Source of the DNA: Candidatus Poribacteria bacterium
GTDB taxonomy: Bacteria > Poribacteria > WGA-4E > WGA-3G
Assembly: GCA_022821965.1 (NCBI GenBank)
Contig: JAJECN010000015.1
Span: forward strand, 54,785 to 118,784
Reading direction: 5' to 3'
Length of the DNA stretch: 64,000 bases
Under the pieces are notes generated by a model that saw only the letters and a list, made by a program, of their open reading frames with translations, did no database searches and had not been told where the DNA came from. Every line of letters starts with the position of its first letter. Positions within the stretch are counted from its first letter, which is position 1. Made by a program: the position numbers and the translations under genes. Positions 1 to 64,000 of the stretch are shown here, piece after piece.

Positions 1-1
1 C

Positions 2-454
2 CGTCATTTCCATGCGAGTGCATCAGCGATAGTTGATGGTGGGCTTGATGCGAAAGGTGTATGGATTGTCAATCCCGGAAATGGTCACGCCTACAAAAAA
101 ATCCGTTTTAGTGGCGTAGAAGATGCTATTGCGCAAGCAGCGAAAGAAAATGCTTATCTTGTCGCAATTAACGATGAATCGGAACAAAACTGGATAGAAT
201 GGGCTTTTGTCCCGCATCGCACCTTAATTGGGCTCAACGATACCGAAAAAGAAGGACAGTGGCAATGGCACAGTGGAGAACCCGTCACATATACCAATTG
301 GGCGAGGGATGAACCACACGATACTGACAAAGGTGATGAAGATTATGTCATCCTGTTTGCCAACCAATGGGTGGACATCGGTCCTGGAGACATAAGATGG
401 AGGTTTATTCAGTCCGTACTCCTTGAAAAGGAAGAAACGTCTCTAAAGAAGTAA
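2..454 (+). CDS. C-type lectin domain protein, 5'-truncated by window start (paralog of the array)
   Basis: Frame-2 ORF runs from the window start to TAA at 452-454. It has CTLD motifs (VWIVNPGNGHAY, LIGLND, W-W, EPH/DED) and an AILEK-like C-terminus. Confidence 0.75.
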   Translation, partial: RHFHASASAIVDGGLDAKGVWIVNPGNGHAYKKIRFSGVEDAIAQAAKENAYLVAINDESEQNWIEWAFVPHRTLIGLNDTEKEGQWQWHSGEPVTYTNWARDEPHDTDKGDEDYVILFANQWVDIGPGDIRWRFIQSVLLEKEETSLKK

Positions 455-472
455 ACCCTAAAGGAGGAAACC

Positions 473-1888
473 ATGAAATTTTCAAATTCTAAAAGGCACG
501 TTTTGTTATTGTTGATGGTGATAGTCGCACTTTTTATCGGTTTCATTTCACACACTGTCGCGCAGGAAGATACAGGTACCGTTACCGGACGTGTTATTGA
601 TCTGGATGGAAACCCAGTTGTCGGGTTGCAGATATTTATCGCGCCTCTTGACCTTGATCCGGATGGACACATGTGGACGGTGTTTTTACCGGATGAGCAC
701 GCACAGTTGCGCCGCGCTTACACAGATCGAGAAGGTCGGTTTTCCGTAACGGATGTTCCTTCAGGTCCGGTATATATCAGTGCCCTTCCAGACGACATAG
801 ATAAACGACTGCCCAAAGACTTTGAAAGAATTGTAGATGAGTTCACGTCCAGGGATTGGACGAAGATCACAGAAGACGACATAGATGCATTCTATTCCAG
901 TAACTTCGGCATGCACTTAGATGATTTTGAACCAGATGTTGAAATTTTATTCATTCGCGTCCGAAGATTCACCTTATACCCGCGCACTGATTACGATCAA
1001 ATCGCTTTTGGTGTCAAATCGGGCGCACATATTAAGGATGTGGAAGTCATCGTACAGCCGAGGATGCGAGTTCGCGGACGTGTCCTTTTCAAAGATGGAA
1101 CACCGCTTACTAATACGCGTGTTGACCTTCGCGCGCCTTCTCGTGATGTGGATGGCTCCGGTTCCGGCGGTGCCAGCGGAGACTTGTGGGTGGATACTGA
1201 AGGTTATTTCGTTCTTTATATAGATGAGAAGAATGATCCAGCGTTCTACACGTTTTCGGTGGAATATCAGGACCTTTCTACAGAGGTTGAACCAATTCGC
1301 CTTGATCCAGGCGATCGATTTGATGGGTTGACGTTGACGTTTGACAGCGAACCGATTCCTCCCAAACGACCCTCTCAAAAAACGGAAATAGACGAGCCTG
1401 AACTATCTTCGCCTCCGCCCGTACCAGAACCATCGTCGAGACCGATGTCTCGTGATGTATGGGTCGTCAATCCTGAAAATGGGCACGCCTATAAAAGAAT
1501 TCACTGCGAAACCCGCGACGATGCGATTGCCCAAGCTACAAAGGAAAAAGCGCATCTCGTCTCAATCAACAACGAAGCGGAACAGGCATGGTTGGAGGCG
1601 GTTTTTGGGCGCAAATTCTATTGGATCGGACTCCGTCGTGTTCCCGCGACTGGTCAACTTGCCAAACGCGCAAAAGAATGGTGGCAGTGGGACAACGGCG
1701 ACTCTATCACCTATGCGAACTGGTTACCCAACGAGTTCTTTTCTGAAGCTTTGGATGCCAGCAAAAGAGATTATGTCGTCATGACGCTTCCTGACGGGAA
1801 ATGGTATCCGGTGAGTCCTGACAGTGTTATCTGGGGTATGACGGAGATGGCAATCCTCGAAAAAGCAAACGTGCTTGATAATCCGTAG
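473..1888 (+). CDS. secreted protein with 2x CarboxypepD_reg-like beta-sandwich, Pro-rich linker and C-terminal C-type lectin domain
   Basis: Strong SD AAGGAGG precedes a signal peptide. GRVIDLDGNPVVG prealbumin-like motif; CTLD motifs WVVNPENGHAY...WIGL...WQWDNGD...YANW. Confidence 0.85.
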   Translation: MKFSNSKRHVLLLLMVIVALFIGFISHTVAQEDTGTVTGRVIDLDGNPVVGLQIFIAPLDLDPDGHMWTVFLPDEHAQLRRAYTDREGRFSVTDVPSGPVYISALPDDIDKRLPKDFERIVDEFTSRDWTKITEDDIDAFYSSNFGMHLDDFEPDVEILFIRVRRFTLYPRTDYDQIAFGVKSGAHIKDVEVIVQPRMRVRGRVLFKDGTPLTNTRVDLRAPSRDVDGSGSGGASGDLWVDTEGYFVLYIDEKNDPAFYTFSVEYQDLSTEVEPIRLDPGDRFDGLTLTFDSEPIPPKRPSQKTEIDEPELSSPPPVPEPSSRPMSRDVWVVNPENGHAYKRIHCETRDDAIAQATKEKAHLVSINNEAEQAWLEAVFGRKFYWIGLRRVPATGQLAKRAKEWWQWDNGDSITYANWLPNEFFSEALDASKRDYVVMTLPDGKWYPVSPDSVIWGMTEMAILEKANVLDNP

Positions 1889-1983
1889 TGTTCTTTTTAT
1901 CTCAACACCCCCCAATTCTTTGAAAAATTATGCACCAGTTTTGCACCGAATAAGCGTCACTATAGGGCAATCGGAGGTAATTC

Positions 1984-4026
1984 ATGAAAAACATCGATGT
2001 TGAACTCATTCACCGTGTGCTTGATGGCGATGATGCCGCTTTCGCTGAGCTTGTGAAAAAATACCAAAAACCGGTTCACACGCTGGTGTGGCGTAAAATT
2101 GGAGATTTCCACATCGCCGAGGAAATTACGCAGGATACATTCTTAAAGGCGTATCAAGAATTGGCAAAGTTGAAAAAACCGCAGAGTTTTGCGAGTTGGC
2201 TTTATGTGATCGCTGCGAACCACTGCAGTACATGGCTGCGTAAAAAGCGTTTACAGACGCAGTCGCTTGAGGAAACGAGTAGTGCTCGCTTAGAAAAGGC
2301 GACATATTCGGGATATGTTGTTGAAGAAAAGGAGCGGACAGCCTTGGAAGCACAACGCGAAGTCGTGAAAAAATTGCTTGCGAAACTCCAAGAGAGTGAG
2401 CGCACAGTGCTCACACTGCATTACTTCGGTGAGATGTCCAGTGCAGAGATTAGCGCGTTTTTGGGTGTGTCAGCGAATACGATAAGGAGTCGTCTCCGTC
2501 GTGCGCAGCAGCGTTTAAGGAAGGACGAACCGATGATTCGAAAAGCCTTGGAAAATTTTCAAATCACGCCGCATCTCACAGAAAATATCATGCGTGAGAT
2601 CGCGCGTATGAAACCCGCTGCACCGTCCGGCAGTAAACCGGTGGTGCCGTGGGCAATTACTGTTTCTACGGTAGCGGTGGTATTTTTGATGTTGGGCGTT
2701 GGAAGCCATCAATACTTGTCGCGTGTCCAAAAACCGTATAATTTCGACGCAAGGTCAGAGATGACAGTTGAACTCATTGAAGCCCCCGTTGTGCTAAATC
2801 TTGAGTCCAAACCGGATATTCGGACTCAACTTGGCGACAACGATGCAATCGGTAGAGACAATAAAACGCATCAGAACCCTGATGCGACGCTATTTTCTTC
2901 CGCCTCTGGGCACATTCTCGATGAAGCGGGAGAACCGGTTTCTGGGATCACAATAGCCATTACACCTGTCGTAGACGGCAATGGGGGTTGGTTCCCGATG
3001 CGGGAACGTGCGCTTGAGGATACGCCTGCACGCCACGTGGAAAGCGATGAGAAAGGACGTTTTACTATCACCGATGCTATCTCTGGTCCCGTGTTGTTGT
3101 CGCTATTTCCATCCGGTGGCGCGGCAGTCCGTATTTTAAAGGTTCAAATCGGCGGATTGGTTTTCTATCCAAGCGGAATGATGGATCGTGGAATTGTATT
3201 TACCCCACCCCCGGGTGAGTCTATTGAGAATATTGAAGTTACGGTGCAGAGTCCGCACATCCGAGGGAGAGTACAACGCATGGATGGGAGACCCCTCGCC
3301 AACACAAAAGTCAACATCCGTTTTCGGGCAATAAGTCAGCACGGTCAAGCTTCTTCGTCTTCAAGTAGGAATACAGATCCTGAGGGGTACTTCGCATACT
3401 ATGCGGAGAGAGATATAGAGCAACCAACATTTTACATGTTTTCTGTGACATATCAGGGACAGACCCTCAATGCAGACCCGATTGTGCTTAAACCTGGAGA
3501 TCCAACACACGACATTGTTTTCACGTTTGATGGTTTGCCAGAAGAGCATTTACAGGCGCGGCGTGGCGGTTTCGCGAGCGCGTCCGCCTCAACAAGTGTT
3601 CGTGCGCAAGATGTGTGGGTAATAAAGCCGAACTTTTCTCTACAAACTGGGGCGCACGCTTACAAGAAGATTAAGTGTGAGAGTTGGGAAGATGCACGAA
3701 CCCAAGCCGCCGCCGAAGGCGCACATCTCGTTACAATCAACGATGCCGCAGAGCAGAAATGGTTGCACATTGTCTTTGGAAGCCAACCGAGTTGGATTGG
3801 ATTGAATGATATTGCGCAAGAGGGAGAGTGGCGATGGGACAACGGCGAACCGCTTACCTATATCAATTGGGGATTTCAAGAACCCAATGATACAAACAAT
3901 GGAGATGAAGATTGTGTCATCATGGGTCCCTCAGGAGAATGGGTAGATGTTAACCCTGCGGACGGCGAATGGCGCTGGATCCGGACAGCAATCATTGAGA
4001 AGGAAACGTTGTCCGTAGAGAAGTAG
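1984..4026 (+). CDS. ECF sigma-70 factor (regions 2 and 4) fused to anti-sigma-like segment, one TM helix, CarboxypepD_reg domains and C-terminal CTLD with EPN/DEDC motifs
   Basis: N-terminal sigma-70 r2 (FLKAYQEL) and r4 (TVLTLHYFGEMSSAEISAFLGVSANTIRSRLRRAQQRLRK). TM helix VVPWAITVSTVAVVFLMLGVG. C-terminal WIGLND..EGEWRWDNGEPLTYINW..EPNDTNNGDEDC. Confidence 0.85.
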   Translation: MKNIDVELIHRVLDGDDAAFAELVKKYQKPVHTLVWRKIGDFHIAEEITQDTFLKAYQELAKLKKPQSFASWLYVIAANHCSTWLRKKRLQTQSLEETSSARLEKATYSGYVVEEKERTALEAQREVVKKLLAKLQESERTVLTLHYFGEMSSAEISAFLGVSANTIRSRLRRAQQRLRKDEPMIRKALENFQITPHLTENIMREIARMKPAAPSGSKPVVPWAITVSTVAVVFLMLGVGSHQYLSRVQKPYNFDARSEMTVELIEAPVVLNLESKPDIRTQLGDNDAIGRDNKTHQNPDATLFSSASGHILDEAGEPVSGITIAITPVVDGNGGWFPMRERALEDTPARHVESDEKGRFTITDAISGPVLLSLFPSGGAAVRILKVQIGGLVFYPSGMMDRGIVFTPPPGESIENIEVTVQSPHIRGRVQRMDGRPLANTKVNIRFRAISQHGQASSSSSRNTDPEGYFAYYAERDIEQPTFYMFSVTYQGQTLNADPIVLKPGDPTHDIVFTFDGLPEEHLQARRGGFASASASTSVRAQDVWVIKPNFSLQTGAHAYKKIKCESWEDARTQAAAEGAHLVTINDAAEQKWLHIVFGSQPSWIGLNDIAQEGEWRWDNGEPLTYINWGFQEPNDTNNGDEDCVIMGPSGEWVDVNPADGEWRWIRTAIIEKETLSVEK

Positions 4027-4082
4027 GTCTTATGCTTTATTCAAGAAGTAGGTCTTATGCTTTATTCAAAAGGAGAGAAATT

Positions 4083-5531
4083 GTGAAACGTTTGAAAGCC
4101 AGTAACAAGGTTTTTGCATCGTTCATAGTAATTGGCTCGCTTTTCATCGGGTTCGCTTCACACAGCATTGCTGACGTGGAGACGGGAACCTTCTCTGGAC
4201 GTGTTGTTGATGCGGAAGGAAATCCTGTTGCGAAATTGCCGGTTATGATTGGACCCGCTATGGTTATGGGACACGGAATTCAATCCGCATTTTTTCCAAG
4301 GCTGTATTCTGCTTCGCGACGTTCACTTACAGGTGCGGATGGACAGTTTTCCATTACCGATATTACGCCGGGAATTTCCTACTTCGGGGCACTTCCTTAC
4401 GATGTAGAGACGCTCTTGCCAGATGAACTTACGGCAAACACTGCAAAGGCTACGGCAGAAAAGGATATCGCTGCGTTCCACGCAAGTGGAGTCATGAAAA
4501 TGGAGGTGGAGGATTTTGAACCCGATGTTGAGATCTTATCTCTCCGCATCCAAGGGATAACGTTCTATCCGCGTACCGATCACGAGAAGATTGGGTTTAG
4601 TGTCAAACCGGGAACCCATATTGAAAATGTAGAGGTCACGGTGCAACCTCGGATGCGAATTCGGGGACGTATCATTTTTAAAGACGAAACACCTCTTGTC
4701 AATGCACGTGTTCACCTCCGCTTCCGCTCTCAGAGTGTGGGTGGTAATCGCAACCGGCAGTCAGGCGGAAAACCGCGAACAGATGCTGCGGGTTATTTCA
4801 TCCATTATCTGGAGGAGAAAGATGATCCGGCGTTCTACACGTTTTCCGTGGAATACCAAGATCTTTCCGCAGAGGCTGGACCGATCCGTCTTGATCCAGG
4901 GGAACGTCTTGACGGAGTAAAGTTTACATTTGATAGTGAACCGGTTCCGCCGCCACAACCACCGTCTCACACTATTCCACAACCACCGCTACATATTGCT
5001 CCACAAGCATTACCTCAGACAAAGACCCTTGATCGTCCATCTGCAGCTACGCCACCGTCGCCGAGAAGATCCATGCCGATGTCAGAAGAGGTGTGGATAG
5101 TCAATCCAGAGAATTTGCATGCCTACAAAAAGATTTATTGTGAAACTCGCAGCGATGCTGTTGCACAAGCAAGGGAAGAAAACGCGCATCTTGTCACTAT
5201 TAACGACGCGGCAGAGCAGACGTGGTTAGCAAAGGTTTTTGAGCATAAATTCTACTGGATCGGGCTCAGTCGCGTTCCACCGGTGGGCACGTCTTCTAAC
5301 GCAACGCAATGGCGATGGGAGAGTGGTGAACCTATCACCTATGCGAATTGGTTACCCGATTATATCTTTGGTGAATCCTTGGATGTTGGTAAGAGGAACT
5401 ATGCTATTATGACGTTCACCGATGGGAAATGGTATGCCGTTGGTCCTGACAGTCTTGTCTGGGGTATTACGGAAATGGCGATCCTCGAAAAAGCAGACGT
5501 GCTTGATAATCCGTCCGCCGCAGAAGAATGA
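4083..5531 (+). CDS. secreted CarboxypepD_reg + C-type lectin domain protein (array paralog)
   Basis: SD AAAGGAGAG then GTG start giving signal peptide VKRLKASNKVFASFIVIGSLFIGFA. Track ORF 4032 has an upstream in-frame extension. CTLD at the C-terminus. Confidence 0.8.
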   Translation: MKRLKASNKVFASFIVIGSLFIGFASHSIADVETGTFSGRVVDAEGNPVAKLPVMIGPAMVMGHGIQSAFFPRLYSASRRSLTGADGQFSITDITPGISYFGALPYDVETLLPDELTANTAKATAEKDIAAFHASGVMKMEVEDFEPDVEILSLRIQGITFYPRTDHEKIGFSVKPGTHIENVEVTVQPRMRIRGRIIFKDETPLVNARVHLRFRSQSVGGNRNRQSGGKPRTDAAGYFIHYLEEKDDPAFYTFSVEYQDLSAEAGPIRLDPGERLDGVKFTFDSEPVPPPQPPSHTIPQPPLHIAPQALPQTKTLDRPSAATPPSPRRSMPMSEEVWIVNPENLHAYKKIYCETRSDAVAQAREENAHLVTINDAAEQTWLAKVFEHKFYWIGLSRVPPVGTSSNATQWRWESGEPITYANWLPDYIFGESLDVGKRNYAIMTFTDGKWYAVGPDSLVWGITEMAILEKADVLDNPSAAEE

Positions 5532-5622
5532 TAACTGTAAAAGGTATTCCTGTCCGAATAAACGTTTACATTAGCGCAATTTACTACCCTAATGCATCAA
5601 TATTACAAAAGGGGAATTTATA

Positions 5623-6864
5623 ATGAATCTTCAAAATTTCAAACAAAATCTTAGATTTTTTGTTGGGATGATAATACTTTCTCTTCTGGTATCATTGTCT
5701 GTTGTTGCTCAACAAGGCGCGACAATTTCTGGACGCGTCGTTGATGAGCTGGGGGATCCGGTTGTCGGCACTTCGGTAGCACTCCATCGGTATAAAGCCA
5801 TAGATGATGATGAGCGACGAGTACGATTCGTGCCTTTCTGGCAAAAGCCGGTCGATTTAGATGGAAGTTTTTCATTCACGAACATCGCGCCAACGGAGTC
5901 CGTTAGTTTCATTGTAGAGGGTGAACGAACGAAAGGAAAAATCCTTTCTATTCAAATGGGTGAACTCACCCTTTATCCGGGGGACCATCCACATTTTGGT
6001 AAAGTAAGGTTTTCCTTGGAAGCAGGGATGGAAATCGAAGACGTTGTCGTCACGGTGAATACTACTATCCAACCACAAGTCCGCGTCCGAGTCGTTTCTG
6101 CCGATGGAACACCGCTTGCCAACGCGAATATACACGTTGCAGTACAACGTAAAGATTTAGATGGAACTGGCTCTGGGAGTTCTGGTAACACAACACAGAC
6201 CGATGCAGAAGGATATTTCGTAGAAGACCTTAGGGTGGATGACGATCCTAAATTCTATGTGCTTGGCGTTGAACACCAAGGACTTTTCGCGAAAGCACCG
6301 CCTTTCATTTTACATGAAGGACAACCACAAGTTCATCTCCTTTTGACCCTCAACGGTAATCCAGATCCACTTGCACGTCCACCAGTACGTCCGCCAATGG
6401 GTCCACCTGCGTCCGCTATTGCACTAACGGCGTTTCTTGATCCACCAACGGTATGGATTGTGAACCCCGCAAATGGACACGCTTACAAAAAGATCCATTG
6501 TAACAGTATAGCAGATGCTACGACCCAAGCCGCTGCAGAAAAGGCGTATCTCGTTGCCATCAATGATGAGGCAGAAAATGAATGGCTGGACGGAATCTTT
6601 GGGCGAGAGAGTTTTTGGATTGGACTCAACGATGCCGCCGAAGAAGGACAGCTGGTTTGGGATAGCGGTGAACCTGTTACCTATACGAATTGGGGTGAAC
6701 ATGAACGAGTAGGTGACAACACTGAGGTGAATGACTACGTTATCTGGGGATTTGGCGGTAGATGGGAAATGGTCGCGCTTGGAAGTCCGCATACGCATTT
6801 TGTCAAAACAGCTATTCTTGAAAGGACAGATGTCCCTGTTGAAACAGCATCTGAAGACAATTAG
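5623..6864 (+). CDS. secreted CarboxypepD_reg + C-type lectin domain protein (array paralog)
   Basis: SD precedes a signal peptide. CTLD motifs [43 protein letters not shown]. Confidence 0.85.
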   Translation: MNLQNFKQNLRFFVGMIILSLLVSLSVVAQQGATISGRVVDELGDPVVGTSVALHRYKAIDDDERRVRFVPFWQKPVDLDGSFSFTNIAPTESVSFIVEGERTKGKILSIQMGELTLYPGDHPHFGKVRFSLEAGMEIEDVVVTVNTTIQPQVRVRVVSADGTPLANANIHVAVQRKDLDGTGSGSSGNTTQTDAEGYFVEDLRVDDDPKFYVLGVEHQGLFAKAPPFILHEGQPQVHLLLTLNGNPDPLARPPVRPPMGPPASAIALTAFLDPPTVWIVNPANGHAYKKIHCNSIADATTQAAAEKAYLVAINDEAENEWLDGIFGRESFWIGLNDAAEEGQLVWDSGEPVTYTNWGEHERVGDNTEVNDYVIWGFGGRWEMVALGSPHTHFVKTAILERTDVPVETASEDN

Positions 6865-6930
6865 CGACAACGCAACGTTGGGTTGGCTTTCAGTTTAATC
6901 CAATCTGCATTTTTATAAGGAGAATTTACG

Positions 6931-8265
6931 ATGAATCACCGAAGTTTCACACACATTGCATACCTTTTCAGTGTTGTAATAGTACTCTTTCTCGTTGCAT
7001 CCGTCCCTTGTATCGCACAGAACGGGACAGCACTCTCTGGTACCGTCCTTGACATGGAAGGGAAGCCGATTGCTGGATTTGCCATTGGGTTGTTACAAGG
7101 GGCTCTAATATCCATGACTGATGAAAAGGGTGCTTTCACTTTCACCAATATCCCCGCCGGACCGGTTCAAATTGCGATTCCAACGCAGCCGTCCAAAGAG
7201 AATGAAGAACCTATGTTCGATTTTGAGGCGGATGATGAAATCCTCTCAATCAAAATCAGGGGTATAACGCTTTATCAAGACACGCGTCCGCCTTTCGGCG
7301 GCATCGAGTTCGGTGTCAAATCGAGCAGCCATATCAAGGATGTAGCGGTTACCGTGCGTCCCCGAACGCGCATTCGGGCGAAAGTTATTTTCAAAGATGG
7401 AAAGCCGCTAACGAACGCCTCTGTTTCCCTGATAGTTGAGGGCAACGGTAGGGCGACCGGAGGAGCTACCACGGATGCCGAGGGATATTTTGTAAGTTAT
7501 TTCGATAAAAACGAGGTCCCAGCACACTACACGGTCTCCGTGAAATATAAAGGACTCTCGGCGAAATCAGAACTATTTCTGCTTGAAGAGGGGGCGCGCT
7601 ATGACGATTTAGTTTTAACGCTCGATGGTAATGTGCCGCCTGCTGCCCCACAAAAGGAATCTCTGCCGAAAGTTTTAGATAAATTGAGTGATGGATTGAC
7701 ACCACCTGAGAAACCGACACTCACCGAAACAGACCGCTCTGTACCAACTAACAAGGGGCAGGTTAATATTCAAGAGGTAGAAGTAAAACCTCGTGTAACA
7801 GGGGCTGAACCTACTAAACCCGTTAGGCAGATGCGACCGCCGTGGGAGAAAGATGCGTGGGCTGTGAACCCTGCAAATGGACACGGTTATAAAAAGATCC
7901 GGTGCGACAGTCTGGATGAGGCGCGAGATCGCGCTGCCGCTCAAGGCGCGTTCCTTCTTGCGATTAACGACGAAGCGGAGCAGAAATGGATTTCGGGATT
8001 CTTTGGGAATCATCTCTATTGGATTGGACTCAGCGATGCTGAAAACGAAGGGGAATGGGTATGGCAGAACGGTGATCCGCTCACCTATACGAATTGGGGA
8101 CCCAAGCACAGTTTCCCGCGGAGTCCGCTTTCACAGGAAAAGAAGGACAGTGCTGTGATGACGTTTGCGAATGGACAGTGGCATGCCGTTGGTCCCGGTG
8201 ACGTGCTCTGGCGTATGACGAAGATGGCAATCCTTGAAAAAGCAGACGTGCTTGATGGAAAATAA
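6931..8265 (+). CDS. secreted CarboxypepD_reg + C-type lectin domain protein (array paralog)
   Basis: SD AAGGAGA precedes a signal peptide. C-terminal CTLD; its 3' end is near-identical to that of the next gene. Confidence 0.85.
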   Translation: MNHRSFTHIAYLFSVVIVLFLVASVPCIAQNGTALSGTVLDMEGKPIAGFAIGLLQGALISMTDEKGAFTFTNIPAGPVQIAIPTQPSKENEEPMFDFEADDEILSIKIRGITLYQDTRPPFGGIEFGVKSSSHIKDVAVTVRPRTRIRAKVIFKDGKPLTNASVSLIVEGNGRATGGATTDAEGYFVSYFDKNEVPAHYTVSVKYKGLSAKSELFLLEEGARYDDLVLTLDGNVPPAAPQKESLPKVLDKLSDGLTPPEKPTLTETDRSVPTNKGQVNIQEVEVKPRVTGAEPTKPVRQMRPPWEKDAWAVNPANGHGYKKIRCDSLDEARDRAAAQGAFLLAINDEAEQKWISGFFGNHLYWIGLSDAENEGEWVWQNGDPLTYTNWGPKHSFPRSPLSQEKKDSAVMTFANGQWHAVGPGDVLWRMTKMAILEKADVLDGK

Positions 8266-8321
8266 TATTTCTCGGACTCCAGTTTATTTGATGTCTCAAC
8301 ATTCAAAAAAGGAGAATCTAC

Positions 8322-9722
8322 ATGAATCTTCAACGTCTCGGTTTAAAACTTGGGATCCTCGTCGGCATTGTGGTATTCTCCTCTACTGTCGTCACTAAAG
8401 TGCAGGCAGGTAAACGCCCACAAATTCGCGCACGGGTCGTCTTTGCCGATGGAACACCGCTTGCTAACGCTGAAATATATGTTTTGGTGATACGCAGAAA
8501 CTTAGATGCAGGCGGCTCCGGAGGTTCAGGAAGTACAATGCAGACCGATGCCGAGGGATACTTTGTGGAAACCCTTAACGTAGGTAATAGATCCAAATTT
8601 TATGTGGTTGGTGTTGCGTATCAGAGGTATCTCGCGAAAGTCCCCCCTTTTATTTTGCAGGAGGGACAACCAGAAGTTCATCTACTCTTGACACTTGATG
8701 ACAATCGCGTTCCGATAGATAGATGGAACCCTGACCGAGAACACACAGCATTAGAAGCGTTTCTTGAGCCACCGACGGTATGGGTAGTGAATCCTATAAA
8801 TGGGCACGCTTATAAAAAGATTTATTGCCACGATGTAATGGATGCCCTGACCCAAGCCGCTACAGAAGGTGCGTATCTTGTTTCCATTAACGATGAAGCG
8901 GAGGAGATATGGATACAAGGAGTCTTTGAACCAGATAGTTTTTGGATCGGACTCAGCGATGTTGCTAAGGAGGGACAGTGGGTCTGGCACAGCGGTGAAC
9001 CGGTTACGTATACTAACTGGGGAGAGAATAAACAGGACGGTGGTAACACCGAGGTGAACGATTACGTCATCTCTGACTTTGGTGCCGAATGGCGGGCGGT
9101 TGCGCCGGGGGATGAACATACCCCTTTTACCCAAGAGGCAATCCTCGAAAGAGCAGATGTGCCTGTTAAGACACTATCTAATGAACAGACAAATGCCCAG
9201 CCAACGGGTGTCTCAATACCACCTGATAAAACTACCACCGCTCAAACCGGTCGTTTTGTCCCATCTCGGCAAATAAAGTCACTTTTGGAGATAGGTGTAT
9301 GGGCTGTAAACCCGGCAAATGGGCATGCTTACATAAGTATTCCGTGCAAAAGTCTGGACGATGCGCGAGATAGTGCCGCTGCCCAAGGTGCACACCTCGT
9401 CGCGATTAACGACGCAGCGGAACAGCAGTGGCTTTTAGGACTTTTTGGGAATCACCTTTATTGGATCGGACTCAGTGATGCCAAAAAAGAGGGTGAATGG
9501 ATATGGCAGAACGGTGAACCACTTACCTATAAGAATTGGGGATCCAAGTATAAATTCCCTCGTAGTTCTCTCTCACTGGAAGAGAAAGACAGTGCTGTTA
9601 TGACGTTTGCGAATGGACAGTGGCATGCTGTTGGTCCCGGTGACGTGCTCTGGCGTATGACGAAGAGGGCGATCCTTGAAAAAACAGACGTGTTTGACAG
9701 TTCCTCTGTGAAAGAAAAATAA
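8322..9722 (+). CDS. secreted mosaic paralog with two tandem C-type lectin domains
   Basis: Signal peptide, then a single prealbumin-like domain (5623-type). CTLD 1 resembles the 5623 gene's CTLD and CTLD 2 resembles the 6931 gene's CTLD. Confidence 0.85.
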
Positions 9723-9972
9723 TAGTTTGAATCTACAATTTTTCGTTTCGTGCTCACTTCTCCCCAGACAATTTTTTCCAATTAATTTGTCAGTCATTCC
9801 CACAAAGTCTACAGAGACATTCAGTTTTCCTGTGGCATTCAAAATATGTAGAACTGCCACAAGGTTCTCTTGCTAACGACCCATAACTGATAACTCCCGC
9901 GTGGAACGGGTTTCTTCGGGAAACACACAAGGAAAACACCCCGATCTCTCCCGCATAAGATGGAAATGGCTT

Positions 9973-10722
9973 ATGAGCCACCGAAACCTTTTACATAGAA
10001 TATTGGTAATCCCCCTTACAGTTACAATTTGTGCTTTCTTGGGTTGTGGTGAAACTATAGAAACTATAGAGATAGACAGAGCGAGTTTTTCAGGACGCGT
10101 TGTTGATGAAGTTGGAAATCCAGTTGCAGGGCTCGCGTTAGTCATTGTCCCGTGTAAAGTTGATGATGAGGCCGATATAGCGGTTTACGACGCGGAGACT
10201 AATGATACAGGTCATTTCTCTATTACGGGTATCTATCCCGGAAAAGCTCATTTCATGTTAGAGCCTGGGTATCAAAACGGTCTACCTCTTGAGCCGGAAT
10301 ATCAACTCCTTTCCTTTAAAATCGGGGTTTCTGCTTACTCTCCGAAAGACTTGTCTCCTGATCCTTGCACTCAGGATACCTTTTTTATTTCGCCGGGTGC
10401 GCGAATCGAAAACGTAGAGGTCGCGGTGCGCCTCCGGATGCGGATTCGCGCGAAAGTCGTTTTTGCAGATGGCACCCCCTTGGTAGATAAAGAGGTTAGT
10501 CTCAACATAAGAGCGTTCGATTTACAAGGAAGTAGTGTTGTTGGAGGTATCCAGGGGTCTGTGCAAACCGATGCTCAGGGATACTTTGTGCAGTATGTAG
10601 ATAGGAACGAGGCAATCGGCTATAGGGTGTCAGTTGAATATAAATGGCTTTGCTCAACATCGGAGATATTTATATTCGGAGTTGAGGAACGTCGCGAAGA
10701 TCTGATTTTGAAGTTAAGTTGA
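9973..10722 (+). CDS. lipoprotein paralog with CarboxypepD_reg-like domains, lacking the lectin domain
   Basis: Lipobox AFLG-C after MSHRNLLHRILVIPLTVTI. GRVVDEVGNPVAG motif. The protein ends before any CTLD. Start chosen at the in-frame ATG that gives a canonical lipoprotein signal; track ORF begins at GTG 9901. Confidence 0.7.
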   Translation: MSHRNLLHRILVIPLTVTICAFLGCGETIETIEIDRASFSGRVVDEVGNPVAGLALVIVPCKVDDEADIAVYDAETNDTGHFSITGIYPGKAHFMLEPGYQNGLPLEPEYQLLSFKIGVSAYSPKDLSPDPCTQDTFFISPGARIENVEVAVRLRMRIRAKVVFADGTPLVDKEVSLNIRAFDLQGSSVVGGIQGSVQTDAQGYFVQYVDRNEAIGYRVSVEYKWLCSTSEIFIFGVEERREDLILKLS

Positions 10723-10844
10723 AGTTAACAAGTGCACCCAAGTGAAGTGTGCCCTTTTTAAATCCAGACACCTGTAAACTGATTCATACCTTAGCTTGGA
10801 CGACATGCAGAGAAGATTCTACCCACATAAAGGGGAGGGTAACT

Positions 10845-11642
10845 ATGAGTTGTCAAAATTTTTTACATGAAATAGTGTTAATTTCCTTTGTAATTGCAAT
10901 CTGTACCTTATTGGGTTGTGGTGAAACTGAAGATACGTCCTCCTTGGCATTGTCGGAAACCGTGATAGATGGGGACACAGCAAGTTTTTCAGGGCGCGTT
11001 GTTGATGAAAATGGGAATCTGGTTGCTGGGCTTGCCTTGGTCATTCAGCCTCTTGAAGTCGACGATAATACTGGGGGGTGGATGTACGGTCCGACTTTGG
11101 AAGCGGAGACCGATGATGCAGGACATTTCTCTATCACAAATATTCGTCCTGGGCAATTTCAATTCATGTTGGCACGTGACTATCGGAACAGTCTGCTTTT
11201 TGAAACGGAATATCAACTCCTTTCTGTCAAAATCGGGACTTTTGCCTATCATCCGGGCGACCGGTTCCCTCCTGCTTTTACTAAAGATACTCTTTCTATC
11301 ACTCCAGGCGCGGAAATAGAAAACGTAGAGGTCACGGTACGACTCCGAATGCGGGTTCGCGCGAAAATTGTTTTTGCAGATGGCACGCCCTTGGCAAACA
11401 AGGAAGTTAAAATCAGCATAAAAACGCGAGATTTACATGGAGATGGGAGTGGGAGTATTGGGTCTATATTGCAAACCGATGTCCAAGGGTACTTCATACA
11501 GTACGTGGATAGAGGTCGGGCGACCTCCTACACCGTATCGGTAGAATATAAAGAACTTTCTGCAACGTCAGAGAAATTTGTACTCAATGTCGGGGAACGT
11601 CGCGAAGATTTAATTTTGAAATTATCGGGTCCTCCCCAGTAA
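10845..11642 (+). CDS. lipoprotein paralog with CarboxypepD_reg-like domains, lacking the lectin domain
   Basis: SD AAAGGGGAGGG then ATG. Lipobox TLLG-C. About 60% identical to the 9973 gene. Confidence 0.75.
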   Translation: MSCQNFLHEIVLISFVIAICTLLGCGETEDTSSLALSETVIDGDTASFSGRVVDENGNLVAGLALVIQPLEVDDNTGGWMYGPTLEAETDDAGHFSITNIRPGQFQFMLARDYRNSLLFETEYQLLSVKIGTFAYHPGDRFPPAFTKDTLSITPGAEIENVEVTVRLRMRVRAKIVFADGTPLANKEVKISIKTRDLHGDGSGSIGSILQTDVQGYFIQYVDRGRATSYTVSVEYKELSATSEKFVLNVGERREDLILKLSGPPQ

Positions 11643-11687
11643 AGTGATGATAACGGCACTAAAGCGTATGAATTAGATGTGGTCGCT

Positions 11688-12767
11688 TCACGAAAGTAGA
11701 TTTCCACAGTAGGCACAAGCGTCTAACTTGACATCTCCATTAAACGTTTCACGCTCCGGCGTTAAGTAGGTCTCATAGTTCGTAACGCAATTTGGGTTTT
11801 CACACGTCCGAGTAGAGGTGCCAATGTCTCGTTTCGGGGGTTGGGTCAAGATGAGTTGTTCCAATCCCATGAGACTGGCGATGAGTGCCATCCGAACCGG
11901 TACTGCGTTGGCGGATTGCTCGAAATAGGCGGCACGTGGGTCGTCGTCTAACTCATAAGCGAGTTCATTGACGCGCGGGAGTGGATGCATAATCATCGCG
12001 TCCGGCTTTGCGTTTTTCATGACTTCTGCATTCAGTAGATAACTGCCGCGCACGGCGGCTGGATCCATGTTCGATGGCAGTCGTTCCTCCTGAAGCCGAT
12101 TCACATAGATGACATCCAACCTCTCAATCACTTCTGTGATATTTTCTACTTCAAGCGGTATCTGTCCATGACACTGTTCGAGTTGCGCGAGCAGCCACGG
12201 TGGCATCTGTAGCGGTTGTGGCGCGATGTGAACCAGTTGCCCACCGAATCTCGCAACTGCCAAAGCAAAGGAGTGTGCCGCTCGTCCAAACTGCAGATCG
12301 CCGCAGATACCGACGGTTAACCCTTCTACTTTCGATTTTCGGCGTATAATCGTATATAGGTCCGCGAGTGCTTGTGTCGGATGTGTATGGCTGCCATCAC
12401 CGCCGTTGATGACGGGGATATGCGCGTATTTTGCCATAACACGTGCTGCGCCTGCCCAGTTATGCCGCACCACAATGATGTCGGCATAATTCGTCACCAT
12501 CCGCGCAGTGTCGGCGAGCGTTTCGCCTTTGGCGGTAGAAGTCGCGCTTGGGTCAGCGAAACCGAGAGTGCCACCATTGAGGCGTTCCATCGCACTTTCA
12601 AACGAAAGCCGGGTACGTGTACTCGGTTCATAGAAGAGCGTTGCGAGCAATTTGCTCCTGCTGATGCCCGCCCATGTCTCTAATTGCGACTGCATGCCTC
12701 CTGCAAGTCGAAAAATCTGTTCAATCTCAAAATTCGACAAATCGTCGAGTGTTATCAGATGCCGCAT
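11688..12767 (-). CDS. pyrB: aspartate carbamoyltransferase catalytic chain fused to a PyrI-type C-terminal zinc-ribbon domain
   Basis: STRTR and HPTQALAD ATCase motifs with SD AAGGAGG. Extra C-terminal ~45 aa C-ENPNC...C-AYC resembles the PyrI zinc domain (CPNSNC...CKYC). Confidence 0.85.
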   Translation of the reverse strand: MRHLITLDDLSNFEIEQIFRLAGGMQSQLETWAGISRSKLLATLFYEPSTRTRLSFESAMERLNGGTLGFADPSATSTAKGETLADTARMVTNYADIIVVRHNWAGAARVMAKYAHIPVINGGDGSHTHPTQALADLYTIIRRKSKVEGLTVGICGDLQFGRAAHSFALAVARFGGQLVHIAPQPLQMPPWLLAQLEQCHGQIPLEVENITEVIERLDVIYVNRLQEERLPSNMDPAAVRGSYLLNAEVMKNAKPDAMIMHPLPRVNELAYELDDDPRAAYFEQSANAVPVRMALIASLMGLEQLILTQPPKRDIGTSTRTCENPNCVTNYETYLTPERETFNGDVKLDACAYCGNLLS

Positions 12768-12809
12768 TTTCCTCCTTTAAGCACGTGTTGTGAGTGTATC
12801 TTTTCGTTC

Positions 12810-13766
12810 TTATCTGCTTAAAGATTGCATGAACGCTTCAAGACTGTCGGATTGAGGAACCGCAAGTAACAATTGCTTGAGGTCTTGCAAATCGTCTATA
12901 GATTCAAGAGCAGGCTTTAAGGCTTGGACTGCATCAGTCTCAAACTGCATCCCGAGCAATGCGATAATGTTTTCAATGGTGCCTTTTTTTTCACCTTGTT
13001 CGATGCCTTGTTCAATACCTTGTTCAATACCTTGTTCAATACCTTGTTCGATGCCTTCCTTGAGTCCCTCTTGTTTAGCCTCTATTTTTGCCTCCTGAAT
13101 GTAGTGTTGAAAAAAAGGAGATTCTTGCATGATACCCTCCGGTAAAAGTTGTTTAATCAGTTGGGGTTCATAAACTAAACCGCCAAAAACACCCAGGGCT
13201 GCCAATAAAGTATCTCGAGTATGTCGGTCTGTGCGTGCTGATGCTGTTACATCAATACATTTTTCCAACCAACGGTTCGGATTTGTCCCTTCTGGCGGTT
13301 TCATCAACGGTGTGAACGGCAGTAATCCCGGTGCCTGCATTTCCAAAATTGATTGTCCATCTATCTCAATCAACTTAATCACTTTGTAGCGCAATGTGTA
13401 TTCATAACCGGAATCCTTGTAAGCATAGTAGCCTTTATCATATCTGCCTGCTTTGGGGTGCAGATAGAGAACGTTAGAGTAAACAGGTATCTCATGTAAA
13501 TTCATCAGAAAACCGTTATATCCTGCAATCCGGGACCACATCGGTTTTCTGCTATTATCTGCTTGGACCTCGGTATGAAGTATCACTGTTGCGTTGTCGA
13601 GCTGCACCTTCAAGGTACTGTCATTTTGATGCGTCTTGAGTGTTGGTTCCTCAGTTTCAAGTCTCTCCAGAACTGTGATGTTTGAATGCCCCACCATGAA
13701 TTCTGCGAATTCTTGTGAATATTCCAGCATAATATATTTCGCTGCGTTGTCATAATGCTGTGCCAT
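12810..13766 (-). CDS. Rpn-family recombination-promoting nuclease / putative transposase (PDDEXK_7) with C-terminal GIEQ repeat domain
   Basis: VILHTEVQ (D/E..Q nuclease motif) and a C-terminal (GIEQ)x5 DUF4351-like repeat. Start uncertain; an alternative upstream start at 13841 would overlap pyrD. Confidence 0.6.
   Translation of the reverse strand: MAQHYDNAAKYIMLEYSQEFAEFMVGHSNITVLERLETEEPTLKTHQNDSTLKVQLDNATVILHTEVQADNSRKPMWSRIAGYNGFLMNLHEIPVYSNVLYLHPKAGRYDKGYYAYKDSGYEYTLRYKVIKLIEIDGQSILEMQAPGLLPFTPLMKPPEGTNPNRWLEKCIDVTASARTDRHTRDTLLAALGVFGGLVYEPQLIKQLLPEGIMQESPFFQHYIQEAKIEAKQEGLKEGIEQGIEQGIEQGIEQGIEQGEKKGTIENIIALLGMQFETDAVQALKPALESIDDLQDLKQLLLAVPQSDSLEAFMQSLSR
12995..13054. repeat. 5 tandem copies of a 12-bp unit (CTTGTTCAATAC/CTTGTTCGATGC) encoding the (GIEQ)5 repeat of the Rpn-family protein
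   Basis: Direct reading of the sequence. The repeat lies inside the CDS, is in-frame and is not a CRISPR array. Confidence 0.9.
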
Positions 13767-13815
13767 ATTGTTATTATACACCAGATTTTCAGGAGATACA
13801 ACTTTTTCACAATAA

Positions 13816-14745
13816 TTACGAATCGACCTGCAAGCTACCAATCAATTCATTAATCGATTTCATGTTTGCTTCTTTGAGGTAGGCGTGAATCCCTTTTACG
13901 ACTTCTATTGATGCGTGTGGATTAACGAAGTTCGCTGTCCCGATTGCGACGGCGGAGGCACCGGCGATAAAAAATTCAATGGCATCTGTCGCAGTCATAA
14001 TGCCTCCCATGCCGATAATTGGGATTGAGACGTTTTTGTAAACCTCCCAAACCAATCGGAGTGCCACGGGCTTTATCGCAGGACCGGAGAGTCCTCCTGT
14101 CACGTTTGCAAGTTCCGGTTTTCGTGTTTCTGCATTAATCGCCATACCGAGAAGCGTGTTGATGGCGGAAAGCGCGTTCGCACCCGCATCCTCGACGGCA
14201 CGTGCAATAATGCTAATATCTGTAACGTTTGGGGAGAGTTTCACTAAGAGTGGTAGGTGTGTGTTTGCTCGAACCTCTGTGACAAGTTGATGTGCCAACG
14301 TTGCATCAACACCGAAACTCATACCACCGCAATCTAAGTTCGGACAGGAGATGTTGAGTTCCACCCCCGCGATGCCATCTGCCGTGTTTAGTTTTTCGAT
14401 CACTGTCAGGTATTCTTTGACCGTTTTGCCACAGACGTTGACAATTACCGGTACATCGAAATCACGGAGGTAGGGAAGTTTCTCCGAGATAAAACCGTCT
14501 ACGCCGACGTTTTGAAGTCCAATCGCATTGAGCATACCGGAGGGTGTTTCCATGATGCGTTGCATCGGATTGCCGGGCCACGGCACGCTTGTGATGCCTT
14601 TAACGACGACCGCACCGAGTCGGTTCAGATCCACGAAATCCACGTATTCACTGCCGTAGCCGAAGGTGCCGGATGCCGTCATGACGGGATTGCGCATCTG
14701 TATCCCGCCGATATTCACGCTGAGTGGTAAGTCTGTTGTGTCCAT
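13816..14745 (-). CDS. pyrD: dihydroorotate dehydrogenase, class 1 catalytic subunit
   Basis: Motifs NPVMTASGTFGYG, LNISCPN, GGMSFG. Start chosen by homology at MDTTDLPL; the ORF extends in-frame to 14790. Confidence 0.8.
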   Translation of the reverse strand: MDTTDLPLSVNIGGIQMRNPVMTASGTFGYGSEYVDFVDLNRLGAVVVKGITSVPWPGNPMQRIMETPSGMLNAIGLQNVGVDGFISEKLPYLRDFDVPVIVNVCGKTVKEYLTVIEKLNTADGIAGVELNISCPNLDCGGMSFGVDATLAHQLVTEVRANTHLPLLVKLSPNVTDISIIARAVEDAGANALSAINTLLGMAINAETRKPELANVTGGLSGPAIKPVALRLVWEVYKNVSIPIIGMGGIMTATDAIEFFIAGASAVAIGTANFVNPHASIEVVKGIHAYLKEANMKSINELIGSLQVDS

Positions 14746-14854
14746 TTTATCTAAATGAGGGTAGTTTTGCTGTTCTTCATGAATCTTCATGAAAAGTTTA
14801 GCACCAATATATCTCAGAAGTCAAGCAATTTTCCGCATTCTTTTGGTAAGAGGT

Positions 14855-16798
14855 TTACCAACTTAGGTAGACGACGCGAAAATCGAAAATCAATCCCAAA
14901 ATACTAATTATGGATGCGACGATCACATCACCAATAACCAAGCCGATGAAGAACGGGATTGAACGCCGGTATAAGCGGACACCTCCAGTCGAGAGCAATA
15001 TCCGTTTAATGATCCAACTGATTAAGAGCGGAAACCAAAGTCCGGTAAAGGTCCACCAACTTGAAACGACGTATCCAACGGGATGCAGGGGCCACTGAAT
15101 GAATCGCCATCGTAGGAGCAGGAGGCTAACAGCGAAGGTAAATCCGCCAGCGGTATAGAGCATACCGCTAATACTCGTTTCGCTGGGATTATAAAGCCAT
15201 CCCGCGAGTCTGTTGAAAGCGGCGCGAGCATACCACGAGCGCGCCTGCTCTAAACCGACTTGGTAGGAGAGATGCAAGTGTCCCCACGCTGCAGAGAGCG
15301 CACCTACGAAGATAGCAATCGCTAATACCCATAGCAATTGCGTCGGATTGAAGCGGGTTTGATGTGCGAGTTTCAATCCCTCCAGTTGATGCGGCATCGG
15401 GTGTGCACGATACGAGAGATGGTTCAACCAGAAAAAGAGCGACATCACCGAGAGGTTCCGGTTGCCGATACGCCGTGTGCCGAGAGCATCTGTCAAAAGT
15501 AGGTCTGGACCGGCGTTGTAGAGGTCGTGCGCGGGCGGTCCCAGTTCGGCACGGATACGGGTGATTGTCACCGACATCGCGAAATAGAGCGCGAAGAATA
15601 AGGCTGCAAACCAGAGCGACATTCCCGCCTTCAGACAAAACGCCAGAATCAAGATAAATCCGATGAGCGCGCCGATGCCTGCTGTTCTATAACGTAACGC
15701 TTCACCTTCGTCGTTAGTGGGAGGCGCGCGGTTGTTGAAAATCGTCTGCAGCACCACCTTAACATGTGAACGTCCCATCCACAGGGTCCAGAGAAATAGG
15801 GCTATCCAGACCCCTCGAATTTGCGCCATTTCTCGCGGAAATCCGACAGCACCTCGCCAGCCGAACATCTCACCAATGATCCGCTCAAAGTGCCAAAACA
15901 GGTGAAAAAACCAGCAGGAGAACCCCAAATCGAGTGGGATCAGAAAACCCACCCCAATCGCAAACGGAAAGAAACTGATACGGAAACCGGGGTTATTCAT
16001 CGCACTCCACGGCTTTTCACCGAGTCGAAATCCGTGGTAAAGCGGAATTGTAGGGAAAACAGGATCGATTTGGTGTAAACTATAAAGAAGATTCAGGACA
16101 GCAGCGATGCATAAGCCGACGGTCATCATCCGTCTATTGAAAAACAGATGGGACGCAGTTCGTAGGGGGTTTCCTGCATTTGTCGCCGCTCGTGTGATTT
16201 CGTAAGGGAGTTGTGCGATCGGGTAGGTGAGCCGTTCATGTTCTTGCCACTGCTTACGTATAAGCACATTGATGCAGAGCATCGTCACCCCGATGACGAG
16301 GCAGAAACAGACCCAGATTAACGTTGGCAATAGCCACGCTTGTATGTTGGTCTGGAGGTAGAACGTGGATTCGCCTTTGTAGAAACCTTGTAATACCTCC
16401 TGTTTTCCAACGACAAGCCATTCAGGAAGGTGTTGATGAAAGAGTTGTGCCCATTCATTTTCGGTAGTTGCGTACCAAAAACCGTTGCCCATCAATGGCA
16501 CCAAGACTTGTAGCATATCGCGTCCGGCGAAAACGGAGGCTTGGCACAGCATCGCATAGATCGTTAGCAATTCGCTCTGTGTAAACGCCAACGTTGGGTG
16601 CAAGCGGCGTAGTATCACACTGAGTCCGATAAGGACGAGCAGCGTGAACAGGACATTGAACAGCAATGCTAAACTCGTGGGGCGGTTGGAGTCCCATATA
16701 TAACTGAGGTGTAGAACCCAGTAGCTATTAAATGGGATGAGCAGAATTCCAATCAGCGTTGCACGTAGCGTAATAGGGCTTTTTGAAGGGTGTTTCAT
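14855..16798 (-). CDS. large polytopic integral membrane protein of unknown function (647 aa, >12 predicted TM helices)
   Basis: Long ORF made of hydrophobic segments throughout. No catalytic motif recognised. Confidence 0.6.
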   Translation of the reverse strand: MKHPSKSPITLRATLIGILLIPFNSYWVLHLSYIWDSNRPTSLALLFNVLFTLLVLIGLSVILRRLHPTLAFTQSELLTIYAMLCQASVFAGRDMLQVLVPLMGNGFWYATTENEWAQLFHQHLPEWLVVGKQEVLQGFYKGESTFYLQTNIQAWLLPTLIWVCFCLVIGVTMLCINVLIRKQWQEHERLTYPIAQLPYEITRAATNAGNPLRTASHLFFNRRMMTVGLCIAAVLNLLYSLHQIDPVFPTIPLYHGFRLGEKPWSAMNNPGFRISFFPFAIGVGFLIPLDLGFSCWFFHLFWHFERIIGEMFGWRGAVGFPREMAQIRGVWIALFLWTLWMGRSHVKVVLQTIFNNRAPPTNDEGEALRYRTAGIGALIGFILILAFCLKAGMSLWFAALFFALYFAMSVTITRIRAELGPPAHDLYNAGPDLLLTDALGTRRIGNRNLSVMSLFFWLNHLSYRAHPMPHQLEGLKLAHQTRFNPTQLLWVLAIAIFVGALSAAWGHLHLSYQVGLEQARSWYARAAFNRLAGWLYNPSETSISGMLYTAGGFTFAVSLLLLRWRFIQWPLHPVGYVVSSWWTFTGLWFPLLISWIIKRILLSTGGVRLYRRSIPFFIGLVIGDVIVASIISILGLIFDFRVVYLSW

Positions 16799-16853
16799 AT
16801 TTTTTAGCGATGTACATTGCTACGGTCTGGCAGATGGGAGGAGATAACAGGAA

Positions 16854-17075
16854 ATGGCGATGATGGCGGTATTTGGTTTTGTTGTTATAGTTATGATATG
16901 TGGCGGTGTGCTATTGGCACGCTTGGCAACAGTCGCTAAATCCAAAGGTTCATGGATATGGGGATGCTTCATCCTCATTGTACTTATCTGCGTTCCACTT
17001 TTTTTACTGGGTCTCGGTGTGTGGTTTCTCCACTTTAGTGGAATATCCTCGGGACAATTTAGCCCATTTGGTTAA
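16854..17075 (+). CDS. possible small membrane protein (73 aa, 2 TM helices)
   Basis: A GGGAGGAG motif lies ~12 nt upstream of the ATG. The peptide is strongly hydrophobic. It is the only + strand ORF in a 290-bp gap between two minus-strand genes. Confidence 0.25.
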   Translation: MAMMAVFGFVVIVMICGGVLLARLATVAKSKGSWIWGCFILIVLICVPLFLLGLGVWFLHFSGISSGQFSPFG

Positions 17076-17090
17076 TCATGCGTTGCAAAA

Positions 17091-17783
17091 TCAAAGGTCT
17101 TCCTCCGCAGATGTTTCTTCTTGGGCAACTGGTGTTTTGCCTGCCAGATAAAGAAACCATATCGTAAGCGCGATTGCGATGAGAATCCACAAAGCACCCC
17201 AAATTTCAGTCGCTATGCCTGTTACCTCCGATAGCATCCGGGCATCTGAACGGAGACTGGATCTGTCTAAAACATCGCTCTTGATGTCAAGGATCGCGTA
17301 GAGACAACTCGTCACGCCGATAATACGTAACACCCAATCGTTGACAACCTCTGGAAGATAAAAGCCGATGGCGATCAGCGCAACGCCAAAACCGATACCG
17401 AACAGATAGGTAAATGTACTCTCGCCCAAGCCTATGGAGATGGCTACCATACCGACACCGATCAGGATACTAATCGCTTTATCAAAACGTGTTCTCGCTG
17501 CCAGAAGCAGAATGATCCCACCCCACAATAGACTGCCAAGATAGCCCGCTGTTAATGTCCAAAACCGAGAGCCACCTTGTGTGAGCGCGTGTCCCCCTTG
17601 CTGTGGGTTAATCTGAATTTCAAGGATGCGACCTCCCGTTGCGATCGCCGCAAGCCCATGGCTCACCTCATGCATGAACACAACGAAGATTTTGAGTGGA
17701 TATACAAACAGCGTGTTCCATAAAAACCCGATGGCTATGAAGATCAGGAGCAGCGCGATATAACGTTTAAAAATTGATAGCAT
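17091..17783 (-). CDS. membrane-embedded zinc metalloprotease-like protein (HExxH in a TM segment; M50/site-2-protease-like)
   Basis: FVVFMHEVSHGLAAIATGG motif within a hydrophobic helix; about 6 TM helices. Confidence 0.45.
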   Translation of the reverse strand: MLSIFKRYIALLLIFIAIGFLWNTLFVYPLKIFVVFMHEVSHGLAAIATGGRILEIQINPQQGGHALTQGGSRFWTLTAGYLGSLLWGGIILLLAARTRFDKAISILIGVGMVAISIGLGESTFTYLFGIGFGVALIAIGFYLPEVVNDWVLRIIGVTSCLYAILDIKSDVLDRSSLRSDARMLSEVTGIATEIWGALWILIAIALTIWFLYLAGKTPVAQEETSAEEDL

Positions 17784-18042
17784 AAAATCCTTTTAAGGAA
17801 TGACGGTCGGGTGTTGTGGTGGTTCTAATTGTACGGAAAATAAGAACGCTGTACAGATGTCCAAACCCGGTCGCGGTTTAACAGAAAACCTGCCTGAAAC
17901 GAAGTGGAAGGCAGAGCAGAAACTCCACATTTAAATTACTTGCGTTTTGCGAAAGAATCTGTTATATTATATCACAAAATGTCCAAAATATACAATTCTA
18001 AAAGTAAAGGTGCGCGCTTACAAAACGCGCCTGTAAAACTAA

Positions 18043-19128
18043 ATGAATACATTCGGTCACCTTTTTCGGATTACGACTTGGGGCGAGTCGCACGGCGGTG
18101 CTGTCGGTGTTGTGGTTGATGGATGTCCACCGCAAATTGACTTGGACGAATCCGCAATACAATTTGAACTTGATCGACGGAGACCGGGCCAAAGCCATCT
18201 CACAACATCTCGTCAAGAGGGCGATGCAGTTGAAATACTTTCCGGTGTCTTTGAAGGTAAAACGCTTGGAACGCCTATCTCTATGCTGGTATGGAATAAG
18301 GACGCGCGTCCATCAGCCTACGAACACCTGAAAGACCTTTACAGACCTTCACACGCCGATTTTACGTATCAGCAGAAATACGGTATCCGAAACTGGCAGG
18401 GGGGCGGTAGAGCGAGTGCACGGGAAACCATCGGGCGCGTCGCCGCGGGGGCAATCGCTAAGCAAGTTTTGCGTGAGATGTCCGGAACCGAAACGCTCGC
18501 TTATGTCAAACAGATTCATACATTGGAAGCCAACGTTGATGCCGACACGGTGACGCTTGAAGAGATAGAAGCAAGTCCTGTCCGGTGTCCCGATCCGATT
18601 GTTGGTCCAAAGATGGCGGAACGTGTCGATCAAGCGCGGCGTGACCTTGACTCTCTCGGCGGTATAATTGAGTCGGTTGCTCGTAATGTTCCTGTTGGAC
18701 TTGGTGAACCGGTATTCGACAAACTCAAAGCGGATTTGGCGAAAGCGATGATGTCTCTCCCCGCAACGATGGGTTTCCAAATTGGCTCCGGCTTTGGCGG
18801 TGTTACGATGACGGGGTCTGAACATAACGATCCCTTTTATCTCCAAAAGGACAACGAAACGGAGCGCATTCGGACGCGTACAAATAATTCCGGCGGCACA
18901 CAGGGCGGCATTTCAAACGGCGAAAATATTCTGTTCCAAGTCGCTTTCAAACCGACAGCGACAATTGGGAAGCCACAACAGACCGTCGATGTGGACGGAA
19001 ACGAGGTAACGTTAGAGGCGAGCGGACGACATGATCCTTGTGTGCTGGTACGCGCGCCCGCGATTGTGGAGGCGATGGCGGCACTTGTCCTCACAGATCA
19101 TCTGCTCCGCCAGCGCGCAAAATCTTAA
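18043..19128 (+). CDS. aroC: chorismate synthase
   Basis: N-terminus [30 protein letters not shown]; full-length 361 aa. Confidence 0.9.
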
Positions 19129-19171
19129 TGCCAGGTCCAACAATCATAAAAACATACGATGTCGTGGGTAT

Positions 19172-19205
19172 TTTCGCCTATTTTTTGTTGGCGAAAGTTC
19201 TGCTT
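19172..19205 (+). terminator. putative intrinsic terminator downstream of aroC
   Basis: Hairpin TTTCGCC-(11 nt)-GGCGAAA followed by a GTTCTGCTTT T-rich tract. Confidence 0.3.
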
Positions 19206-19255
19206 TCCGAGTAAATTGATGGTAGAAGCGTCTTAAAGTAGGGGATGCTGGAAAA

Positions 19256-19741
19256 ATGACGGCAACCTTGGAAATCGAAAAAATCTCGCCTGAAAATACA
19301 TTGGAAGCTTGTGCTCGGCAGGTGATTGTGAGTTATTTTCGAGAAATGATGTCCTACAAGGAGGGTGCCGAGGATGGAACGGATATTGAGTTTGTCCACG
19401 AAATGCGCGTTACGTCGCGTCGCCTGCGCGCTGCCATGGACAATTTCGCGGACTGTTTTCCAGAGAAACCCTTCAAAAAATACTACAAAAAGATAAAAGC
19501 GATAACTCGGACTATGGGAGCCGTGCGCGATTTAGATGTCCTTATCGCTCGTTTCCAAAGAGAATTGGTTATCCTGACTGAAGCGGAACAGGCAGACATT
19601 CGAGGATTAATCGAACATCTACAACAGGAACGGGAGGATGCGCGAAAACCGATGCTAATGCTTTTTGCCGAACTGGAAGCCACCGATTTTGAGACCAAAT
19701 TTTTGGAATTCTTTAACTCATCTCACCGAACCGCAAGGTAA
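19256..19741 (+). CDS. CHAD domain protein, N-terminal half (ends at an in-frame TAA)
   Basis: CHAD motif HEMRVTSRRLRAAMDNF. Same reading frame as the following ORF. Confidence 0.6.
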   Translation: MTATLEIEKISPENTLEACARQVIVSYFREMMSYKEGAEDGTDIEFVHEMRVTSRRLRAAMDNFADCFPEKPFKKYYKKIKAITRTMGAVRDLDVLIARFQRELVILTEAEQADIRGLIEHLQQEREDARKPMLMLFAELEATDFETKFLEFFNSSHRTAR

Positions 19742-19750
19742 ATTAAAAAA

Positions 19751-20260
19751 ATGGCGAAGGTTCACACAATCATCGGAGTTAAGCCGCTGGGCAGCTATCG
19801 TGAAAATGCTCGGATTATTCTCCCGCAAAAGGTTGAGGAGGTTTATACGTGGGAGCCGTTCATCCATGATGAAACGCGGCAGGAAGAGCTCCACAACATG
19901 CGGATTTCGATTAAACGCCTCCGGTATACGATGGAAATTTTTCGTGCTGCTTATTGGTTACCGAAGACGGGTCCTAAAGAGGTTTCATTAACTCATGACG
20001 AGCGTTTCGCTAAATTGCTCGCCGTAATTGTTGATTTGCAAGAGATACTCGGTGATATTCACGATTGTGATGTCGTTTTGGAAGTTTTAACCGATTATGC
20101 ATGCCAGTCGGAGTGTGAAACTTCGGCACAAGGTGTTGCTACGCTTATTGATCAGACGAAGGAAGCCCGTAAAGCGGATTACAAAGTATTTCTGGAAAAG
20201 TGGGAGCAACTGTCGACAACAAACTTCAAACAAAAGTTGCTATCATTCTTGGCATCATAA
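19751..20260 (+). CDS. CHAD domain protein, C-terminal half (in-frame with 19256-19741; possible pseudogene or readthrough)
   Basis: Second CHAD motif HNMRISIKRLRYTMEIF. It starts 9 nt after the TAA of the preceding ORF, in the same frame. Confidence 0.55.
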   Translation: MAKVHTIIGVKPLGSYRENARIILPQKVEEVYTWEPFIHDETRQEELHNMRISIKRLRYTMEIFRAAYWLPKTGPKEVSLTHDERFAKLLAVIVDLQEILGDIHDCDVVLEVLTDYACQSECETSAQGVATLIDQTKEARKADYKVFLEKWEQLSTTNFKQKLLSFLAS

Positions 20261-20314
20261 CGACTAACTTTCAATGTGCGCTCACGGCAACTGCACAGAG
20301 GAGAAATTACTATA

Positions 20315-21289
20315 ATGGGCACGAATGTTATCGGTGTAGATATGGGTGGCACTAAGATTCTGTCTGCTGTCATTGACGCAGAAGGTAATATCTTAGGCAC
20401 AGCCAAAGTACCAACCAAAGCAGACAAAGGTCCATCCATTGTAATTGATCGGATCGCGGACAGTATCCAAAGGGCTATTGACAAATCAGGCGTTACCGCG
20501 GCATCAATTCAAGCTGTCGGAATTGGAGCACCGGGACCGCTTGATCCCGCTACAGGGATTGTTATTTTCGCACCCAACCTCCGTTGGAAGGATGTTCGAC
20601 TGAAAGAAGAGTTGGAGGCGCGCGTGGGCTTTCCGACATTCGTCGACAATGATGTGAACGTCGGGACGCTTGGTGAACACGTGTTCGGGGCAGGGAGAGG
20701 TTTTCAGAACGTCGTTGGGATTTTTGTGGGGACTGGTATTGGTGGCGGAATTATCCTGCAGGGTGAACTTTTCCACGGCGCAAGTAAGACGGCTGGTGAA
20801 ATCGGGCATATTATTGTCAAAGCAGGGGGACCGCGGTGTGGGTGTGGAACTCGTGGCTGCTTAGAAGCCATCGCGAGCCGTACTGCAATGACAAAACAGT
20901 TTCAGAAAGCGATTGTGAAAAAAAGGAAAAAAAGCGTGCTCTCTGAACTCACTGGTGGTGACTTGCGGGCGATTCGGAGTGGCGTATTGGCGAAGGCGAT
21001 TCGCGCAAATGATAAACTAACCTTGAAAGTTATCAAGAAGACGACGAAATACCTCGGCATCGGCATCGGTTCTATTGTGAATTTCTTAAATCCAGAGCTG
21101 ATTGTGTTGGGTGGTGGTGTCGTTGAAGCATTGGACAATACATTTTTGGACAGCATCCGAGCCGCTGCGAAAAAATACGCACTGCCCAACACATTGGACG
21201 GGGTCCAGATTGTACAGGCAGAACTGGGAGACAATGCTGGTATTCTTGGCGCAGCAGCACTTGCGCGACAGCGGTCGGGTGCAACGTAA
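20315..21289 (+). CDS. ROK-family glucokinase
   Basis: SD GAGGAGA precedes MGTNVIGVDMGGTKI. ROK signature GHIIV..GG..CGCGTRGCLE. Confidence 0.85.
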   Translation: MGTNVIGVDMGGTKILSAVIDAEGNILGTAKVPTKADKGPSIVIDRIADSIQRAIDKSGVTAASIQAVGIGAPGPLDPATGIVIFAPNLRWKDVRLKEELEARVGFPTFVDNDVNVGTLGEHVFGAGRGFQNVVGIFVGTGIGGGIILQGELFHGASKTAGEIGHIIVKAGGPRCGCGTRGCLEAIASRTAMTKQFQKAIVKKRKKSVLSELTGGDLRAIRSGVLAKAIRANDKLTLKVIKKTTKYLGIGIGSIVNFLNPELIVLGGGVVEALDNTFLDSIRAAAKKYALPNTLDGVQIVQAELGDNAGILGAAALARQRSGAT

Positions 21290-21339
21290 AGTAACCCAGA
21301 CACGGAGGTATCGTTACACAAGTCAAGGGGGATACATCC

Positions 21340-23019
21340 ATGTTAGTAGATGATAACAGAGAAGAACATCGGATGATGATTTTCGGCAACGATAGTCGTC
21401 TCGTCCAAGATCAGTTAATCGTGGAAAGCAACGCAAAGCGGGAGGGGATCCTTGCGCAGAAGGTTCACGCGGATTCCTATACTGTTACACTGTATGTGTT
21501 GCTAAAAGATTACGGCCTCACACCGGTCTTTCGCATCAAGCCGCGCATCCGTTTCCACCGCTCTAACTACGATAATCTCTCTTCAAGCGCACCCATCCGG
21601 TACAACCTTGATGACATCATCCACTTCGCTGAGTTGAAACGTGGTGTTGACTTGACGGAAAAGATTGACGATGTCAAACTCGCGGAGATCCTTGGGGACG
21701 CGCCTGCACTCAAGGATGTAACAGATGATCCAGCACTGCACCTTGTCTCACAGCGCGACGTATCACTCCGAAACCCACCTTTCAAAACCAAGACTAAGGT
21801 TTTTGGACAAAGCGAAGATGAAGGTGTAGAAGAGGGCGGCATTCGTATTGGAACGTTCCTTGATGCACTTAATCAGCCACAAAACACCGAGCAAATTTTC
21901 AAACGGTTTGCAAAAGGAAGTGAATTCGCACGCGATTTGCGGGAGACTTTGGCACCCTACGAAGACTTTGAGTTTCAATTCGGTCTTTATTCTCGATATG
22001 AACGGCGGGATTGCGTGTTGGCAAATGAGGATACTGAAGTCAGCGGAAATTACCGGGCAACGTTTGATCCGTGGACGGCACTCGGGTATATCCGAACCGC
22101 TGGCGATATGCAGCAGTTCCAGATTTTAATGCATGAGCGTGGAACACGATGGGAACATAAAATTATGTTGGAGCAGCTGGATGCTCCGACGCTTGATCGC
22201 CTCGCAACGGAGATTCCGAGACTCCGCCGCGAGTATCTAATTGGGCGCGTCTTATCCAAAAGCCAGACTGCCTTGACACGCTTGGCTGAACTTCGTCAAT
22301 CCCAGCTAAATCTGACAACCGATTTACACACTGGATATACACTCCGACTTGAAATACCTGTTTCTCAAAAACGGTTTTCTGTCATAGAACACCGCCGGAA
22401 ATTGCGCCAGACATTTAACGGCGGCGGTGCTTATCGCCTCCATCCACTGAATGGTGAATTTGTCGAGAAACATCATAACATGGCGAAGGGCATCCGAGAT
22501 GGGATCGTCTGGACCTTGGATTCCGTGGATCTATTTACAGGACAACCCGCTTTAGAGAAGAACGATGACGGGTTTCTTATCATCAAAACGCCATATCAAA
22601 ACAAGTTTGTCGTCCGTTCTGCCGAAGAGCTTCGCGAACGTCTCCCAAAAAATGGATTTGAGAAGTGTTGGAATGAAGCAATTGATATGGGTGGCTATAC
22701 TGTGCTCAACCAAATGAGTGGTAGAGTCTATATGGTGAGTTACGGACGGAGAAATACTGGCAGCATCCATGAGGGCAATATTACGAAAGCGGATGTCGCG
22801 CACTATCTCTCAATTGACTACCTCGGTGTAGATCCTACACGTGTTGGCGTTTCACGCTTTGGGGTCCCGGCTTATGTCCAGCAGGGTTTCTTTGACAGAC
22901 TTTTCAGTAGACAACCTGTATCACCGCTCTTTAGCCAGTTGATGCAGACTGAGGCACAGGTTCTCGCAGAAATAAAAACGCTTGCGCGGTACTGTAGGGA
23001 AAAGCTGGAGATTCCATAA
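21340..23019 (+). CDS. hypothetical protein (559 aa), no recognisable domain
   Basis: Long ORF with SD AAGGGGGA. It lies directly upstream of the ATPase remnant. Confidence 0.6.
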   Translation: MLVDDNREEHRMMIFGNDSRLVQDQLIVESNAKREGILAQKVHADSYTVTLYVLLKDYGLTPVFRIKPRIRFHRSNYDNLSSSAPIRYNLDDIIHFAELKRGVDLTEKIDDVKLAEILGDAPALKDVTDDPALHLVSQRDVSLRNPPFKTKTKVFGQSEDEGVEEGGIRIGTFLDALNQPQNTEQIFKRFAKGSEFARDLRETLAPYEDFEFQFGLYSRYERRDCVLANEDTEVSGNYRATFDPWTALGYIRTAGDMQQFQILMHERGTRWEHKIMLEQLDAPTLDRLATEIPRLRREYLIGRVLSKSQTALTRLAELRQSQLNLTTDLHTGYTLRLEIPVSQKRFSVIEHRRKLRQTFNGGGAYRLHPLNGEFVEKHHNMAKGIRDGIVWTLDSVDLFTGQPALEKNDDGFLIIKTPYQNKFVVRSAEELRERLPKNGFEKCWNEAIDMGGYTVLNQMSGRVYMVSYGRRNTGSIHEGNITKADVAHYLSIDYLGVDPTRVGVSRFGVPAYVQQGFFDRLFSRQPVSPLFSQLMQTEAQVLAEIKTLARYCREKLEIP

Positions 23020-23064
23020 GCATTCAGAATTTACGTAGGGAATTATCTCTGTGAGGTAAAACAG

Positions 23065-23371
23065 ATGATACGATATCTTAAAGTTAAGGGACTCAGTAAG
23101 CGGCTTGACGGTGAATTTGAGTTCAATGAAGACTTGAACATTTTTACCGGTCCAAACGGCTCAGGCAAGACGACGATCCTTAAACTGCTATGGTATTTCA
23201 TCAGTGGACACCTTGCGCAAATCCTTGCTGAAATTCCGTTTCATTCCATTACAATTCAAAGATCAAAGCACTGAAAACCAGTTTTTCATAGCAACGCATT
23301 CACCTTTTATTTTTACTGGGTATCCTGACAAAGAATTTATGTTAGATGGTACGCACGCGTATCAAGGGTAA
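23065..23371 (+). pseudogene. remnant of an AAA_21/OLD-like ABC-type ATPase with internal deletion and frameshift
   Basis: The 69-aa ORF carries Walker A (GPNGSGKTT). A +1-frame continuation encodes the C-terminal signature IATHSPFIF, and the usual ~300 intervening residues are missing. Confidence 0.6.
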
Positions 23372-23420
23372 ACCTGAATGCCAACATCTAATCCAATTTA
23401 CTCAAAGGAGACACCCCAAC

Positions 23421-24248
23421 ATGCCAAACCGCAGAAAAGTCCTTATCACCGGCGCATCAGGCTATGTCGCTGGACGGATGCTCCCGGAATTTCGCCAACG
23501 TTACGAACTCGTACTGCTGGACGTGAAGACCACAAATCGGCAGGGAGAGGAAGTTGAAGGGATTCAAATCGCTGAACTCACCGACCCTGACCGAAACGCA
23601 TATCGACACTTTTTCGAGGGTGTTGATGCCGTCGTTCACTGTGCTTTTAAGGGTGGCAGTTTTGAGAACGAGCTTGCCAACGTTCAGATGGCATACAACC
23701 TCTACCAAACCTGTGTTGAAACCGATGTCCGGCGTGTCGTCGTCTGTAGTTCCAACCACGCCGCCGACTATTATGAGCGTCTCATCTGGGCAGATAAGTG
23801 GGATGTGGTGACCCCAGAGATGCGTCCGCTCTCCGATAACTTCTATGGATGGGCAAAGGAAGCGTATGAACACCTCGGATTTGTCTTTGCAACGGGGCAC
23901 GTTGACGGTAAGAAGCTGCAGAACGTTCAGTTGCGTATTGGTGGACCGCGCGAGACGGATATGGCGAATTCTTCAGCGGACGATTTGAAAGCGATGCACC
24001 GTGGACTCGGCGCGTATTTGAGTGTCCGGGACCAGGTTCAACTCTTCGTTAAGAGTATTGAGACAGAGAATATAGAGGACGAGAACGGTATCCCGTTCCA
24101 GATTTTCTACGGCATCAGCGACAATACGCACAAGTTCTGGAGCATCGCCAACGCCCGAAAAGTGATAGGCTATGCCCCGGAAGATGACAGCCAACGCCGT
24201 TTTGCCGATCGGTTAGCAGAATTGTTAGAGCAGGCGAAAGACAAGTAG
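23421..24248 (+). CDS. NAD(P)-dependent epimerase/dehydratase family (SDR) protein
   Basis: SD AAAGGAG precedes the ATG. Rossmann motif LITGASGYVAG. Confidence 0.75.
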   Translation: MPNRRKVLITGASGYVAGRMLPEFRQRYELVLLDVKTTNRQGEEVEGIQIAELTDPDRNAYRHFFEGVDAVVHCAFKGGSFENELANVQMAYNLYQTCVETDVRRVVVCSSNHAADYYERLIWADKWDVVTPEMRPLSDNFYGWAKEAYEHLGFVFATGHVDGKKLQNVQLRIGGPRETDMANSSADDLKAMHRGLGAYLSVRDQVQLFVKSIETENIEDENGIPFQIFYGISDNTHKFWSIANARKVIGYAPEDDSQRRFADRLAELLEQAKDK

Positions 24249-24272
24249 TTCCCTCCTTTAAGGATTCCCACA

Positions 24273-25295
24273 ATGCCGCACTTTACAGCAGAAGAACTCA
24301 CCGAGATTTGCCGCAACGTCTTCCAAAAATTAAATATCCCAGCAGCCGAGGCAGAAATCGTAACCCGCTCCATGGTGGATGCCAATCGCGTCGGACACGA
24401 CTCACACGGTGTTATCCACCTCCCAAAATATGTCCGTGAATTGGAGGAAGGATTAATCCAACCCGGTGCGCCAACAGAGACGCTACACGAATCTGCATCC
24501 ATCGCGGTGTTAGATGGGAATTGGGGATTCGGTCCCGTAATCGCGACGCGTGCTGTTGAATTGGCAATTCAAAAAGCGAAACAGACGGATCTAAGTTCTG
24601 TCGCTGTGTCGCGGTGTAACGAGACAGGTAGGTTAGGAGGATACGCGTGCCTCGCTGCGGAGGCAGAGATGATCGCACTGCTCATGGCAAATGACCATGG
24701 AGGGGGCACGTGTGTCGCACCGCACGGCGGCGTTGAAGGTAGACTCTCTACAAATCCGATCGCGTGTGCAGTCCCAATTGAAGGGCAAGATCCGATTATA
24801 CTGGATATGTCGACAAGTGTTGTCGCATCAGGGAAAATTCGGGTTAAACAGCATCGGGACGAAGCGGTGCCGCACGGGTGGTTGATTGGCGCAGATAGTG
24901 AGTCAACCACTGATGCAGACGATTTCTATGGAGTGCCACCCGCCGCCTTATTGCCGTTCGGTGGGATTGCTGCGCATAAAGGGTTCGGGTTGAGTGTCAT
25001 TGTTGACATCTTGTCGGGCGCGCTTACGGGAGCAGGGTGTAGCCAGAGTGAAGATGCCCGTGTCGGCAATGGGTTGTTTGTGCTGGTGATTAACGTTGCG
25101 AGTTTTAGAGGATTTCCGGGGTTCAGCGCGGAGATAGAACGTTTTATCGAGTATCTCAAATCGGCAAAGCGTGCTGCTGGCGTTGACGCGATTCGGATGC
25201 CGGGTGAACGCGGTTGGAAGGAACAACGCAGACGAGAACGGGAAGGTATTCCGATAGACGCGGAAACATGGGCGCAAATTCAAATTCTTTTCTAA
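24273..25295 (+). CDS. Ldh_2 family (malate/L-lactate/ureidoglycolate/sulfolactate dehydrogenase-type) oxidoreductase
   Basis: Motif HDSHGVIHLPKY and a 340-aa length typical of Ldh_2. Confidence 0.7.
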   Translation: MPHFTAEELTEICRNVFQKLNIPAAEAEIVTRSMVDANRVGHDSHGVIHLPKYVRELEEGLIQPGAPTETLHESASIAVLDGNWGFGPVIATRAVELAIQKAKQTDLSSVAVSRCNETGRLGGYACLAAEAEMIALLMANDHGGGTCVAPHGGVEGRLSTNPIACAVPIEGQDPIILDMSTSVVASGKIRVKQHRDEAVPHGWLIGADSESTTDADDFYGVPPAALLPFGGIAAHKGFGLSVIVDILSGALTGAGCSQSEDARVGNGLFVLVINVASFRGFPGFSAEIERFIEYLKSAKRAAGVDAIRMPGERGWKEQRRREREGIPIDAETWAQIQILF

Positions 25296-25350
25296 TTTTC
25301 CTTGCGGTTCGTTGAGGCTGGTTTTAGGAAGGATGTCCCTCTCTGTATAT

Positions 25351-25395
25351 CCAGCCCAGTCCATTGGCTGGGCTTACACTCTTTTCACTCTTTTC
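25351..25395. terminator. putative bidirectional terminator between convergent genes
   Basis: GC-rich hairpin CCAGCC-N9-GGCTGG followed by a CTCTTTTCACTCTTTT tract. Confidence 0.35.
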
Positions 25396-26497
25396 AATGG
25401 CGTGCGGAAGCTGTTAACGATTTGCCTGTTTCTGGGTGAAACAGGTGCGCTTTATCCATGTTGAAGTTGACCGTGACTTGAGCGTTGTGTTGCGGCACAT
25501 TGATGAGATCCGATTGTGCGACGAAGTTGTTTTTTTCTGTCCGAAGGTATAAGAGCGCGTGATTTCCGAGGGGCTCAACCAGTTCCACCTGTGTTCCAAC
25601 TTGATTGTTCCCGTTTTCACCGACATGAATATCCTCTGGACGGATACCGAGTGTCACCGAATCCCCTGGAAGTTCGTTCAGAACTGATTGGAGTTGCGCA
25701 TTCAATTCCACTTTGAAATTTTCAAATTGGAGGGTTGGGGTACCACCGTTGTTCATAATCTCTGTCTCTATAAAGTTCATCGGCGGCGTGCCGATGAAGC
25801 CTCCGACGAATTGATTCGCAGGTTTGTGATAGAGCGTTCCGGGATCGGCAATCTGTTGGATTTTCCCTTCATTGAGCACCACGATCTGATCGCCCATCGT
25901 CATCGCTTCGACTTGGTCGTGCGTGACGTAGACGATGGTAGCATTGAGCCGATCGTGCAGCCGACTGATTTCCATCCGCATCTGCACACGTAGTTTCGCG
26001 TCGAGGTTACTCAAGGGTTCGTCGAATAGGAAAACCTTCGGGTGTCGAACGATTGCTCTGCCGACAGCGACGCGTTGACGTTCTCCACCAGAGAGATGCT
26101 TCGGTTTGCGGTTCAATAGATGTGAGATGCTCAGAATCTCCGCCGCCTCTTTAACACGTTCTTCAATCTCCGCTTTTGAATATTTGCGGAGTTTCAACCC
26201 AAACGCCATGTTCTTATACACCGTCATGTGTGGATAGAGGGCATAATTTTGGAAGACCATGGCGATATCCCTATCTTTAGGCGGGATGTCGTTAATGCGT
26301 TCCTCATCAATATAGATGTCCCCTTCCGTTATCTCTTCCAACCCGGCAATCATCCGCAAAATTGTCGATTTGCCGCAACCCGACGGACCGACGAGCACCG
26401 TAAACGACTCATCTGGAATCTGAAAATCCGCTTGTTCAACTGCGAGAACGTCACCGTCGTAAATTTTGGTGACATCTTTCAAGATAAGGTGTGCCAT
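25394..26497 (-). CDS. ABC transporter ATP-binding protein (MalK/UgpC-type sugar importer ATPase)
   Basis: Walker A GPSGCGKST, ABC signature LSGGERQRV, Walker B FLFDEP, and a C-terminal transport-associated domain. Start chosen at MAHLILKD. Confidence 0.85.
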   Translation of the reverse strand: MAHLILKDVTKIYDGDVLAVEQADFQIPDESFTVLVGPSGCGKSTILRMIAGLEEITEGDIYIDEERINDIPPKDRDIAMVFQNYALYPHMTVYKNMAFGLKLRKYSKAEIEERVKEAAEILSISHLLNRKPKHLSGGERQRVAVGRAIVRHPKVFLFDEPLSNLDAKLRVQMRMEISRLHDRLNATIVYVTHDQVEAMTMGDQIVVLNEGKIQQIADPGTLYHKPANQFVGGFIGTPPMNFIETEIMNNGGTPTLQFENFKVELNAQLQSVLNELPGDSVTLGIRPEDIHVGENGNNQVGTQVELVEPLGNHALLYLRTEKNNFVAQSDLINVPQHNAQVTVNFNMDKAHLFHPETGKSLTASARH

Positions 26498-26523
26498 AAT
26501 TTCTGCGTCAACGAGACGCTGCA

Positions 26524-26544
26524 AATAGGCGGGATTTCAAATCC
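26524..26544 (-). terminator. hairpin GGCGGGA-TTTCAAA-TCCCGCC between the TPR-thioredoxin gene and the ABC ATPase gene
   Basis: Perfect 7-bp GC stem. It sits downstream of the stop of the 26587-28860 gene on the minus strand. The following U-tract is weak. Confidence 0.3.
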
Positions 26545-26586
26545 CGCCAGCAAGGTATGAGGGAAGCGTTACGCCCGCGTTTATTC

Positions 26587-28860
26587 TCACGGACGAAACA
26601 GGGCTTCGTCAATTTCAGTGTTCAGCGTAATGTCGGTGATAAAGACTCGTCGAAATTCCCCGTTCTTTGTCGTACGATAATGTGGGATTTTAATGCCATC
26701 TACGTCCCGATAATCGTCGAGGAATGCTACCACGTTTCCCACTTCTCCGCCTATCTCAACGTCATAACTAAACTGGATTACGTAGTGGGTTTCTTTACTA
26801 ATGAAGATTTTTAACTTTTTCCCGGAAGGCTGCGTAACGAGGAGAACGGATGTAGGTTCACCCTTTACATTTTCTGTTCCTATGTATTGAACCGGAACAT
26901 CGTTTTTCGAGAGGGTTGCCAAAAGCCACATAGGCTCTCGAAAAAGGCTATCCTTAAAGAAGTTAATATAAGACTCGGTCTCCTCGAGTGGAACAGGTTT
27001 GACCTCTCCGGCTGCTATCATAAACACCGATTCTCCATCAAAGATTAGATGGTTATCCTTCTGGGCGTGAATACCCCAATCGCTGCGAACCCTGTTGGCA
27101 TCAAAATATGTTTTTGCCGGTCCCTCATCCTGCATGGTTCCATCCGGAAGGTGTTCAAAACTCTCAGATTCCATCACAATACTTTTCACTGTTTCGAGGT
27201 TCTCAAGTCCACCGTGCGCAGCGATAGCCGCATTGATAATTTCTTTGGCATCGGGTTCTACATTTTGCGCACCATCAGGCGAATCGGAGGGTGTCCTTAT
27301 AGGAGCATCGACGGGTTTCGCGAGGTTTTCCTTCATCAATTCAGCAACGGCAGATTCAACATCAAAACCGCCGAGGCTCGCCTTTCGGATAATCCCTTCA
27401 CTGTCAATTAAAAAAGCTGATGGAATTCCCCAAACCCCGTATAGCGTCCTTAACTTCCGACTTTCGTCCCAGTAGTGAATCCACCCAAGTCCTTCTTTTT
27501 CAACATAAGCCTCAAGTGGTTGCTTTGACCTATCCAAGCTGATGCCGATGATTTGGAAATTCTGATCCTTGTATGCTTCATAAGTCCGCTTCAGTTTCGG
27601 CATCTCTGCTATGCAGGGTCCACACCATGTTGCCCAGAAGTCAAGCAGCACAACCTGCCCACGATAGTCTTTCAAAGAAAGTTCTTCCCCTTTCAAATTC
27701 GTTACCTGAAAATCTGGGGCAGGTTTACCGACCCACTCACTCGGATTTGTTCTGGAAGACTTAATTGATTCATCTTTTTGAGAAGTTGTTTCCTGTTTCA
27801 GGATCTTTGTCGCGGGTATTGACTCTTTCTCAGATGTTTTGGCAGGCTTCGCGAGATTTTCCGTCACCAATTCCTCGACGGCATGTTCAAGCGCGTGTCC
27901 ACGGAGGTTCGTCTTGCGGATGGTCCCTTCACCGTCAATCAGGAAGGTAGATGGAATCGCCCGCACCTTATACATATTACTAACCTTGCCACTGTTATCC
28001 CAATAGTGCACCCATCCGAGTTCCTTTTTTTCTATATATTCCTCAAGGGGCGTTATGGATCTGTCGAGGCTAATCCCAATAATCTGAAACTTTTGATCTT
28101 TATACTTTTTATAAGTCCGCTTAACGTTCGGCATCTCTGCTATGCAGGGTCCGCACCACGTTGCCCAGAAGTCCAGCAGCACAACCTGCCCGCGGTATTT
28201 TTCCAACGAAAGTTCTTCGCCGTTCAGATCCGTCACCTGAAAGTCAAGTGCAGGTTTACCGGTCCACTCACTGGAGGTCATTCCCGGTCCTTGGCTTGTC
28301 CCAGGCGGTTTCGATAATTCACCCTTTCGGTCGGTTCTATCCTGTTCAAGGAGCTGCTTCGCAAGTTTTGCTTGCGATCGTTTACCATACTTCGGGTGAT
28401 CTATCAATTTCTGGTAAGCACCGTCTGCTGCATCGTGATTGCCAAGTTTATCATACGCCAATCCTAAGTCTAACAGGCAGCGTTCAACGTAGCGAGCCTC
28501 TGGATAGTCTGCAACGACTTTTTCAAAGATGTGGATACCTTCTTCAACATGCTCCAACTGAACTAATGCGTTGCCGAGCAGGTAATAGACCTCATCTACC
28601 CGTTTGTATCCTGGATGCGCTGCAACAAATTCTTCGGATTTCTCAACCAACCTCTCTAAATCTTCCTGTGTCTTCTGCTTTTTGAGACTTTTGGAAATTG
28701 CCTTAATTTCCTGATACTTGTAAGCTGCTTTCATCGAAGCCTCACCAGAGAAGTTCACACAAAAACCTATTAGGACAAGACTTGTGAGCACGTAAATGAG
28801 ATGAGCACAAAAACCTCTATTTCTGCTTTGCTGTGAATTTATTTCATTTTGGAAGAACAT
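26587..28860 (-). CDS. secreted TPR-repeat protein with two tandem TlpA/ResA-like thioredoxin domains and a C-terminal beta-rich domain
   Basis: SD GAGGAG then MFFQNE and a signal peptide. WATWCGPCIAEMP occurs twice. Confidence 0.8.
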   Translation of the reverse strand: MFFQNEINSQQSRNRGFCAHLIYVLTSLVLIGFCVNFSGEASMKAAYKYQEIKAISKSLKKQKTQEDLERLVEKSEEFVAAHPGYKRVDEVYYLLGNALVQLEHVEEGIHIFEKVVADYPEARYVERCLLDLGLAYDKLGNHDAADGAYQKLIDHPKYGKRSQAKLAKQLLEQDRTDRKGELSKPPGTSQGPGMTSSEWTGKPALDFQVTDLNGEELSLEKYRGQVVLLDFWATWCGPCIAEMPNVKRTYKKYKDQKFQIIGISLDRSITPLEEYIEKKELGWVHYWDNSGKVSNMYKVRAIPSTFLIDGEGTIRKTNLRGHALEHAVEELVTENLAKPAKTSEKESIPATKILKQETTSQKDESIKSSRTNPSEWVGKPAPDFQVTNLKGEELSLKDYRGQVVLLDFWATWCGPCIAEMPKLKRTYEAYKDQNFQIIGISLDRSKQPLEAYVEKEGLGWIHYWDESRKLRTLYGVWGIPSAFLIDSEGIIRKASLGGFDVESAVAELMKENLAKPVDAPIRTPSDSPDGAQNVEPDAKEIINAAIAAHGGLENLETVKSIVMESESFEHLPDGTMQDEGPAKTYFDANRVRSDWGIHAQKDNHLIFDGESVFMIAAGEVKPVPLEETESYINFFKDSLFREPMWLLATLSKNDVPVQYIGTENVKGEPTSVLLVTQPSGKKLKIFISKETHYVIQFSYDVEIGGEVGNVVAFLDDYRDVDGIKIPHYRTTKNGEFRRVFITDITLNTEIDEALFRP

Positions 28861-28959
28861 CGTTAGTCTCCTCAAGATTTATTGGATTTGTGTGCAACGT
28901 TTTATAGTAAAGTTCCGTGAAACAGGCGAAGTTTCCAACCTCGTTAGCGAAATCGGGGC

Positions 28960-29967
28960 TCAATTTGTTAAATTCTCCCGTACGAGATTACCAACGGCAG
29001 TCTCAAGGGCGTAACCACGGAGGTTCACCTTGCGAATAATACCAGCACCATCAATTAGAACAGTTGAAGGAATTTCGCGGACATTGTACAGAAGCGTAAT
29101 CTTGCCGCCCGTGTCCCAATAGTGCCGCCACGCGATCCCTTCTTTGTTGACGTATGCTTCAAGCGGATCGGTTGAGCGATCCAAGCTAATACCGACAATC
29201 TCAAACTTCTGATTTTTATACTTTTCGTAAGTCCGCTTAACGTTCGGCATCTCCGCAATACAAGGTGGTGCCGACGTTGCCCAGAAATTGAGAAGGACAA
29301 CCTGCCCACGATACTGCGCCAGTGAGAGTGTTTCACCCATTAGATCCGTCACCTGAAAATCTGGTGCGGGTTTATTAATAAACCGGTTCAGACTCTGACT
29401 CTGATTTGCTTCAGATGAACTTGCTAATTCGCCTTTTCGCTCGTTTCTATCCTGTTCAAGCAGCTGCTGTGCCGTCGCGGCATATTTACCTGTTTGATAC
29501 TTTGAATGATTTGTCAGTTTTTCGTAAATCGCATCCGCTTTGTCATGCTCGCTGATTCTGTCGTAAGCCAATCCCAATGTTAACAGACTTTGTTCAACGT
29601 AGCGGGCAGAAGGATAATCCCGAATAAGTTCCTCAAGGACAGTTATCCCTTCTTCGGCACGCTGCAACTGAAGTAAGATGGCACCGAGAATGTAGTAAAC
29701 CTCATCCACCTGCTTGTATTTCGGGTACGCTTTGATGAAAATCCGTGATTTTTCAATCAGCACCTCATAATCAGCCGGTCCGCCTCCGTCTGAAAGTTTT
29801 TCAACAATTGCTTTGATTTCGTTGTAGGCATGGCTGGCTGTAACAGGAGGTGAATCTGTTGCGTTAAGAGTTGGACTTGCGCAGGAACTGATTAATACCA
29901 ATCCCATGAGTCCGATGATAAGGTAATACCAGCTGTTTGTGCCGACACCCTTATTGCGTGGAAACAT
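28960..29967 (-). CDS. lipoprotein: TPR repeats plus thioredoxin-like domain with degenerate active site (WATSAPPC)
   Basis: Lipobox LISS-C with SD GAAGGAGG. Paralog of the upstream gene in which the first Cys of the CxxC is replaced. Confidence 0.75.
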   Translation of the reverse strand: MFPRNKGVGTNSWYYLIIGLMGLVLISSCASPTLNATDSPPVTASHAYNEIKAIVEKLSDGGGPADYEVLIEKSRIFIKAYPKYKQVDEVYYILGAILLQLQRAEEGITVLEELIRDYPSARYVEQSLLTLGLAYDRISEHDKADAIYEKLTNHSKYQTGKYAATAQQLLEQDRNERKGELASSSEANQSQSLNRFINKPAPDFQVTDLMGETLSLAQYRGQVVLLNFWATSAPPCIAEMPNVKRTYEKYKNQKFEIVGISLDRSTDPLEAYVNKEGIAWRHYWDTGGKITLLYNVREIPSTVLIDGAGIIRKVNLRGYALETAVGNLVRENLTN

Positions 29968-29998
29968 TGTCTGCCTCCTTCAGACAAATTAGCGTATG

Positions 29999-30589
29999 TT
30001 AAACGGCGTTTCGGTAGGAATACGCCAATAACAACTTAATCTCTTCCGCCTGCACTTGTTGCAAGAAACGGGTTACATCCGAATCAGCGTCACCTTCGGC
30101 AGCTTGGCACCAATCGATAAATTGATAAGCATCCCACGCCTCTTGCGCCGCAATCGTCTGCCCGATGTCTGTGAGCGCGTCCGATGGATTTTGTGTTCCC
30201 TCGAAAAGCTCGAGTGCGCGTTCACGAAGTGCCGGGAAAATTGGGTGCGTACCAACTCTGCCGAACCAATACTTGGAGTTGCTGTAGTCCGGTTCACGAC
30301 GATGCATAATGCCGTGCCAGTAGCTGCCCGTCTGGTTTCCTAACTCTTGCGAGATGTTATGGGATTCGTCCAGCGCGTCGTTCCATAGAAGCAAGCCGCT
30401 TTTGATGGCTTCCGCAAACGTCGTATTTTTCAGCGATTCTCCCTCAAAAAGCTCGTCGAGGGATGCCGATTCTAAAGAATCTGTCAGTTCACTGTTCCAC
30501 GCTTCCTGTGGAACGAGGGGCGGGAGTGGGTTCCCTGCTTCTAATTTTTCGATAGCTTCAGCGATTGCTGATGTGTATGTTACGTTCAT
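29999..30589 (-). CDS. hypothetical protein
   Basis: SD AAGGAG lies 9 nt before MNVTYTS. No recognisable domain. Confidence 0.5.
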   Translation of the reverse strand: MNVTYTSAIAEAIEKLEAGNPLPPLVPQEAWNSELTDSLESASLDELFEGESLKNTTFAEAIKSGLLLWNDALDESHNISQELGNQTGSYWHGIMHRREPDYSNSKYWFGRVGTHPIFPALRERALELFEGTQNPSDALTDIGQTIAAQEAWDAYQFIDWCQAAEGDADSDVTRFLQQVQAEEIKLLLAYSYRNAV

Positions 30590-30689
30590 AAGAAGACTCC
30601 TTAGCGTCCAAATCAATCTAATTTGGAATTAATTTATCATCTTTCTTCAAATAAATCAAGCATTTTTGGATTCTGTCAGGGGAAAACGA

Positions 30690-30718
30690 TTGACATTCCC
30701 GAAGATTTATGATAGACT
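30690..30718 (+). promoter_or_regulatory. sigma70-like promoter candidate (TTGACA-17-TAGACT) upstream of the 30822 gene
   Basis: Perfect -35 hexamer, 17-bp spacer and a 4/6 -10 hexamer, about 100 bp upstream of the start codon. Confidence 0.3.
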
Positions 30719-30821
30719 CTATCGGTATGCGTTGGCGCAGTTGCTGTGGTTGCACTAAGGACAAAACAACCTACGTGTATACTATATACTATTTTACTCA
30801 GGAGACACTTTGAGGTAATTT

Positions 30822-31715
30822 ATGGCAAAAGTTGGACTCATCGGGGTCGGCAACATGGGCATGGGGATGTCGAGAAATATCTTGAAAGCTGGACATGAAC
30901 TGACGGTATATGATGTCCGCCCAGAGCCGTTAGAAACACTTGCACAAGAAGGGGCAAACGCCGCCGCATCACCGCGTGAAGTGGGTGCTGCTGCAGATGC
31001 CGTTTTTATCATGGTGCTGAATATCGAACAGGTTAAAGCAGCACTACTCACAGAAGATGGACTGCTGGCAGGGCTCAAACCGGGATCTACAGTCATCTGT
31101 ACGGCGACTATTGGACGTTCACAAGTGATGGAGGTCGCCGAACTGGTGACAGCGGAAGGAATCAATATCGTTGACGCGCCTGTCAGTGGGGGTGCCCCAG
31201 GGGCAGCTGCGGGGACACTCACGATGATGGTGTCGGCACCAACCGAGACGTTTGAAGCGTTAAAACCGGTGCTTGAAGCAGTCGGGCGGGACATCTACCA
31301 TGTCGGGGAAGAGGTCGGGATGGGACAGACTGTCAAATCCGCGCTTGCAGTACTGATAGGGACCACGTATGCGGGTATCTTTGAGGCACTGACACTCGCA
31401 GTGAAAGCAGGTGTAACGCCGGAAACACTTCGCGATGTCGTCAGTACAAGCGTCGTCGGGAATTTCCTCTTCAGGGATACAACACAAAACATCTTGGATC
31501 GGAACTTCAAGGGACAGAGCAATATCGGTACAATGTATAAAGACCTCACCTTAGCAAAAAATATGGCGAGTGAATGTGGTGTCCCTCTTTTCGCAGCAAG
31601 TGCCGCCTTTGAACTCTTTCAAGCGGGGAAGGCAGTAAATCCTGATGAGGATAACTGGACGATTATCAAAATCCTCGAAAACATCGCAGGTGTTGAGATC
31701 AAAAAAACGGAATAA
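30822..31715 (+). CDS. NAD-binding 3-hydroxyisobutyrate/2-hydroxy-3-oxopropionate dehydrogenase family oxidoreductase
   Basis: N-terminus MAKVGLIGVGNMGMGMSRNI, with a 6PGD-like NAD-binding domain followed by an HIBADH C-terminal domain. Confidence 0.8.
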   Translation: MAKVGLIGVGNMGMGMSRNILKAGHELTVYDVRPEPLETLAQEGANAAASPREVGAAADAVFIMVLNIEQVKAALLTEDGLLAGLKPGSTVICTATIGRSQVMEVAELVTAEGINIVDAPVSGGAPGAAAGTLTMMVSAPTETFEALKPVLEAVGRDIYHVGEEVGMGQTVKSALAVLIGTTYAGIFEALTLAVKAGVTPETLRDVVSTSVVGNFLFRDTTQNILDRNFKGQSNIGTMYKDLTLAKNMASECGVPLFAASAAFELFQAGKAVNPDEDNWTIIKILENIAGVEIKKTE

Positions 31716-31797
31716 TTGCATAACAGAGTTATGCGAGAGTATTGCTTAGCACGTTGGAAACCCACGGAAATATAGAAAGAAATTGAAAGGGAATTGA

Positions 31798-32649
31798 ATG
31801 TTCAAACTGGGGACAATTACGGATGGAATTAGTCGGGATTTCGAGTACGCACTCGACACAATGGTAGAAACCGGCTTAGAATACGTTGAATTACAGTACC
31901 TTTGGGAGAAACAGGTCGGAGAATTGACGGATGCAGATATCGAGCGAGTCAAAGCATTAATTAATGATCGGGATTTAAAGGTATCGTGTATCTCACACCA
32001 TAACCTCTCGGCACTTCCTGTAGACACAGCGGTTGACGCGCCTGCGTATCGCTCCCACATTGAGACATTGCAACGGTGTATTGAGGTTGCACAAGCACTC
32101 GGCACAAATCTGGTACGGATTTTCAGTTTTCGGAAAGAGATGGTCCTTTTTGGGGCGGAACCGATTATCTCCGAAGACGCATGGACAACCCTTCTGAATC
32201 GCTTAGAAGAACCCTTGCGAATCGCTGATGGGGCGGGCATTACACTTGTCATTGAAACTGCAATCTCCGGTAATGTGACATCCGCATACCTTGCCAGAAA
32301 ACTGATTGATGAATTGGATGTCTCACATCTGAAAGTCCTCTGGGATCCGTGCAGCTCACTCTATTGTACCGAGGTCCCCTACCCGGACGGCTACGAAATG
32401 ATCCGTGACTCTCTCGCACATGTCCATCTCAAGGACGGTGTTGTGAATCTTCCAGCGGCAACATTCGATTTCTGTGCGATGCGTCAAGGACAGATGGACC
32501 CTTACTACAATGACATTGTGGACGCGTTGAAACGGGATGGATATGACGGTGCGATCTCTTTAGAGAGTGTTTATACACCAGCGGGTGGAACGCGCGAAGA
32601 TGGATTTAGGGAGTCTTTACCTGTCTTTATGGAACTTATGGGTAAGTAA
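31798..32649 (+). CDS. sugar phosphate isomerase/epimerase (xylose isomerase-like TIM barrel)
   Basis: 283-aa AP_endonuc_2-like pattern of acidic and His residues. Metabolic context with neighbouring dehydrogenases. Confidence 0.6.
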   Translation: MFKLGTITDGISRDFEYALDTMVETGLEYVELQYLWEKQVGELTDADIERVKALINDRDLKVSCISHHNLSALPVDTAVDAPAYRSHIETLQRCIEVAQALGTNLVRIFSFRKEMVLFGAEPIISEDAWTTLLNRLEEPLRIADGAGITLVIETAISGNVTSAYLARKLIDELDVSHLKVLWDPCSSLYCTEVPYPDGYEMIRDSLAHVHLKDGVVNLPAATFDFCAMRQGQMDPYYNDIVDALKRDGYDGAISLESVYTPAGGTREDGFRESLPVFMELMGK

Positions 32650-32813
32650 CCTGCGTTAGCAGCTGACCTGAACAGGACTTACGCAATTTTGACTGTGGTT
32701 TCCGGTTCTGTTAGATGCGATTTTTCGGAAAACACAGCGTTCTGGTGGAAACCCAAACTAAAAGTTTATGCTACAAAAGAGCAGCATGCGTAAGTTCTAC
32801 CGAAAAGAAAAAA

Positions 32814-32858
32814 GGACGCAGTCAATATATAATATAAAGACTGCGTCCTTTATTTATT
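32814..32858. terminator. bidirectional intrinsic terminator between convergent genes
   Basis: Perfect 10-bp stem GGACGCAGTC/GACTGCGTCC with a 15-nt AT loop, flanked by AAAAAA and TTTATTTATT. Confidence 0.6.
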
Positions 32859-32877
32859 GCTAAGGTACGAAGACCTA

Positions 32878-34143
32878 TTACCTGGCTTTCAAGCTTCCCC
32901 AAGTAGTGAAGAGTTTACCAGCAGGTTCGACAGAAACAAATCCACCGGTGTAAACTTCCCATATACCACCAACACCAGCGAACAAGCTCCAACCGCCGCC
33001 ACGTTCGCTGACCTTCACCAACAGGACATTTTTCCCTGCGACAAGGTTAACTTTGAAGTCGTCTTGGAAGTCGCCAGCACCACGGTTGACGGGGTTGTTA
33101 TGGACAACCTCACCGTTGAACCAGACTTTGACAGAGTCATCACTACCGACTTTCGCCGGAACGCCTTCCTGAGCTTCAGGAGCGTCAAGGATGATCAATC
33201 CATAAACCGAGTGGTCGTTGACATCGCCTTCACCCAAACCGAGATCGTTGACGAGATCGTTGACGTTGTTACCGCCGGTTTCAGAAATCTCACCAACTGT
33301 CCATTCCAGATCACCGACAGCATCGCCTGCGCTGGCACCGTTTGCTGCGACCATGTCTTCAGTGACTTCACCACCGCTGGCTTCAGCGAGTGAATCCACA
33401 TCGGTAGAATTTGCGCCACCTTGGTTAGCCTCAGTTGCAGCAATCATCCAGAGCCACGGACCGGTAATTTTCCCAGCGACACCAATAACAGCGGGTCTTA
33501 TGGCAGTTTCCACATCGGCATTAACACCGGCGAACATACTCCAACCACCACCACGCTCACTGACCTTCACGAGTAAGAGGTTATCACCTTGCTTTAGATC
33601 AACCTGAAATGTGTCCTGGAAATCACCAGCACCGCGGTTGACAGCGTTTTTATGAACCACTTCACCGTTGAGCCAGACCTTGACAGAGTCATCACTGCCA
33701 ACTCGCATATCCACGCCGCTCTGATCAGAAGCGGATACAAGCGTGATAAGTCCATAAGACGAGTGGTCGTTGACATCACCTTCGCCTAAGCCGATCTCAT
33801 TGACGAGATCGTTGACGTTGTTGCCGCCGGTTGCAGAAATCTCACCGACCGTCCATACCAAGTCACCCACAGCATCGCCTTCGTTTGCGCCGTTTTCTGC
33901 GACCATGGCTTCAGTGACTTCACCACCGCTGGCTTCAGCGAGTGAATCCACATCAGTAGCAGCCGCGCCACCTTGGCCCGATTCGGTTGGAGCAATCATC
34001 CAAAGCCACGGACCGGTAATTTTGTCTTGGGCGTTAGCGGTCATCGTCATGGCAAAAAGTGCTATAAGACATGCCAACCCCAGTGTGAATAGTTTCCTAT
34101 ACATGAAAATCCTCCAATCAATTTTTTTTACTTTATAAATCAA
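32878..34143 (-). CDS. secreted protein with two tandem PA14-like beta-sandwich repeats and a conserved VEPAGKL..W C-terminal tail
   Basis: Signal peptide followed by an internally duplicated ~190-aa unit (GPWLWMIA...SDDSVKVWLNGEVVH...GGGW). SD GGAGGA. Confidence 0.7.
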   Translation of the reverse strand: MIYKVKKIDWRIFMYRKLFTLGLACLIALFAMTMTANAQDKITGPWLWMIAPTESGQGGAAATDVDSLAEASGGEVTEAMVAENGANEGDAVGDLVWTVGEISATGGNNVNDLVNEIGLGEGDVNDHSSYGLITLVSASDQSGVDMRVGSDDSVKVWLNGEVVHKNAVNRGAGDFQDTFQVDLKQGDNLLLVKVSERGGGWSMFAGVNADVETAIRPAVIGVAGKITGPWLWMIAATEANQGGANSTDVDSLAEASGGEVTEDMVAANGASAGDAVGDLEWTVGEISETGGNNVNDLVNDLGLGEGDVNDHSVYGLIILDAPEAQEGVPAKVGSDDSVKVWFNGEVVHNNPVNRGAGDFQDDFKVNLVAGKNVLLVKVSERGGGWSLFAGVGGIWEVYTGGFVSVEPAGKLFTTWGSLKAR

Positions 34144-34372
34144 ACAAAGTGAAATTAGTGTTGCCCATTCTTGCGGGTCTGATTGCGTCTTAATCAGAAG
34201 ATCACGATCACAATATTGTGTCGGTGTTTATACAGATAGGACAACCTCTTTAGAGTAGTATATAAAATATACCACAATTAAATCAAGCACAAAAAATTTT
34301 GTGCGGTTTTAACCGGTAAAAGCGATTCCGAATTGCGAACCTCGGAACGATAATACCGGTTAAAACACCAAC

Positions 34373-35065
34373 TTAGTAAGAACTTTTAACTTCTGCCCAC
34401 TTCGCCGCTAATTTGCCAGCGGGTTCAACGGGAAATCCTTTGAACTTCAGATTGTAGTCCAAAGCCGCATCGATACCGACAAACATGCTCCAACCGCCGC
34501 CGCGTTCACACACTTTAACCATTAGAACGTTATCGCCTTTTTTCAGGTCTACCTCAAATGTGTCCTGAAAATCGCCAGCACCGCGGTTGACAGGGTTTTT
34601 GTGAACCTCATCACCGTTGAACCATACCTTAACGGAATCATCACTACCGACACGGGCTTCAACGCCTTTCTTCGTAACCTTTGAGTTAGCATTGATCACG
34701 GCGTAGGAGCAATGGTCGTTGATATCGCCCCCGGGACCCAACTTAATCTTTAGGAGTGTGTCGTTGATATTGTTACCACCGACTGCGGCGATTTCTCCCT
34801 CGGTCCATTTGTAATTTTCGGCAAATTTGACCTTCAGGACTTTATCGGTAATCCCTTCTTTGGCAACATCTTCCTCGGTCAGCTTACCTTTTGTTGCGTC
34901 CTTGATGCCGTCGTCATCTGTCACAGCGGCACCACCGCCGCCAGCAGGACTCTCGGTGATCATCCACATCCAAGGTCCTTCAATTTTATCTATGGCAGTC
35001 GCAAATTGTGCTGTAAGAAGGAATCCGATCGCACACACTGCCAAAAGTACATATCTGCTTTTCAT
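34373..35065 (-). CDS. secreted protein with one PA14-like domain and a VEPAGKL..W C-terminal tail
   Basis: Signal peptide. Motifs GPWMWMI and SDDSVKVWFNGDEVH..GGGW. SD AAGGAGG. Confidence 0.7.
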   Translation of the reverse strand: MKSRYVLLAVCAIGFLLTAQFATAIDKIEGPWMWMITESPAGGGGAAVTDDDGIKDATKGKLTEEDVAKEGITDKVLKVKFAENYKWTEGEIAAVGGNNINDTLLKIKLGPGGDINDHCSYAVINANSKVTKKGVEARVGSDDSVKVWFNGDEVHKNPVNRGAGDFQDTFEVDLKKGDNVLMVKVCERGGGWSMFVGIDAALDYNLKFKGFPVEPAGKLAAKWAEVKSSY

Positions 35066-35098
35066 TTTTTAGTTTAACCTCCTTAATATTCAACTAAC

Positions 35099-35132
35099 GT
35101 GATAGATTATCACAAGTTACCAAAAATGTCAA
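35099..35132 (-). promoter_or_regulatory. sigma70-like promoter (TTGACA-17-TAATCT) with overlapping dyad operator GTGATA-GAT-TATCAC for the 34373-35065 gene
   Basis: The minus strand reads TTGACAtttttggtaacttgtgaTAATCT. A perfect 6-bp palindrome spans the -10 hexamer. SD and ATG lie about 35 bp downstream. Confidence 0.45.
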
Positions 35133-35175
35133 TTTAATTTTTCAATTAAAATTAAATTTGAAAAACGTTTATCAG

Positions 35176-35481
35176 TTATTCTATCTCTAACTGATTTTGG
35201 ACACTGGTAACCTTATCGTTCATTGTTTGGGTTCTGTCAATTCGAGTCCCAAATTTGAGTGTCGTTGTGATTCGGGGCGCGCCCATTTCATGGACGACCT
35301 CGTGGCACCGTCGAATTGCCGCAAATACAACGTCCCACTCACCTTCAATATTGGTGCCATAAGCATGCAAATTCGTTTCCAAACCTGCCTCTTTTAGTAC
35401 CTTCTCGCACGCGGTAACGTATTTGGAGACCGATACACCGACACCTATCGGAACAACACAAAGATCCGCGATAACCTTCAT
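35176..35481 (-). CDS. MTH1187/YkoF (UPF0045) family protein
   Basis: 101 aa with N-terminus MKVIADLCVVPIGVGVS. SD GAGGGGG. Confidence 0.6.
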   Translation of the reverse strand: MKVIADLCVVPIGVGVSVSKYVTACEKVLKEAGLETNLHAYGTNIEGEWDVVFAAIRRCHEVVHEMGAPRITTTLKFGTRIDRTQTMNDKVTSVQNQLEIE

Positions 35482-35490
35482 ATAGCCCCC

Positions 35491-36429
35491 TCAATTACGG
35501 CGTAATTGTTCCAAAACGTTAGTAGGCAGAGGTACCGCATCCGAAGTCGCAACACCATCATCCACCTGTGCTGGTGTCATCATCCCTGGCACGACACAGG
35601 AGACTGCCGGGTGTGCCAAAATAAATTTGAGGGCGGCTTGTGGAAGGCTGCGCGCTTTGTTTCCAATGATTGACTTGACGGTTTCTACCCGCTCCAGATC
35701 GGCGAGGAATCTTTCACGGGACCACGTCTTGCGGTAATCGTTCTCCGCAAAGACGGTATCCGGCCCGAGTTGTCCAGAGAGTAAACCTGAGGACAATGGT
35801 TGTCGGACGATAACAGCAACACCTCTTTCAGCAGCGGTTTCCATCACCGGAGTTACCATCTCTTGTGTAAGGATATTGTAGGTGAGCATCAGCGAAGAGA
35901 TACCGGTTTCTTCCATAGCTTTTAGTGCATCCGCTTCACTGCCGAGACCCATCCCATAGAATCGGATTTTGCCTTCGGCTTTGAGATTTTCCATCGTTCC
36001 GAACGCGTCGTCCCATTCGGGTGCCGAGGGTGGTCCATGGAATTGGTAGATGTCTATAACATCCCTCTTTAACCGTGTGAGGCTGCCTTCAACTGCTGAC
36101 CGGATATAATCGGGTGAAACATTGAACGATGGGCGTTCCCATCCATGGCTAATCCACCCGTCAGAGTCCAATTCATAGCCGAGTTTTGTGGCAATAACGA
36201 CTCTGTCGCCGAGTGCTGAAAAAGCCTCACCGAGTAGGCGTTCTGCGCGTCCACCACCATATTGGTCTGCCGTATCGTAATAGGTAACACCGCTCTCAAA
36301 GGCGTATCGAAGGAGATCAACGGCATCGGTTTCACCGATGTCACCCCATTCGCGTCCACCGAGCTCCCATGTTCCCATGCCGATTTCAGAGACGGTTAAT
36401 CCTGTGCTCCCTAATTCGCGTTTGCGCAC
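35491..36429 (-). CDS. aldo/keto reductase
   Basis: N-terminus RKRELGSTGLTVSEIGMGTWELGG. GTG start preceded by SD AAGGAA; the track ORF extends upstream to 36459. Confidence 0.8.
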   Translation of the reverse strand: MRKRELGSTGLTVSEIGMGTWELGGREWGDIGETDAVDLLRYAFESGVTYYDTADQYGGGRAERLLGEAFSALGDRVVIATKLGYELDSDGWISHGWERPSFNVSPDYIRSAVEGSLTRLKRDVIDIYQFHGPPSAPEWDDAFGTMENLKAEGKIRFYGMGLGSEADALKAMEETGISSLMLTYNILTQEMVTPVMETAAERGVAVIVRQPLSSGLLSGQLGPDTVFAENDYRKTWSRERFLADLERVETVKSIIGNKARSLPQAALKFILAHPAVSCVVPGMMTPAQVDDGVATSDAVPLPTNVLEQLRRN

Positions 36430-36657
36430 TGTTTTTTCCTTCGCAAAATTGCAGGGCACGGATCCCTACGTTTAGAAAGTCGTACGATTTAAAACTGTTT
36501 ATTATTTTACGGCATTTGCAATTATTTGTCAAGAGATATTTAAGTTTTTCTGTAGTTTTGATCTCTTCATCCGCGGACGAATTTGAATTGACAGGTAATG
36601 TCTCTTTCTGATAAGATATAGATATTCGTTTGACTCCGCGGAAGGAACTCATAATTA

Positions 36658-37692
36658 ATGAAATTACTGGTCACGGGTGGTGCTGGATTTATTGGTACTA
36701 ACTTCATCCGATACTGGCTACACCACTACCCAGACGATGCCATTGTCAACCTTGATTTACTGACGTACGCTGGAGATCTCTCCAGTCTAACGGATATAGC
36801 GACACACTACCCAGAGCGGTACAAATTTGCACAGGGTGATATTCTGGATTCCACTTTCGTGGAAAATGTTCTGAAAGAGGAGCGTCCGGAGACAATCGTT
36901 AATTTCGCTGCAGAGTCACACAACAGTCGAGCGATTCTGAATCCGCGGCGTTTCTTTGAGACAAACGTGATGGGCACGCAGGTATTACTGGACGCGGCTC
37001 AAAAGTACGATGTCCAACGGTTCCATCATATTTCTACATGTGAGGTTTACGGCGAGCTCCCTTTAGATTCGCCCAATAGATTTAGTGAAGACGCACCCTA
37101 TCGTCCGCAGACACCCTATAACGCCTCTAAAGCGGCAGCAGATCATCTCGTGAACGCTTACTTTCATAGTTTCGGCACACCGATAACGATTTCTAATTGT
37201 GCGAACAACTACGGTCCCTACCAGCACCCAGAGAAGTTGATTCCGCTCTTCACAACGAATGCGATCCGAGATTTACCTTTAACGCTCTATCGGAGCAGTC
37301 ATAACCGACGCGAGTGGCTGCATGTTGATGACCATTGCGCAGCAATCGCAGCGGTTCTCAAACATGGCAAGATTGGAGAAACCTACAACGTTGGGAGCGG
37401 TGTGGAAAAGAGCATTGAAGAAATAAGCGATTTCATCTTGGATGTGCTCAACAAACCACAGACGTTGAAAACTTACGTTCCTGACAGACCCGGACACGAT
37501 TGTCGGTATTTCTTAGATTCGGAAAAGATCGCCCGTGATGTCGGGTGGAAACCAGCTATCGCATTTGAGGAGGGCATGCGCGAGACGATTCAGTGGTACG
37601 TCGAAAATCAGGAATGGTGGCAGACGATTCAACAGAAAGCAGACAGTGAAATGGTTCAAGAAGATAAATGGGAAAAGTTCACAGCGAGGTAA
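36658..37692 (+). CDS. rfbB: dTDP-glucose 4,6-dehydratase
   Basis: Motifs MKLLVTGGAGFIGTNF and YNASKAAADH (YxxxK). Confidence 0.85.
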   Translation: MKLLVTGGAGFIGTNFIRYWLHHYPDDAIVNLDLLTYAGDLSSLTDIATHYPERYKFAQGDILDSTFVENVLKEERPETIVNFAAESHNSRAILNPRRFFETNVMGTQVLLDAAQKYDVQRFHHISTCEVYGELPLDSPNRFSEDAPYRPQTPYNASKAAADHLVNAYFHSFGTPITISNCANNYGPYQHPEKLIPLFTTNAIRDLPLTLYRSSHNRREWLHVDDHCAAIAAVLKHGKIGETYNVGSGVEKSIEEISDFILDVLNKPQTLKTYVPDRPGHDCRYFLDSEKIARDVGWKPAIAFEEGMRETIQWYVENQEWWQTIQQKADSEMVQEDKWEKFTAR

Positions 37693-37697
37693 ATGTC

Positions 37698-38666
37698 ATG
37701 CAACTGACGACTGAACAATTGGCAGCATGGAAACGGGATGGAATAATCGTAGTGCCGAACGTGTTTTCACCGGAAATAATTGCGCCCGCGCTTGAAGAGA
37801 TTGAACGGAATGCTTATGATGGATTAACTTACGCCGAATATCAAGCGAAATGGAGGCCGCAGCCAGACGCACTGAAAAGTGCCTATGAGAAGAACAGTGA
37901 TATGCAACGACTTGCGGGTCCTTTTGGAAAGGCAGTACATTTCCCGACGGGCTTGGAAGCCGTGGATAAACTGATTGAAAATGAAGCGTATTTGGCGATT
38001 GCAAAGCAGCTGTTAGATACGGAAGAAATTCGGCTCGGTTATGGGCAGATCTTCTTTCGCGAAGGTCTCACCGATAGTCGTCATAGTGAACATCCATGGC
38101 AAGGATACCATATTGACAATGCAACAAACTCCCCCTTACCACCGCACCCGGATTGGCAACGCTACGGATATGTTCTGACCGCGATCTTCGTACACGACAT
38201 TGAATTAGACGGTGCGCCGATGCTTGTCTGCCCAGGTTCGCAGAACCAGTTGGATAAAATATGGGCAAAGTATCCGGGTAGAGCGGGTGGAATGGGAATT
38301 CCTGACCTACGTGAATTTAAAGGAGAGCTCGCGGATCCGGTCCCCCTTACGGCGAAAGCGGGGAGTGTGTCGTTCCGCTCAAGTTACTTGGTTCATGCCG
38401 CACAACCGTTTGAGAACAAGAGTAGACAGCGAGGGTGGATGGGATATCATTTCCATCGCGCCGACAATGACGATTGGTGCAAAACAACGCGCCCTGTGCC
38501 CGGTTGGGGCAGCCCAAACTACATGAAATTTGTCGCACAAACGACCCCTGCTGTCCGACATGTTTTAGGGTGGCCCGCCCCTGGGGATGCATACTATACG
38601 TCGGAAGCCCTTGCACGTCTTGAGCAAGCATATCCGGGGATTGATCTTGAACCTTACCGAATGTAA
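37698..38666 (+). CDS. phytanoyl-CoA dioxygenase (PhyH) family Fe(II)/2-oxoglutarate oxygenase
   Basis: SD GAGGT precedes the ATG. PhyH-like HxD...H pattern (YHIDNA, LVHAAQP). Confidence 0.6.
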   Translation: MQLTTEQLAAWKRDGIIVVPNVFSPEIIAPALEEIERNAYDGLTYAEYQAKWRPQPDALKSAYEKNSDMQRLAGPFGKAVHFPTGLEAVDKLIENEAYLAIAKQLLDTEEIRLGYGQIFFREGLTDSRHSEHPWQGYHIDNATNSPLPPHPDWQRYGYVLTAIFVHDIELDGAPMLVCPGSQNQLDKIWAKYPGRAGGMGIPDLREFKGELADPVPLTAKAGSVSFRSSYLVHAAQPFENKSRQRGWMGYHFHRADNDDWCKTTRPVPGWGSPNYMKFVAQTTPAVRHVLGWPAPGDAYYTSEALARLEQAYPGIDLEPYRM

Positions 38667-38684
38667 AATCAGAAAGGACTGTTT

Positions 38685-39734
38685 ATGAGCAAAACGAGAA
38701 AAGTCGTCATGATGAATGAGGCAGGACGTATCTGGACGGAGGAGCAGGAAACGCCTGCGCCGAAACCGGGGCAGCTGTTGGTTGAAGTTCGCGCCTCAAT
38801 GGTGAGTCCGGGTACGGAACTCGGTGGTGTTAAAGGACGACGCGAGAATCCAGGTTCTGAAACACGGCAACGTCCATTTGGATATACCAACGCTGGTGTT
38901 GTTGTGGGTAAAGAAGGCGATTGCGACGAATTTGAGATCGGCGATAGGGTGGCTGGTATGGGCGGTGGATACGCACTTCACGCCACGTCCGCTTGTATAC
39001 CACACAATCTGTGTGCGAAGGTTCCGGATAATGTCACCAGTGAGGAAGCCGCTTCTATTCATCTTGCTGCAACCGCTTTGCATGCCGTGCAACGCGGGCG
39101 TATCCGTATCGGCGAAAACGTTGTCGTCGCAGGTTTGGGGATCGTTGGGCAATTTGCGTGCCAGATAGCCAAAACCGCGGGTGCCTACGTTATCGGTTTA
39201 GACCAATTGCCATTACGGATCGGTATCGCCGAGAAAGCCGGTGTACACCGCGCCATAAACGTATCTGAAACGGATCCAATTCCCATCTCAACGGAATTCA
39301 CCAACGGCTACGGTATGGATTGTGGGATTATCGCCTTCGGTGGTGATGCAACGAGCGCGTTTCAGCAGATCCGGGCAATGCTGAAGACAGCACCGGATAC
39401 ACACAAAGTTGGGCGGATTGTCATCGTTGGGGGTGCGAACATTACACACGGTTTCGCAGCAGGACTTGGTAATGTAGATGTTATCAGTGCCGCACGTACC
39501 GGACCCGGCTACCACGACGAGGATTATGAACACGGCGCGGATTATCCACCGGTGTTTGTTCCGTGGCCCACACAACGCAACTTGGAATTATCACTGCGAC
39601 TGATGTCGGAGGGCAAAATTCAGGTGAACCCGTTGATTACGGATGTTGTGCCAATTGACCAAGCCTCCGAGGCATGCGAGAAATTAATCCAAACGCCGAA
39701 CGAGGCGTTGGGTGTCGTCTTCTTAATGCAATAA
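38685..39734 (+). CDS. MDR-family zinc-type alcohol dehydrogenase-like oxidoreductase
   Basis: GroES-like N-terminal domain followed by a Rossmann GLGIVG motif; 349 aa. Confidence 0.7.
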   Translation: MSKTRKVVMMNEAGRIWTEEQETPAPKPGQLLVEVRASMVSPGTELGGVKGRRENPGSETRQRPFGYTNAGVVVGKEGDCDEFEIGDRVAGMGGGYALHATSACIPHNLCAKVPDNVTSEEAASIHLAATALHAVQRGRIRIGENVVVAGLGIVGQFACQIAKTAGAYVIGLDQLPLRIGIAEKAGVHRAINVSETDPIPISTEFTNGYGMDCGIIAFGGDATSAFQQIRAMLKTAPDTHKVGRIVIVGGANITHGFAAGLGNVDVISAARTGPGYHDEDYEHGADYPPVFVPWPTQRNLELSLRLMSEGKIQVNPLITDVVPIDQASEACEKLIQTPNEALGVVFLMQ

Positions 39735-39875
39735 CCGATTTGAACTTACACAATTTACACCAGCATAAAAAAATGTCCAAAATCAGCAGCACTGCAACAA
39801 CGGCAGCAGTGCGGATCTGAAAGGTGGGGCTGTACGTCAAGTGATCCTAACAATTCGCTTGCGCCAGTTGAAAAT

Positions 39876-41093
39876 ATGGAAATTAGAGGAGCGCGTGAAT
39901 CAGAGTTAGAACAGGTCGTTGAACTGTGTTGTGTGGCGTTTAACCCCGACGGTCATGAACGCTATTGGCAATACGTCCAAGGCGATAGCAGCTATAGACT
40001 TCCGCAAACCCGTGTCGTCGTAGTGAACGACACGGTTGTATCAACCTTGCGCGTCTGGGAACGACGGATGCGGGTCGGTGCATCCCTTGTAACCATGGGT
40101 GGTATTGGCGGTGTCTGTACACATCCGAATTATCGCGGTGTCGGATACGCGTCTGCGCTCATGCGCGATACAATTGATTATCTGCGAGCAACCGGATGTG
40201 ATCTTGGTGTGCTGTTTACGATTATTCCAGAGGTGTTTTACCGTCGATTGGGATGGACCTCTTTGCCGCTACACGGCTTCAATATAACGTACAACACCTC
40301 AACGCGCGAGACGGATTCATCGGAGTGGCAAATAATCGACTTTAACCCAGAAACGGATTTAGACGCAGTCGCAGCACTATACGATCTTGCCAACGCTAAG
40401 CAGAGCGGAACTATCGCGCGGACGCGCGCGTATTGGGATATGGCACCGTCACGCATCCGCGGTGTTCTTCCGACCGTGGTTGCCCATCAAAATGGACATA
40501 TCGGCGGGTATCTTAACTATGGGATAGGCGAAAAACGTGCGGAAGTGTGTGAAGTGGGATACGCACCGGATAACCCTCCGGTTTTGGACGCGCTCGTATC
40601 CCATTTTTTACAAGCGTGTGAATCACAAAAGGTTGAAAAAATAAACGGCAGATTTCCGTCTCAGCATCCGTTTGTAGAACGCCTGATAGCGGAGGTTGAC
40701 AGTCCGGGAACCCCAACAGAATACACGAGAATGATGCTCTATGCTGTAAATCTACCGGTGCTTTTGCGGCGCCTTGTGGTGGGATGGGAATCGCAAATTG
40801 CGGATGCCGAAGAGACGTTTGCACCACTTGCGGTCAAACTGCCTGTTTTTAATAATCAACAGATAGTTCTGCGACACAATGCCGATGGCACACTCCAAAT
40901 TGTTCCTGAAGATGCCGACGCTGTTGACTTAGGAGTAGACCTAACCGAAGCAGATTATTGGCAACTTCTATTCGGCGAAATAGGGTGGGAGCATATAAGC
41001 TCTGACGCTTCGGTCTCTCCAGAAATCTCGGCGTTCTTGGAGACGCTGTTTCCCAAACGCGATGTCATCTTCTGGAATCCAGACCAGTATTGA
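39876..41093 (+). CDS. Eis-like GNAT N-acetyltransferase (GNAT + SCP2-like C-terminal domain)
   Basis: Motifs RVWERRMRVGASLVTMGGIGGVCTHPNYRGVGYASALM. 405 aa, typical of the Eis family. Confidence 0.65.
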   Translation: MEIRGARESELEQVVELCCVAFNPDGHERYWQYVQGDSSYRLPQTRVVVVNDTVVSTLRVWERRMRVGASLVTMGGIGGVCTHPNYRGVGYASALMRDTIDYLRATGCDLGVLFTIIPEVFYRRLGWTSLPLHGFNITYNTSTRETDSSEWQIIDFNPETDLDAVAALYDLANAKQSGTIARTRAYWDMAPSRIRGVLPTVVAHQNGHIGGYLNYGIGEKRAEVCEVGYAPDNPPVLDALVSHFLQACESQKVEKINGRFPSQHPFVERLIAEVDSPGTPTEYTRMMLYAVNLPVLLRRLVVGWESQIADAEETFAPLAVKLPVFNNQQIVLRHNADGTLQIVPEDADAVDLGVDLTEADYWQLLFGEIGWEHISSDASVSPEISAFLETLFPKRDVIFWNPDQY

Positions 41094-41108
41094 GAAAACG
41101 AGGAAACA

Positions 41109-41492
41109 ATGAATACATCATTTGAAAGACCTTACAGACCTGTAGATCTAAATACATCATTGACGAAGTCATTTCCACTTGTGTCAATGGCTGAAAAACT
41201 CATGGAAGAAGCCGCATTCGCTACATCAGGTCGATCCTCGTTGACACTCGCCCGTGGGGACGAACTGACTGTTGTGCTGGTTGTTTTGAAAGCCGGAACT
41301 ACGCTTGAGGAGCATTCGGCACCCGCCGCTGCTGCCGTCGTTACGCTTAGCGGAAGCATCATATTTACAACAAGTGCTGATAAAATAACACTGGAACAGG
41401 GGGACGGTGTTACCTTCACCGATGACATTCTTCACAGTGTCTATGCGAGCGAAGATAGTGCGTTCCTTATTGTGATTGGCGGAAACAGTTAG
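41109..41492 (+). CDS. cupin domain protein
   Basis: 127-aa small beta-barrel pattern with SD GAGGAAA. Confidence 0.5.
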   Translation: MNTSFERPYRPVDLNTSLTKSFPLVSMAEKLMEEAAFATSGRSSLTLARGDELTVVLVVLKAGTTLEEHSAPAAAAVVTLSGSIIFTTSADKITLEQGDGVTFTDDILHSVYASEDSAFLIVIGGNS

Positions 41493-41535
41493 ATGTCACA
41501 CAACGGAACACTGAAGATGGTAAAGATACCGCGGG

Positions 41536-42474
41536 ATGGTTAAAAGGATGGAGCGTAGAAGTAAAAGCAATTCCGAGTCTCGAAAAGGTGGCACGCAAAC
41601 GAGCGCGTTCGGAACATCGGGTAGAATTAACCACGACGCAAGCGAGTTTTATGGGGGCAAACTCTACGCTGATCAGGAACTTCCGGAACCCGACGACTGG
41701 ACGGAAAACACGATTCCCACTGAAAACCTCAATCAACTCTATTGTACATCCAGCACAGACATGTCTGCAATTCCAGATGCCAGCGTCCACCTGATGGTTA
41801 CATCCCCACCTTACAATGTCAAAAAGGAATACGACGACGATCTGTCGCTCGCAGAATATAGGGAACTTCTCTATGCTGTTTTTGCTGAAACCTACGAAAA
41901 ATTGGTTACCGGCGGCAGGGCGTGTATTAATATTGCCAACTTAGGGCGGAAACCCTACATCCCACTGCATAGTTACATCATAGAGGACATGTTAACAATA
42001 GGTTACCACATGCGAGGTGAAATCATCTGGGATAAAGCCTCAAGTGCAGGGAGTTCAACGGCGTGGGGGAGTTGGTTATCGGCGGCAAATCCGGTGTTGA
42101 GAGACGTTCATGAATACATCCTTGTTTTCTCCAAAGACTCCTTTTCTCGGAAACGCAACGGGAAAGATAATTCGATTTGCAAAGAGGATTTCTTGGAGTG
42201 GACAAAAAGCGTTTGGGATTTTCCTGCCGTTTCAGCCAAACGCATCGGTCATCCCGCGCCTTTTCCCGAAGAACTACCGCACCGGTTAATTCAACTCTAT
42301 ACCTTTGTAGGAGATGTCGTCTTGGATCCGTTCTGTGGCAGCGGCACCACGTGCTTGAGTGCATTGAAATCGGGAAGGCACTATATCGGATACGATATTG
42401 AGGAGAAATATATAAAACTGGCAAACGAGCGGATCCAGCAGTATACCGATCAGCCGCATTTACCAGTTTTTTAA
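41536..42474 (+). CDS. beta-class N6-adenine/N4-cytosine DNA methyltransferase (orphan)
   Basis: Motif IV TSPPY lies upstream of motif I DPFCGSGTT. No restriction endonuclease gene is adjacent. Confidence 0.8.
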   Translation: MVKRMERRSKSNSESRKGGTQTSAFGTSGRINHDASEFYGGKLYADQELPEPDDWTENTIPTENLNQLYCTSSTDMSAIPDASVHLMVTSPPYNVKKEYDDDLSLAEYRELLYAVFAETYEKLVTGGRACINIANLGRKPYIPLHSYIIEDMLTIGYHMRGEIIWDKASSAGSSTAWGSWLSAANPVLRDVHEYILVFSKDSFSRKRNGKDNSICKEDFLEWTKSVWDFPAVSAKRIGHPAPFPEELPHRLIQLYTFVGDVVLDPFCGSGTTCLSALKSGRHYIGYDIEEKYIKLANERIQQYTDQPHLPVF

Positions 42475-42545
42475 CAAACAATTGGACTTTGCTTTGATCT
42501 CATTAGAAACCGATAATATTACCGACGGGTAGACATAGCAGAAGT

Positions 42546-44864
42546 TTATGACGAAAGAACTAAAATTGCGTATGTTTTCCCTGCTTCGGTTTTAAACCTA
42601 ATAACCGAATCCAATTGTTCTGTATCAACCGATGCGCCATCACACGTTACCGAGACAGCGGTATCTGTCCGTAGGGTGCAGTCTCGCCCAAGCGAGGAAT
42701 GAAGTTTCGCTTCGGTGAGTTGTCCATTTTCCCATGCCATCTCCACCTCAAATCCACCGCGGGCGCGCAACCCTTTGAGGCTTCCAGTGTGCCACGCCTT
42801 TGGAAGCGCGGGCAGCAGGTGAACCTCTCCTGCATGACTTTGAAGCAACATCTCGGCGATGCCGGAAGTGCCGCCGAAATTGCCATCGATCTGGAAAGGT
42901 GGATGTGTATCGAAAAGGTTCGTCAGGGTACATTTCGCCAGGAGTGCTTGGAGGTGGGTATACGCTTCCTCAGCGTCCTCAAGTCGTGCCCAGAAGTTCA
43001 CAAGCCACGCCCGGCTCCAGCCTGTGTGTCCACCACCGTGTGCCAACCGATACTCTAACGATTTTTTTGCTGCCGCCGCCAACGCCGGTGTGCCTCGCAG
43101 CGTAATCTGACAACTTGGGTGGAGTCCATACATGTGGGACATGTGTCGGTGTCCCGGTTCCGGTTCGTCGTAATCAAACACCCACTCCTGCAACCGTCCT
43201 GTTTTCTCGCTAATCTGAAGCGGCGCGAGTCGTTCCAGGGCGGAAGCCAACTCAGCGCGGAACTCAGCATCGCTGCCGAGGATATCGATGCAGGCAATGC
43301 AGTTGCTGAAAAGTTCATGGATAATCTCCAAGTCCATCGTCGCAGCATAGGTGAAAAGGGAACGCGTGCCGTCAGGCTTCAGAAAACTATTTTCGGGTGA
43401 GTGCGATGGGTTCGTGACGAGCTTACCGGCGAGGGGTGTGCCTTCCGGTGCCTCAACAAGGAAATCGAGGATGAAACGGGCGGCACCTTTCATCAGTGGG
43501 TAGCCCTGATTTGCGAGGAATTCCTTATCTCCACTGAAAAGGTAGTGTTCCCACACATGCCCGCACAACCACGCGGCACCAACAGGCCAGATGCCCCAGA
43601 TGCCGTCAGCAGGTGTTGTGAAACCCCATACATCTGAAAGGTGGTGGACCACCCAACCCTCAGCCCCGTAATGACATTTCGCGGTGCGATTTCCCGGTTC
43701 AACGAGCGTATCCATGTAATTAAACAGCGGTAGGTGGCACTCTGGAAGGTTGCAAACTTCAGGAACCCAATAGTTCATCTGGAGGTTGATATTGGTATGG
43801 AAATCGCTGTTCCAAGGTGCGTTCATGTGCTCATTCCAGATGCCTTGCAAATTCGCAGGCAGACATCCTGGACGCGAGCTTCCCATCATCAGGTAGCGTC
43901 CGTATTGAAAATAAAGTGTAATAAGTGCTGGATCTGATGCCCCTGCTTTCACGGCTTCCAGGCGTTCATCGGTGGGTAGATTTGCTCCGTCAGTAGAGCC
44001 GAAATCGAGATCTACCCGTTGGAAGAGGGATTGATGCTCAGCGATATGGTCTGCTCGAATTGTAGCGTAAGACTTTGTCTCAATATCTGCAAGATAATTT
44101 TCGCAAAGTGCATGCGGGTTTCCACTTGCATCTGTCTGATTTACGTAACTCGTCGCAGCGGCGAGCAAAAGTGTTACAGCGTTTGCACCTCGCACAGAAA
44201 GTCGGTCGCCTGCTGATTGCTCTTCTCCGCCCTCAAAATACATCTGTAGATAAGCCGAAAAGTGCATACCGTCGTCGCCGCACTGTCCATCAAGCCGAAG
44301 GATATTCGCAGCAATTGCTTCAACGGTGGCATCCTGTTCTCGTGTCATCGTCACGTCGAAAGTGAGTTGTCCTACCGCATCGGATTCAATTCTTATAACA
44401 ATGAGATTGTCCACTGCCGTTACGAAAACTTCTCTGCTAAAATTGACATTGCCGTGACGATAGGTCGTCCGAGCGATACCTGTGTCTAAATCTAATTCTC
44501 GACGGTATTCAGTAGGATCGCCATCATGCTCGAATTCCAGAAACAGATCGCCCAGGGATTGATAGGATTTGATGCGTTCTGGTATGCCGAGCATCGTTTC
44601 GCCAGCAAGCTGAGTCGCTTCTTCGTTTTTATCGTCAAAGAGCAGCTGCTGGACTTTCGGGAGTGCGTCTAAAGCGTTTGGGTTGTTGGTATCACGAGGA
44701 CCACCGTCCCAAAGGGTTTCCTCGTTAAGTTGGATACGTTCTTGTTTAATACCACCAAACACCATAGCACCAAGCCGCCCGTTTCCAACGGGTAATGCGT
44801 CTGTCCATGCTTGGGCTGGTTCCTGATACCATAAAACGAGATTATTTATGTTTTTGTTTGTCAT
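42546..44864 (-). CDS. glycoside hydrolase family 95 (alpha-L-fucosidase-like)
   Basis: N-terminus [27 protein letters not shown]...EETLWDGGP. 772 aa. SD GGAGGG. Confidence 0.8.
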
Positions 44865-44947
44865 TCGCCCTCCGTTGTGTTAAGAAAAATAGTCGTCATC
44901 TGTAACAAAAGCGAGAAATCCACATGAGACGTAAACCTTGGAGGCTA

Positions 44948-45886
44948 TTACCATACCCATCCTCTTCGCTCCCGGTGACCGCATAGTACCTTCACTGTCT
45001 CATGTGCTTTTTTCTCTGCCGCAATATGCAAGGGGGTATGACCTTTATCATTCTCCGCACTGGTATCAGCCCCATTTTCTAACAACACCACCGCCGTTTC
45101 GTATGCATTGTGCTGCGCGGCAATGTGCAAAGGAGTGTCGCCTTTTTCGTCTTTTGTGTTAACATCAGCCCCGTTTTTTAACAACACCATCGCTACTTCA
45201 GAAGTATCATCCTCGGCAGTAATGTGCAAGGGGGTGTGACCTTTATCATTCTTCGCGTTGGCATCAGCACCACTTCTCAGTAGTGCCATCGCTGTCTCAT
45301 AAGCGTTACGCCACGCTGCCCAGTGCAGGAGGGTATAACCAGATTTATTCCTCGGATTGACTCCGGTTTTGTCTTCCAGTGATGACCCTTCCACCTCATA
45401 GACATTGCGCCACGCTGCCCAGTGCAGAGGTGTATCGCCATCTTCATTCTTCACGTTGACATCAGCCCCATTTTCTAACAACACTACCGCTGTCTCATGC
45501 GCATTGTTCCATGCGGTCCAATGTAAAGGCGTAAAATCCTTGTCGTTCTTAGCATTGGCATCGGCACCGTTTTCTAATAGCACCACTGCTGCTTCAGAAG
45601 CATTGTGCCATGCCGCCCAGTGCAAGGCTGGATACCCATATTTGTCCTTCGCGTTGACATCAGCCCCATTTTCTAATAACGCTGCTACTGCTTCAGAAGC
45701 ATTGTCTCGCGCTGCATCATGCAACGAAGTGTAGCCGAGTGTGACCACACGTGCAACTGATGAATTTGTCCCCGATCCTGAAGTCCTTCCTACGATCTTA
45801 TCACGCTCTTCAAGACGCGAATCGGGGGGTTTGTCAACTGTGGTTCCAGATTTCGACGTATCAGATACATCTTGTTGCTTACACAC
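44948..45886 (-). CDS. ankyrin-repeat protein
   Basis: About 8 ANK repeats (TPLHWAAWNNAHETAVVLLENGADVN). GTG start with SD AAGGAGG. Confidence 0.8.
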   Translation of the reverse strand: MCKQQDVSDTSKSGTTVDKPPDSRLEERDKIVGRTSGSGTNSSVARVVTLGYTSLHDAARDNASEAVAALLENGADVNAKDKYGYPALHWAAWHNASEAAVVLLENGADANAKNDKDFTPLHWTAWNNAHETAVVLLENGADVNVKNEDGDTPLHWAAWRNVYEVEGSSLEDKTGVNPRNKSGYTLLHWAAWRNAYETAMALLRSGADANAKNDKGHTPLHITAEDDTSEVAMVLLKNGADVNTKDEKGDTPLHIAAQHNAYETAVVLLENGADTSAENDKGHTPLHIAAEKKAHETVKVLCGHRERRGWVW

Positions 45887-45982
45887 AATAGCAACCTCCT
45901 TTTTTTAGGGTAGGATTCTGTACAGAAAATGTCTATATGTTTTTTGCTTTGCCATAAGTGTAACATATACGGGACAAAAATA

Positions 45983-47263
45983 CTATAACCTCTGCCATGG
46001 CATACTGCCTGCTTTCTGTGTTTCCGCCTGAAATAGTTGACCCATTTCTCTGAAAAGATCCTTTTGTGTCGAGGCACCGTTCGTCGTTTCCAACGGATCA
46101 CTTGATAAATCGTAGAGTTCTAACGGTTCAAAGGGGCTGTTATGTAACAACTTAATATCCCCACGCCGGACCGCGTGTTGAGATTCCCCAAGAAACCTTT
46201 GACCACCTTCCCTGCGCAGCCAGTAAAGGATACGCTCAGAGAAATCCTGCTGTTCTCCTTGGAGTGTCTGCCAGATTGAGCGTCCTTCAATATCGTCTGG
46301 AATCGGCGCGCCTGCTACCTCACACACTGTCGGGAGGAGGTCCATGAGCAACGCGACCTGATCGGTGACGTGTCCCTCAGGAATATGTCCGGGCCACATC
46401 GCGCATGTCGGGACTCGGATGCCCCCTTCGTACATTTCTCCCTTTTGCCCACGCAGGGGACCATTGTGTGCCCCGACATCTATTGATCCGCCGTTGTCAG
46501 AGGTGTAGATAACGAGTGTGTTGGACAACTGATCGGTTTCTACAAGTGTATCAAGCACACGTCCAATGCCAGCATCCATGTGCTCAACGAGAGCGATATA
46601 TTTTGCGCGTTGTGGTGATATATCCGGCTCACGTTCCTGCACGCGCGCAATCCATTCGTCAGGCGGTTGGATCGGTGTATGCGGCGCGTTGTAGGCAAGA
46701 TATAGGAAAAAAGGTTCAGACGATTGGGTTTGCGCACGAATGAAGTCCATACTCCATTCTGTAAAGAGATCTGTGGCGTGTCCTCTTGGATCGATGGTGT
46801 CAAAACCTTGCCGCATATAATTTATATTGTGTCGGAGGTGTGTATAGTAGTCGTCCATCATATCGCCGAGAAAACCGTGAAAATGATCGAATCCGCGTTT
46901 GCACGGGTGGTTCTCCGGTTCAAGTCCGAGGTGCCATTTGCCAATAAGCGCAGTCCGATAATCCTTCTGTTTCAAAACTGAAGGAAGTGTAACAGTGTCT
47001 TGTCGAAAGTAGCCCCAACTGTTTTCTGGGTGAGTGCGGATTACCCCTGGCACGCCAACTCTGTCTGGGTAGCGTCCAGTCATAAGGGAGGCTCTGCTGG
47101 GGGAGCAGACAGAGGAATTCGCATAAAATTTAGTGAACCGCGTCCCCTCTGCAGCAATCCGATCAATATTTGGGGTTTGAATTGATGGACCCCCGTGTGC
47201 CGAAATATCGCCATAGCCGTGATCGTCCGCGAGAATCAGCAAGACGTTAGGCAATTTTGTCAT
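45983..47263 (-). CDS. arylsulfatase (formylglycine-dependent), no signal peptide
   Basis: LILADDHGYGD and the CSPSRASLMTGR (C-x-P-x-R) FGly motif. Confidence 0.85.
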   Translation of the reverse strand: MTKLPNVLLILADDHGYGDISAHGGPSIQTPNIDRIAAEGTRFTKFYANSSVCSPSRASLMTGRYPDRVGVPGVIRTHPENSWGYFRQDTVTLPSVLKQKDYRTALIGKWHLGLEPENHPCKRGFDHFHGFLGDMMDDYYTHLRHNINYMRQGFDTIDPRGHATDLFTEWSMDFIRAQTQSSEPFFLYLAYNAPHTPIQPPDEWIARVQEREPDISPQRAKYIALVEHMDAGIGRVLDTLVETDQLSNTLVIYTSDNGGSIDVGAHNGPLRGQKGEMYEGGIRVPTCAMWPGHIPEGHVTDQVALLMDLLPTVCEVAGAPIPDDIEGRSIWQTLQGEQQDFSERILYWLRREGGQRFLGESQHAVRRGDIKLLHNSPFEPLELYDLSSDPLETTNGASTQKDLFREMGQLFQAETQKAGSMPWQRL

Positions 47264-47320
47264 AGTTTTCTCCGTAAGTATATTATAATGTGGCGTGCAT
47301 AGTAATATCGTATTAATTTT

Positions 47321-48469
47321 TCAATTCACGAACTCACACCATGCAGCAGGAACGCCTACTGGCGCGCCAATTGGCGAAGCTTGGAGTTCTGAGGCATCTA
47401 TGTTCTCCAAACTATCGGTTAATATCGACAGATTGGTATGTGCCTCTGGTAGGTTTTCTGCTTCAATCGCCACTTTGAATTCTACAATTGCGGCATCACG
47501 TTTACCTTGTTGATAGTAGGCAATCCCCAGATTGTTGTGTGCTTCAGCCATCGCACCAGCTGTCCTATGCGCAGCAATAGCCTCTTCAACTTTGCCTTGA
47601 TGGGAGTGAATAATTCCGAGATTCGTGTTTGCCTCTGGGGAATCTGGGGCACTGTGGAGTGCGCCTTCTAAAAGTACCTTTGCTTCATCAAACCTATTTT
47701 GACAGATGTAGACAAAAGCGAGATTGATTTGCACTTCCACTGAATCCGGTGCTATATCGAGTGCTTCTTTGTGCAATGCTATTGCTTCATCATGTTTTCC
47801 CTGCCAACTATAGACCAGTCCAAGGTTTGTATGTGGCTCTTCACCACCGTCGTTATCAATTGAAGTCTTAAACACATCAATAGCACGCTCAAGTTTTCCT
47901 TGAAAAAGATAAACAAGTCCGAGGTTGTTGTGGGGTTCCGCGAGGGTGGGATCGGTTTCCAATGCCTTTTGGTAAAGTTCAATTGCCTCATCAAACCGTC
48001 CTTGCCAACTATAAATCAGTCCAAGATTCAGTTTCGCTTCTCCGCCATCACCGAGTCGAATCGCCTTTTCTGAGGCAGTTATAGCAGCGTCCAGTTTTCC
48101 TTGGGAGATGTAGACGAACCCTAAGTTTGTGTATGCTTCAGCAGAATCTGGGTTGCACTGAAGGGCTGTCTCCAGCGATTGAAGTGCTTCTTTAAGCTGT
48201 CCTTGCCACGCATAAGCGACACCGAGATTAATGTGAGGTGCTGAAAGATTTGGATCAAGGTGACGAGCTTTGAGATGTAAGATGATTGCTTCATCCAACT
48301 CGCCTTCCCAACAACGCAAAGCACCCAAATTGGTGTGTGGTGCTGCCAGATCGGGTGCAAGACGAATTGCTTTATTTAGGGCAACTTTTGCTTCCTCAAG
48401 CCTTCCATGATCGATATCGTCATACGCCTGACGATTTAGTTCTCGTGCACGCTCAATATGCTCAGTCAT
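47321..48469 (-). CDS. TPR-repeat protein
   Basis: About 10 TPR units (AxxNLG..Y..QGK..EAI). Start at MTEHIE, with SD AAGGAA. Confidence 0.75.
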   Translation of the reverse strand: MTEHIERARELNRQAYDDIDHGRLEEAKVALNKAIRLAPDLAAPHTNLGALRCWEGELDEAIILHLKARHLDPNLSAPHINLGVAYAWQGQLKEALQSLETALQCNPDSAEAYTNLGFVYISQGKLDAAITASEKAIRLGDGGEAKLNLGLIYSWQGRFDEAIELYQKALETDPTLAEPHNNLGLVYLFQGKLERAIDVFKTSIDNDGGEEPHTNLGLVYSWQGKHDEAIALHKEALDIAPDSVEVQINLAFVYICQNRFDEAKVLLEGALHSAPDSPEANTNLGIIHSHQGKVEEAIAAHRTAGAMAEAHNNLGIAYYQQGKRDAAIVEFKVAIEAENLPEAHTNLSILTDSLENIDASELQASPIGAPVGVPAAWCEFVN

Positions 48470-48553
48470 GCTGTTTTCCTTACAGCAACCATCTACAAAA
48501 TGAATGCAGCCAGTCATTCGGGTAACGCACCGGCTGCACTCAGTTTATCTTGT

Positions 48554-49336
48554 CTATTGCCCGGATTTGATGCTTGCCCATGTAGTGGCAAGTTTGGCAG
48601 AAGGCTCAACGGGCAGTAGTGTTACGAGTCCTTTATCCATCAAATCCTTTATATCCTCTGCTTCCAGTACGGAAGCGAAAATTGCGACCTCATAAAGCAT
48701 GCCATCAAGTGTTTCTGAAGTGTTGTTGGTCCAACCACCGATATTAACATCAGTGTCATTCTGGGGACCCGGTTTACCCATCCCACCAACAGAACCAATT
48801 TCCTCAGCATTTTCGTAGATTTTGATGGTGTCCTTTGCGTCGTAAGTTGCGGTCATGTACAACCAAACATCCTTCTTGACGTTTCCTTGATTCCAAGCCC
48901 CTTTCCAACCGTCTCGCGCGAAATAGGCTTCCCAGCCGGTGCCGTTGCCGCTTGTCCTAAAGGCGTAATTTGCCACTGTTCCATTCGCAGGTCTTTTGCC
49001 GAGAATATGCCCAAAACCGTTCTCGGATTTGTTGACGTACACCCATGAAGTAATTGACCACGCCTTTTCCAGGTACATACTCTTGGAGTCCGGGATAATA
49101 ACCCGATCATTCTGCCCGTTTAAACTTAGAGCAGGTCCATCCGGCCCTTTGATCCATTTTCCGCCCTGAAGTTCACCGTGGTTGTCGTTCCCAGAAATAT
49201 CCTCGATTTTATCGCCTTTACCTTCGTCGAGTAACCAAATACCCCTTGCGGTTTCAAAGTCGATCTCCGCATAGGTTTGTACCGCGAAGGGCAGACTGAT
49301 GGCGATAATCGCTAAGCAAACTATAATGGATTTCAT
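48554..49336 (-). CDS. secreted LamG-like (concanavalin A-like lectin/glucanase) protein with VEPSAKLATTW C-terminal tail
   Basis: Signal peptide. Motif ALSLNGQNDRVIIPDS. Tandem paralog of the next gene, with an identical 5' UTR. Confidence 0.7.
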   Translation of the reverse strand: MKSIIVCLAIIAISLPFAVQTYAEIDFETARGIWLLDEGKGDKIEDISGNDNHGELQGGKWIKGPDGPALSLNGQNDRVIIPDSKSMYLEKAWSITSWVYVNKSENGFGHILGKRPANGTVANYAFRTSGNGTGWEAYFARDGWKGAWNQGNVKKDVWLYMTATYDAKDTIKIYENAEEIGSVGGMGKPGPQNDTDVNIGGWTNNTSETLDGMLYEVAIFASVLEAEDIKDLMDKGLVTLLPVEPSAKLATTWASIKSGQ

Positions 49337-49400
49337 TTTACCTCCTAAAGGTTAATTTACCATTAAGATGCATTTTGACCAAGCTGGCTTGCTTAATCTA

Positions 49401-50183
49401 TTATTGAGATTTGATATCTGCCCATTTAGTTGCGAGTTTGCCGGAAGGTTCAACGGCAGTGAGCAGGGATGGTATCCCATCCTCCATCAGATCGTTTATG
49501 TCTGCTTCTGCCAGCGCGACATCGAAAAGCGCGACCTCATAAAGCATACCGTCAAGTGTCTCTGAAGTGTTGTCTGTCCAACCGCCAATGTTGACATCCG
49601 TATCATTCCGAGGTGCCGGTCCACCCATCCCACTAACAGAACCGATTTCAGCTCCATTTTCGTAGATCTTGATGGTATCTTCTCCATCATAGGTTGCGGT
49701 CATGTACAACCAGACATCTTTCTTGACGCTTCCTTGATTCCAAGCACCTTTCCAACCGCCTCGCGAATAGTATGCTTCCCAGCCGGTGCCATTGCCGCTT
49801 GTCCTGAATGCGTAATTCGCCACCGTTCCAGATGCCGGTCTTTTGCCGAGAATATGTCCAAAACCGTTCTCGGTTGGATTCACAAAAGTCCATGCAGTGA
49901 TCGTCCACGCTTTCTCCAGATACAGGCTGTCGGAGTCGGCAATGATAACCCGATCATTTTGTCCATTTAAACTTAGGGCAGGACCACTTGGACCTTCGAC
50001 CCATTCTCCGCCTTGAAGTTCACCGTGATTTTCGTTGCCGGACATATCGGTGATAACATTGCCTTCACCTTCGTCGAGTAGCCAAATTCCCCTTGCTGTT
50101 CCAAGGTCAATCTCCGCATAAGTATGTACTGTGAAGGTCAGACTGATGGCAACGATCGCTAAACAAGCTATAATGGATTTCAT
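49401..50183 (-). CDS. secreted LamG-like protein with VEPSGKLATKW C-terminal tail
   Basis: About 75% aa identity to the 48554 gene, with the same 5' UTR and SD. Confidence 0.7.
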   Translation of the reverse strand: MKSIIACLAIVAISLTFTVHTYAEIDLGTARGIWLLDEGEGNVITDMSGNENHGELQGGEWVEGPSGPALSLNGQNDRVIIADSDSLYLEKAWTITAWTFVNPTENGFGHILGKRPASGTVANYAFRTSGNGTGWEAYYSRGGWKGAWNQGSVKKDVWLYMTATYDGEDTIKIYENGAEIGSVSGMGGPAPRNDTDVNIGGWTDNTSETLDGMLYEVALFDVALAEADINDLMEDGIPSLLTAVEPSGKLATKWADIKSQ

Positions 50184-50264
50184 TTTACCTCCTAAAGGTT
50201 AATTTACCATTAAGTTAAGATATGTTTTGACTAAATGTGTGTACGCTAATTAAAATCAATCAAC

Positions 50265-51263
50265 CTACTGTTCCGAATTTACCGCCTGAATCAAAGCGAT
50301 GATATATCCGAACTGGAACGCCCACGCTTGCCGCACCCGACCAGAAACACCCGGTGGTGATGGATCATCTGGATGCCCCGGTGCGTGGTCAGGCATCAAC
50401 ATGTAGGGATATTCTACATCTCGAAGGATCTGCGCAACTCTGTGCATGTCGAGGTGTCCCTCGTCGGGCCAGACCTCTTGGAAATTGTGCAATCCACCGC
50501 GAATGTTACGAAAGTGAATGTTAAAAAGTTTCTTGCGTTCGCCGAAATACTGGATAATCTCATAGAATTCAGTGCCGGGATCATCTAAACCCTCCGACAC
50601 AGTGCCGCAGCAAAAATTAAAGCCGTGATAGGGGCTATCCGCAATTTCAGCGTAACGTTTCAAGCCATCAAAGGCGGGATGATTCCAGCGTTCAACGCCC
50701 CTCAAGATAGGCGCGGGTGGATCGTTTGGATGACATGCCATCTGGACCTTGTTTTCTTCAGCAACAGGAATTACCCGTTCGAGAAAGTATGCGACCCGAT
50801 CAAACGCCTCTTCACGACTCACTTCACCTGCTTCTGAAAGTGTTTCGTTATCGTACTTGGAGAAATCGAAAGTGCTGTAGCTTGAGCCGCCGCGTCCGAA
50901 TGTACTCTCAGTTCGCTGATTTTGCAGGATGCAAAAATTATAGTTCAAACCTCGTAAGCCTGCCGCCGCAGCATTCTCGATCATTTTACAAACTGCCTCG
51001 ATATCCTTGTCGCGCTGCGGATCTTGAGCGAGCGTAATGCTCCGCGGCATTCCGATATGAATCATCTCAAGGCTCACACCAGCTTCCGCGGCTTCTTCCT
51101 TATGTCGAATTAGCGTTTCGGTTTCAGTGTCCTCGGGGGTGGTATCCATATGCGTTACACCGTGCCGAGCGAGGAATGCCAGCTCTTTCGGAGATGTCCC
51201 GATGCCTTGAACACCGACATGCATCGCTGCCTTTTCGCGTGGTTGCTTCTCAGGTCTATCCAT
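50265..51263 (-). CDS. uxuA: mannonate dehydratase
   Basis: VIPVAEENKVQMACHPNDPPAPIL matches E. coli UxuA [24 protein letters not shown]. ATG preceded by SD AAGGAG; the track ORF has a TTG extension. Confidence 0.8.
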   Translation of the reverse strand: MDRPEKQPREKAAMHVGVQGIGTSPKELAFLARHGVTHMDTTPEDTETETLIRHKEEAAEAGVSLEMIHIGMPRSITLAQDPQRDKDIEAVCKMIENAAAAGLRGLNYNFCILQNQRTESTFGRGGSSYSTFDFSKYDNETLSEAGEVSREEAFDRVAYFLERVIPVAEENKVQMACHPNDPPAPILRGVERWNHPAFDGLKRYAEIADSPYHGFNFCCGTVSEGLDDPGTEFYEIIQYFGERKKLFNIHFRNIRGGLHNFQEVWPDEGHLDMHRVAQILRDVEYPYMLMPDHAPGHPDDPSPPGVSGRVRQAWAFQFGYIIALIQAVNSEQ

Positions 51264-51448
51264 CGTTTCGTTCTCCTTTGACAATTGAATGTGCTGTCAA
51301 CTGTTCGGGCTTAAGATGGTATCTGAGCATTATAGCACACTTGAAAAATTTAAGTCAATTCAAAAACAGAAAATTTCTGGACATGTGATCGGCTTCATGC
51401 TATGCTAAAAGCCACAGAATTTCATAGCGATTACACAATAGAGGAGAA

Positions 51449-53008
51449 ATGATGGCTACAGAAGATTATACTTCGCGTGTACCGCATCATACGTTCGCAG
51501 ACACATTGGAAGAGCAGGAAGCACAGTTGGAAACGAATCCACTGATGCAGCGGCTCAACGCTTATCGGAAAACGTATGAAGGCGATCCGCACCGTCCGAT
51601 TTATCACTATATCAACCCTGAAGCGATGCTCAATGATCCGAACGGTCTCTGCTTTTGGCAGGGACGGTGGCATCTTTTTTATCAGGCGTATCCACCTGAA
51701 GATACGCGACAGCACTGGGGACACGCAATCAGTGATGATCTCATCCACTGGCGCGACCTGCCTTATGCAATTTATCCCAACCCCGAAAGATGCTGTTTCT
51801 CCGGTGCAACGCTTGTAGAAGAAGATCGCGTGATTGCGATGTACCACGGCACGGTTGTCGGTAACATGGTGGCGGTATCAAGCGATCCACTTCTCCTGAA
51901 TTGGGAGAAAGTCTCCGGTAAAGCGGTCATCCCATCACAACATGCGGATGGCACAACCCCGGTCTACCGCGTCTTTGACCCGTGTATCTGGAAGAAAGAC
52001 GGTATGTACTATTCACTGTCGGGCGGCACACTCCCGCACGGACCCGGTGGCAAACCGATTCGTGCCAATTTTTTGCTCCGTTCAGCAGACCTCGCAAACT
52101 GGGTCTACCTGCACCCCTTCGTTGAAGATGATATGTTCACGTTGGTCGGCGATGATGGCGCGTGTCCCTATTTTTGGCCCATTGGAGATCGACACATGCT
52201 CCTTTTCTTCAGCCACATGAGCGGTGGACAGTATTTGCTCGGTGATTATGACACTGAACGAGACAAGTTCGTCGTAACAGCAGGTGCGAAAAACAATTTC
52301 GGGGCGGCATCCCCTGCGGGTGTCCACGCACCCTCAGCAACACCTGATGGGAACGGCGGTCTCATTGTCATCTATAACATGAATCCAGCGAAGCCTACCA
52401 AGGGTTGGAACCAGATCATGACGCTGCCGCGTCGCTTAACACTCCTCTCCAGAGATGAAATCGGGATTGAGCCTGCGGGTGATATTGAATCGTTGCGATC
52501 CGAACATCGGCACGTCGATGCGATGACACTCCCCGCGAATGAGGAGATCGTACTGGAAGGCATAAATGGCAATGCGATGGAGCTTGAACTCGAAATTGAC
52601 ACGAAATCGGCACCGATGGTTGAACTGAATGTCCTCCGTTCACCGCAGAAAGAAGAGTTTACCCGTATTGCGTTCTTCAGGGAACGCGGTATGCGTAACC
52701 TGAATTCCGATGTTAACGTGCGCGATAGTCTGCTAACAATCGATTCATCCTATTCGTCGATTGCATCGGATGTTCTCTCACGTGCACCTGAAACCGGAGC
52801 GATCTCCATTGCACAAGACGAGACTCTCAAATTACGGGTGTTTGTTGACAAGAGTGTTGTAGAGGTGTTCGCGAACGGGAAGCAGTGCGTCGCGATGCGT
52901 GTCTATCCGGACAAAGAGGAAAGCGTCGGTGTATCGTTGCGTTCACAAGGACAAGCGTGTGAACTCAAATCTCTGGATGCTTGGCAGATGCATAACATCT
53001 ATGAATAG
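51449..53008 (+). CDS. GH32-family beta-fructofuranosidase-like protein, cytoplasmic, EC-motif Glu replaced by Ala
   Basis: Motifs MLNDPNGLCFWQGRWHLFYQ and FDPC. The ACPYF segment aligns to the ECPDF motif. Confidence 0.75.
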   Translation: MMATEDYTSRVPHHTFADTLEEQEAQLETNPLMQRLNAYRKTYEGDPHRPIYHYINPEAMLNDPNGLCFWQGRWHLFYQAYPPEDTRQHWGHAISDDLIHWRDLPYAIYPNPERCCFSGATLVEEDRVIAMYHGTVVGNMVAVSSDPLLLNWEKVSGKAVIPSQHADGTTPVYRVFDPCIWKKDGMYYSLSGGTLPHGPGGKPIRANFLLRSADLANWVYLHPFVEDDMFTLVGDDGACPYFWPIGDRHMLLFFSHMSGGQYLLGDYDTERDKFVVTAGAKNNFGAASPAGVHAPSATPDGNGGLIVIYNMNPAKPTKGWNQIMTLPRRLTLLSRDEIGIEPAGDIESLRSEHRHVDAMTLPANEEIVLEGINGNAMELELEIDTKSAPMVELNVLRSPQKEEFTRIAFFRERGMRNLNSDVNVRDSLLTIDSSYSSIASDVLSRAPETGAISIAQDETLKLRVFVDKSVVEVFANGKQCVAMRVYPDKEESVGVSLRSQGQACELKSLDAWQMHNIYE

Positions 53009-53185
53009 ACCTCAAGAGCCGGATGCATCAATAAAATACGCCGCGGATCTTTATAATGTCAAAGAGGTTACGCTCCACGGCACAGCAGACTTATCGTTCT
53101 GGGAGACGGTGCTGCACAAGGAAAACCTTTTTCCGTACCACGAAAGAGGTAAAGCAGTCCTCTCGCTCAGTGCGATAGAGGCAAA

Positions 53186-53698
53186 ATGGAGGGGTTCAGG
53201 TTTAAAGAGTTTGTTATGGCTGTTGGAACTTGCCTTGATGAAAATGGAATGAGTTTGGATGGATACTATCTGCCGCACGCATTTAATTCGTCCAAATTCT
53301 TAGTTTTCTCAGAGAGGGTGTTCTTTCGTACCCCATATTTTCACGGTAACATCCGACTCGAAAACAAACTCCCTGCTTCCATCAAGTTGCAGGATAAGAC
53401 AGAAGTGCTCCTCCACGCGAGAATGTCTATCCCGAGCACACCACCCATAGTTGAATATTTGGAATGGAAAGGCCCTATTTTTCTTCCAAATAACCGCGGT
53501 AAATTCTTCGCTATATTGGCAGGTGAAACCGAAATTTATCCATTTTCACCCGAAATAGATCAGTTTGAAATCAAACCGTCAGCGCGGCACCGAATTTTTC
53601 AGGAACTTATTGACAGCAATTTTGTTGGCAGCGTATGGGGTTTGAGAGGCAATTCTCGCCACGCAAGGTCGAAGACGAACAGGCGAGATTCTGAGTAA
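53186..53698 (+). CDS. hypothetical protein between the two GH32 genes
   Basis: 170-aa ORF with SD AGAGG and no recognised domain. Confidence 0.3.
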   Translation: MEGFRFKEFVMAVGTCLDENGMSLDGYYLPHAFNSSKFLVFSERVFFRTPYFHGNIRLENKLPASIKLQDKTEVLLHARMSIPSTPPIVEYLEWKGPIFLPNNRGKFFAILAGETEIYPFSPEIDQFEIKPSARHRIFQELIDSNFVGSVWGLRGNSRHARSKTNRRDSE

Positions 53699-53711
53699 GG
53701 GATGATCTGAT

Positions 53712-55334
53712 ATGGCAGATACATGGGAAAAACTCCAAGGTAAAACCTATCCTGATACGGAGGCGGAACAGTTCGCTGCCCTTGAAACGGATGAGACATT
53801 GCGCGACTACAAGAAACGGAGAGAGGCGTGGGCATCGGATCCTTACCGTCCCATCTATCATATATCTTCTCTCTACGGCATGGGCGATGCGAACGGACTT
53901 TGTGAATGGCAGGGTCGGTATCATCTGTTTTATCAATTTGGTCCCCCAGGTGTTGAGCGGGTTCATTGGGGACACTGCTATAGCGAAGACTTGGTGCATT
54001 GGCAAGATCTGCCCCCTGCGCTGTATCCTGATACCGAACTACACTGCTTCAGCGGTCAGTGTCTCGTGGAAGATGAGCGGGTTGTTGCGCTCTATCACGG
54101 TAAAATGTCGGGGAATAGCATTGCGACTGCGAGCGATCCGCTCCTGCTCAATTGGGAAAAGCATCCGAATAATCCTGTCATACCGAATGTCGAGACCAAT
54201 GAATACGAGCAGCCTTATAACGTCTTTGATCCATGTATCTGGAAAGAAGAAGATGGGTATTATTCAATCTCTGGTACATCAGCCAACGGCTGGATTCGAG
54301 AGCGGCGTAGATCTGCCTCACACCTCTTTTATTCAAAAGACCTGACATACTGGGAGTATCTCCATCCGCTGCTGATTGACGATGTTTTTTGTGATCTCGG
54401 TGAAGATGGGGCGGTGCCGAATTTCTTGCCTATTGGAAACGGTAAGCATATCCTACTTCTTTTCAGCCACAAACGTTCAGCGCGCTACTACATCGGCGAA
54501 TACGACCGCGGGAACCACAAATTTACGCCTGAATATCACGGCAGGATCAACCACGGCACTTTCGGGGGTGGGATGGTTTCCTGTCCCTCCGCAACGGTGG
54601 ATACAAGAGGTCGCCTCATCGCTATCTTAAACTGCTCGGACGGAAGGCAGAACGAGCAAGCCGCGTCCGGATTGTGTATGACTCTCCCGTGGCACCTCAC
54701 GCTGAAAGCGGACAACGCGCTGGCAGTAGAACCCGTTGAGGAGGTAAAAAGTCTGCGAAATACGCATACCCGCCTCACGGACATCGCTTTATCAGCCAAT
54801 GAGGAATTTATACTTGATGCGGTAAAAGGCAAAGCAATTGAGATTGACCTGACCTTAGAGATAGGAACTGCGCGGGAGGCCGGATTATATGTATTCCGAT
54901 CACCAAACGGGAATGAACGGACAAAAATCTCTATCTATAACCATAGACACGGCAAAACCAATGATAGCCTACAGATTGACACGTCCTATTCCTCTTTGCG
55001 TACAGACCTTGTCGGTAAACCTCCTGAGACTGCACCGTTCCGCTTGAGCAGTGACGGTAGAGTCCGACTCCGTATCTTCCTTGATCGTAGTCTCATTGAG
55101 GTCTTCGCCGATAACGGAGAATGCTTTCCAGAATGGGCGTTTCCGAGAAAGGGTATTGACAAACTCTTCCCGCTATTCTCGCGACAGTGTGCTGTTGCAC
55201 GCGCCTATCCGCTGCAAGAGGAGAGCAACGGCATTTCGCTTTTCGCCATCGGTGGCGAGGCGAAGGTTGTTTCGATGGATGTGTGGCAGATGCGCTCCAT
55301 CTGGCAAGAGTTGAAGTATCGTGAAGGGGAGTAA
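53712..55334 (+). CDS. GH32-family paralog, cytoplasmic, with divergent catalytic motifs (GDANG; AVPNF in place of ECPDF)
   Basis: Motifs MGDANGLCEWQGRYHLFYQ and VFDPCIW; 540 aa. Confidence 0.7.
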   Translation: MADTWEKLQGKTYPDTEAEQFAALETDETLRDYKKRREAWASDPYRPIYHISSLYGMGDANGLCEWQGRYHLFYQFGPPGVERVHWGHCYSEDLVHWQDLPPALYPDTELHCFSGQCLVEDERVVALYHGKMSGNSIATASDPLLLNWEKHPNNPVIPNVETNEYEQPYNVFDPCIWKEEDGYYSISGTSANGWIRERRRSASHLFYSKDLTYWEYLHPLLIDDVFCDLGEDGAVPNFLPIGNGKHILLLFSHKRSARYYIGEYDRGNHKFTPEYHGRINHGTFGGGMVSCPSATVDTRGRLIAILNCSDGRQNEQAASGLCMTLPWHLTLKADNALAVEPVEEVKSLRNTHTRLTDIALSANEEFILDAVKGKAIEIDLTLEIGTAREAGLYVFRSPNGNERTKISIYNHRHGKTNDSLQIDTSYSSLRTDLVGKPPETAPFRLSSDGRVRLRIFLDRSLIEVFADNGECFPEWAFPRKGIDKLFPLFSRQCAVARAYPLQEESNGISLFAIGGEAKVVSMDVWQMRSIWQELKYREGE

Positions 55335-55484
55335 TGCTTACAGGACAGGAAATGGCTCTGTGAAAACCCAGAAACCTTTGACGCGGGTTGTAAATTCTGA
55401 TAAACTCTTATGGTAGATTTGCCGAGAGAGGTACGCAATCCCTTTGTTAGCGGCATCCCCGCATTGTGAAGAAGGAGGAAAACC

Positions 55485-55790
55485 GTGTCAGTTACAGCAA
55501 AAGAATGGGTCTTTAATACCGTCGAAAAATTATCCGCTTCTGAGATCGAAGAATTGAAGCGTTACTTGGAATACCTCGTTTGGAAATCGGAAATCCCAAC
55601 AGGAAGTTTAGGAAACTCTCAAGATTCGTCCAAACTTAAACGAAAAGGCCAACCCAAGCGGATCTTATCAGCTATTAACAAATCGCATGATATGACACCA
55701 GAAGACGCGGAAGCATTGCTAAACGCAATTAAAGAAGGAGAAATCCCAATGCGTTTTGATTCTGTCTTCGACGAGTCGGAAGGTGAATAG
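55485..55790 (+). CDS. putative antitoxin of VapBC pair
   Basis: 101-aa ORF with SD AAGGAGG and a GTG start. Its stop abuts the PIN-toxin start. Confidence 0.5.
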   Translation: MSVTAKEWVFNTVEKLSASEIEELKRYLEYLVWKSEIPTGSLGNSQDSSKLKRKGQPKRILSAINKSHDMTPEDAEALLNAIKEGEIPMRFDSVFDESEGE

Positions 55791-55793
55791 TTG

Positions 55794-56210
55794 ATGGACT
55801 ATCTCTTGGATACCTCTACGTGCAGCTTCCTAATGGCACGTGTCCCTTATGTTACTGGTCACTTCGATTCTCTGTCCGACCTCAATGACTACCTCTTTAC
55901 CTGTACGATTGTTAGAGGCGAAATCCTTTTCGGGATTCAGAAACTTCCGATAGGTCGCAGGCGGCAAGTTTTGGAGAATCAAGCAATTAATCTGTTTGAA
56001 GAATTGCCCTGTTTAGCAATCCCGAAGCAGGCTGCTGATTACTATGCCCCAATGAAGAATTACGCCGAACAACAGGGAACCCCATTGTCGGAGAACGACC
56101 TTTGGATAGCCTCTACTGCTGTGGCTCTTGACGCAATTCTCGTCACTACTGACTCAGACTTCCAAAGGATTGCTGAATTCGGATTAAAACTTGAAGATTG
56201 GACAAATTGA
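55794..56210 (+). CDS. vapC: PIN-domain ribonuclease toxin VapC
   Basis: Acidic PIN residues LLDTS...E...D...TTDSDF. 138 aa. Confidence 0.75.
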   Translation: MDYLLDTSTCSFLMARVPYVTGHFDSLSDLNDYLFTCTIVRGEILFGIQKLPIGRRRQVLENQAINLFEELPCLAIPKQAADYYAPMKNYAEQQGTPLSENDLWIASTAVALDAILVTTDSDFQRIAEFGLKLEDWTN

Positions 56211-56311
56211 TCTGGGAAGATGTGGATTTCTTTTTGAAAATTAAGATGAAACAGTTTCTGAATTTCTTTACAATTCTAACACAACTTCTGATGCAAAATG
56301 AAGACTAACCT

Positions 56312-57538
56312 ATGTTTTATCTAACTGTTATTTTCACAGTCTATATCCTATTCTTTTCAATCCAATTGGCTGCAACAGCGCAAAGCGTCAACATCTCTGA
56401 ACCTACCCCTCTACCGGCTGCTGTCCGCAAAACTTTTAACTTAGACCCGTTTTACGAGCAATGGATTGATGTGGAAGGATTGCCTGTTGTCGCATCATCG
56501 AAGGTGGATCCTTATGCTATGAAAGAAGCGGCATGGCTCATTCGGCGGATGATTGGGTATCGTCGGGATGTGTTGCAGGCACTCGCTGAAAATAACGTGC
56601 GTTTTGCTGTGATGGCACATAACGAACTGACAACCCAAATCCCCGAACACAGCGATCTGCAACCCGACTATTATTGGGATCGACGTGCACGCGGTTTGGG
56701 TTCCACGCCAGCGAGACCAGCAGTAAGTTGCGGTGAGGAAAATCTGCTTAACTATTCAGGTGACCCTTATTCCACTGAGAACATTCTGGTACACGAATTC
56801 GCGCATGCGATCCACCAGATGGGGTTGAATACGGTGGATCCCAGTTTTGATAACCGCCTTAAAACACTATATGATGCTGCAGTCGAAAAAGGATTGTGGA
56901 AAGATACCTACGCGATTACAAACCGAGCAGAGTACTGGGCTGAAGGCACACAATCCTGGTTCGATACAAACCGAGCAAACGATGACCAACATAACCATGT
57001 TGATACCCGCGACAAGTTGAAAGAATACGACCCCGCACTCGCGGAACTGTTGACAGAAGTCTTTGGCGATGCGGACTGGCGATACACGCAGGCAATAACC
57101 CGTACGCATCTCGTACATCTCCAAGGGTTCAGTCCTGAAGGATCTCCAGGGTTTGAATGGCCCGCCGAGTTGATAGAATTGACAGAGTTTCACCAACAGT
57201 TAAAGAACCCAGACAGCGATGGTAATGACAAGTGGATAGACTTGAAGGCGCATGATCCAAGTTTGCTTCCAAATCTAAGATCTGGAGACGACGACACGGA
57301 GACCGCAATCCTCTTCGTGAACGGCACAAAAACTGAGATCGCCTACTATTGGGTGGATTATGAAGGTAGTGAGAAATTCTACGGCAAAATTGCTCCAGAT
57401 GCCTTCGTCAATCAACACACATACATAGGGCATATCTGGGTGGTTAAGGGCACAAATGAAGGAAACCTTGCTGTGTTCCGTGCTGAAGAAAAGACTGGAC
57501 GGGCATTTATTGATTTGGAGTTGCTGAATGGTCAATAA
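56312..57538 (+). CDS. secreted zinc metalloprotease-like protein (HEFAHAIH) with C-terminal beta-sandwich domain
   Basis: Signal peptide. HExxH motif LVHEFAHAIHQMG followed by a downstream AEYWAEG. Confidence 0.5.
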   Translation: MFYLTVIFTVYILFFSIQLAATAQSVNISEPTPLPAAVRKTFNLDPFYEQWIDVEGLPVVASSKVDPYAMKEAAWLIRRMIGYRRDVLQALAENNVRFAVMAHNELTTQIPEHSDLQPDYYWDRRARGLGSTPARPAVSCGEENLLNYSGDPYSTENILVHEFAHAIHQMGLNTVDPSFDNRLKTLYDAAVEKGLWKDTYAITNRAEYWAEGTQSWFDTNRANDDQHNHVDTRDKLKEYDPALAELLTEVFGDADWRYTQAITRTHLVHLQGFSPEGSPGFEWPAELIELTEFHQQLKNPDSDGNDKWIDLKAHDPSLLPNLRSGDDDTETAILFVNGTKTEIAYYWVDYEGSEKFYGKIAPDAFVNQHTYIGHIWVVKGTNEGNLAVFRAEEKTGRAFIDLELLNGQ

Positions 57539-57607
57539 GATGTGTGGATTGGTAATATTTTTTACTTTTATCCTTAATCGAAGATTGAATACTTTAGGAA
57601 ACAAATT

Positions 57608-60600
57608 ATGGCAACAGATTATAAAAAGATAGCTGAAGAGCACGAAAAACGATACGGGTGGGATGTAAAGCCTCGTCGTATCTACAAACGGCTTTACAAC
57701 GACAAGACACATTTCGTCTATGAGCTCATTCAGAATGCTGATGATAACGAAAGCCTAAACCTCGAACTGCAGCTAGACAAAAATGAGTTGTTTGTTTGGA
57801 ACGATGGATATCAGTTTAGCGAAGAAGATGTGCGCAACATCTGTTCGCTAGGTTCAAGTAATAAGGATTTGACACAAATTGGTACTTTCGGCATCGGTTT
57901 CAAAGCGGTTTACAACTATACGGATTTTCCGGAAATTTACTCTGGTGCTGAACGTTTTCTTATCCGAGATCTCATCAAACCAGAAAGTATCGCTGAAATG
58001 GATTTTGCGGTTGCAAAACAAGTAGGTAACGGCAAAACAGTCTTTCATTTGCCTTTCAAAGATGGCCTGCGTCAAGAAGATATTGAACGATTGAAAAATC
58101 GACTTCTCAATTTAAACAAGCGAGCTTTACTATTTCTACGTCATCTCGAAATGGTTCACTGGCGTGATGCGCGCGACGCACAGGAAGGTTCTTATTCCTG
58201 TCACCGCCAACCTCATAGTAAAATTCAGAATGCCTCCGAGGTCAAGTTAACTGTGTCGTTGAACGGTGATAATCAACCTTCGGAGACATTCCTCGTTTTT
58301 CGCAAGGAAGTTCAGCCACCACAAGATGTAATTAATCAGTTGTTGCAACAAGAAGAAGATGACGAAGATCGACACCGTATTAAGCGGTCCGCCGAAAAGT
58401 TACAACCTGTTGAAGTTGCATTCAAAGTACAGGATGGTGGAGTAACACCAATAGACGATTGTGTGTTGTTTGCTTATCTTCCAACCCAGAAAGAAACTCA
58501 TCTGCGATTTCTCATTCAGGCGCGCTATCAAACAACGCCTGCCCGTGATAATATTTCAAATGATAATCCATGGAACAAATGGTTAGTGCAAGAAACAGCC
58601 AACTTTCTTCCGGATGTATTGGAACAATTGAAAGCAGGTGGTTTGCTTACTCCTACGTTTTTTAATGTAATGCCTTTGAGAGATGACAATGTACCTGTAG
58701 AGTATGGACCTATCTCCGAGTCATTGGGCAGAGCGATGCGAGATCGGTCGTTCGTTCCTACGCAAAACGGAGGGTATGCAAAAGCAGAACATGTGCTCTA
58801 TCCCCATGCCGAATCTCTGCGGCAATTAATTAAAAGCGATTGGATGCATCCGAATAATTGGTTACATCCTGAGATACGAAATACGAAAGAGTTTCGTCGA
58901 TGTTTTAGGGCTATATGTGAAGCAGGTGTAGAAATAGCGTCTACCGGTCGTGTTTTGCGCTGGCTTGAAAGGAAGACTCCATCCTGGCTTGAAGGCAGAT
59001 GTAGCGAATGGCTATGTTCTTTGTACGTCTATTTGAATAGTCAGAAATCCGAATTGAAGCGAATAAAGAAGCTGCCGTTGGTTCGGCTTGAAAGTGGGAA
59101 GCATGTATGTGCAGACAATCAGTCAGTATTTTTCCCACCAGATCAAGCCGAAGTGCGCGAAGATATGGTTTCTTTCTTCATGGAATTGCCTATTCTTCAA
59201 TCCTCTCTGCTTGCGGGGAACACACGCAACGTCATTGAAACTTTCTTAAAAAGTCTAGGGGTTAGGATGTTGCACCCTGAAGATTTGATTCGTGAATCAA
59301 TTTGTCCCAGGTACCTTCAAACCGAGAAACCTACCGAAGCACAAAACCGTGCGCATGTGCGCTACCTTCGGCATTTTTTATCAAAGGCTTCAAAAGCAGC
59401 GCGTAGCAGTTTGAGTAAAGAAATTAGTAAGATCCCAATTCTGTCGGTTTACAGAGGAAATCAACGAAAACCTCTTGACTTCCTAGAACCTTGCAACGCC
59501 TATCTCTCTCAAGCTTATACAAGTGATACTAGTTTAGAAACCTACTTTTCTGAATGCGGCAACGTTTGGTACGTAGATGATAATTATATAGAAAATGATT
59601 CCGATCGAAAAAAATGGCTCCAGTTTTTTAAATCAATTGATGTTATGGAAACACCACGAGTTATTGAAGAAAACTTAACTATCAGTTCCCAAAACCGTCA
59701 AGAACTTGACAAACGCGGACTTGAGTGGAAAAATAGTAAGAAAGGGTTAATCATTGAAGATCGTCACTTCGATGGTCTGCCGGAAGTGTTGGCTCGAGTT
59801 AGCAATCATAAGGAAATGGATCTTGCACAAGTTCTTTGGCATCTATTAGTTAAAGCACTTCCATCAGGAGAATCGCAACGAGATGCTCTCTTTCAAGGCA
59901 TTTATCGCTGGGGCACTTATAGTTCTCAATTTGAATCCTTTCAGGCTATGTTTTATCGCCAACTGCAGAAGGCAGCATGGCTTCCTGACGAACAAGAGAA
60001 CTTTCGTGTTCCTGCTGAATGTTTCGCACCCACTTCTGAAAACCGTAAGGTTTTAGGGGATAGTGTAGCGTACCTGCACCCAGATTTTGATATTAGTCAA
60101 GACAGCGAAGCTGCACGATGGCTAGCTAGAAAATTGGGGGTACATTTGGACGCAAATATGGATAGTGTACTCAATTACCTTCAAGCCCTGAGCCGCACCG
60201 GAGTGAGTGTTGAACAGGTTAAACCACTCTATTGCTTTCTTGCACAACAAAATTCGTGTCGGAGCGAAGAATTCAAGCAAAAACCGCTTATCTTCACTTC
60301 CAATCCAGAAACAAATTGGTGGAAACTAGATAAAGTATTCTGGGAAGATGAAAATCCAGTTTTCGGTAATCATCGTGGTTACCTTAGAGAGAGTTACGCT
60401 GATAATGAAGCAATACTAAAGCCGTTTTTTATCGCTTTGGGAGTCTCGGAACGCGCTGCACCTTTAGACTATGTCCGTGTTATCCGAGAGGTCACGTCTG
60501 TGGAGCTAGCTGACGACGCAACAGTACGTGAGCGTGTTAAGATTCTTTACGGTCGCTTATGGCAGTCTCTGCAGGAAAGCGGTAACTTGCTAAACAGTGA

Positions 60601-61927
60601 AGAATGGGAAAAAGAGTGGGAACAAACACGCGATGGCAAATGCTGGCTTGGCAAGAATGGAAGCAAATGGGATTTTTACCCTCGGTACGAATTGGTTTGG
60701 AACGATCATCCTCATGTTGCTGGGGTTTTTGAAGGTGAGGTTCCATTTTGGAAATTCGACGGTAGTTTATTAGACCTTGCTAAGCATCTGGAAGTCGAAT
60801 GTTGCTCTCGAGCCGTGATAGAAGTCCAGCCTTGTGGTGTCCAAGAAGAGGATAAGGATTGGTCAGCGAGGGTCCGAGATCTGCGTCCATATATTCATGC
60901 CTTTCTCAATTCACCGAGTTTGTGTGAGTTACAAGAAGATAAATCTGCCCATATTTTAGATTTTTTGTCGGTTCGCTTGGTCGAGAAGTTAGAAACGGCG
61001 TATACATTGAAAAAAGTTTCCTTGATTGATCCAAACGCACCTCAGAGTTTTTTAGATGTGACCGACCAGAAAGTAGTACTCTGGTTGGCATTGGAGGCAG
61101 GTGTAAGTGAATATGCAGAGCTGATCGGTGATGCTTTACAGGGATACTTTGATGTTAGAGATCTAGGGAGATTTGCCGAAGATTTGCTGACAAAAAAACG
61201 AGATCGTGTGCTTTCCCGCTGGCAACAAAAGGGTCTCGAAATAGATATTTGCCTAATGCCAGAAACGGATACTAAAAAAGGTGAAGGAAAACAACCGATA
61301 CCTATTAATGAGGAACTTCCAGCTCAATCTAATGATGAAGATGCTAATTTGGTAAAGGATGAATCTGATACGGGAATCCTAGTAGTCGATGAGATTTCTG
61401 AGCACAGCAGTGGAATGATTAATTCGAGAACAGACGAATCTGGACACCATGAATATACTCCGCGTTCCAGTGGTACAAGTTGGTCGGGTGGGCATTCAAT
61501 AAGTACGTCTAGTGGAAAAAGTAAGGGCAAAGGCCATAGTGGTCACTATGGAAGTGAGGAAAGCGATGAACATCGAGAATTAAAGGAATACCTAGCAGCG
61601 AAAACCTTTGAACTTGGTATCGGATTGAAACTCGTTGAGGTTGAGTATACATTCGGGTCAGGCGATAGAGTGGATATTTTGCTGAAGGATGATTTTGGGA
61701 ATCCTGTAACTGTAGAAGTGGAAATAGGTTTTTCATCCAAAGCCGGAAGATACATCGGGATTTGGCAAGCCATAAAGTATCAGCATCTTGCGGCTGTGGA
61801 ATATGGTTTGCCGTGTGAACAGGTACGTAGTATTCTTGCAGCGCCAGAAATTCCTGAAGACATTAAAAAGAAATGTAAGGAATTGGGAATTGAACCCATT
61901 GAGGTTTCTAATCAGACGAAAGCATAG
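57608..61927 (+). CDS. 1439-aa sacsin/NOV-like GHKL (HATPase_c) ATPase with DUF3883/PD-(D/E)xK-like C-terminal domain
   Basis: N-terminal Bergerat N-box ELIQNADDN and G-box GTFGIGFKAVY. Low-complexity S/G/H/K linker. C-terminal GDRVDILLKD...VTVEVEIG beta-strand motif. Confidence 0.65.
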   Translation: MATDYKKIAEEHEKRYGWDVKPRRIYKRLYNDKTHFVYELIQNADDNESLNLELQLDKNELFVWNDGYQFSEEDVRNICSLGSSNKDLTQIGTFGIGFKAVYNYTDFPEIYSGAERFLIRDLIKPESIAEMDFAVAKQVGNGKTVFHLPFKDGLRQEDIERLKNRLLNLNKRALLFLRHLEMVHWRDARDAQEGSYSCHRQPHSKIQNASEVKLTVSLNGDNQPSETFLVFRKEVQPPQDVINQLLQQEEDDEDRHRIKRSAEKLQPVEVAFKVQDGGVTPIDDCVLFAYLPTQKETHLRFLIQARYQTTPARDNISNDNPWNKWLVQETANFLPDVLEQLKAGGLLTPTFFNVMPLRDDNVPVEYGPISESLGRAMRDRSFVPTQNGGYAKAEHVLYPHAESLRQLIKSDWMHPNNWLHPEIRNTKEFRRCFRAICEAGVEIASTGRVLRWLERKTPSWLEGRCSEWLCSLYVYLNSQKSELKRIKKLPLVRLESGKHVCADNQSVFFPPDQAEVREDMVSFFMELPILQSSLLAGNTRNVIETFLKSLGVRMLHPEDLIRESICPRYLQTEKPTEAQNRAHVRYLRHFLSKASKAARSSLSKEISKIPILSVYRGNQRKPLDFLEPCNAYLSQAYTSDTSLETYFSECGNVWYVDDNYIENDSDRKKWLQFFKSIDVMETPRVIEENLTISSQNRQELDKRGLEWKNSKKGLIIEDRHFDGLPEVLARVSNHKEMDLAQVLWHLLVKALPSGESQRDALFQGIYRWGTYSSQFESFQAMFYRQLQKAAWLPDEQENFRVPAECFAPTSENRKVLGDSVAYLHPDFDISQDSEAARWLARKLGVHLDANMDSVLNYLQALSRTGVSVEQVKPLYCFLAQQNSCRSEEFKQKPLIFTSNPETNWWKLDKVFWEDENPVFGNHRGYLRESYADNEAILKPFFIALGVSERAAPLDYVRVIREVTSVELADDATVRERVKILYGRLWQSLQESGNLLNSEEWEKEWEQTRDGKCWLGKNGSKWDFYPRYELVWNDHPHVAGVFEGEVPFWKFDGSLLDLAKHLEVECCSRAVIEVQPCGVQEEDKDWSARVRDLRPYIHAFLNSPSLCELQEDKSAHILDFLSVRLVEKLETAYTLKKVSLIDPNAPQSFLDVTDQKVVLWLALEAGVSEYAELIGDALQGYFDVRDLGRFAEDLLTKKRDRVLSRWQQKGLEIDICLMPETDTKKGEGKQPIPINEELPAQSNDEDANLVKDESDTGILVVDEISEHSSGMINSRTDESGHHEYTPRSSGTSWSGGHSISTSSGKSKGKGHSGHYGSEESDEHRELKEYLAAKTFELGIGLKLVEVEYTFGSGDRVDILLKDDFGNPVTVEVEIGFSSKAGRYIGIWQAIKYQHLAAVEYGLPCEQVRSILAAPEIPEDIKKKCKELGIEPIEVSNQTKA

Positions 61928-62172
61928 GTGTCAATTTAAAGATTTTCGCCAGTGTTTTATAGACCATCTATATAAACATGCCGCCCTTACAGGGCTGAAG
62001 CGTTATAAACTGATGCTGCTATAAACATACCGTCCCCACGGGACTGAAGAGGTTTTTTGAAGCCTTCAAGGTTTCCGCGTAAATCCAGTTCGGTTAGGAA
62101 ACCAAACCTACCGGATCTGAGGAGCGAGACGATTGTTTTTTTAAATTGACATGTATGGTTTCTAATCAGACG
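61903..62172. repeat. structured intergenic element: 16-bp direct repeats flanking 12-bp terminal inverted repeats and two tandem hairpin-containing ~33-nt repeats
   Basis: GGTTTCTAATCAGACG occurs at 61903-61918 and 62157-62172. TGTCAATTTAAA at 61929-61940 is mirrored by TTTAAATTGACA at 62140-62151. Two internal hairpin repeats, ATAAACATGCCGCCCttacaGGGCTGAAG and ATAAACATACCGTCCCcacGGGACTGAAG, lie between them. Confidence 0.5.
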
Positions 62173-62182
62173 GAAAATACAG

Positions 62183-62812
62183 ATGGATGAAGTCGTCCAG
62201 AAGGTTACTGCGTTTATCGTGCGTGAAAGGGGTCGTGTCAAGGAATTACTTGTCTTTAAACATCCAACTGCCGGTATCCAAATTCCCGCAGGTACTGTTG
62301 AAAAGGGCGAAGATATTGAAACTGCTGTAAAGAGAGAGGCTTATGAAGAAACAGGCTTACAGTTTGTGGAAATCGAAGATTATCTGGGTTGTTTTGAGAA
62401 CGAATTGGAATGCAACCAAAGAATAATAGCGGAAACAACGCAGGTTTATATCGAACCCAACTTAAAGGCGATTCCCTACAAGCGAAAACTACCCAAAGGA
62501 CTTACCGTTGGTTACCATTCCACACAAGAGGATTTCACACACATTTCGTACATTGAGTATGAATATGACCAATTTTACGAGCCGATCTGCATTGACGCTA
62601 ATATCACTGGGTGGGTACCGAATGAAAACCTAAGTGCCCAGAAGAAAAGACATTTTTTCCTACTAACAACGCAAGAAGAAACGGCGGACGCGTGGGAATT
62701 AAAGAGCGATCAAGGACACATTTTCAAGCCGTACTGGACACCGCTTTCGCCGAAACCCCAAATTATACCGCCACAAGACAAGTGGTTGGATTTTGTCTAC
62801 GAGAGAATCTGA
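62183..62812 (+). CDS. Nudix hydrolase with C-terminal extension
   Basis: Nudix box GTVEKGEDIETAVKREAYEETGL. Confidence 0.75.
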   Translation: MDEVVQKVTAFIVRERGRVKELLVFKHPTAGIQIPAGTVEKGEDIETAVKREAYEETGLQFVEIEDYLGCFENELECNQRIIAETTQVYIEPNLKAIPYKRKLPKGLTVGYHSTQEDFTHISYIEYEYDQFYEPICIDANITGWVPNENLSAQKKRHFFLLTTQEETADAWELKSDQGHIFKPYWTPLSPKPQIIPPQDKWLDFVYERI

Positions 62813-62892
62813 ATTGTGATAGAATAAATGTGAGTAGGACGAGGTAACCTTTCCCTTACAGTTAAAATATTGGAACGGGGAGCAAGATAATT

Positions 62893-64000
62893 ATGGAACG
62901 CATCAAACTAACTTCGTTGGGACAAATTCATGAAGCCGACATCTCCTTTGGAGATCTGACAGTATTCGTCGGTGAACAAGCGAGTGGAAAGAGCATTCTA
63001 CTCCAGCTTATGAAGTTAATTTTAGACGCAGGCGATATTACGCAAACCCTTAAAAAACACGGTTTTGATTGGCACGAAAAAATAGAACATTTTCTATCTC
63101 TCTATTTTGGTGAAGGGATGGAGTGCATTTGGGACCCCGTCGCAACAAAAATCACCGTTGACAACGACACGTTTGAACTTGACAAAGTCCTAACGAAAAA
63201 AGGCAGAAAAAAAACGGAATCTCTCTGCATGATACCTGCACAACGGGTGATGACGCTCAAAGATGGATGGCCGCGCGCCTTTACGGACTATGCTATCGGT
63301 GACCCATACGTTATTAAACAATTCAGTGAACAATTACGACGATTGGTGGAAATGAAATTAGTTACCAGTGAAGATACTATTTTCCCGCAGGTAGGTCGCT
63401 TGAATAAAGTCGTCCGCGATGCAATTGGGGAAAGTATTTTTGGTGGGGCTAAGGTTAAATTGGATCGTTCAGGTTTACGTAAACGGATTGTCTTAGACAT
63501 GGCGGGCAGCCAACTGCCGTTTATGGTTTGGTCTACTGGGCAGAGAGAATTTGTACCGCTTTTGATGGGATTGTCCCAGTTAATGCCATCAGGCGGCGCG
63601 GCAAAAAAAAATAACCTCAACTGGGTTATTATTGAAGAACCGGAAATGGGCTTACATCCCCAAGCGATCTCAGCACTGCTTCTTATTTTTTTGGAGCTGC
63701 TAAGGCGAGGCTACAAAGTCATCGTTTCTACGCATTCATCCCAAATTTTAGAACTTATTTGGGCGATTCGATTTATTGCTAAGTCAAATTCTGCTCCAAC
63801 ACGGTTAAGACAGTTGTTGGATTTGAATGCAAATGTCTATTCCAAAGACCTCACGGAGACAATTTTGAGTGAAAAAACTTTCAAAACCTATTATTTTTCT
63901 CGTCAGGAGAGTGTTGTGAACGTCAAAGACATTTCAACCTTAGACGCTGAAGATCCAGATGAAGCAGTATCGGATTGGGGTGGTCTTACACTATTTAGTA
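62893..64000 (+). CDS. AAA_21/OLD-like ABC-type ATPase, 3'-truncated by window end
   Basis: SD GGGGAG precedes the ATG. Walker A GEQASGKS; LHPQ and VIVSTHS motifs. No stop codon before the window ends. Confidence 0.7.
   Translation, partial: MERIKLTSLGQIHEADISFGDLTVFVGEQASGKSILLQLMKLILDAGDITQTLKKHGFDWHEKIEHFLSLYFGEGMECIWDPVATKITVDNDTFELDKVLTKKGRKKTESLCMIPAQRVMTLKDGWPRAFTDYAIGDPYVIKQFSEQLRRLVEMKLVTSEDTIFPQVGRLNKVVRDAIGESIFGGAKVKLDRSGLRKRIVLDMAGSQLPFMVWSTGQREFVPLLMGLSQLMPSGGAAKKNNLNWVIIEEPEMGLHPQAISALLLIFLELLRRGYKVIVSTHSSQILELIWAIRFIAKSNSAPTRLRQLLDLNANVYSKDLTETILSEKTFKTYYFSRQESVVNVKDISTLDAEDPDEAVSDWGGLTLFS

Follow-up and report, generated by a model that had tools for sequence, protein, structure and literature searches.

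A 64,000-nucleotide stretch of DNA from Candidatus Poribacteria (the window) begins within a Poribacteria-specific genomic island whose chromosomal position is fixed, with a mandelate-racemase-like gene on one side and pyrB on the other. The island encodes an exported protein family composed of two transthyretin-like β-sandwiches, a disordered Pro-rich linker, and an animal-type C-type lectin domain (CTLD). One of its genes, gene E, encodes a one-component transmembrane signaling protein in which a cytoplasmic ECF sigma factor is connected by a single helix to an extracytoplasmic lectin-family domain. A sensor and switch are probably built into the array, and the interpretation that we favor, with slightly better than even confidence, is a lectin regulon under a one-component transmembrane sigma sensor. 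A first-pass annotation of this DNA mentions neither the sigma factor fusion and its conserved promoter nor the variation in copy number across syntenic loci.

That annotation placed a run of nine consecutive paralogous genes on the + strand of positions 1–11,642, which is correct for the window, with gene C cut by the window start. The full array, however, comprises 11 genes, A to K. A Logan contig that overlaps the window by 2118 bases, without a mismatch, carries two further paralogs, A and B, and the 5′ remainder of gene C, bounded on the upstream side by a divergent MR_MLE gene. The 3′ part of gene C (1–454; the full gene is L001 4309–5562) encodes a CTLD with an EPH...DED...WVD signature. 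Gene D (473–1888) encodes a signal peptide, two β-sandwiches, a Pro-rich linker, and a CTLD, and its sister is gene F (4083–5531), a lectin paralog that directly follows the sigma-lectin gene E (1984–4026) in all 11 loci compared and starts at a GTG at 4083 rather than at 4032. The E–F spacer contains a perfect 25-nt tandem duplication (4019–4068, + strand), present as one copy in the closest relative. Gene G (5623–6864) encodes a signal peptide, two β-sandwiches, a linker, and a CTLD; gene H (6931–8265) has the same architecture with a long linker. Gene I (8322–9722) encodes a signal peptide, one β-sandwich (the first is missing), and two CTLDs. Genes J (9973–10,722) and K (10,845–11,642), whose true starts are the ATG codons at 9973 and 10,845, encode lipoproteins with lipoboxes FLGC and LLGC, respectively, and two β-sandwiches. 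These are the two members that had been described as lacking the CTLD, and both have lipobox (LGC) signal peptides. On the opposite strand, pyrB (11,688–12,767) is the conserved right-hand boundary of the island. Ankyrin-repeat and VHL-β proteins are also encoded in the window.

The single shared architecture proposed for all nine genes does not survive this inspection: E is a sigma fusion, I has two CTLDs, and J and K are lipoproteins with no CTLD. The signal peptide annotated for every member is lacking in gene E. With corrected starts, the gaps from C to K are 18, 95, 56, 91, 66, 56, 250, and 122 nt, such that the annotated range of 18–120 bp covers most of them and excludes those of 250 and 122 nt. 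All of the array genes are co-oriented, and the D–E spacer has no terminator-like site.

The proposed domain assignments are supported by profile searches. A Pfam scan of the eight complete genes in the window places six of them above the Lectin_C (PF00059) gathering cutoff of 22.6 bits: D (32.0), E (59.5), F (37.9), G (39.5), H (48.2), and I (90.4, from two domains). For the truncated gene C, a precomputed Lectin_C match is on record, and its CTLD aligns with the other CTLDs. Each of the eight complete genes also reaches or approaches the CarboxypepD_reg threshold. The domains have the two helices, two sheets, and long loop region of the CTLD fold, they match DEC-205, the mannose receptor, and CL-P1 by sequence in the PDB, and they align with CD23 and SRCL in Foldseek with TM scores of 0.73–0.81. 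The AlphaFold2 model of gene F has a mean pLDDT of 75. The nearest solved relatives of the array CTLDs are all metazoan.

Pro-rich linkers and the W.VNP.NGHAY, WIGL, and W.W..G motifs are present as annotated, whereas the (E/Q)PN...DED motif is found only in C (as EPH) and E (as EPN). The calcium and sugar motifs (EPN/QPD and WND) are absent from eight of the ten CTLDs (A, B, D, F, G, H, and both domains of I). Among 65 E orthologs, the third position of EPN is D, G, H, N, R, or S; E-P-x-D...E-D...W-x-D is retained, and the N positions vary. In the strict sense of a C-type lectin, in which EPN/QPD and WND form Ca site 2, the array domains do not qualify. Because most of the CTLDs lack a Ca/sugar motif, the predicted ligand is not necessarily a carbohydrate. 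The canonical CTLD disulfide cysteines (C1–C4 and C2–C3) were not found in the paralog alignment. One Cys preceding helix 1 is common to most paralogs, and a β3 Cys occurs among the paralogs only in E and in 11 of the 65 E orthologs.

In gene E, residues 23–180 (2050–2523) constitute the ECF core, sigma70 region 2 and region 4, as matched by Pfam (Sigma70_r2, 5.6e-13; Sigma70_r4_2, 1.7e-13; also Sigma70_ECF) and by TIGR02937 (96 bits, cutoff 42.9). The presence of σ2 and σ4 only, together with the ECF superfamily match, assigns E to the ECF (group 4) sigma-70 factors. Residues 181–300 (2524–2883) comprise a family-specific cytoplasmic linker, a single hydrophobic helix at about residues 219–241 (nt 2638–2706), present instead of a signal peptide, and a conserved juxtamembrane stretch. 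The ectodomain contains two CarboxypepD_reg-like β-sandwiches (residues 305–520, 2896–3543), whose sister is gene C, and a CTLD with EPN...DED...WVD (residues 543–680, 3610–4023). In E, 500 residues follow σ4, as in extended ECF factors, which carry more than 50 residues fused to σ4 and have no anti-sigma partner. No anti-sigma domain was found by Pfam in E or its neighbors, the +1 gene being a lectin paralog, and no protease site is recognizable in E. AlphaFold2 models full-length E poorly over residues 1–304, with pLDDT below 50 for residues 188–304, which leaves the sigma, linker, and stalk parts without a usable structure. The linker-helix-juxtamembrane segment is found in 250 cluster representatives among 1.84 billion proteins, in most full-length matches at about residues 181–299, and full-length E is found in more than 60 clusters, down to 43% identity. 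The unfused sister, C, lies close to E, and its domain is 45–49% identical to the captured one. Similar neighbors of other sigma fusions are mostly further sigma fusions rather than unfused sisters; the lectin locus is therefore unusual in having unfused sisters.

Upstream of E lies an ECF-type promoter motif, TGCACC-N17-GCGTC (1931–1958, + strand), in a conserved block that reaches the ribosome-binding site (RBS) GGAGGT. The motif stands 54 nt upstream of E in nine close loci, in which a 60-nt block (TGCACC-N17-GCGTCACTATAG plus the RBS) is invariant and the remaining spacer is unconserved. Two distant homologs have the variant TGCAAC-N17-G(A/T)GTC. The motif, conserved across the orthologs, fits the type of promoter expected upstream of an ECF factor's own gene (a −35 element with AAC/CAC, a −10 element with CGT, and a spacing of about 16–17 nt). 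The same motif precedes most of 66 paralogous sigma-fusion genes and some non-sigma secreted-protein genes that adjoin them. Because it is common to many related sigma fusions, the promoter cannot be assigned to E alone. A regulon search of the 64-kb window returned a single exact match, and relaxing the pattern gave no enrichment (20 matches versus 15 expected).

A second copy of the ECF promoter is located in the spacer between the MR_MLE gene and A in six of seven genomes, and in L006 it is still joined to the first nine sigma codons. L005 lacks this copy, L008 has an altered form of it, and between the two closest genomes it is conserved no better than its surroundings. Given these changes, the lack of extra conservation, and a sigma70-type promoter of A, TTGAC(G/A)-N17-TATTAT, that is conserved in all loci, this copy may be a fossil. 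Its −35/−10 hexamers and spacing nevertheless persist amid otherwise decayed sequence. A strong sigma70-like site is also present upstream of J.

The island is syntenic. The MR_MLE...pyrB site was found in eight genomes with 3 to 11 paralogs, and across the ten other Poribacteria genomes compared the locus contains 2 to 11. In two distant genomes, L076 and L077, E is only 43–45% identical and the sigma-lectin gene comes first; it is followed in L076 by five lectin genes with pyrB beyond and in L077 by one lectin gene and a different right flank. The invariant core in every genome compared is gene E and one downstream F-like lectin gene.

The first-pass annotation attributed the family to duplication and recombination: tandem duplication is borne out by the sister pairs C/E, D/F, G/I, H/second CTLD of I, and J/K, and gene I, a chimera whose front resembles G and whose second CTLD resembles that of H, fits recombination. 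The annotation's claim of loop-focused divergence also holds between paralogs: the loop from Y.NW to β3 has a mean identity of 14.8%, versus 58–67% in the core. Its picture of a family that is still diversifying is not supported, as the paralog pairs are old (dS 0.7–1.5) and the loop has a dN/dS of 0.21 between orthologs, indicating purifying selection. By region, the Nei-Gojobori dN/dS between the window and its closest relative is lowest in the CTLD core (0.14) and rises through the loop (0.21) and the N-terminal domains (0.27) to the linker (0.43). Among 46 F orthologs, the loop is less variable, by entropy, than the protein average. Loop-focused positive selection was rejected on the basis of these two results. 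The family thus appears to have diversified in the past rather than to be diversifying now, with each paralog carrying its own predicted ligand-binding loop that has been evolutionarily stable. The sigma part of E has a dN/dS of 0.12, and values across the whole array (0.16–0.40) are 4 to 40 times those of the flanking genes (0.006–0.07) at similar dS. Concerted evolution was rejected as the cause of the low dS of the sigma modules (0.175), which group by orthology and not by genome.

In the favored regulon model, the lectin ectodomain of E would bind an extracytoplasmic ligand, which is most likely either a glycan or another lectin acting as its partner. The tethered sigma domain would then be freed or activated, probably by regulated proteolysis, and would transcribe E, F, and probably G to K from its own TGCACC-N17-GCGTC promoter; it may also use the weaker copy upstream of A. 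By these steps, the sensor would turn on the lectin repertoire.

A possible but tentative alternative is that the proteins are eukaryote-like effectors, with animal-type CTLDs acquired from, or mimicking, the sponge host. Once exported, they would attach to glycans or cells of the host, for example for phagocytosis avoidance or mesohyl anchoring, and the sigma fusion would sense the host. The metazoan affinity of the CTLDs, the sponge-symbiont lineage of the organism, the ankyrin-repeat and VHL-β proteins in the window, and the elevated dN/dS of the array relative to its flanks would fit this proposal. The visible signals, however, are Sec or lipoprotein signals only, with no secretion system in the locus; a Sec signal peptide in a diderm guarantees the periplasm only, and in such a cell E must present its ectodomain to the periplasm. 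In addition, no positive selection is seen in the binding loops, and the CTLDs lack the disulfides and Ca site that typify extracellular animal lectins.

It is rather unlikely that the array is an ordinary set of paralogous lectins transcribed from housekeeping promoters, with the position of the sigma-lectin gene a historical accident of cassette insertion and E either autoregulating only itself and the adjacent F or serving an unrelated regulon. The sigma70-like promoters upstream of A and J, the lone exact ECF match in the window with no enrichment of looser ones, and the decay of the copy upstream of A all speak for this explanation, and fortuitous insertion of duplicated sigma genes has been proposed in Planctomycetes (Pinto and da Fonseca 2020, PMC7671368). 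Against it, every genome examined retains the sigma-lectin gene paired with a lectin gene, even where identity falls to 43%, all array genes point the same way across short gaps, the D–E spacer lacks a terminator-like site, and the −35/−10 hexamers and spacing have outlasted the rest of the fossil upstream of A.

CTLD folds are the usual targets of diversity-generating retroelements (DGRs), and the strong dissimilarity of the binding loops between paralogs is a tempting but wrong sign of ongoing hypervariation. A receptor array diversified by a DGR or by active gene conversion is nonetheless extremely improbable, and this reading is refuted as far as sequence data allow: no near-identical repeats and no template/variable pair occur in the array or the 64-kb window (maximum DNA identity 83%), no reverse transcriptase-like open reading frame was seen by eye among those of at least 80 residues in 1–16,000 and at least 150 residues in the remaining window, the domains are animal-type Lectin_C rather than DGR-type variants, and the old paralogs have loops that are conserved among orthologs. 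The first-pass annotation had likewise excluded a DGR.

An extension of the regulon model, which we offer with considerable reservation, is that the Poribacteria sigma cassette is a portable "receptor-maker" that makes a domain of an exported protein the sensing part of a self-activating transmembrane sigma factor. The cassette, which consists of its own promoter and RBS, σ2–σ4, a linker, one membrane helix, and a short stalk, would land in front of the gene for an exported protein, and the island would display three stages of the process: the working fusion E, the unfused sister C, and the decayed copy upstream of A. If this is true, E would either share its ligands with the lectins that it induces or pair with those lectins directly.

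Among the Poribacteria publications that literature searches on C-type lectins or sigma factors returned, no title or abstract deals with such a locus. To our knowledge, sensing and activation have been demonstrated experimentally for no membrane-tethered single-polypeptide sigma factor, and the locus provides a compact, conserved test case: its sensor domain is defined and has unfused sisters that can serve as controls, its candidate promoter is delimited, and the number of target genes varies naturally from 2 to 11 among genomes. Its animal-type lectin domains represent a fast-evolving, apparently functionally partitioned family in a major uncultured lineage of sponge symbionts and bear on symbiont recognition of host or dietary glycans.

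The array CTLDs share the Lectin_C family, fold, WIGL motif, and tryptophan core with the carbohydrate recognition domains of animal C-type lectins (mannose receptor family, CD23, and SRCL); they differ in lacking the two conserved disulfides and, mostly, the Ca-sugar motifs, and in their bacterial setting alongside transthyretin-like domains. Mtd and TvpA are DGR variable proteins with a C-type-lectin fold, and the array resembles them in its CTLD scaffold and in a ligand-binding surface that varies between copies. In contrast to those proteins, the array shows no template repeat, no adenine-specific variation, and, in an inspection by eye, no reverse transcriptase-like reading frame, and its variation is ancient and fixed.

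Similar to the duplicated ECF sigma/anti-sigma/SusCD modules of Bacteroidetes polysaccharide-utilization loci (PMC7671368), the island has an ECF sigma factor within a duplicated cluster of exported glycan-related proteins, but it contains neither SusC/SusD nor a FecR-type anti-sigma factor, and its sensor is fused to the sigma factor. The SigI/RsgI pairs of Clostridium thermocellum sense polysaccharides, and their activation by autoproteolysis and RseP has been shown (PMC10328401, PMC4711584, PMC6852018). As envisaged for the island, the extracellular carbohydrate-binding-type domain of the membrane sensor resembles domains of the proteins under its control, multiple paralogous sensors occur per genome, and the promoters are autoregulatory. 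There, the sigma factor is of the SigI type and separate from its anti-sigma factor, whereas E is a single ECF-type polypeptide with no recognizable cleavage module and an unmodeled juxtamembrane stretch. E is not a member of the SigI/RsgI systems, and the resemblance points to a possible way of working.

Close parallels are also found in the ECF sigma factors with C-terminal extensions, especially those that form duplicated clusters in planctomycetes (Pinto and da Fonseca 2020, PMC7671368; ECF01-Gob, cited in PMC5766207). Like E, the planctomycetal factors combine a conserved σ2/σ4 core with unrelated, variable C-terminal domains, have no separate anti-sigma gene, and occur as many paralogs per genome, and their extensions appear to derive from a coding region that pre-existed at the insertion site. 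The Poribacteria cassette differs in reaching through the linker, helix, and juxtamembrane stretch (residues 181–300), in moving with its own promoter and RBS, and in its lineage, and the lectin domain that it has captured still stands beside an unfused sister, gene C.

The most informative feature of the tandem array of lectin-like genes, overlooked in the first-pass annotation, is the fusion of a sigma factor to a lectin in gene E (1984-4026, + strand), together with its promoter. Residues 1-180 of E constitute an ECF sigma factor (Sigma70_r2 and r4_2 in Pfam; TIGR02937 at 96 bits against a cutoff of 42.9), residues 219-241 form a single hydrophobic helix, and the rest of the protein is a lectin-family ectodomain. 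E differs in kind from the other genes of the array. Its first ~300 residues share 60-82% identity (mostly 66-80%) with many Poribacteria proteins that carry other C-terminal domains, including WD40 domains, BNR/sortilin-type propellers, and transglutaminase-like domains. The 74 fetched loci hold 214 such sigma-fusion ORFs, which often stand in tandem groups of 2 to 6. With residues 181-300, which follow sigma4, as the query, only 250 cluster representatives were matched among 1.84 billion proteins, most full-length hits aligning at about residues 181-299; this segment is a linker, membrane helix, and stalk specific to the family. The sigma modules cluster by orthology across genomes and not by genome, which argues that the sigma family is old and is not undergoing homogenisation, and the sigma part of E is under purifying selection (dN/dS 0.12). 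The synonymous divergence of the sigma and membrane part of E (1984-2718) from the closest relative, L002, is 0.175 compared with ~0.4 across the remaining locus, yet the modules cluster by orthology, with no trace of conversion among paralogues.

The window (1931-1958) and eight orthologous loci share, upstream of E, the invariant block ATGCACC-N17-GCGTCACTATAG...GGAGGT...ATG; the remainder of the spacer is not alignable across them. Two distant loci retain TGCAAC-N17-G(A/T)GTC. The same motif is found upstream of most paralogous sigma-fusion genes and before a few genes for non-sigma secreted proteins that adjoin sigma fusions, where it is conserved between genomes. Its form is that of an ECF promoter and its location fits autoregulation, a reading that draws on the knowledge of ECF sigma factors summarised in PMC7826278. 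The 64-kb window contains one exact match, the one before E, and looser matches are not enriched within it. In the Poribacteria loci L010-L075 (e.g. L026, L028, L034, L039), sigma-membrane fusions with WD40 or BNR-type ectodomains occur in tandem clusters, with 2 to 6 fusion genes per 20 kb, and every gene has its own copy of the motif.

The array itself is real, and the recognition of its genes as CTLD-bearing (C-type-lectin-like domain) was correct. The nine consecutive paralogous + strand genes described at 1-11642 are present, the first being truncated by the start of the window. A public contig that is identical to the window across a 2118-base overlap reaches further upstream and supplies the remainder of gene C and two additional paralogues; the array therefore comprises 11 genes, A to K, with A, B, and most of C outside the window and D-K inside. 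A divergently transcribed MR_MLE-family gene adjoins the array on the upstream side of this contig, and pyrB (11688-12767, - strand) forms the right-hand boundary. PyrB extends beyond the region covered by the aspartate carbamoyltransferase models in a Cys-rich tail of ~55 residues (CENPNC...CAYCG), which may be a fused zinc domain of regulatory-subunit type. Between pyrB and pyrD, an ORF at 12810-13841 (- strand) with a (GIEQ)n tract (12-nt tandem repeat, 12982-13057) and no Pfam match is polymorphic in presence, being found in L006 and L008 and absent from L002, L003, L005, L007, and L009.

The uniform architecture attributed to these genes does not hold. In seven genes (A-D and F-H) a signal peptide is followed by two transthyretin-like sandwiches, a linker, and a CTLD; I combines a single sandwich with two CTLDs, J and K are CTLD-less with signal peptides of the lipobox kind, and E is the sigma fusion. 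All signal peptides were called by eye from the sequences. Pfam Lectin_C exceeds the gathering score in D, E, F, G, H, and I, with two domains in I, and CarboxypepD_reg reaches or approaches its threshold in each of the eight complete genes. Gene F starts at a GTG at 4083. The E-F spacer contains a perfect 25-nt tandem duplication (4019-4068; AGAAGTAGGTCTTATGCTTTATTCA twice), the first copy of which includes the E stop codon, and the unit is present in single copy in the closest relative. A longer F ORF from 4032 is spurious, a product of this duplication.

In sequence, the E CTLD matches animal CTLDs of solved structure, among them DEC-205, PLA2R, the mannose receptor, and CL-P1. An AlphaFold2 model of E has a mean pLDDT of 59 (70-89 in the ectodomain and 60-88 in the CTLD) and resembles CD23 and SRCL with TM scores of 0.73-0.81. 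Since Pfam, the matches to solved structures, and the model agree, the fold assignments are sound. The "canonical EPN" motif is not upheld. A Ca/sugar-like motif is found only in C (EPH) and E (EPN) among the array CTLDs, and 65 E orthologues conserve the pattern E-P-x-D ... E-D ... W-x-D with variable "N" positions; Ca-dependent sugar binding is therefore not to be assumed. An alignment of the paralogues shows that the two canonical CTLD disulfides are absent from the array CTLDs.

Homologues of E and F, named "sigma-70 family RNA polymerase sigma factor" and "lectin-like protein" at NCBI, belong to Candidatus Poribacteria. A full-length E orthologue lies beside lectin paralogues in eight genomes (11, 7, 7, 6, 5, 4, 4, and 3 paralogues per locus), in seven of them between MR_MLE and pyrB/pyrD; the context differs in L004. 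In two distant genomes, L076 and L077, E identity is just 43-45%, MR_MLE is at the left, and the sigma-lectin gene heads the array, followed in L076 by five lectin genes and then pyrB, and in L077 by one lectin gene and a different right flank. The invariant core across the compared loci is the sigma-lectin gene with a D/F-type lectin gene close behind. The gap measures ~30-60 nt in the two loci inspected by eye and reaches 191 nt in the most distant one. Protein identity is 87-99% for the flanking genes versus 46-87% for the array, and dN/dS is 0.006-0.07 in the flanks versus 0.16-0.40 in the array at similar dS; the island is therefore vertically inherited and fast-evolving.

Six of seven genomes carry a second promoter copy in the spacer between MR_MLE and A. 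In L006 (2303-2385) it comprises promoter, leader, RBS, and the nine initial sigma codons (MKNIDVELI), and matches that genome's live copy exactly. L003 (4117-4170), L008, and L009 (4287-4340) retain promoter and leader upstream of A, and the window genome (copy at L001 1432) and L002 only the two hexamers at exact spacing. This copy appears to be a fossil of the 5' end of a sigma gene, progressively decayed outside L006. Its function is uncertain because a conserved sigma70-type promoter lies closer to the start of A and, between the two closest genomes, conservation of the ECF copy does not exceed that of its surroundings.

The paralogues comprise sister pairs: C/E (45% identity in the sandwiches, 49% in the CTLD), D/F (50% and 64%), G/I (56% and 65%), H with the second CTLD of I (77%), and J/K (57%). 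As C adjoins D and E adjoins F, the duplicated unit comprised two genes. The dS between paralogues, 0.7-1.5, exceeds the ~0.35-0.4 at the split from the closest relative, so the paralogues are older. As the first-pass annotation had noted, they differ most in the CTLD loop (Y.NW to strand β3), with a mean identity of 14.8% compared with 58% and 67% in core segments, and D and F have an additional insert after WIGL. Its description of the family as diversifying is not upheld. Between orthologues, dN/dS is 0.21 in the loop, 0.14 in the CTLD core, 0.27 in the N-terminal domains, and 0.43 in the linker. Among 46 F orthologues, entropy is lower in the loop (0.37 bits) than in the sandwiches (0.55) and linker (0.81), and only the D/F-specific insert, between WIGL and WxW, is variable (0.95), exceeding every other segment of the CTLD. 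Since loops are conserved between orthologues, each paralogue retains its own. The loop differences reflect functional partitioning after old duplications and not continuing diversification. Nor is a DGR involved, as was stated earlier; repeat searches of the array and the whole window gave no pair above 83% identity.

Elsewhere in the window, four exported proteins that belong to two sets of tandem paralogues (32878-34143, 34373-35065, 48554-49336, and 49401-50183, all - strand), the latter two being Laminin_G_3 proteins, share a C-terminal VEP(A/S)GKL..(K/T)W(A/G).(I/L/V)K motif that may be a lineage-specific sorting or anchoring signal. Two stretches (42546-47263 and 51449-55334) provide a carbohydrate-degradation context, with a Pfam-confirmed GH95 fucosidase-type enzyme and, by eye on the translations, a sulfatase-like gene and two GH32-like genes. 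Eukaryote-like proteins are encoded at 44948-45886 (- strand; ankyrin repeats of 99 nt) and 56312-57538 (+ strand; a metallopeptidase-like region and a VHL beta domain). GC drops from ~0.48 to 0.42-0.44 at 56000-64000, a possible foreign or defence island, and a 1439-aa protein at 57608-61927 has a sacsin/HATPase-like N terminus and a NucS_C-like C terminus.

We propose that E acts as a one-component transmembrane sensor, in which the lectin ectodomain would sense a ligand outside the cytoplasm and the tethered ECF domain would be released or activated to transcribe from the conserved promoter before E. The output would be raised expression of E and F, probably of the downstream co-oriented genes, and possibly of A-D via the second promoter copy. 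The conserved fusion, the promoter, the E-F pair, and the dN/dS of the sigma part (0.12) are counted in support of this mechanism. The nearest working analogy, with no kinship, is the SigI/RsgI system of Clostridium thermocellum, in which membrane sensors bear carbohydrate-binding modules that resemble those of the induced enzymes (PMC10328401, PMC4711584). The nearest relatives in kind are planctomycetal ECF sigma factors, which combine a conserved core with unrelated C-terminal extensions and are thought to stem from the insertion of a duplicated sigma gene into another coding region (PMC7671368). This insertion idea fits the lectin locus, which adds to the planctomycetal fusions a membrane helix, a co-travelling promoter, and a surviving unfused sister gene.

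Follow-up and report, generated by a model that had tools for sequence, protein, structure and literature searches.

Candidatus Poribacteria, a sponge-associated bacterium, carries a gene for a membrane-tethered ECF sigma factor whose predicted outer part ends in a C-type lectin-like domain (CTLD). Judged by sequence comparison, this gene is one of several hundred Poribacteria sister genes that have the same sigma module and promoter and different outer domains. The window, meaning the whole 64-kb stretch of DNA that was analysed, encodes the 680-aa sensor in a single uninterrupted ORF. The domain order is sigma2, sigma4, a 36-aa cytoplasmic tail, one transmembrane (TM) helix, a 45-aa stalk, two transthyretin-like (TTR) beta-sandwiches and the CTLD. 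The features are as follows.

1974..1979, + strand: ribosome-binding site GGAGGT, read from the sequence, 4 nt before the ATG at 1984
1984..4026, + strand: complete gene, membrane-tethered ECF sigma factor with CTLD ectodomain, 680 aa
2050..2250, + strand: Sigma-70 region 2, aa 23-89 (PF04542, 48.9 bits, cut-off 24)
2362..2523, + strand: Sigma-70 region 4, aa 127-180 (PF08281, 50.4 bits, cut-off 25.7; PF04545, 45.1 bits)
2530..2637, + strand: cytoplasmic tail after sigma4, aa 183-218 (conservation 0.82 over 123 paralogs, equal to sigma2/sigma4)
2638..2706, + strand: single transmembrane helix, aa 219-241 (Kyte-Doolittle mean 2.13 over 19 residues)
2707..2838, + strand: extracytoplasmic juxtamembrane stalk, aa 242-285 (conservation 0.76 across paralogs)
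2899..3531, + strand: two transthyretin-like/CarboxypepD_reg beta-sandwiches, aa ~306-410 and ~414-516 (PF13620 at 2e-09)
3613..4008, + strand: C-type lectin-like domain, aa ~544-675 (PF00059, 6e-16; E633-P-N635, E642, W653-V-D655)

The GGAG of the ribosome-binding site is invariant in the orthologue alignment. Other assemblies contain the same architecture in more than 60 protein clusters, at 43-93% identity; several complete chromosomes among them also have the continuous fusion ORF, and full-length homologues occur at a syntenic Candidatus Poribacteria locus. Column conservation at the sigma-to-TM junction (aa 183-218) equals that of sigma2 and sigma4 among 123 distinct paralogs. Because the ORF is intact in >60 clusters and the junction is conserved at the protein level in the 123 paralogs, a frameshift is refuted, and comparison of homologues indicates that 1984..4026 is a real gene. 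A reading of the letters alone that preceded this analysis (the sequence-only reading) had described a single polypeptide that a frameshift joining two genes would overturn, and that description holds. No point was found in support of an assembly or frameshift artefact fusing separate sigma and lectin genes; the full-length homologues and the conserved junction rule it out, and we give it a negligible chance.

The N-terminal domain was classified using Pfam and NCBIfam. Sigma70_r4_2 matches aa 127-177 above the curated Pfam cut-off, and Sigma70_ECF (PF07638) matches aa 7-180 with 28.4 bits against a cut-off of 21.1. A Pfam search of the 680-aa protein gave no match to Sigma70_r3 or r1, and by the Pfam boundaries the sigma2-sigma4 linker is ~35 aa. 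Among NCBIfam sigma models, the generic TIGR02937 (sigma70-ECF) alone passes, with 96 bits against a cut-off of 42.9; the specific models are all below their own cut-offs. The predicted composition, sigma2 plus sigma4 with a short linker and neither sigma1.1 nor sigma3, is that of an ECF (group 4) sigma-70 factor. The domain had been called an ECF sigma factor on the understanding that it would match sigma-70 r2/r4 HMMs, and its matches exceed the curated cut-offs. Residues 1-190 hold one Cys, C81, which is invariant among orthologues.

The first 285 residues form a module that recurs widely. When aa 1-290 were compared with species-representative genomes, at least 556 matches had the module at ~70-80% identity, and the best 80 of these relatives were all from Poribacteria. 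At E <= 1e-30 the search of a 50%-identity clustered library gave 289 matching clusters; nearly all of the top 150 span aa 1-288, and the named ones are Poribacteria. One 6.67-Mb chromosome has at least nine copies, and tandem copies occur at 35 loci. Conservation of the module ends sharply at ~aa 285, beyond which the 107 complete paralogs carry ectodomains of the WD40 type (48), the BNR/sortilin type (31), the CTLD type (14) or other types (14). The closest paralogs, 75-82% identical over aa 1-290, bear WD40 propellers. Scanning of the large ORFs in the window revealed no other sigma-TM paralog. This large family with interchangeable ectodomains is absent from the sequence-only reading, and literature on Poribacteria with sigma factor, C-type lectin or WD40 yielded no description of it. 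Since the paralogs keep near-identical sigma2/sigma4 regions and the same promoter, the family is probably a network with many inputs and one promoter type.

The promoter lies immediately upstream of the gene.

1925..1970, + strand: putative ECF-type promoter, the sole match in the window to a 46-nt matrix (score 56)

The matrix was built from 69 distinct family sites. The family motif upstream is ATTATGCA(C/A)C-N19-GTCAC, also written TGCA(C/A)C-N18-CGTC, and was present in 73/128 upstream regions compared with 0.5 expected from shuffles. When 783 kb were scanned, 89/98 matrix matches were just upstream of sigma-TM genes. Some other matches precede secreted proteins, including the first array lectin of locus L005, and matches are also found ahead of WD40-repeat proteins adjoining sigma-TM paralogs, one of which (L069) has an N-terminal hydrophobic leader. 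At the sensor gene the extended -35 element is ATTATGCACC at 1927-1936, with the core TGCACC at 1931-1936. The -10 element GCGTCAC is at 1954-1960 (CGTC at 1955-1958), giving a spacer of 18-19 nt. The motif and its fixed spacing are kept in orthologues down to 43% protein identity.

Two TGCACC copies and a CGTC element had been noted here as a direct repeat and a possible autoregulatory ECF promoter. Their positions are correct, and the first TGCACC, as -35, with GCGTCAC, as -10, is conserved family-wide. The direct repeat fell away, as the second TGCACC (1942-1947) falls inside the promoter spacer and its place is taken by TACACC, GACCC or a similar sequence among orthologues and paralogs; TGCACC-N5-TGCACC was therefore rejected as an operator. 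Positive autoregulation is typical of ECF sigma factors (PMC7826278). The conserved bipartite motif ahead of the sensor's own gene is the predicted hallmark of such autoregulation, and its conservation among paralogs could partly reflect descent of duplicated upstream DNA.

With a net charge of +2 N-terminal to the hydrophobic stretch of the TM helix (aa 220-241) and -4 C-terminal to it, the topology is that of a cytoplasmic sigma domain and an external lectin. The helix is at the same place, with no later helix, in 128/128 paralogs tested. This agrees with the earlier proposal of one TM helix and an extracytoplasmic lectin, and a TM segment followed by an extracytoplasmic C-terminal domain is also the layout of sigma/anti-sigma hybrids. 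The tail (2530..2637) had been taken for an anti-sigma-like stretch, which we could not substantiate: a Pfam search of aa 181-308 gave no match, even with the threshold relaxed to E <= 10, and the ~36 aa between sigma4 and the TM helix lack an HxxxCxxC motif. This negative result comes from one HMM library, and a novel minimal inhibitory helix may be present. The family consensus of the tail is EEPMIREAL..FQITPNLTENIMREI..KP.APSG.KP. In the AlphaFold model, aa 183-218 have a pLDDT <50. The mean pLDDT of the whole protein is 59, and the model is poor for aa 1-304 and useful for the ectodomain only, so that it is uninformative on docking of the tail onto the sigma domains. The stalk has the consensus QYL.RFQKPYSFDA.SEMTVELIEAP.VLNLE.KPD.RTQ.G. 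Its conservation is 0.76 whichever ectodomain follows, then falls to 0.37 past aa 286, and we regard the stalk as a candidate site-1 cleavage or partner-docking segment.

The ectodomain begins with the two beta-sandwiches. CarboxypepD_reg matches aa 308-382 above its curated cut-off, and the second sandwich has weak Pfam matches to DUF4198 and DUF6795; AlphaFold modelled the region as all-beta with pLDDT 70-89. In the CTLD, Lectin_C (PF00059) matches aa 566-657 with 59.5 bits against a cut-off of 22.6. The phmmer matches in the PDB are metazoan CTLDs from DEC-205, PLA2R, the mannose receptor, CL-P1, CD23 and DC-SIGN. Structural matches from Foldseek included the carbohydrate-recognition domains of CD23 and SRCL (target TM-scores 0.75-0.81). 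Sequence profile and predicted fold both identify the domain as C-type lectin-like.

The sensor sits in an array of genes for proteins that resemble this ectodomain. The upstream genes and the gene that follows the sensor (+1) are listed here.

2..454, + strand: upstream array gene, 3' end, cut by the window edge; its CTLD reads EPHD..GDEDYV..WVD
473..1888, + strand: secreted TTR-TTR-CTLD paralog A, 471 aa, from ORF call, Pfam and homology comparison
4083..5531, + strand: +1 partner gene, secreted TTR-TTR-CTLD protein without the Ca2+-site signature; its orthologues also come after the sensor

Homology of the ectodomain to the neighbouring secreted paralogs, already proposed from the sequence, was confirmed at 31-46% identity. 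The 2..454 gene corresponds by orthology to a secreted paralog of ~415 aa, the nearest relative of the sensor ectodomain. Its orthologues at two other loci (L001 13644-14900, 418 aa; L005 7243-8478, 411 aa) are secreted and have no sigma domain; the sensor ectodomain and the mature portion of the 418-aa protein can be aligned over their whole lengths, with 44% identity. The 2..454 gene was also considered as a second sigma-fused sensor, its best match in a restricted BLAST database being sigma-fused, and was rejected because its true orthologues, 411-418 aa long, are secreted. For the +1 partner, the orthologue alignment suggests a start at GTG 4083 and not at ATG 4032. Its orthologue is directly after the sensor, with a gap of 9-44 nt, in four annotated loci (L001, L002, L003 and L005). 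For 16/16 CTLD-type sensors sampled, the next gene encodes a homologue of the sensor's ectodomain, and several WD40- and BNR-type sensors likewise precede such a homologue. We infer that the ectodomain was derived from the adjacent secreted lectin-like family, the sigma module having replaced the signal peptide.

Whether the CTLD binds sugar is uncertain. In CTLDs such as those of MBP-A and DC-SIGN, the Ca2+ site-2 ligands are Glu and Asn of EPN (Gln and Asp where the motif is QPD), the Glu that precedes the beta3 Cys, and Asn and Asp of WND. Four of the five canonical ligands are present here (E633, N635, E642 and D655), and the Asn of WND is replaced by V654. Across orthologues, position 635 varies (N/D/H/G/Q), as does position 654 (V/I/E/K). 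The C1-C4 and C2-C3 disulfides of canonical CTLDs are absent: alignment to DEC-205 puts an Ala at the C1 position, and the domain has two Cys residues only, C565 and C644, the latter replaced by Tyr in most orthologues. Sugar binding is thus uncertain on three counts, the incomplete ligand set, the two varying ligand positions and the absent disulfides. The CTLD had been credited with the full Ca2+/sugar signature and with being the only array member to retain it. Neither statement stands: the Val of WVD replaces a ligand Asn, EPN varies at its Asn and DEDC at its Cys, and the CTLD of the 2..454 gene also has EPx...EDxV...WxD.

Many CTLDs are non-lectin scaffolds. The ectodomain might not sense glycans, and instead bind a protein or other non-sugar ligand, or cap the stalk on a CTLD scaffold while release is triggered by envelope damage or a shared protease. 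The replaced WND Asn, the variable EPN Asn and the missing canonical cysteines would fit this, as would the WD40 and BNR propellers of sister sensors, modules typical of protein binding or of binding in general. Against it, E633, P634, E642, W653 and D655 are invariant or nearly so across 65 orthologues, which indicates a maintained site; the closest secreted paralog retains the same residues, and glycoside hydrolases of families GH95, GH32 and GH172 are abundant in the window and at syntenic loci. We consider a non-glycan role unlikely; glycan sensing by the ectodomain is a putative function.

The reading we favour, with rather better than even confidence, is that of an autoregulated membrane-tethered sigma factor that is freed by regulated proteolysis and drives the lectin genes downstream as well as its own gene. 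In the resting state the sigma factor would be held inactive at the membrane. A ligand, plausibly a host or particle glycan, would bind the CTLD ectodomain, possibly with involvement of the +1 secreted paralog, and binding would expose the conserved stalk to a site-1 protease. An intramembrane site-2 protease would then cleave the TM helix and free the sigma domain. With core RNA polymerase, the freed sigma would fire the TGCA(C/A)C-N18-CGTC promoter ahead of its own gene, resulting in positive feedback and transcription of the downstream lectin genes. The model for release is the regulated intramembrane proteolysis of RseA/sigmaE and of IutY, and by this analogy release of the sensor may be proteolytic. 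That the tethered form should be inactive without a detectable anti-sigma domain counts against release. A search for a site-1 or site-2 protease specifically linked to the sensor gene found none. Peptidase_M50B (17091-17783) was rejected as a dedicated site-2 protease, being syntenic in close relatives only; at distant orthologous loci none was observed at less than 10 kb from the sensor.

The lack of both an anti-sigma domain and a linked protease would suit a sigma factor that is active while tethered, as ToxR and CadC are. Here the ligand would alter oligomerisation or conformation and unmask the sigma domain with no proteolysis, and the tail (aa 183-218), conserved like the sigma domains, could be the conformational switch. 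We felt that this was quite unlikely. A sigma factor must associate with core RNA polymerase and move to promoters, and the strongly conserved stalk and TM helix better suit recognition by a protease. Furthermore, IutY is released by proteolysis and release has also been proposed for SCO4117 (PMC8999054, PMC5826349).

The proposed proteolytic release of the sensor can be compared with several known systems. In Bacillus subtilis, the membrane-associated pro-sigmaK is activated by the S2P-family intramembrane protease SpoIVFB, and the extracytoplasmic domain of RsiV, the anti-sigma of sigmaV, binds lysozyme directly, which licenses site-1 cleavage. Pro-sigmaK differs from the sensor in having a short N-terminal pro-sequence in place of a C-terminal TM helix and ectodomain, and RsiV is a protein separate from its sigma factor. 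The sequence-only reading held the design to be uncharacterised, a view that precedents in ECF52 SCO4117 (PMC5826349), IutY and ECF57 with WD40 (PMC8999054, PMC7826278) contradict. SCO4117 of Streptomyces coelicolor combines a sigma factor, a zinc-finger anti-sigma domain, a TM segment and a carbohydrate-binding module; proteolytic release was proposed, and a putative autoregulatory promoter is upstream of its own gene (PMC5826349). Like ECF52, the sensor joins an ECF sigma, a TM helix and an extracytoplasmic carbohydrate-binding-type domain in one polypeptide behind a putative autoregulatory promoter. ECF52 differs in its zinc-finger anti-sigma (pfam13490), proline-rich spacer and CBM-type module (smart00776), occurs in Actinobacteria only, and S. 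coelicolor has a single copy. In the Poribacteria protein no anti-sigma domain is detectable; it has a metazoan-type CTLD after two TTR-like domains, and hundreds of paralogs. A recognisable anti-sigma domain is common to sigma/anti-sigma hybrids (ECF52, ECF48/53 and IutY type) and was not found here.

IutY of Pseudomonas putida (ECF243) is a sigma/anti-sigma hybrid shown experimentally to be freed by Prc (site-1) and RseP (site-2), and truncated IutY is constitutively active (PMC8999054). It resembles the sensor in that a TM segment joins the sigma factor to a periplasmic sensing domain. It differs in its complete FecR-type anti-sigma domain and in receiving its signal from a TonB-dependent outer-membrane receptor, neither of which is present at the sensor. 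ECF57 (formerly ECF01-Gob) of Planctomycetes averages 5.3 copies per genome, and WD40 is prevalent in its extensions; in the published origin model for planctomycetal sigmas, a sigma gene was duplicated and one copy inserted into a different coding region (PMC8999054, PMC7826278, PMC7671368). This model fits the sensor, as its ectodomain is a copy of a neighbouring secreted protein. ECF57 is also alike in being multi-copy, with highly conserved sigma2/sigma4 and dissimilar long C-terminal extensions. Compared with the published description of ECF57, the sensor differs in bearing a CTLD and not WD40, although its closest paralogs bear WD40 and its family is multi-copy. Two conserved cysteines are thought to link sigma2 and sigma4 in ECF57 (PMC8999054), in place of which the sensor has the single conserved C81. 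ECF57 belongs to another phylum, the shared Poribacteria module additionally contains the tail, TM helix and stalk, and neither a CTLD extension nor a shared promoter is reported for ECF57.

The basic design has been published in ECF52, IutY and ECF57. Poribacteria are dominant uncultured sponge symbionts, and a sigma-lectin fusion would be a testable candidate for sensing host or particle glycans. Sister sensors with other eukaryote-like domains are further candidates for host perception. The family would be a natural modular form of one-component ECF signalling, with its boundary at ~aa 285, shared promoter and adjoining secreted ectodomain copies. It could help explain uncharacterised ECF57-type sigmas of Planctomycetes and could guide the design of synthetic membrane-to-transcription sensors. 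A broader proposal, which we offer tentatively and think possible rather than probable, is an undescribed Poribacteria network. Each genome would have at least several tethered sigmas (nine or more in one sampled chromosome) with one module and one promoter type, each bearing a different, often eukaryote-like ectodomain (CTLD, WD40, sortilin/BNR) and often paired with a secreted copy of it. The CTLD member would perceive glycans of the sponge host or of particles and switch on secreted lectins, and the sensors would cross-activate via the common promoter. If true, this would be a bacterial host-glycan-sensing circuit made from an animal-type lectin domain.

Beyond the +1 partner the array continues on the same strand.

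5623..9722, + strand: secreted paralogs D (5623-6864), E (6931-8265) and F (8322-9722); F has two CTLDs
9973..11642, + strand: lipoprotein-like paralogs G (9973-10722) and H (10845-11642), beta-sandwiches only, no CTLD, LGC lipobox

Intrinsic terminators in the array showed no excess over shuffles. Given the short gaps and the lack of terminators, the downstream lectin genes may be co-transcribed with the sensor. The 64-kb window has no second matrix site, and the 1925..1970 promoter does not serve the upstream array genes. By eye, a CCGAATAA(A/G)CGT stretch upstream of gene D is common with the sensor promoter and has no -35 element. A sigma-70-like promoter was noted at 9694-9723, ahead of the lipoprotein-like genes G and H.

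The sensor is a gene amid an array of secreted lectin-like genes and is built as follows.

1984-4026, + strand: sensor open reading frame, intact, 680 aa
aa 7-180: Sigma70_ECF, whole-length model (Pfam, above curated cut-off)
aa 23-89: Sigma70_r2 (Pfam, above curated cut-off)
aa 127-177: Sigma70_r4_2 (Pfam, above curated cut-off)
aa 308-382: CarboxypepD_reg, transthyretin-like (Pfam, above curated cut-off)
aa 426-491: second, weaker beta-sandwich (Pfam)
aa 566-657: Lectin_C (Pfam, E 6e-16, above curated cut-off)

The sequence-only reading had called the N-terminus an ECF sigma factor. The Sigma70_r2 and Sigma70_r4_2 HMMs bear this out, as does the generic ECF model TIGR02937 (96 bits, cut-off 42.9); none of the specific sigma family models reached its own cut-off. 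The proposed single TM helix and extracytoplasmic lectin were also upheld. There is one strongly hydrophobic stretch (aa 220-241), and its net charge of +2 on the N side and -4 on the C side indicates a cytoplasmic sigma part and an external lectin part. The AlphaFold model, generated with 65 orthologues as input, is poor overall (pLDDT 59) and confident at the two beta-sandwiches (aa ~306-516) and the C-terminal domain. Foldseek matched the latter to the C-type lectin domains of CD23 and scavenger receptors (target TM-scores 0.75-0.81), and a PDB sequence search with the sensor returned DEC-205, PLA2R, mannose receptor, CL-P1, CD23 and DC-SIGN, which together identify a metazoan-type C-type lectin domain (CTLD).

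The fusion is real. The full architecture was found again in more than 60 protein clusters (43-93% identity, 100% coverage), several of which carry the name Candidatus Poribacteria, and orthologue alignments run unbroken across the junction between sigma factor and ectodomain. An artefact joining separate genes was thereby ruled out. The stretch previously described as anti-sigma-like is real and highly conserved. A Pfam search with aa 181-308 gave no match, even with the threshold relaxed to E <= 10, and the cytoplasmic segment between sigma4 and the membrane is only ~36 residues long. The name anti-sigma domain is not warranted for this stretch.

The window opens inside another array gene (2-454, + strand, frame 2), whose CTLD reads EPHD..GDEDYV..WVD. 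The sensor is therefore not the only array member with the Ca2+/sugar signature, as had been claimed. Orthologues of this gene encode secreted proteins, 411-418 aa long, that lack a sigma domain. The sensor ectodomain has its nearest relatives in these proteins (44% identity) and aligns to them from just past the signal peptide to the C-terminus. This relation suggests an origin by insertion, by analogy with the duplicated sigma factors of Planctomycetes, which pick up unrelated extensions at the C-terminus when inserted into other coding regions (Pinto and co-workers, PMC7671368).

The signature itself is full only in part. Compared with canonical lectins, the sensor retains E633, N635, E642 and D655; the Asn of the WND motif is replaced by Val and the canonical disulfide cysteines are missing. 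Among sensor orthologues position 635 is N, D, H, G or Q, and the Cys of 'DEDC' is Tyr in most. Across 65 sequences, E633, P634, E642, W653 and D655 show little or no variation. A site seems to be maintained, and sugar binding is putative. We consider a non-glycan ligand for the ectodomain unlikely.

The sensor locus is syntenic: an MR_MLE gene and two AP_endonuc_2 genes border it on one side, and the following gene borders it on the other.

11688-12767: aspartate/ornithine carbamoyltransferase gene

The number of secreted lectin paralogs near the sensor differs between syntenic loci, and the most distant orthologue (43% identity) is accompanied by a single downstream paralog. The gap between the sensor and this +1 gene is 9-44 nt in four annotated loci, and a homologue of its own ectodomain follows 16/16 CTLD-type sensors in a sample of retrieved loci. 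The sensor/+1 pair is the conserved core of the locus. The true start of the +1 gene in the window is GTG 4083, downstream of a perfect 25-bp tandem duplication (GAAGTAGGTCTTATGCTTTATTCAA, twice; 4020-4069) that spans the sensor stop codon and intergenic region. The duplication, which produces a spurious ATG at 4032, is window-specific; L001 and L008, two close orthologous loci, lack it.

Homologues of 900-1280 aa align to just the first ~300 sensor residues (75-82% identity) and end in WD40, BNR/sortilin, transglutaminase or unknown domains. Species-representative genomes, scanned with aa 1-290, hold at least 556 confirmed relatives, and the best 80 are all from Poribacteria genomes. Of the clusters in a library built at 50% identity, 289 match at E <= 1e-30; nearly all of the top 150 cover aa 1-288, and the few named clusters are Poribacteria. 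The retrieved loci (783 kb) contain 132 such sigma-TM genes with one common plan, in tandem twos or threes at 35 loci, and at least nine come from one 6.67-Mb chromosome. Ectodomains were classified for 107 complete genes.

WD40-type: 48/107
BNR/sortilin-type: 31/107
CTLD-type: 14/107
Two unnamed classes: 6 genes each
Singletons: two

Measured by column across 123 distinct paralogs, conservation is 0.83 in sigma2, 0.82 in both sigma4 and the cytoplasmic tail, 0.71 in the TM helix and 0.76 in the outer stalk (aa 242-285). It drops to 0.37 past aa 286, so the transferable unit is aa 1-285. In loci L008-L087 the paralogs often lie head to tail in twos and threes (gaps of 33 to ~2600 nt), and many precede a gene that is homologous to their ectodomain and lacks a sigma part, whether WD40-, BNR- or CTLD-type.

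The family also shares a promoter element. In the sensor orthologue alignment TTATGCA-C and G-GTC are invariant at fixed spacing, and ATTATGCA(C/A)C-N19-GTC lies 53 or 77 nt upstream of the ATG in 73/128 family upstream regions, compared with 0.5 in shuffled controls. A 46-nt matrix from 69 distinct sites (consensus gAATTATGCAcCnGTTTnaCcccTAAgtnGCGTCACtAtag) gave 98 matches in 783 kb, 89 of them directly upstream of family genes, and a single match in the window, at 1925 ahead of the sensor. The ECF-type promoter proposed earlier is thus supported; the TGCACC direct repeat is not, as the second TGCACC is not conserved. An AAC/ACC-type -35 with a CGTC -10 is the typical ECF promoter layout, and we infer promoter activity for the TGCA(C/A)C / CGTC element. 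Of the nine remaining matches, one lies ahead of the first secreted lectin in the L005 array and two lie ahead of WD40-repeat proteins adjoining sigma-TM paralogs; the protein behind the L069 match has an N-terminal hydrophobic leader. Genes behind such matches are possible regulon members. Six matches with no sigma gene after them, the L069 one included (L069 7786, L075 2796, L005 4298, L031 1799, L087 625, L016 357) front WD40-repeat, lectin-like or unannotated proteins, most with such a leader.

The general plan of ECF sigma factor, TM helix and extracytoplasmic binding domain is already published. ECF52 combines a carbohydrate-binding module with a zinc-finger anti-sigma domain, IutY carries a FecR-type domain, and ECF57 of Planctomycetes, present at ~5 copies per genome, bears WD40 extensions. 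What differs from these precedents or is new is the phylum, the CTLD ectodomain, the lack of a recognisable anti-sigma domain, the conserved tail/TM/stalk module, the scale of expansion, the shared promoter and the secreted ectodomain copy that often accompanies a sensor. The Poribacteria literature searched notes WD40 proteins as abundant and leaves sigma fusions unmentioned, and the search found no paper joining Poribacteria, ECF sigmas and C-type lectins.

In the proposed mechanism, the sigma factor would stay inactive for as long as it is tethered. When the ectodomain receives a signal, the conserved stalk would become open to a site-1 protease, and an intramembrane protease would then free the sigma domain. 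The freed sigma would activate the promoter of its own gene and, through read-through, the lectin genes downstream. The short gaps, together with the finding of no terminator excess within the array, make such read-through plausible. This scheme is modelled on RseA/sigmaE, RsiV/sigmaV and pro-sigmaK, which work in comparable ways, and on IutY and ECF52 SCO4117. IutY was found by experiment to be released by Prc and RseP (PMC8999054), and the same release model was proposed for SCO4117 (PMC5826349). Set against these precedents, signalling without cleavage is distinctly improbable. Cross-activation among sensors is likely, since all paralogs have almost the same promoter and the same sigma2/sigma4 recognition regions, with little difference in either.

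A Peptidase_M50B-like membrane metalloprotease gene (17091-17783, - strand, 230 aa) lies ~5 kb past the array. It is syntenic in the close loci L005-L007 and was not seen near distant sensor orthologues; its product is a possible candidate for the site-2 protease. At the end of gene F, a near-consensus sigma-70 promoter (9694-9723, + strand; TTGACA-18-AATAAT, 11/12 matches) sits ahead of the lipoprotein-like, CTLD-less paralogs G and H, which may be transcribed independently of the sensor.

GH172 genes flank syntenic loci, and the neighbourhood is rich in glycan-degrading enzymes.

42546-44864, - strand: GH95 (fucosidase-type) gene
51449-53008, + strand: GH32 glycoside hydrolase gene
53712-55334, + strand: GH32 glycoside hydrolase gene

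The gene for a 647-aa DUF6785/DUF6784 protein (14855-16798, - strand) keeps its synteny with the lectin locus across several Poribacteria genomes, and 26587-28875 (- strand) encodes a 762-aa protein with TPR repeats and two AhpC/TSA-thioredoxin-like domains. At 56312-61927 (+ strand) a 408-aa, eukaryote-like VHL beta domain protein precedes one of 1439 aa that carries a sacsin-like domain at its N-terminus and a NucS-type nuclease domain at its C-terminus. G+C is 0.42-0.44 at 56-64 kb versus ~0.48 elsewhere in the window, so this region may be an acquired island.

Follow-up and report, generated by a model that had tools for sequence, protein, structure and literature searches.

The double-CTLD gene at 8322-9722 of the 64,000-nt stretch of DNA analysed here (the window) appears to be an old and conserved gene that arose by fusion of copies of the two genes upstream of it, where CTLD stands for the animal-type C-type lectin-like domain. 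The near-identity of its 3' end with that of the adjacent gene at 6931-8265 appears to be a genuine short gene-conversion tract. We consider it highly probable that the old fusion was inherited vertically, that a 79-nt conversion with the 6931 gene came later, and that independent events took place in other lineages.

In homologue searches with the fusion-gene protein, the matches bearing names and genome records were Candidatus Poribacteria, a phylum mainly known as sponge symbionts. The genes at 5623, 6931 and 8322 belong to a conserved array of tandem paralogues that are secreted or lipoprotein-like. The array holds 8-9 paralogues that combine the bacterial beta-sandwich with an animal-like CTLD, and their basic architecture is a signal peptide, two CarboxypepD_reg-like beta-sandwiches and one CTLD. 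This single-CTLD, two-sandwich architecture is found in every other array member (473, 1984, 4032 and a partial gene at the window start), as well as in many array genes of other genomes. One array paralogue is fused to an ECF sigma factor. The gene order, comprising the 5623-type gene (A), the 6931-type gene (B), the fusion gene and CTLD-less paralogues, followed on the opposite strand by OTCace, DHO_dh and DUF6785, is the same in L001 (a 5.85-Mb chromosome record), L028 (a 3.5-Mb contig), L029 and L030. In L002, L032 and L033 the order is rearranged, yet B still directly follows A, as it does in all genomes having both genes. Full-text searches of an open-access corpus returned no paper describing a Poribacteria array of this kind, and on Poribacteria and C-type lectins the same corpus returned sponge-lectin and immunity reviews only. 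The three genes and the parts of the fusion gene are as follows.

5623-6864, + strand: A-type single-CTLD gene, with a signal peptide, two CarboxypepD_reg-like beta-sandwiches and a CTLD at 6451-6825
6931-8265, + strand: B-type single-CTLD gene, with a signal peptide, two beta-sandwiches, a long Pro/Thr-rich linker and a CTLD at 7855-8241
8322-9722, + strand: fusion gene of 466 aa, with a signal-peptide-like N-terminus, one beta-sandwich, an A-type CTLD, a linker and a B-type CTLD
8421-8693, + strand: beta-sandwich (CarboxypepD_reg-like), corresponding in the alignment to the second sandwich of the 5623 gene; weak Pfam PF13620 match
8778-9152, + strand: CTLD-a, A-type by domain alignment and tree
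9153-9188, + strand: remnant of the A-type C-terminal tail, 12 residues aligning with the 5623 tail TDVPVETASEDN-stop
9204-9296, + strand: remnant of the B-type pre-CTLD linker, aligning with 6931-type TGGSTPPEKPTLTETDRSVPT...VRQMRPPWEKDA
9297-9683, + strand: CTLD-b, B-type by domain alignment and tree

Pfam detected CarboxypepD_reg and one Lectin_C domain in each of the 5623-6864 and 6931-8265 genes (PF00059 scores of 39.5 and 48.2 bits, respectively; cut-off 22.6), and two Lectin_C stretches in the 8322 gene (90.4 bits against the same profile). The AlphaFold model of the fusion protein comprises a beta-sandwich at residues 34-124 (pLDDT ~87), two CTLD folds and a disordered linker at 284-324, with pLDDT values mostly of 70-90 inside domains. 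The best Foldseek matches of this predicted structure were multi-CTLD structures of the mannose-receptor family (E about 1e-11). Target TM-scores were 0.65-0.76 against solved animal CTLDs and about 0.7 for the single CTLDs of SRCL, CD23 and MGL. By Pfam profile threshold and predicted fold, the two domains of the 8322 gene are assigned to the CTLD family.

Classical Ca2+-dependent carbohydrate-recognition domains have an EPN or QPD motif and a WND motif, which make up the Ca2+/sugar site, and four conserved disulfide cysteines. In the CTLD alignment, the corresponding positions read NWGENKQDG...EWRAV in A-type and NWGSKYKFP...QWHAV in B-type domains, so that EPN/QPD and WND are absent, and each A-type and B-type CTLD has a single cysteine, in KKI-x-C, versus the canonical four. 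Based on these motifs and cysteines, we rejected classical C-type lectin status for both types. Only two paralogues still have an EPN-like motif: the sigma-fused one (QEPND...EWVDV) and that of the partial first gene (DEPHD).

The two halves of the fusion gene have different closest paralogues. Self-BLASTN aligned 6073-6852 with 8418-9179 at 69% nucleotide identity and 7845-8255 with 9287-9697 at 82%. The front half is closest to the 5623 gene, and the back half is closest to the 6931 gene, which is also its conversion partner. A preliminary description of this DNA had assigned the front half to the 5623 type at about 75% amino acid identity; the type holds, and the identity is 60% (174/290; 8322 residues 5-288; 58-60% by tblastn). 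CTLD-a alone is 66% identical to the 5623 CTLD, its nearest relative, and 45-54% to all others. The match of the second CTLD to that of the 6931 gene, also described there, was borne out at 79% amino acid and 82% nucleotide identity. In domain trees of 73 CTLDs from 10 Candidatus Poribacteria loci, built by neighbour-joining on short alignments rather than by maximum likelihood and with 200 bootstraps, the A-type and B-type clades each had a support of 200/200, with 8322a grouping with the 5623 type and 8322b with the 6931 type (200/200 each). The two CTLDs of the 8322 gene thus have different neighbours rather than grouping together, and the mosaic reading passes the domain-tree check that had been proposed for it.

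The junction between the halves is also recognisable. The first beta-sandwich of the 5623 gene is missing from the 8322 gene in the alignment. At 9153-9188, where the A-type gene stops, the fusion gene reads on. The B-type linker remnant that follows has lost ~25 aa internally relative to the 6931 type, and its local alignment (score 46, shuffle p = 0.0005) shows a pattern that is kept in 8 orthologues. As expected for a fusion of adjacent duplicates, the closest paralogues of the halves differ and are colinear with the adjacent gene pair, and both the A tail and the B-type linker can be made out at the junction.

Several observations show that the fusion is old. Full-length two-CTLD orthologues with 63-89% amino acid identity and 100% coverage occupy the same position in Poribacteria genomes that were assembled independently, and fusion orthologues are present in at least nine other loci and in many more database proteins. 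For comparison, orthologues of the 5623 gene in L001 and L003 are 83-85% identical at the amino acid level. Across genomes, the 5623-type CTLDs and the 8322a CTLDs each form a monophyletic clade (182/200 and 194/200). Writing A' and B' for the copies in the fusion gene, dS is 1.44 between A and A' and 1.08 between B and B' upstream of the tract, both saturated. The same A+B domain order is found in the P0049 family, which has ~50% identity and a different genomic context (L034; used for domain order only). Domain 1 of this family falls inside the A clade (192/200), without a settled position there, and domain 2 is sister to the B clade (199/200). The 6931 and 8322b B-type clades are not reciprocally monophyletic over all genomes (31/200 and 19/200), which fits recurrent conversion and also weak signal.

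The preliminary description had explained the mosaic gene by recent modular shuffling of lectin cassettes. A gene built recently in this genome from its neighbours would account for a mosaic similarity that is colinear with the two upstream genes and for a near-identical 3' end. However, amino acid identity to these neighbours is no more than 60% for the A half and about 63-79% for the B half, dS is saturated, and A and A' form separate clades across genomes. Since the fusion gene has conserved orthologues, down to 63% identity, recent shuffling is refuted, and we regard it as extremely improbable. It is decidedly unlikely that, conversely, the two-CTLD form is ancestral and gave rise to the single-CTLD A and B genes by fission. 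The divergent P0049 family would agree with this, as it already has A and B in order, with a domain 2 that is sister to all B-type CTLDs and a domain 1 that has no settled place within A. Yet all other array members are single-CTLD genes with two sandwiches, the B gene would need to have gained a signal peptide and two sandwiches de novo, and the position of P0049 domain 2 outside the B copies can be put down to their concerted evolution. Because P0049 domain 1 has no settled place in the A clade, several fusions, or one still older fusion, are conceivable. Finally, tandem paralogues are a classic source of misassembly, and the window is known as assembled sequence rather than from reads. Against a chimeric contig or collapsed repeat stand the same architecture and junction in independent assemblies from different samples, including the chromosome-level L001 record and multi-Mb contigs, and a converted state that is common to L028, which differs from the window by ~5% in flanking sequence. 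As independent assemblies have the same gene in the same place, the assembly error that had been raised as an alternative is excluded, and as the copies differ by 18% overall, repeat collapse is implausible. An artefactual origin of the double-CTLD gene or of the shared tract thus has a vanishingly small probability.

At their 3' ends, the 6931 gene and the fusion gene share the following segments.

8146-8224, + strand: conversion tract, 6931 copy; 26 residues, C-terminal strands of the CTLD
9588-9666, + strand: conversion tract, fusion-gene copy; 6931-type states at five diagnostic sites (window-equivalent 8212 and 8221-8224)

The last ~110 nt of both genes had been described as about 93% identical. 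At the in-frame offset of 1442 nt, 8148-8253 and 9590-9695 differ at 6/106 positions (94.3% identity), which agrees with that figure; the partner of 8148-8255 is 9590-9697, and not 9594-9700 as had been given. The identical antisense ORFs that had been noted are present (8085-8333 and 9527-9781, minus strand) and are a mere reverse-strand image of the shared coding sequence. Upstream, 7846-8143 has 66/298 mismatches at the same offset (77.9%). The last ~30 nt before the stop codon retain gene-specific states, and the near-identical block is a 79-nt tract ending at 8224, with 2/79 mismatches versus 65/291 upstream. When mismatch positions were permuted, a 79-nt window with two or fewer mismatches had p = 0.0004; with third codon positions only, the test was marginal (p = 0.046) for a tract that is short and encodes a strongly conserved peptide. 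The tract is bounded by unconverted diagnostic sites (8145 and 8225/8251), and only from 8146 to 8224 is the diagnostic-site string of the window's 8322b domain (W_83b) 6931-type in place of 8322b-type.

We compared this pair among genomes, leaving the mis-registered L002 domain 83yb out of the ungapped nucleotide comparison matrices. Over the tract, 6931 and 8322b differ at 2/79 positions in both the window (W) and L028, at 13-17/79 in L001, L029 and L030, and at 9-15/79 in more distant genomes. Of the 26 third positions, 1-2 differ in W and L028, 6-8 in L001, L029 and L030, and 5-9 over other genomes. Upstream of the tract, the identity of the pair is 78-83% in all genomes except L032. The dS of the pair is 0.13 in the tract versus 1.08 upstream; the tract value is about equal to the orthologue dS between W and L028 (0.16-0.20) and below that between W and L001 (0.33-0.38). 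In neighbour-joining trees of the upstream segment, the four-way group {W_69, L28_69, W_83b, L28_83b} received 0/300 and the orthologous W and L28 83b pair 298/300, versus 255/300 for the four-way group in the tract. A bounded segment of high identity, incongruent tract and flank trees and a lowered dS, together with the diagnostic sites, thus uphold the earlier suggestion of gene conversion at the 3' end. The conversion took place before this genome and L028, its nearest relative, diverged. It is therefore a dated example, common to two lineages and absent from the three sister lineages L001, L029 and L030.

Regarding the donor, the five diagnostic sites in the 8322 copy are 6931-type, and at 8206 both window copies are 8322b-type, so the state at the diagnostic sites reflects either a mosaic or more than one event. 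Part of the 'converted' state could be ancestral, since the L031 orthologue of the fusion gene also has the amino acid motif WRMTK. We rejected WRMTK versus WNTTRQ as an argument for direction, as outgroups show WR[MT]TK to be probably ancestral for both paralogues. Four-taxon site-pattern counts were weakly informative (Fisher p = 0.003-0.18), because conversion erased paralogue-specific differences and created few shared-derived ones. The diagnostic-site and bootstrap analyses were more decisive than these site patterns. In the unconverted L001, the pair already shares an identical run of 36 nt at window-equivalent 8154-8189, a candidate seed for the exchange.

Could the 3' identity have arisen by constraint, through purifying selection on the C-terminal peptide or a nucleotide-level element at gene ends, with no recombination? 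The tract peptide is nearly invariant in all B-type CTLDs, and over the last ~50 nt several genomes show 80-92% identity between paralogue types (473, 4032 and 6931) that elsewhere share ~55-60%. However, the paralogue pair differs in L001, L029 and L030, third positions included, and the nucleotide sequence of the tract is therefore not constrained. The fall in dS and the incongruence of the tract and flank trees also argue against constraint, which we consider very unlikely. BLASTN aligned 1830-1879 with 8207-8256 at 92%, and a test of same versus different codons at identical residues was significant for no cross-type pair (p = 0.2-1.0). A wider homogenisation of 3' ends over paralogue types was rejected; this similarity is put down to the conserved MAILEKADVLD peptide and is not distinguishable from amino acid conservation. 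In the C-type-lectin-fold target genes of diversity-generating retroelements (DGRs), the variable region is typically at the 3' end; template and variable repeats are about 100-150 nt long with about 90% identity. If a DGR or other targeted mutagenesis acted on the CTLD 3' ends, the two blocks would be variable and template repeats, and their position in lectin-fold genes, size and identity are as in known DGRs. Yet the scan for reverse transcriptase (RVT) domains, which took in the array genes and 30 further ORFs of the window (29 of the 33 listed outside the array with at least 200 aa, plus a 343-aa ORF at 12810-13841), yielded none. Moreover, the six mismatches in 8148-8253 (G>T, C>T, T>G, A>G, G>A and C>T) are not adenine-specific, and both blocks are coding, within genes conserved as orthologues. 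Based on the scan and the mismatches we rejected a DGR, which is extremely improbable here.

Besides the gene conversion in the window and L028, the B-type pair has recombined in other lineages. The two B-type CTLDs of L032, 2.8 kb apart, share a perfectly identical run of 140 nt (equivalent to 7987-8126). No fusion gene is present in L003, whose 6931-type gene has an 8322-type tail (TDVLDNPPVKEK) at its end, a hybrid as expected from deletion by crossover between two B-type CTLDs. L002 has two fusion genes in tandem. Given these independent events, the pair of CTLD-b and the 6931 CTLD evolves partly in concert; the A-type pair does not.

By parsimony, we infer that the adjacent pair of a 5623-type A and a 6931-type B was first duplicated as a unit. 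Loss of the A' stop codon, the intergenic spacer, the B' signal peptide and both B' sandwiches would have joined the C-terminal tail of A' to the linker and CTLD of B', and A' would also have lost its first sandwich. The fusion would then have been passed down vertically as an orthologous gene across Poribacteria. Being direct repeats 1442 bp apart, the two B-type CTLDs would still recombine. In the common ancestor with L028, a short-patch, non-reciprocal homologous exchange, presumably by RecA-type recombination, may have homogenised at most 79 nt (8146-8224 and 9588-9666), with transfer mostly from 6931 to 8322. The exchange was probably seeded by the stretch that is nearly invariant in all B-type copies.

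An animal-type CTLD family in Poribacteria thus evolves by the standard means of tandem arrays, namely duplication, deletion fusion, conversion of short tracts and deletion by crossover. Annotators can treat the double-CTLD gene as a real, conserved group of orthologues and not an artefact, and should not read orthology directly from trees of 6931-type and 8322b CTLDs. Biologically, the array is of more interest than the conversion. The CTLDs may have a role in ligand binding. It is conceivable, although improbable in our view, that the array serves a sponge symbiont as a means of diversifying its host-facing lectin-like proteins, where conversion repeatedly re-assorts predicted ligand surfaces, with the array under the control of the array's own membrane-tethered ECF sigma factor. 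This would make it a bacterial, recombination-driven counterpart of animal lectin-receptor repertoires, and the sensor of the sigma factor would be one of the same lectin ectodomains. On this reading, recurrent short-patch conversion would strike different parts of the CTLD depending on the lineage, including the strand with the sugar site in classical CTLDs.

The process is of a known kind, ordinary tandem-family evolution, in a new gene family. As in fusions by deletion between adjacent tandem duplicates, the parental gene order is kept, and the upstream C-terminal tail survives at the junction along with some of the downstream linker. Unlike a recent deletion fusion, the event is old, and no unfused A'-B' intermediate pair was found in the genomes examined. 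In the lpl tandem paralogue cluster of Staphylococcus aureus, a conserved sequence within the ORFs is a site of homologous recombination (Tsuru & Kobayashi 2008, PMC2568036). The lpl cluster likewise consists of tandem secreted or lipoprotein paralogues with a presumed host interaction, the 5' and 3' parts of its ORFs have incongruent phylogenies, and rearrangements, deletions and duplications vary between genomes. By the same account, repeated central-block crossovers shuffle two variable halves in lpl, whereas here mostly short tracts in one domain pair are affected; strains were compared there and species-level lineages here; and the CarboxypepD_reg-like sandwiches with an animal-type CTLD are an unrelated protein family. 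Short non-reciprocal transfers between nearby surface-protein paralogues, with mosaic genes and partly concerted evolution, are also reported for Brucella omp2a/omp2b (PMC7050475) and Helicobacter pylori outer-membrane paralogues (PMC3960876). There, the transfers are described within species and tied to antigenic or host-range variation, unlike the single tract fixed here in two related lineages, with no sign of high-frequency or programmed switching. With the animal mannose-receptor family (Endo180/uPARAP, MR and DEC-205) the fusion protein shares consecutive CTLDs in one polypeptide. It differs in a sequence identity of 13-30%, in CTLDs without EPN/QPD and WND and with one cysteine versus four, and in N-terminal modules that are bacterial beta-sandwiches. 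The resemblance to this family is one of fold and arrangement, not of membership.

Paralogous genes lie head to tail on the forward strand over positions 1-11654 of the window. Their domain content, by Pfam matches, is as follows.

ending at 469, +, partial first gene of the array: CarboxypepD_reg-like beta-sandwich and Lectin_C
473-1888, +, CarboxypepD_reg-like beta-sandwich and Lectin_C
1984-4026, +, CarboxypepD_reg-like beta-sandwich and Lectin_C
4032-5531, +, CarboxypepD_reg-like beta-sandwich and Lectin_C
5623-6864, +, CarboxypepD_reg-like beta-sandwich and Lectin_C
6931-8265, +, CarboxypepD_reg-like beta-sandwich and Lectin_C
8322-9722, +, CarboxypepD_reg-like beta-sandwich and two Lectin_C stretches
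9901-10722 and 10749-11642, +, shorter genes: CarboxypepD_reg-like beta-sandwich without Lectin_C

The two shorter genes stop directly after the second beta-sandwich, without a C-type lectin-like domain (CTLD), and their N-termini carry an LGCGE motif resembling a lipoprotein lipobox; some relatives (L028, L029 and L030) have three such genes. A tblastn search with three array proteins found no extra array copies elsewhere in the 64 kb. The 3' neighbours of the array are minus-strand ORFs (11688-12767 and 13816-14790) whose counterparts in related loci carry OTCace and DHO_dh domains. Between them lies an ORF of 343 aa (12810-13841, minus strand) that contains a (GIEQ)n repeat and gave no Pfam match at 1e-5. 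In L028, L029 and L030, OTCace and DHO_dh adjoin with nothing between them; L033 carries, at the equivalent place, an unannotated gene of 318 aa. The window's ORF may be a lineage-specific insertion. Other window genes match GH95, GH32, sulfatase, ankyrin and VHL-like families in Pfam. Among the ORFs 44948-45886 (−), 56312-57538 (+) and 57608-61927 (+) are an ankyrin-repeat protein, a VHL beta domain match (E = 8e-7) and a protein of 1439 aa that matches a sacsin domain. These eukaryote-like proteins, like the GH95, GH32 and sulfatase genes, are consistent with life in association with a host and with glycan degradation. Given such neighbours, their domain types and their signal-peptide-like N-termini, the array proteins are probably secreted or surface ligand-binding proteins of a host-associated bacterium.

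The preliminary description saw the 8322 gene as a mosaic of its neighbours, and self-BLASTN of the first 12 kb of the window recovered both paralogous blocks (7845-8255 versus 9287-9697, 82% over 411 nt; 6073-6852 versus 8418-9179, 69%). When the eight window CTLDs were delimited and aligned, the first CTLD of the gene (CTLD-a, 8778-9152) shared 66% of its amino acids with the 5623 CTLD and 45-54% with the others. The second (CTLD-b, 9297-9683) matched the 6931 CTLD, as proposed, at 79% amino acid and 82% nucleotide identity. The observation holds up except for one overstated figure: the front half shares 60% rather than about 75% of its amino acids with the 5623 protein (174/290), whose first beta-sandwich it lacks. 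At an in-frame offset of 1442 nt, 8148-8253 and 9590-9695 differ at six of 106 positions (94% identity, against the roughly 93% reported for the gene ends), compared with 66 of 298 (78%) for 7846-8143 just upstream. The identical antisense ORFs noted there are present as well; they mirror the common coding sequence and need no further explanation.

An AlphaFold model of the 8322 protein (mean pLDDT 70, pTM 0.70) has an N-terminal helix in the signal-peptide region, a beta-sandwich (residues 34-124) and two CTLD folds with a disordered linker (284-324). Its best Foldseek matches in the PDB were fragments with several CTLDs from mannose-receptor family proteins; among single animal CTLDs, those of SRCL, CD23 and MGL matched at a target TM-score of about 0.7 and 13-30% identity. 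EPN/QPD and WND motifs define classical calcium-dependent sugar-binding domains. In the alignment of window CTLDs, the domains of the 5623 type (A-type) and 6931 type (B-type) have neither, and one cysteine; an EPN-like motif is kept only in the partial first gene and the 1984 gene (QEPND). By profile and fold the A-type and B-type domains are CTLDs, but they fail the defining features of the classical class.

The 1984-4026 paralogue also encodes an N-terminal ECF sigma factor (Sigma70_r2, r4, Sigma70_ECF), followed by a hydrophobic segment (around residues 218-240), a beta-sandwich and the QEPND-bearing CTLD. Counterparts of 682-683 aa occur in L001 (83% amino acid identity), L028 and L029. 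Its combination of sigma factor, membrane span and extracytoplasmic carbohydrate-binding-type domain resembles the ECF52 group, which is described as exclusive to Actinobacteria and as also having a zinc finger (PMC5826349); unlike in that group, no zinc finger was seen in this paralogue. The paralogue could combine sensing and regulation of the array in a single protein.

Searching with the 8322 protein returned dozens of full-length matches (100% coverage, 430-484 aa, 63-89% identity) plus another group at about 50%; the small number of named matches came from Candidatus Poribacteria. Scanning species-representative genomes yielded Poribacteria loci. The window's order, in which 5623-type gene, 6931-type gene, two-CTLD gene and CTLD-less paralogues are followed on the other strand by OTCace, DHO_dh and DUF6785, recurs in L001 (chromosome record of 5.85 Mb), L028 (contig of 3.5 Mb), L029 and L030. 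Their genes are about 82-89% identical in amino acids to the window's. The same genes are rearranged in L002, L031, L032 and L033. The two-CTLD gene is a conserved orthologue that has been assembled independently many times, and its presence at the matching place in independent assemblies excludes a chimeric contig or assembly error.

A profile made from the window's domains picked out 73 CTLDs in the window and nine other loci. In their neighbour-joining tree (200 bootstraps), the 5623-type CTLDs fell into one clade with CTLD-a of the fusion gene (200/200) and the 6931-type CTLDs into another with CTLD-b (200/200). The two CTLDs of the 8322 gene thus group with different neighbours and not together, which confirms its mosaic ancestry. 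In the A clade, 5623-type (182/200) and CTLD-a sequences (194/200) were each monophyletic across genomes, which implies that the A duplication is older than the split of these lineages. Synonymous sites are saturated, with dS 1.44 in the A pair and 1.08 in the B pair, the latter measured 5' of the tract described below. A second two-CTLD family, P0049, has its first domain in the A clade (192/200) and its second as sister to the B clade (199/200). These observations, with the 63-89% identity of the orthologues, indicate an old fusion and contradict the suggestion that recent modular shuffling made the gene. One P0049-family gene (L034, 9001-10377, about 50% identical, A-type then B-type) sits in an unrelated gene neighbourhood. 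Two database matches to the 8322 protein, P0021 (68%) and P0062 (49%), are seemingly on one contig, and both families may occur in one genome.

The linker between the two CTLDs starts with 12 residues that match the C-terminus of the 5623 protein (TDVPVETASEDN before the stop codon) and ends like the 6931-type pre-CTLD linker (TGGSTPPEKPTLTETDRSVPT...VRQMRPPWEKDA), with about 25 residues missing. Its similarity to the 6931 type (p = 0.0005 against 2000 shuffles) is a pattern kept in eight orthologues. In every genome having both, the A-type gene lies directly 5' of the B-type gene. The simplest history would be duplication of this two-gene unit, followed by a deletion from the stop codon of the duplicate A through the signal peptide and both sandwiches of the duplicate B; the duplicate A would additionally have lost its first sandwich. 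The order of events is inferred. Fission of an original two-CTLD gene is less parsimonious, because every other array member has the single-CTLD layout.

The 3' ends have a different history. In an in-register comparison of B-type CTLDs from ten loci, the window's two copies share 78% of positions with each other 5' of 8146, and each shares 90-95% with its own orthologues (L028, L029, L030, L001). Over 8146-8224 (9588-9666 in the 8322 gene), the pair differs at 2/79 positions in the window and 2/79 in L028, its nearest relative, compared with 13-17/79 in L001, L029 and L030 and 9-15 in more distant genomes. Nucleotide trees are incongruent: the four window and L028 sequences group together in 255/300 replicates for the tract and 0/300 for the upstream segment, where the orthologous CTLD-b pair is recovered in 298/300. 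At diagnostic sites, fixed between the paralogue types in unconverted genomes, the window's 8322 copy is of its own type at 26/28 up to 8145, of 6931 type at 8212 and 8221-8224, and of its own type again at 8251. Both copies carry the 8322 state at 8206, so the product is a mosaic or more than one event occurred. Permutation of mismatch positions gave p = 0.0004 when every site was used and p = 0.046 with third positions alone.

Constraint on nucleotides or peptide cannot explain the tract, since 13-17 differences are tolerated at this place in sister genomes. The data also rule out a diversity-generating retroelement: the mismatches show no adenine specificity, and a scan of the array genes and 30 other ORFs (29 of the 33 listed of at least 200 aa, plus 12810-13841) revealed no reverse transcriptase domain. 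The near-identical block is a real gene-conversion tract. The earlier interpretation was half right: conversion among paralogues stands, but the fusion is ancient and conserved and not a product of recent shuffling. Tract dS (0.13) is similar to that between window and L028 orthologues (0.16-0.20) and lower than between window and L001 (0.33-0.38), which dates the exchange to after divergence from the L001 group and to around or before that from L028. In the unconverted L001 pair, the stretch equivalent to 8154-8189 is already identical over 36 nt and could plausibly have seeded homologous pairing. The tract spans the part of the domain that corresponds to the WND strand and the last strand; to read function into this position would be speculation.

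Gene ends are also alike more widely. The last ~50 nt of 473-, 4032- and 6931-type genes are 80-92% mutually identical in several genomes (in the window, 1830-1879 versus 8207-8256 and 5391-5507 versus 8140-8256), unlike the rest of these domains (about 55-60%). A codon-level control could not separate wider homogenisation here from conservation of the peptide MAILEKADVLD.

The B-type pair has recombined elsewhere too. Across all genomes, 6931-type and CTLD-b sequences are not reciprocally monophyletic (31/200 and 19/200), consistent with partly concerted evolution. The B-type CTLDs of L032 (8322b-type and 6931-type, at 9976-10362 and 12774-13160, 2.8 kb apart) share a perfectly identical 140-nt run (window-equivalent 7987-8126), with 90% identity upstream and only 81% in the equivalent of the window's tract. 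This is an independent conversion, apparently more recent, that struck another part of the domain. In L003 the fusion gene is missing; the 6931-type gene there (12031-13383) keeps that type to the equivalent of 8253 and then has a 15-nt-longer 8322-type tail (TDVLDNPPVKEK), through which the BLASTN match to the window's 8322 gene runs on. This looks like a deletion by crossover between the two B-type CTLD direct repeats. About 1.7 kb of unrelated DNA follows the hybrid; within it, a 322-aa ORF (13627-14595) is transposase-like by sequence. L002 has the two-CTLD gene twice in tandem (10461-11762 and 11796-13178). The inter-CTLD linker of the first copy is only about 15 residues (AHTPVKQMRPLSEIG), with the 6931-type QMRP motif still visible.

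The process is a familiar one for tandem arrays of surface-protein paralogues. Short-tract conversion between adjacent paralogues is known in Brucella omp2a/omp2b and in Helicobacter outer-membrane proteins. We found no description of a Poribacteria CTLD array in the open-access full-text literature. The closest documented analogue that we found is the S. aureus lpl cluster, where recombination is mediated by a conserved block inside the genes, and trees from the 5' and 3' portions of ORFs are incongruent (PMC2568036).

Follow-up and report, generated by a model that had tools for sequence, protein, structure and literature searches.

An aspartate carbamoyltransferase (ATCase) catalytic-chain gene in a 64-kb stretch of Candidatus Poribacteria DNA (64,000 nt, hereafter the window) encodes a protein that runs on past the end of the catalytic fold into a segment with four cysteines. 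The gene, called pyrB-Zn here, raises the question of whether this tail is the zinc domain of the regulatory chain PyrI, retained without the nucleotide-binding domain, and of what kind of enzyme such a protein would form. A sequence-only reading of the window had proposed a fusion of this kind, and the observation of a PyrB with a fused zinc domain at 11688..12767 is confirmed. The features of the locus are collected in Table 1.

Table 1. Features of the pyrB-Zn locus, in window coordinates
Feature	Position	Strand	Details
Whole CDS, pyrB-Zn	11688..12767	minus	359 aa plus stop codon at 11688-11690; single intact ORF
Shine-Dalgarno-like GGAGG	12771..12775	minus	3 nt upstream of ATG 12765-12767; read from sequence
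Carbamoyl-phosphate-binding domain, residues 2-141	12345..12764	minus	PF02729 163.1 bits; includes S49-T-R-T-R53, R101, H129-P-T-Q132
Aspartate-binding domain, residues 148-298	11874..12326	minus	PF00185 91.6 bits; includes R162, R224, Q226, H261-P-L-P-R265
Junction, residues 302-321 (LEQLILTQPPKRDIGTSTRT)	11805..11864	minus	c-like end near 306, r-like start (r97 onward) near 310
PyrI-type Cys4 zinc domain core and C-terminus, residues 322-359	11691..11804	minus	Predicted ligands C322, C327, C351, C354
pyrD-type dihydroorotate dehydrogenase	13816..14790	minus	PF01180 276 bits; upstream context

The start codon of pyrB-Zn is backed by the orthologs, in which MR comes first in all and MRH in most, and the protein ends in TCENPNCVTNYETYLTPERETFNGDVKLDACAYCGNLLS directly before the stop codon. 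The remaining ORFs over the same positions, on either strand, are short shadows of pyrB-Zn. Residues 2-300 form a complete ATCase catalytic chain, as the sequence-only reading had held. In addition to the two Pfam domains in Table 1, the protein scored above the cut-offs of the NCBIfam ATCase equivalog TIGR00670 (315.4 bits, cut-off 236.95) and of NF002032 (298.9 bits, cut-off 263). The substrate-binding residues expected of an ATCase (STRTR, R105, HPTQ, R167, R229, Q231, and HPLPR in E. coli numbering) are present as S49-T-R-T-R53, R101, H129-P-T-Q132, R162, R224, Q226, and H261-P-L-P-R265, and all are invariant in the 92 aligned orthologs. The AF2 model of the whole chain (pLDDT 86.2, pTM 0.86) has the ATCase fold, with a Foldseek match to 1ml4 at E 1.4e-31 and a TM-score of 0.88 normalised to the target. 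The best PDB sequence matches were PyrI-associated ATCase catalytic chains (Pyrococcus abyssi 1ml4 at 8e-84, 2rgw, and 1pg5), the closest solved relatives being the catalytic chains of P. abyssi, Methanocaldococcus jannaschii, Sulfolobus, Moritella, and E. coli, and the unregulated ATCase of B. subtilis (2at2) was a much weaker match in the PDB at 4e-40. The best explanation of these similarities is that the pyrB-Zn product is probably an ATCase catalytic chain of the PyrI-associated type and competent in catalysis.

After the catalytic part, the protein continues for about 58 residues, with a junction at residues 302-321 and a Cys4 core at residues 322-354; the extension described earlier is thus present, and its length is nearer 58 residues than the 45 first given. 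The cysteines are spaced C-x4-C-x23-C-x2-C, identical to C109, C114, C138, and C141 of E. coli PyrI, and the CxNxNC and CxYC signatures are both found in the tail, with N324 and N326 at the positions of E. coli N111r and N113r. G355 and N356 stand where E. coli has E142r and K143r, so that part of the E. coli interface is lost, and the equivalent of E109c is A105. The Pfam model PF02748 (PyrI_C) matched residues 321-356 with 19.3 bits when the complete sequence was searched and with 21.7 bits when the tail was taken by itself (E 1e-3 to 2e-4). Because both scores lie below the gathering cut-off of 23.4 bits, the window copy is borderline on Pfam score alone, and it is the family-level evidence that settles the assignment. 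PF02748 was matched at E<=1e-3 in 60 of the 92 aligned orthologs, the best at 1.3e-7, and the fused tails of Planctomycetota scored 29.8-38.9 bits against it. The alignment to PF02748 that had been suggested as a check therefore holds for most of the aligned orthologs and falls short of the cut-off for the window copy itself.

A profile of 22 diverse tails was used for the PDB and hhalign searches. Against all PDB sequences, its top twelve matches were all PyrI regulatory chains, aligned over r97-142 with the four cysteines matched (2yww_A at 3.8e-5, 1pg5_B at 8.8e-4, and E. coli 1d09_B at 3.5e-3). Against an alignment of genuine PyrI sequences, hhalign gave a probability of 97.7% and an E-value of 1.6e-12 for 47 columns over the zinc domain. 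The tail alone was modelled with AF2 at a pLDDT of 86, and the top 17 Foldseek matches of this model were all PyrI chains, with TM-scores of 0.56-0.70 normalised to the query, which places it in the zinc-domain fold. A generic zinc ribbon unrelated to PyrI was ruled out, since the profile, profile-profile, and fold searches all gave PyrI first and almost only PyrI. The resemblance of the four-cysteine motif to the PyrI zinc domain is borne out by the spacing and by these searches, and structure prediction, the other check that had been suggested, led to the same family. Taken at the level of the family, the sequence comparisons and models support the conclusion that the tail is a homolog of the PyrI-type zinc domain.

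The allosteric half of PyrI was looked for in the protein and in its surroundings. PF01948, the allosteric domain, had no match in the pyrB-Zn protein in Pfam or NCBIfam searches, and NF002063, the model of the PyrI chain, aligned through its profile positions 101-137 only, the zinc part, at 15.3 bits with a cut-off of 171. A tblastn search of the 64-kb window for pyrI, with an E. coli PyrI sequence as the query, gave nothing better than E 0.17, and an allosteric-domain HMM built from 11 PyrI sequences found nothing among all stop-to-stop ORFs of the window. Both the missing nucleotide-binding domain and the lack of a separate pyrI in the window, as claimed in the sequence-only reading, were upheld by these searches.

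The tail was then considered as a product of selection or of error. In a protein search, the orthologs fell into more than 100 clusters, nearly all of 359 aa and 54-99% identical, the named ones being Candidatus Poribacteria. C322, C327, C351, and C354 are invariant in 92 of 92 aligned orthologs, down to 54% identity; each of N324, N326, E332, Y334, E338, E340, Y353, and G355 is retained in at least 90% of these sequences, and among the 21 most diverse N324, E332, and Y353 do not vary at all. For two orthologous loci with a dS of about 1, dN/dS was 0.085-0.10 in the tail versus 0.04-0.07 in the catalytic core. The tail is under purifying selection. It is extremely improbable that the tail is a decaying, functionless remnant of pyrI or that the fusion is a sequencing or assembly frameshift: the score of the window copy below the PF02748 cut-off speaks for such a reading, but the invariant cysteines and a tail dN/dS of about 0.09 speak against it, as do more than 100 independent assemblies with the same frame and nearly all with the same length, and the recurrence of the same layout in at least five other phyla. 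A frameshift that merged two genes, the artefact that the earlier reading had itself named as a danger, is ruled out by the kept frame and length and by the dN/dS of the tail.

The alignments also locate the point at which the two parts are joined. Residues 7-305 of the E. coli c-chain align to residues 2-301, so that the c-chain equivalent ends at about residue 306, and the tail profile starts at L307, with its position 4 (P310) aligned to residue 97 of the E. coli r-chain; about three residues are spare between the c-like and r-like segments. L305, L307, T308, P310, P311, and R313 of the junction are conserved in at least 90% of the 92 aligned orthologs, and the AF2 pLDDT of the junction is 80-88. 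As far as the model can indicate, the conservation of the junction, these pLDDT values, and the pTM of 0.86 fit a tail that is fixed and docked. By alignment, pyrB-Zn looks like c(1-310) joined to r(97-153). We infer that the fusion originated by an in-frame deletion across pyrB and pyrI; one such event, from the stop codon of pyrB through about the first 95 codons (the allosteric domain) of a downstream, adjacent pyrI, would give this layout.

In E. coli, regulatory and catalytic chains meet through the zinc domain. Mutation of N111r, N113r, or E142r abolishes the nucleotide feedback effects (10.1101/662718); the first two of these positions are kept in pyrB-Zn as N324 and N326. Markby, Zhou and Schachman (PNAS 1991) reportedly found that a 70-aa zinc domain, when isolated, forms a stable complex with the catalytic trimer and changes its kinetics markedly. 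The reading that we favour, with fair confidence, is that pyrB-Zn encodes a competent catalytic chain with a built-in zinc clamp, working in a c3 trimer without nucleotide control of the PyrI type. One zinc would be bound by the zinc domain through C322, C327, C351, and C354, and the domain would pack on the surface formed by the carbamoyl-phosphate domain and the 130s loop of a catalytic chain, as the PyrI zinc domain does in the E. coli holoenzyme. The tail would then be a permanent clamp that stabilises the trimer and sets the affinity for the substrate aspartate. With neither the nucleotide-binding domain nor the r-r dimer interface that bridges two trimers, this enzyme would have no control by CTP and ATP of the PyrI kind. 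The assembly to be expected would be a c3 trimer with three zinc domains, one per chain, as the natural analogue of the engineered complex of the catalytic trimer and the isolated zinc domain. The sequence-only reading had likewise proposed a zinc clamp in cis and an enzyme that may be unregulated or regulated in another way.

Some of the same features bear on an arrangement that we consider unlikely, in which the zinc tail reaches over in trans, either to a chain of another trimer or, by domain swapping, to a neighbouring chain, and gives a c6 hexamer that could show homotropic cooperativity with no nucleotide-binding subunit. It counts in favour of trans binding that r1 of the E. coli holoenzyme contacts, through its zinc domain, c1 as well as c4 of the opposite trimer. 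The junction, with its highly conserved residues, has about three residues of slack, which could block canonical docking in cis, and its very short length may force the tail onto a neighbouring chain. K143r is cited as a T-state contact in 10.1101/662718, and its mutation destabilises the T state. In pyrB-Zn, however, the equivalents of K143r and E142r are lost (N356 and G355), the r-r dimer interface that bridges trimers sits in the missing allosteric domain, and the AF2 monomer model (pTM 0.86) puts the tail confidently on its own chain. The complex of the zinc domain and catalytic trimer described by Markby et al. in 1991 is also said to have remained trimer-based, which counts against binding in trans. 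The clamped c3 trimer is kept as the preferred reading in what follows.

The layout is not peculiar to the genome of the window. The tail-profile search of 1.84 billion representative proteins returned C-terminal fragments of several divergent fused types together with genuine PyrI. A tail profile from outside Poribacteria, searched against a 5.8-billion-protein set, matched 294 proteins; PF00185 and PF02748 occur together in most of the 120 listed, whose named organisms include Ruminococcus, Evtepia, Faecousia, Lachnospiraceae, and Eubacterium, and the listed matches are short fragments that give no basis for full-length counts. Precomputed Pfam hits for related proteins on record already pair both domains. 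One genome per GTDB species was then scanned using a degenerate DNA pattern made up of the last ATCase helix, a gap of 20-30 residues, CxNxxC, a gap of 18-24 residues, and Cx[YF]C, which gave at least 120 loci. By translation, an ATCase C-terminal region runs into a Cys4 tail in about 110 of the 120 listed loci. In most of the listed fused loci the ORF measures about 350-390 codons from stop to stop, and in some it is cut off at a contig edge; where the start could be placed, the fused proteins are 350-371 aa long, and 442-456 aa in the Planctomycetota group. The allosteric-domain HMM had no match in 119 of the 120 listed loci, and the sole exception (L102), a true pyrI that the pattern had caught, served as a positive control.

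The fused loci are found in Clostridia (Oscillospiraceae, Ruminococcus, Christensenellaceae, and others, including the cultured Pseudoflavonifractor phocaeensis An507 and a Clostridium isolate), in Bacteroidales (Alistipes, Paludibacteraceae, and Muribaculaceae), and also in Armatimonadota, Poribacteria, Planctomycetota, and Verrucomicrobiia, so that the PyrB-zinc-only layout is widespread. In Planctomycetota, the fused proteins carry an additional module at the C-terminus, weakly similar to Ada-Zn-binding. The fused tails of Clostridia share 60-78% identity with genuine PyrI zinc domains versus 22-35% with the Poribacteria tail, and a non-fused PyrB of the clostridial type (from the locus L121) is about 62% identical to the clostridial fused cores versus 44% to the window protein; the core of the window protein is at most 55% identical to any fused core from outside Poribacteria. 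These pairwise identities suggest that truncation and fusion arose more than once.

L121 also holds a split version of the same arrangement. Its pyrB encodes 305 aa and ends in RMALIAKMLEVV before the stop codon; after a single further base, a 53-aa zinc-only ORF opens in a different frame, with a GGAGG and an ATG of its own, and pyrC, pyrF, pyrK, and pyrD follow. There is no allosteric domain in the L121 locus. Zinc-only proteins of 47-55 aa are also on record in RefSeq from Clostridium mediterraneense, C. tarantellae, and an uncultured Clostridium (WP_084748551.1, WP_152890887.1, and WP_297435660.1, in the 90%-identity clusters that match L121), where they are annotated as 'hypothetical protein' or 'aspartate carbamoyltransferase'. 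We know of no study of these Clostridium mini-PyrI proteins. One further candidate (P0147) was rejected as a mini-PyrI, being a normal pyrI split by a run of N. With L121 and the RefSeq copies of 47-55 aa, the zinc-only partner exists both fused and free, and the free genes, as read from their sequences, lend independent support to the zinc-only piece as a working unit.

The neighbourhood of the gene bears on a further reading, namely that the tail is a docking or sensing module, for a regulatory partner encoded elsewhere, for a different effector, or as a Cys4 redox or zinc-availability switch. The strong purifying selection on the tail, with conservation of the non-ligand residues E332, Y334, E338, and E340, would be in keeping with this, and the extra C-terminal module of Planctomycetota suggests that the C-terminus can act as a platform. 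In the window, a 343-aa ORF without a family assignment lies between pyrD and pyrB-Zn, and a convergent gene lies downstream. In an ortholog locus on a 5.55-Mb contig (L122, 92% identical), pyrD is followed by a 67-nt gap and then by pyrB; pyrD and pyrB therefore form one unit, and the 343-aa ORF is an insertion in the window genome. No candidate partner is conserved beside the gene, whether in the window, at L122, or among the 120 listed loci as inspected, which argues against a docking or sensing role, and a role in binding a partner is less economical than the known c:r contact. To our knowledge, the PyrI zinc domain has no ligand except the catalytic chain, which also counts against this reading. 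We regard a docking or sensing module as distinctly improbable, and the zinc clamp on a c3 trimer remains the reading that we prefer.

The protein was compared with the known ATCase systems. The 2015 review PMC4581275 gives three quaternary types of prokaryotic ATCase, namely a complex with dihydroorotase, c6r6 enzymes with regulatory chains that are separate or fused (Thermotoga), and bare trimers; to judge from its sequence, the pyrB-Zn form fits none of the three. The E. coli type (class B, with PyrB trimers and PyrI dimers in c6r6) belongs to the same catalytic subfamily, and its PyrI zinc domain is homologous to the pyrB-Zn tail in having the same Cys4 spacing and the CxNxNC and CxYC signatures, but pyrB-Zn is without the allosteric domain and so without an r-r dimer or a CTP/ATP site of the PyrI type, its zinc domain is covalently joined to the catalytic chain, and the equivalents of E142r and K143r are lost. 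The fused PyrB-PyrI of Thermotoga maritima (NF009916, 'bifunctional catalytic/regulatory subunit', profile length 525) is likewise one polypeptide with the catalytic part first; it has the regulatory chain in full and is reportedly allosteric, whereas pyrB-Zn retains the zinc half only and scored 96.8 bits against the NF009916 cut-off of 800 bits, with residues 42-301 of the catalytic part alone aligned.

The best functional analogy is the engineered complex of the E. coli trimer and the isolated 70-residue zinc domain, which has the same composition as pyrB-Zn; that complex, however, contains a laboratory fragment taken from an allosteric enzyme and bound non-covalently, whereas pyrB-Zn is natural, covalent, evolutionarily conserved, and known from sequence. 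The class C trimers of B. subtilis share the outcome expected of pyrB-Zn, a trimer without nucleotide control, but lack any zinc domain and are more distant in sequence (2at2 at 4e-40 versus 1ml4 at 8e-84). The mini-PyrI of Clostridium (47-55 aa) is the same retained piece, with PF02748 only, adjoining the same enzyme, but it is encoded by a separate, translationally coupled gene and is not a fusion. Full-text searches, which reached only a minority of the subscription literature, found no description of a PyrB with a zinc domain only or of a zinc-only mini-subunit.

A natural zinc-only form of ATCase is real, conserved, and widespread. It is possible, if doubtful, that zinc-only PyrB, whether fused or with a mini-subunit of 47-55 aa, constitutes an ATCase class of its own, widespread and repeatedly evolved, in which the zinc domain alone is a functional accessory. 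In such a class the zinc domain might stabilise the trimer and tune it, or link trimers to one another in trans and give cooperativity without nucleotides. The fused proteins are annotated today as plain 'aspartate carbamoyltransferase' and the mini-subunits as 'hypothetical protein'. The form is a natural and recurrent variant, in domain architecture, of an enzyme that is very well understood; its presence in numerous Clostridia and Alistipes of the gut, in Poribacteria associated with sponges, and in further phyla suggests that the zinc domain is useful apart from the nucleotide relay. The fused, split, full-PyrI, and tail-less forms offer a handle on the share of the c:r contact in stability, in kinetics, and in the gain or loss of allostery. 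ATCase is the textbook allosteric enzyme, and if the proposed reading is true, the role of its zinc domain would be separable from allostery, and these proteins would be natural intermediates that may show how such an enzyme was assembled or dismantled in evolution.

The ORF between pyrD and pyrB in the window encodes 343 aa and contains a (GIEQ)5 repeat. No family was assigned to it by Pfam or NCBIfam, the sole matches being low-complexity FliH-like and a faint Rpn/TIGR01784 trace (E 0.03). At L122, the 92%-identical ortholog locus, pyrB directly follows pyrD with no intervening ORF, and the 343-aa ORF is therefore an insertion. A DUF6785/DUF6784 membrane protein adjoining pyrD was kept in both Poribacteria loci, accompanied in each by an M50B peptidase and chorismate synthase. 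The window also carries an array of eight paralogous ORFs, with the same arrangement at L122; CarboxypepD_reg and C-type lectin domains occur together in six of the eight, and the other two have CarboxypepD_reg only. A protein with ECF sigma factor regions falls inside this array.

Positions of the features described in the window and at the comparison loci.
Feature	Locus	Position	Strand	Description
Paralogous ORF array	Window	473-11642		Eight ORFs
680-aa protein	Window	1984-4026	+	ECF sigma factor (regions 2 and 4), CarboxypepD_reg, C-type lectin
Array ORF	Window	9901-10722		CarboxypepD_reg only
Array ORF	Window	10749-11642		CarboxypepD_reg only
343-aa ORF	Window	12810-13841	-	TTG start; between pyrD and pyrB
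647-aa membrane protein	Window	14855-16798	-	DUF6785, DUF6784; immediately beside pyrD
Counterpart of 647-aa protein	L122	6979-8943		Immediately beside pyrD
Mini-PyrI gene	L121	3001-3162		Directly 3' of pyrB; own GGAGG and ATG
P0147, 57 aa	L123	720-1164		Rejected as mini-PyrI

The fused PyrB-Zn proteins (ATCase catalytic chain with a PyrI-type zinc domain) of Planctomycetota and Verrucomicrobiia are about 442-456 aa long (loci L003, L009, L028, L039, L040, L055, L066, L087, L088, and L100). They carry an extra module of ~55 aa on the C-terminal side of the zinc domain, with the motif VGCSTT..H...S...RK..P.HLVF....A...GF. The likeness of this module to PF02805, the metal-binding domain of Ada, is weak and sub-threshold (E 0.0018).

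In Clostridium species, separate zinc-only mini-PyrI genes of 47-55 aa were found, with PF02748 as the sole domain. The gene order at the clostridial-type locus L121 is pyrB (305 aa), mini-PyrI, pyrC, pyrF, pyrK, and pyrD, and no allosteric domain was found at this locus. The copies in RefSeq (WP_084748551.1, WP_152890887.1, and WP_297435660.1) bear the name "hypothetical protein" or else "aspartate carbamoyltransferase." Another candidate, P0147, was rejected as the C-terminal piece of an ordinary pyrI split by an assembly N run, a case that warns against counting zinc-only genes by gene calls alone.
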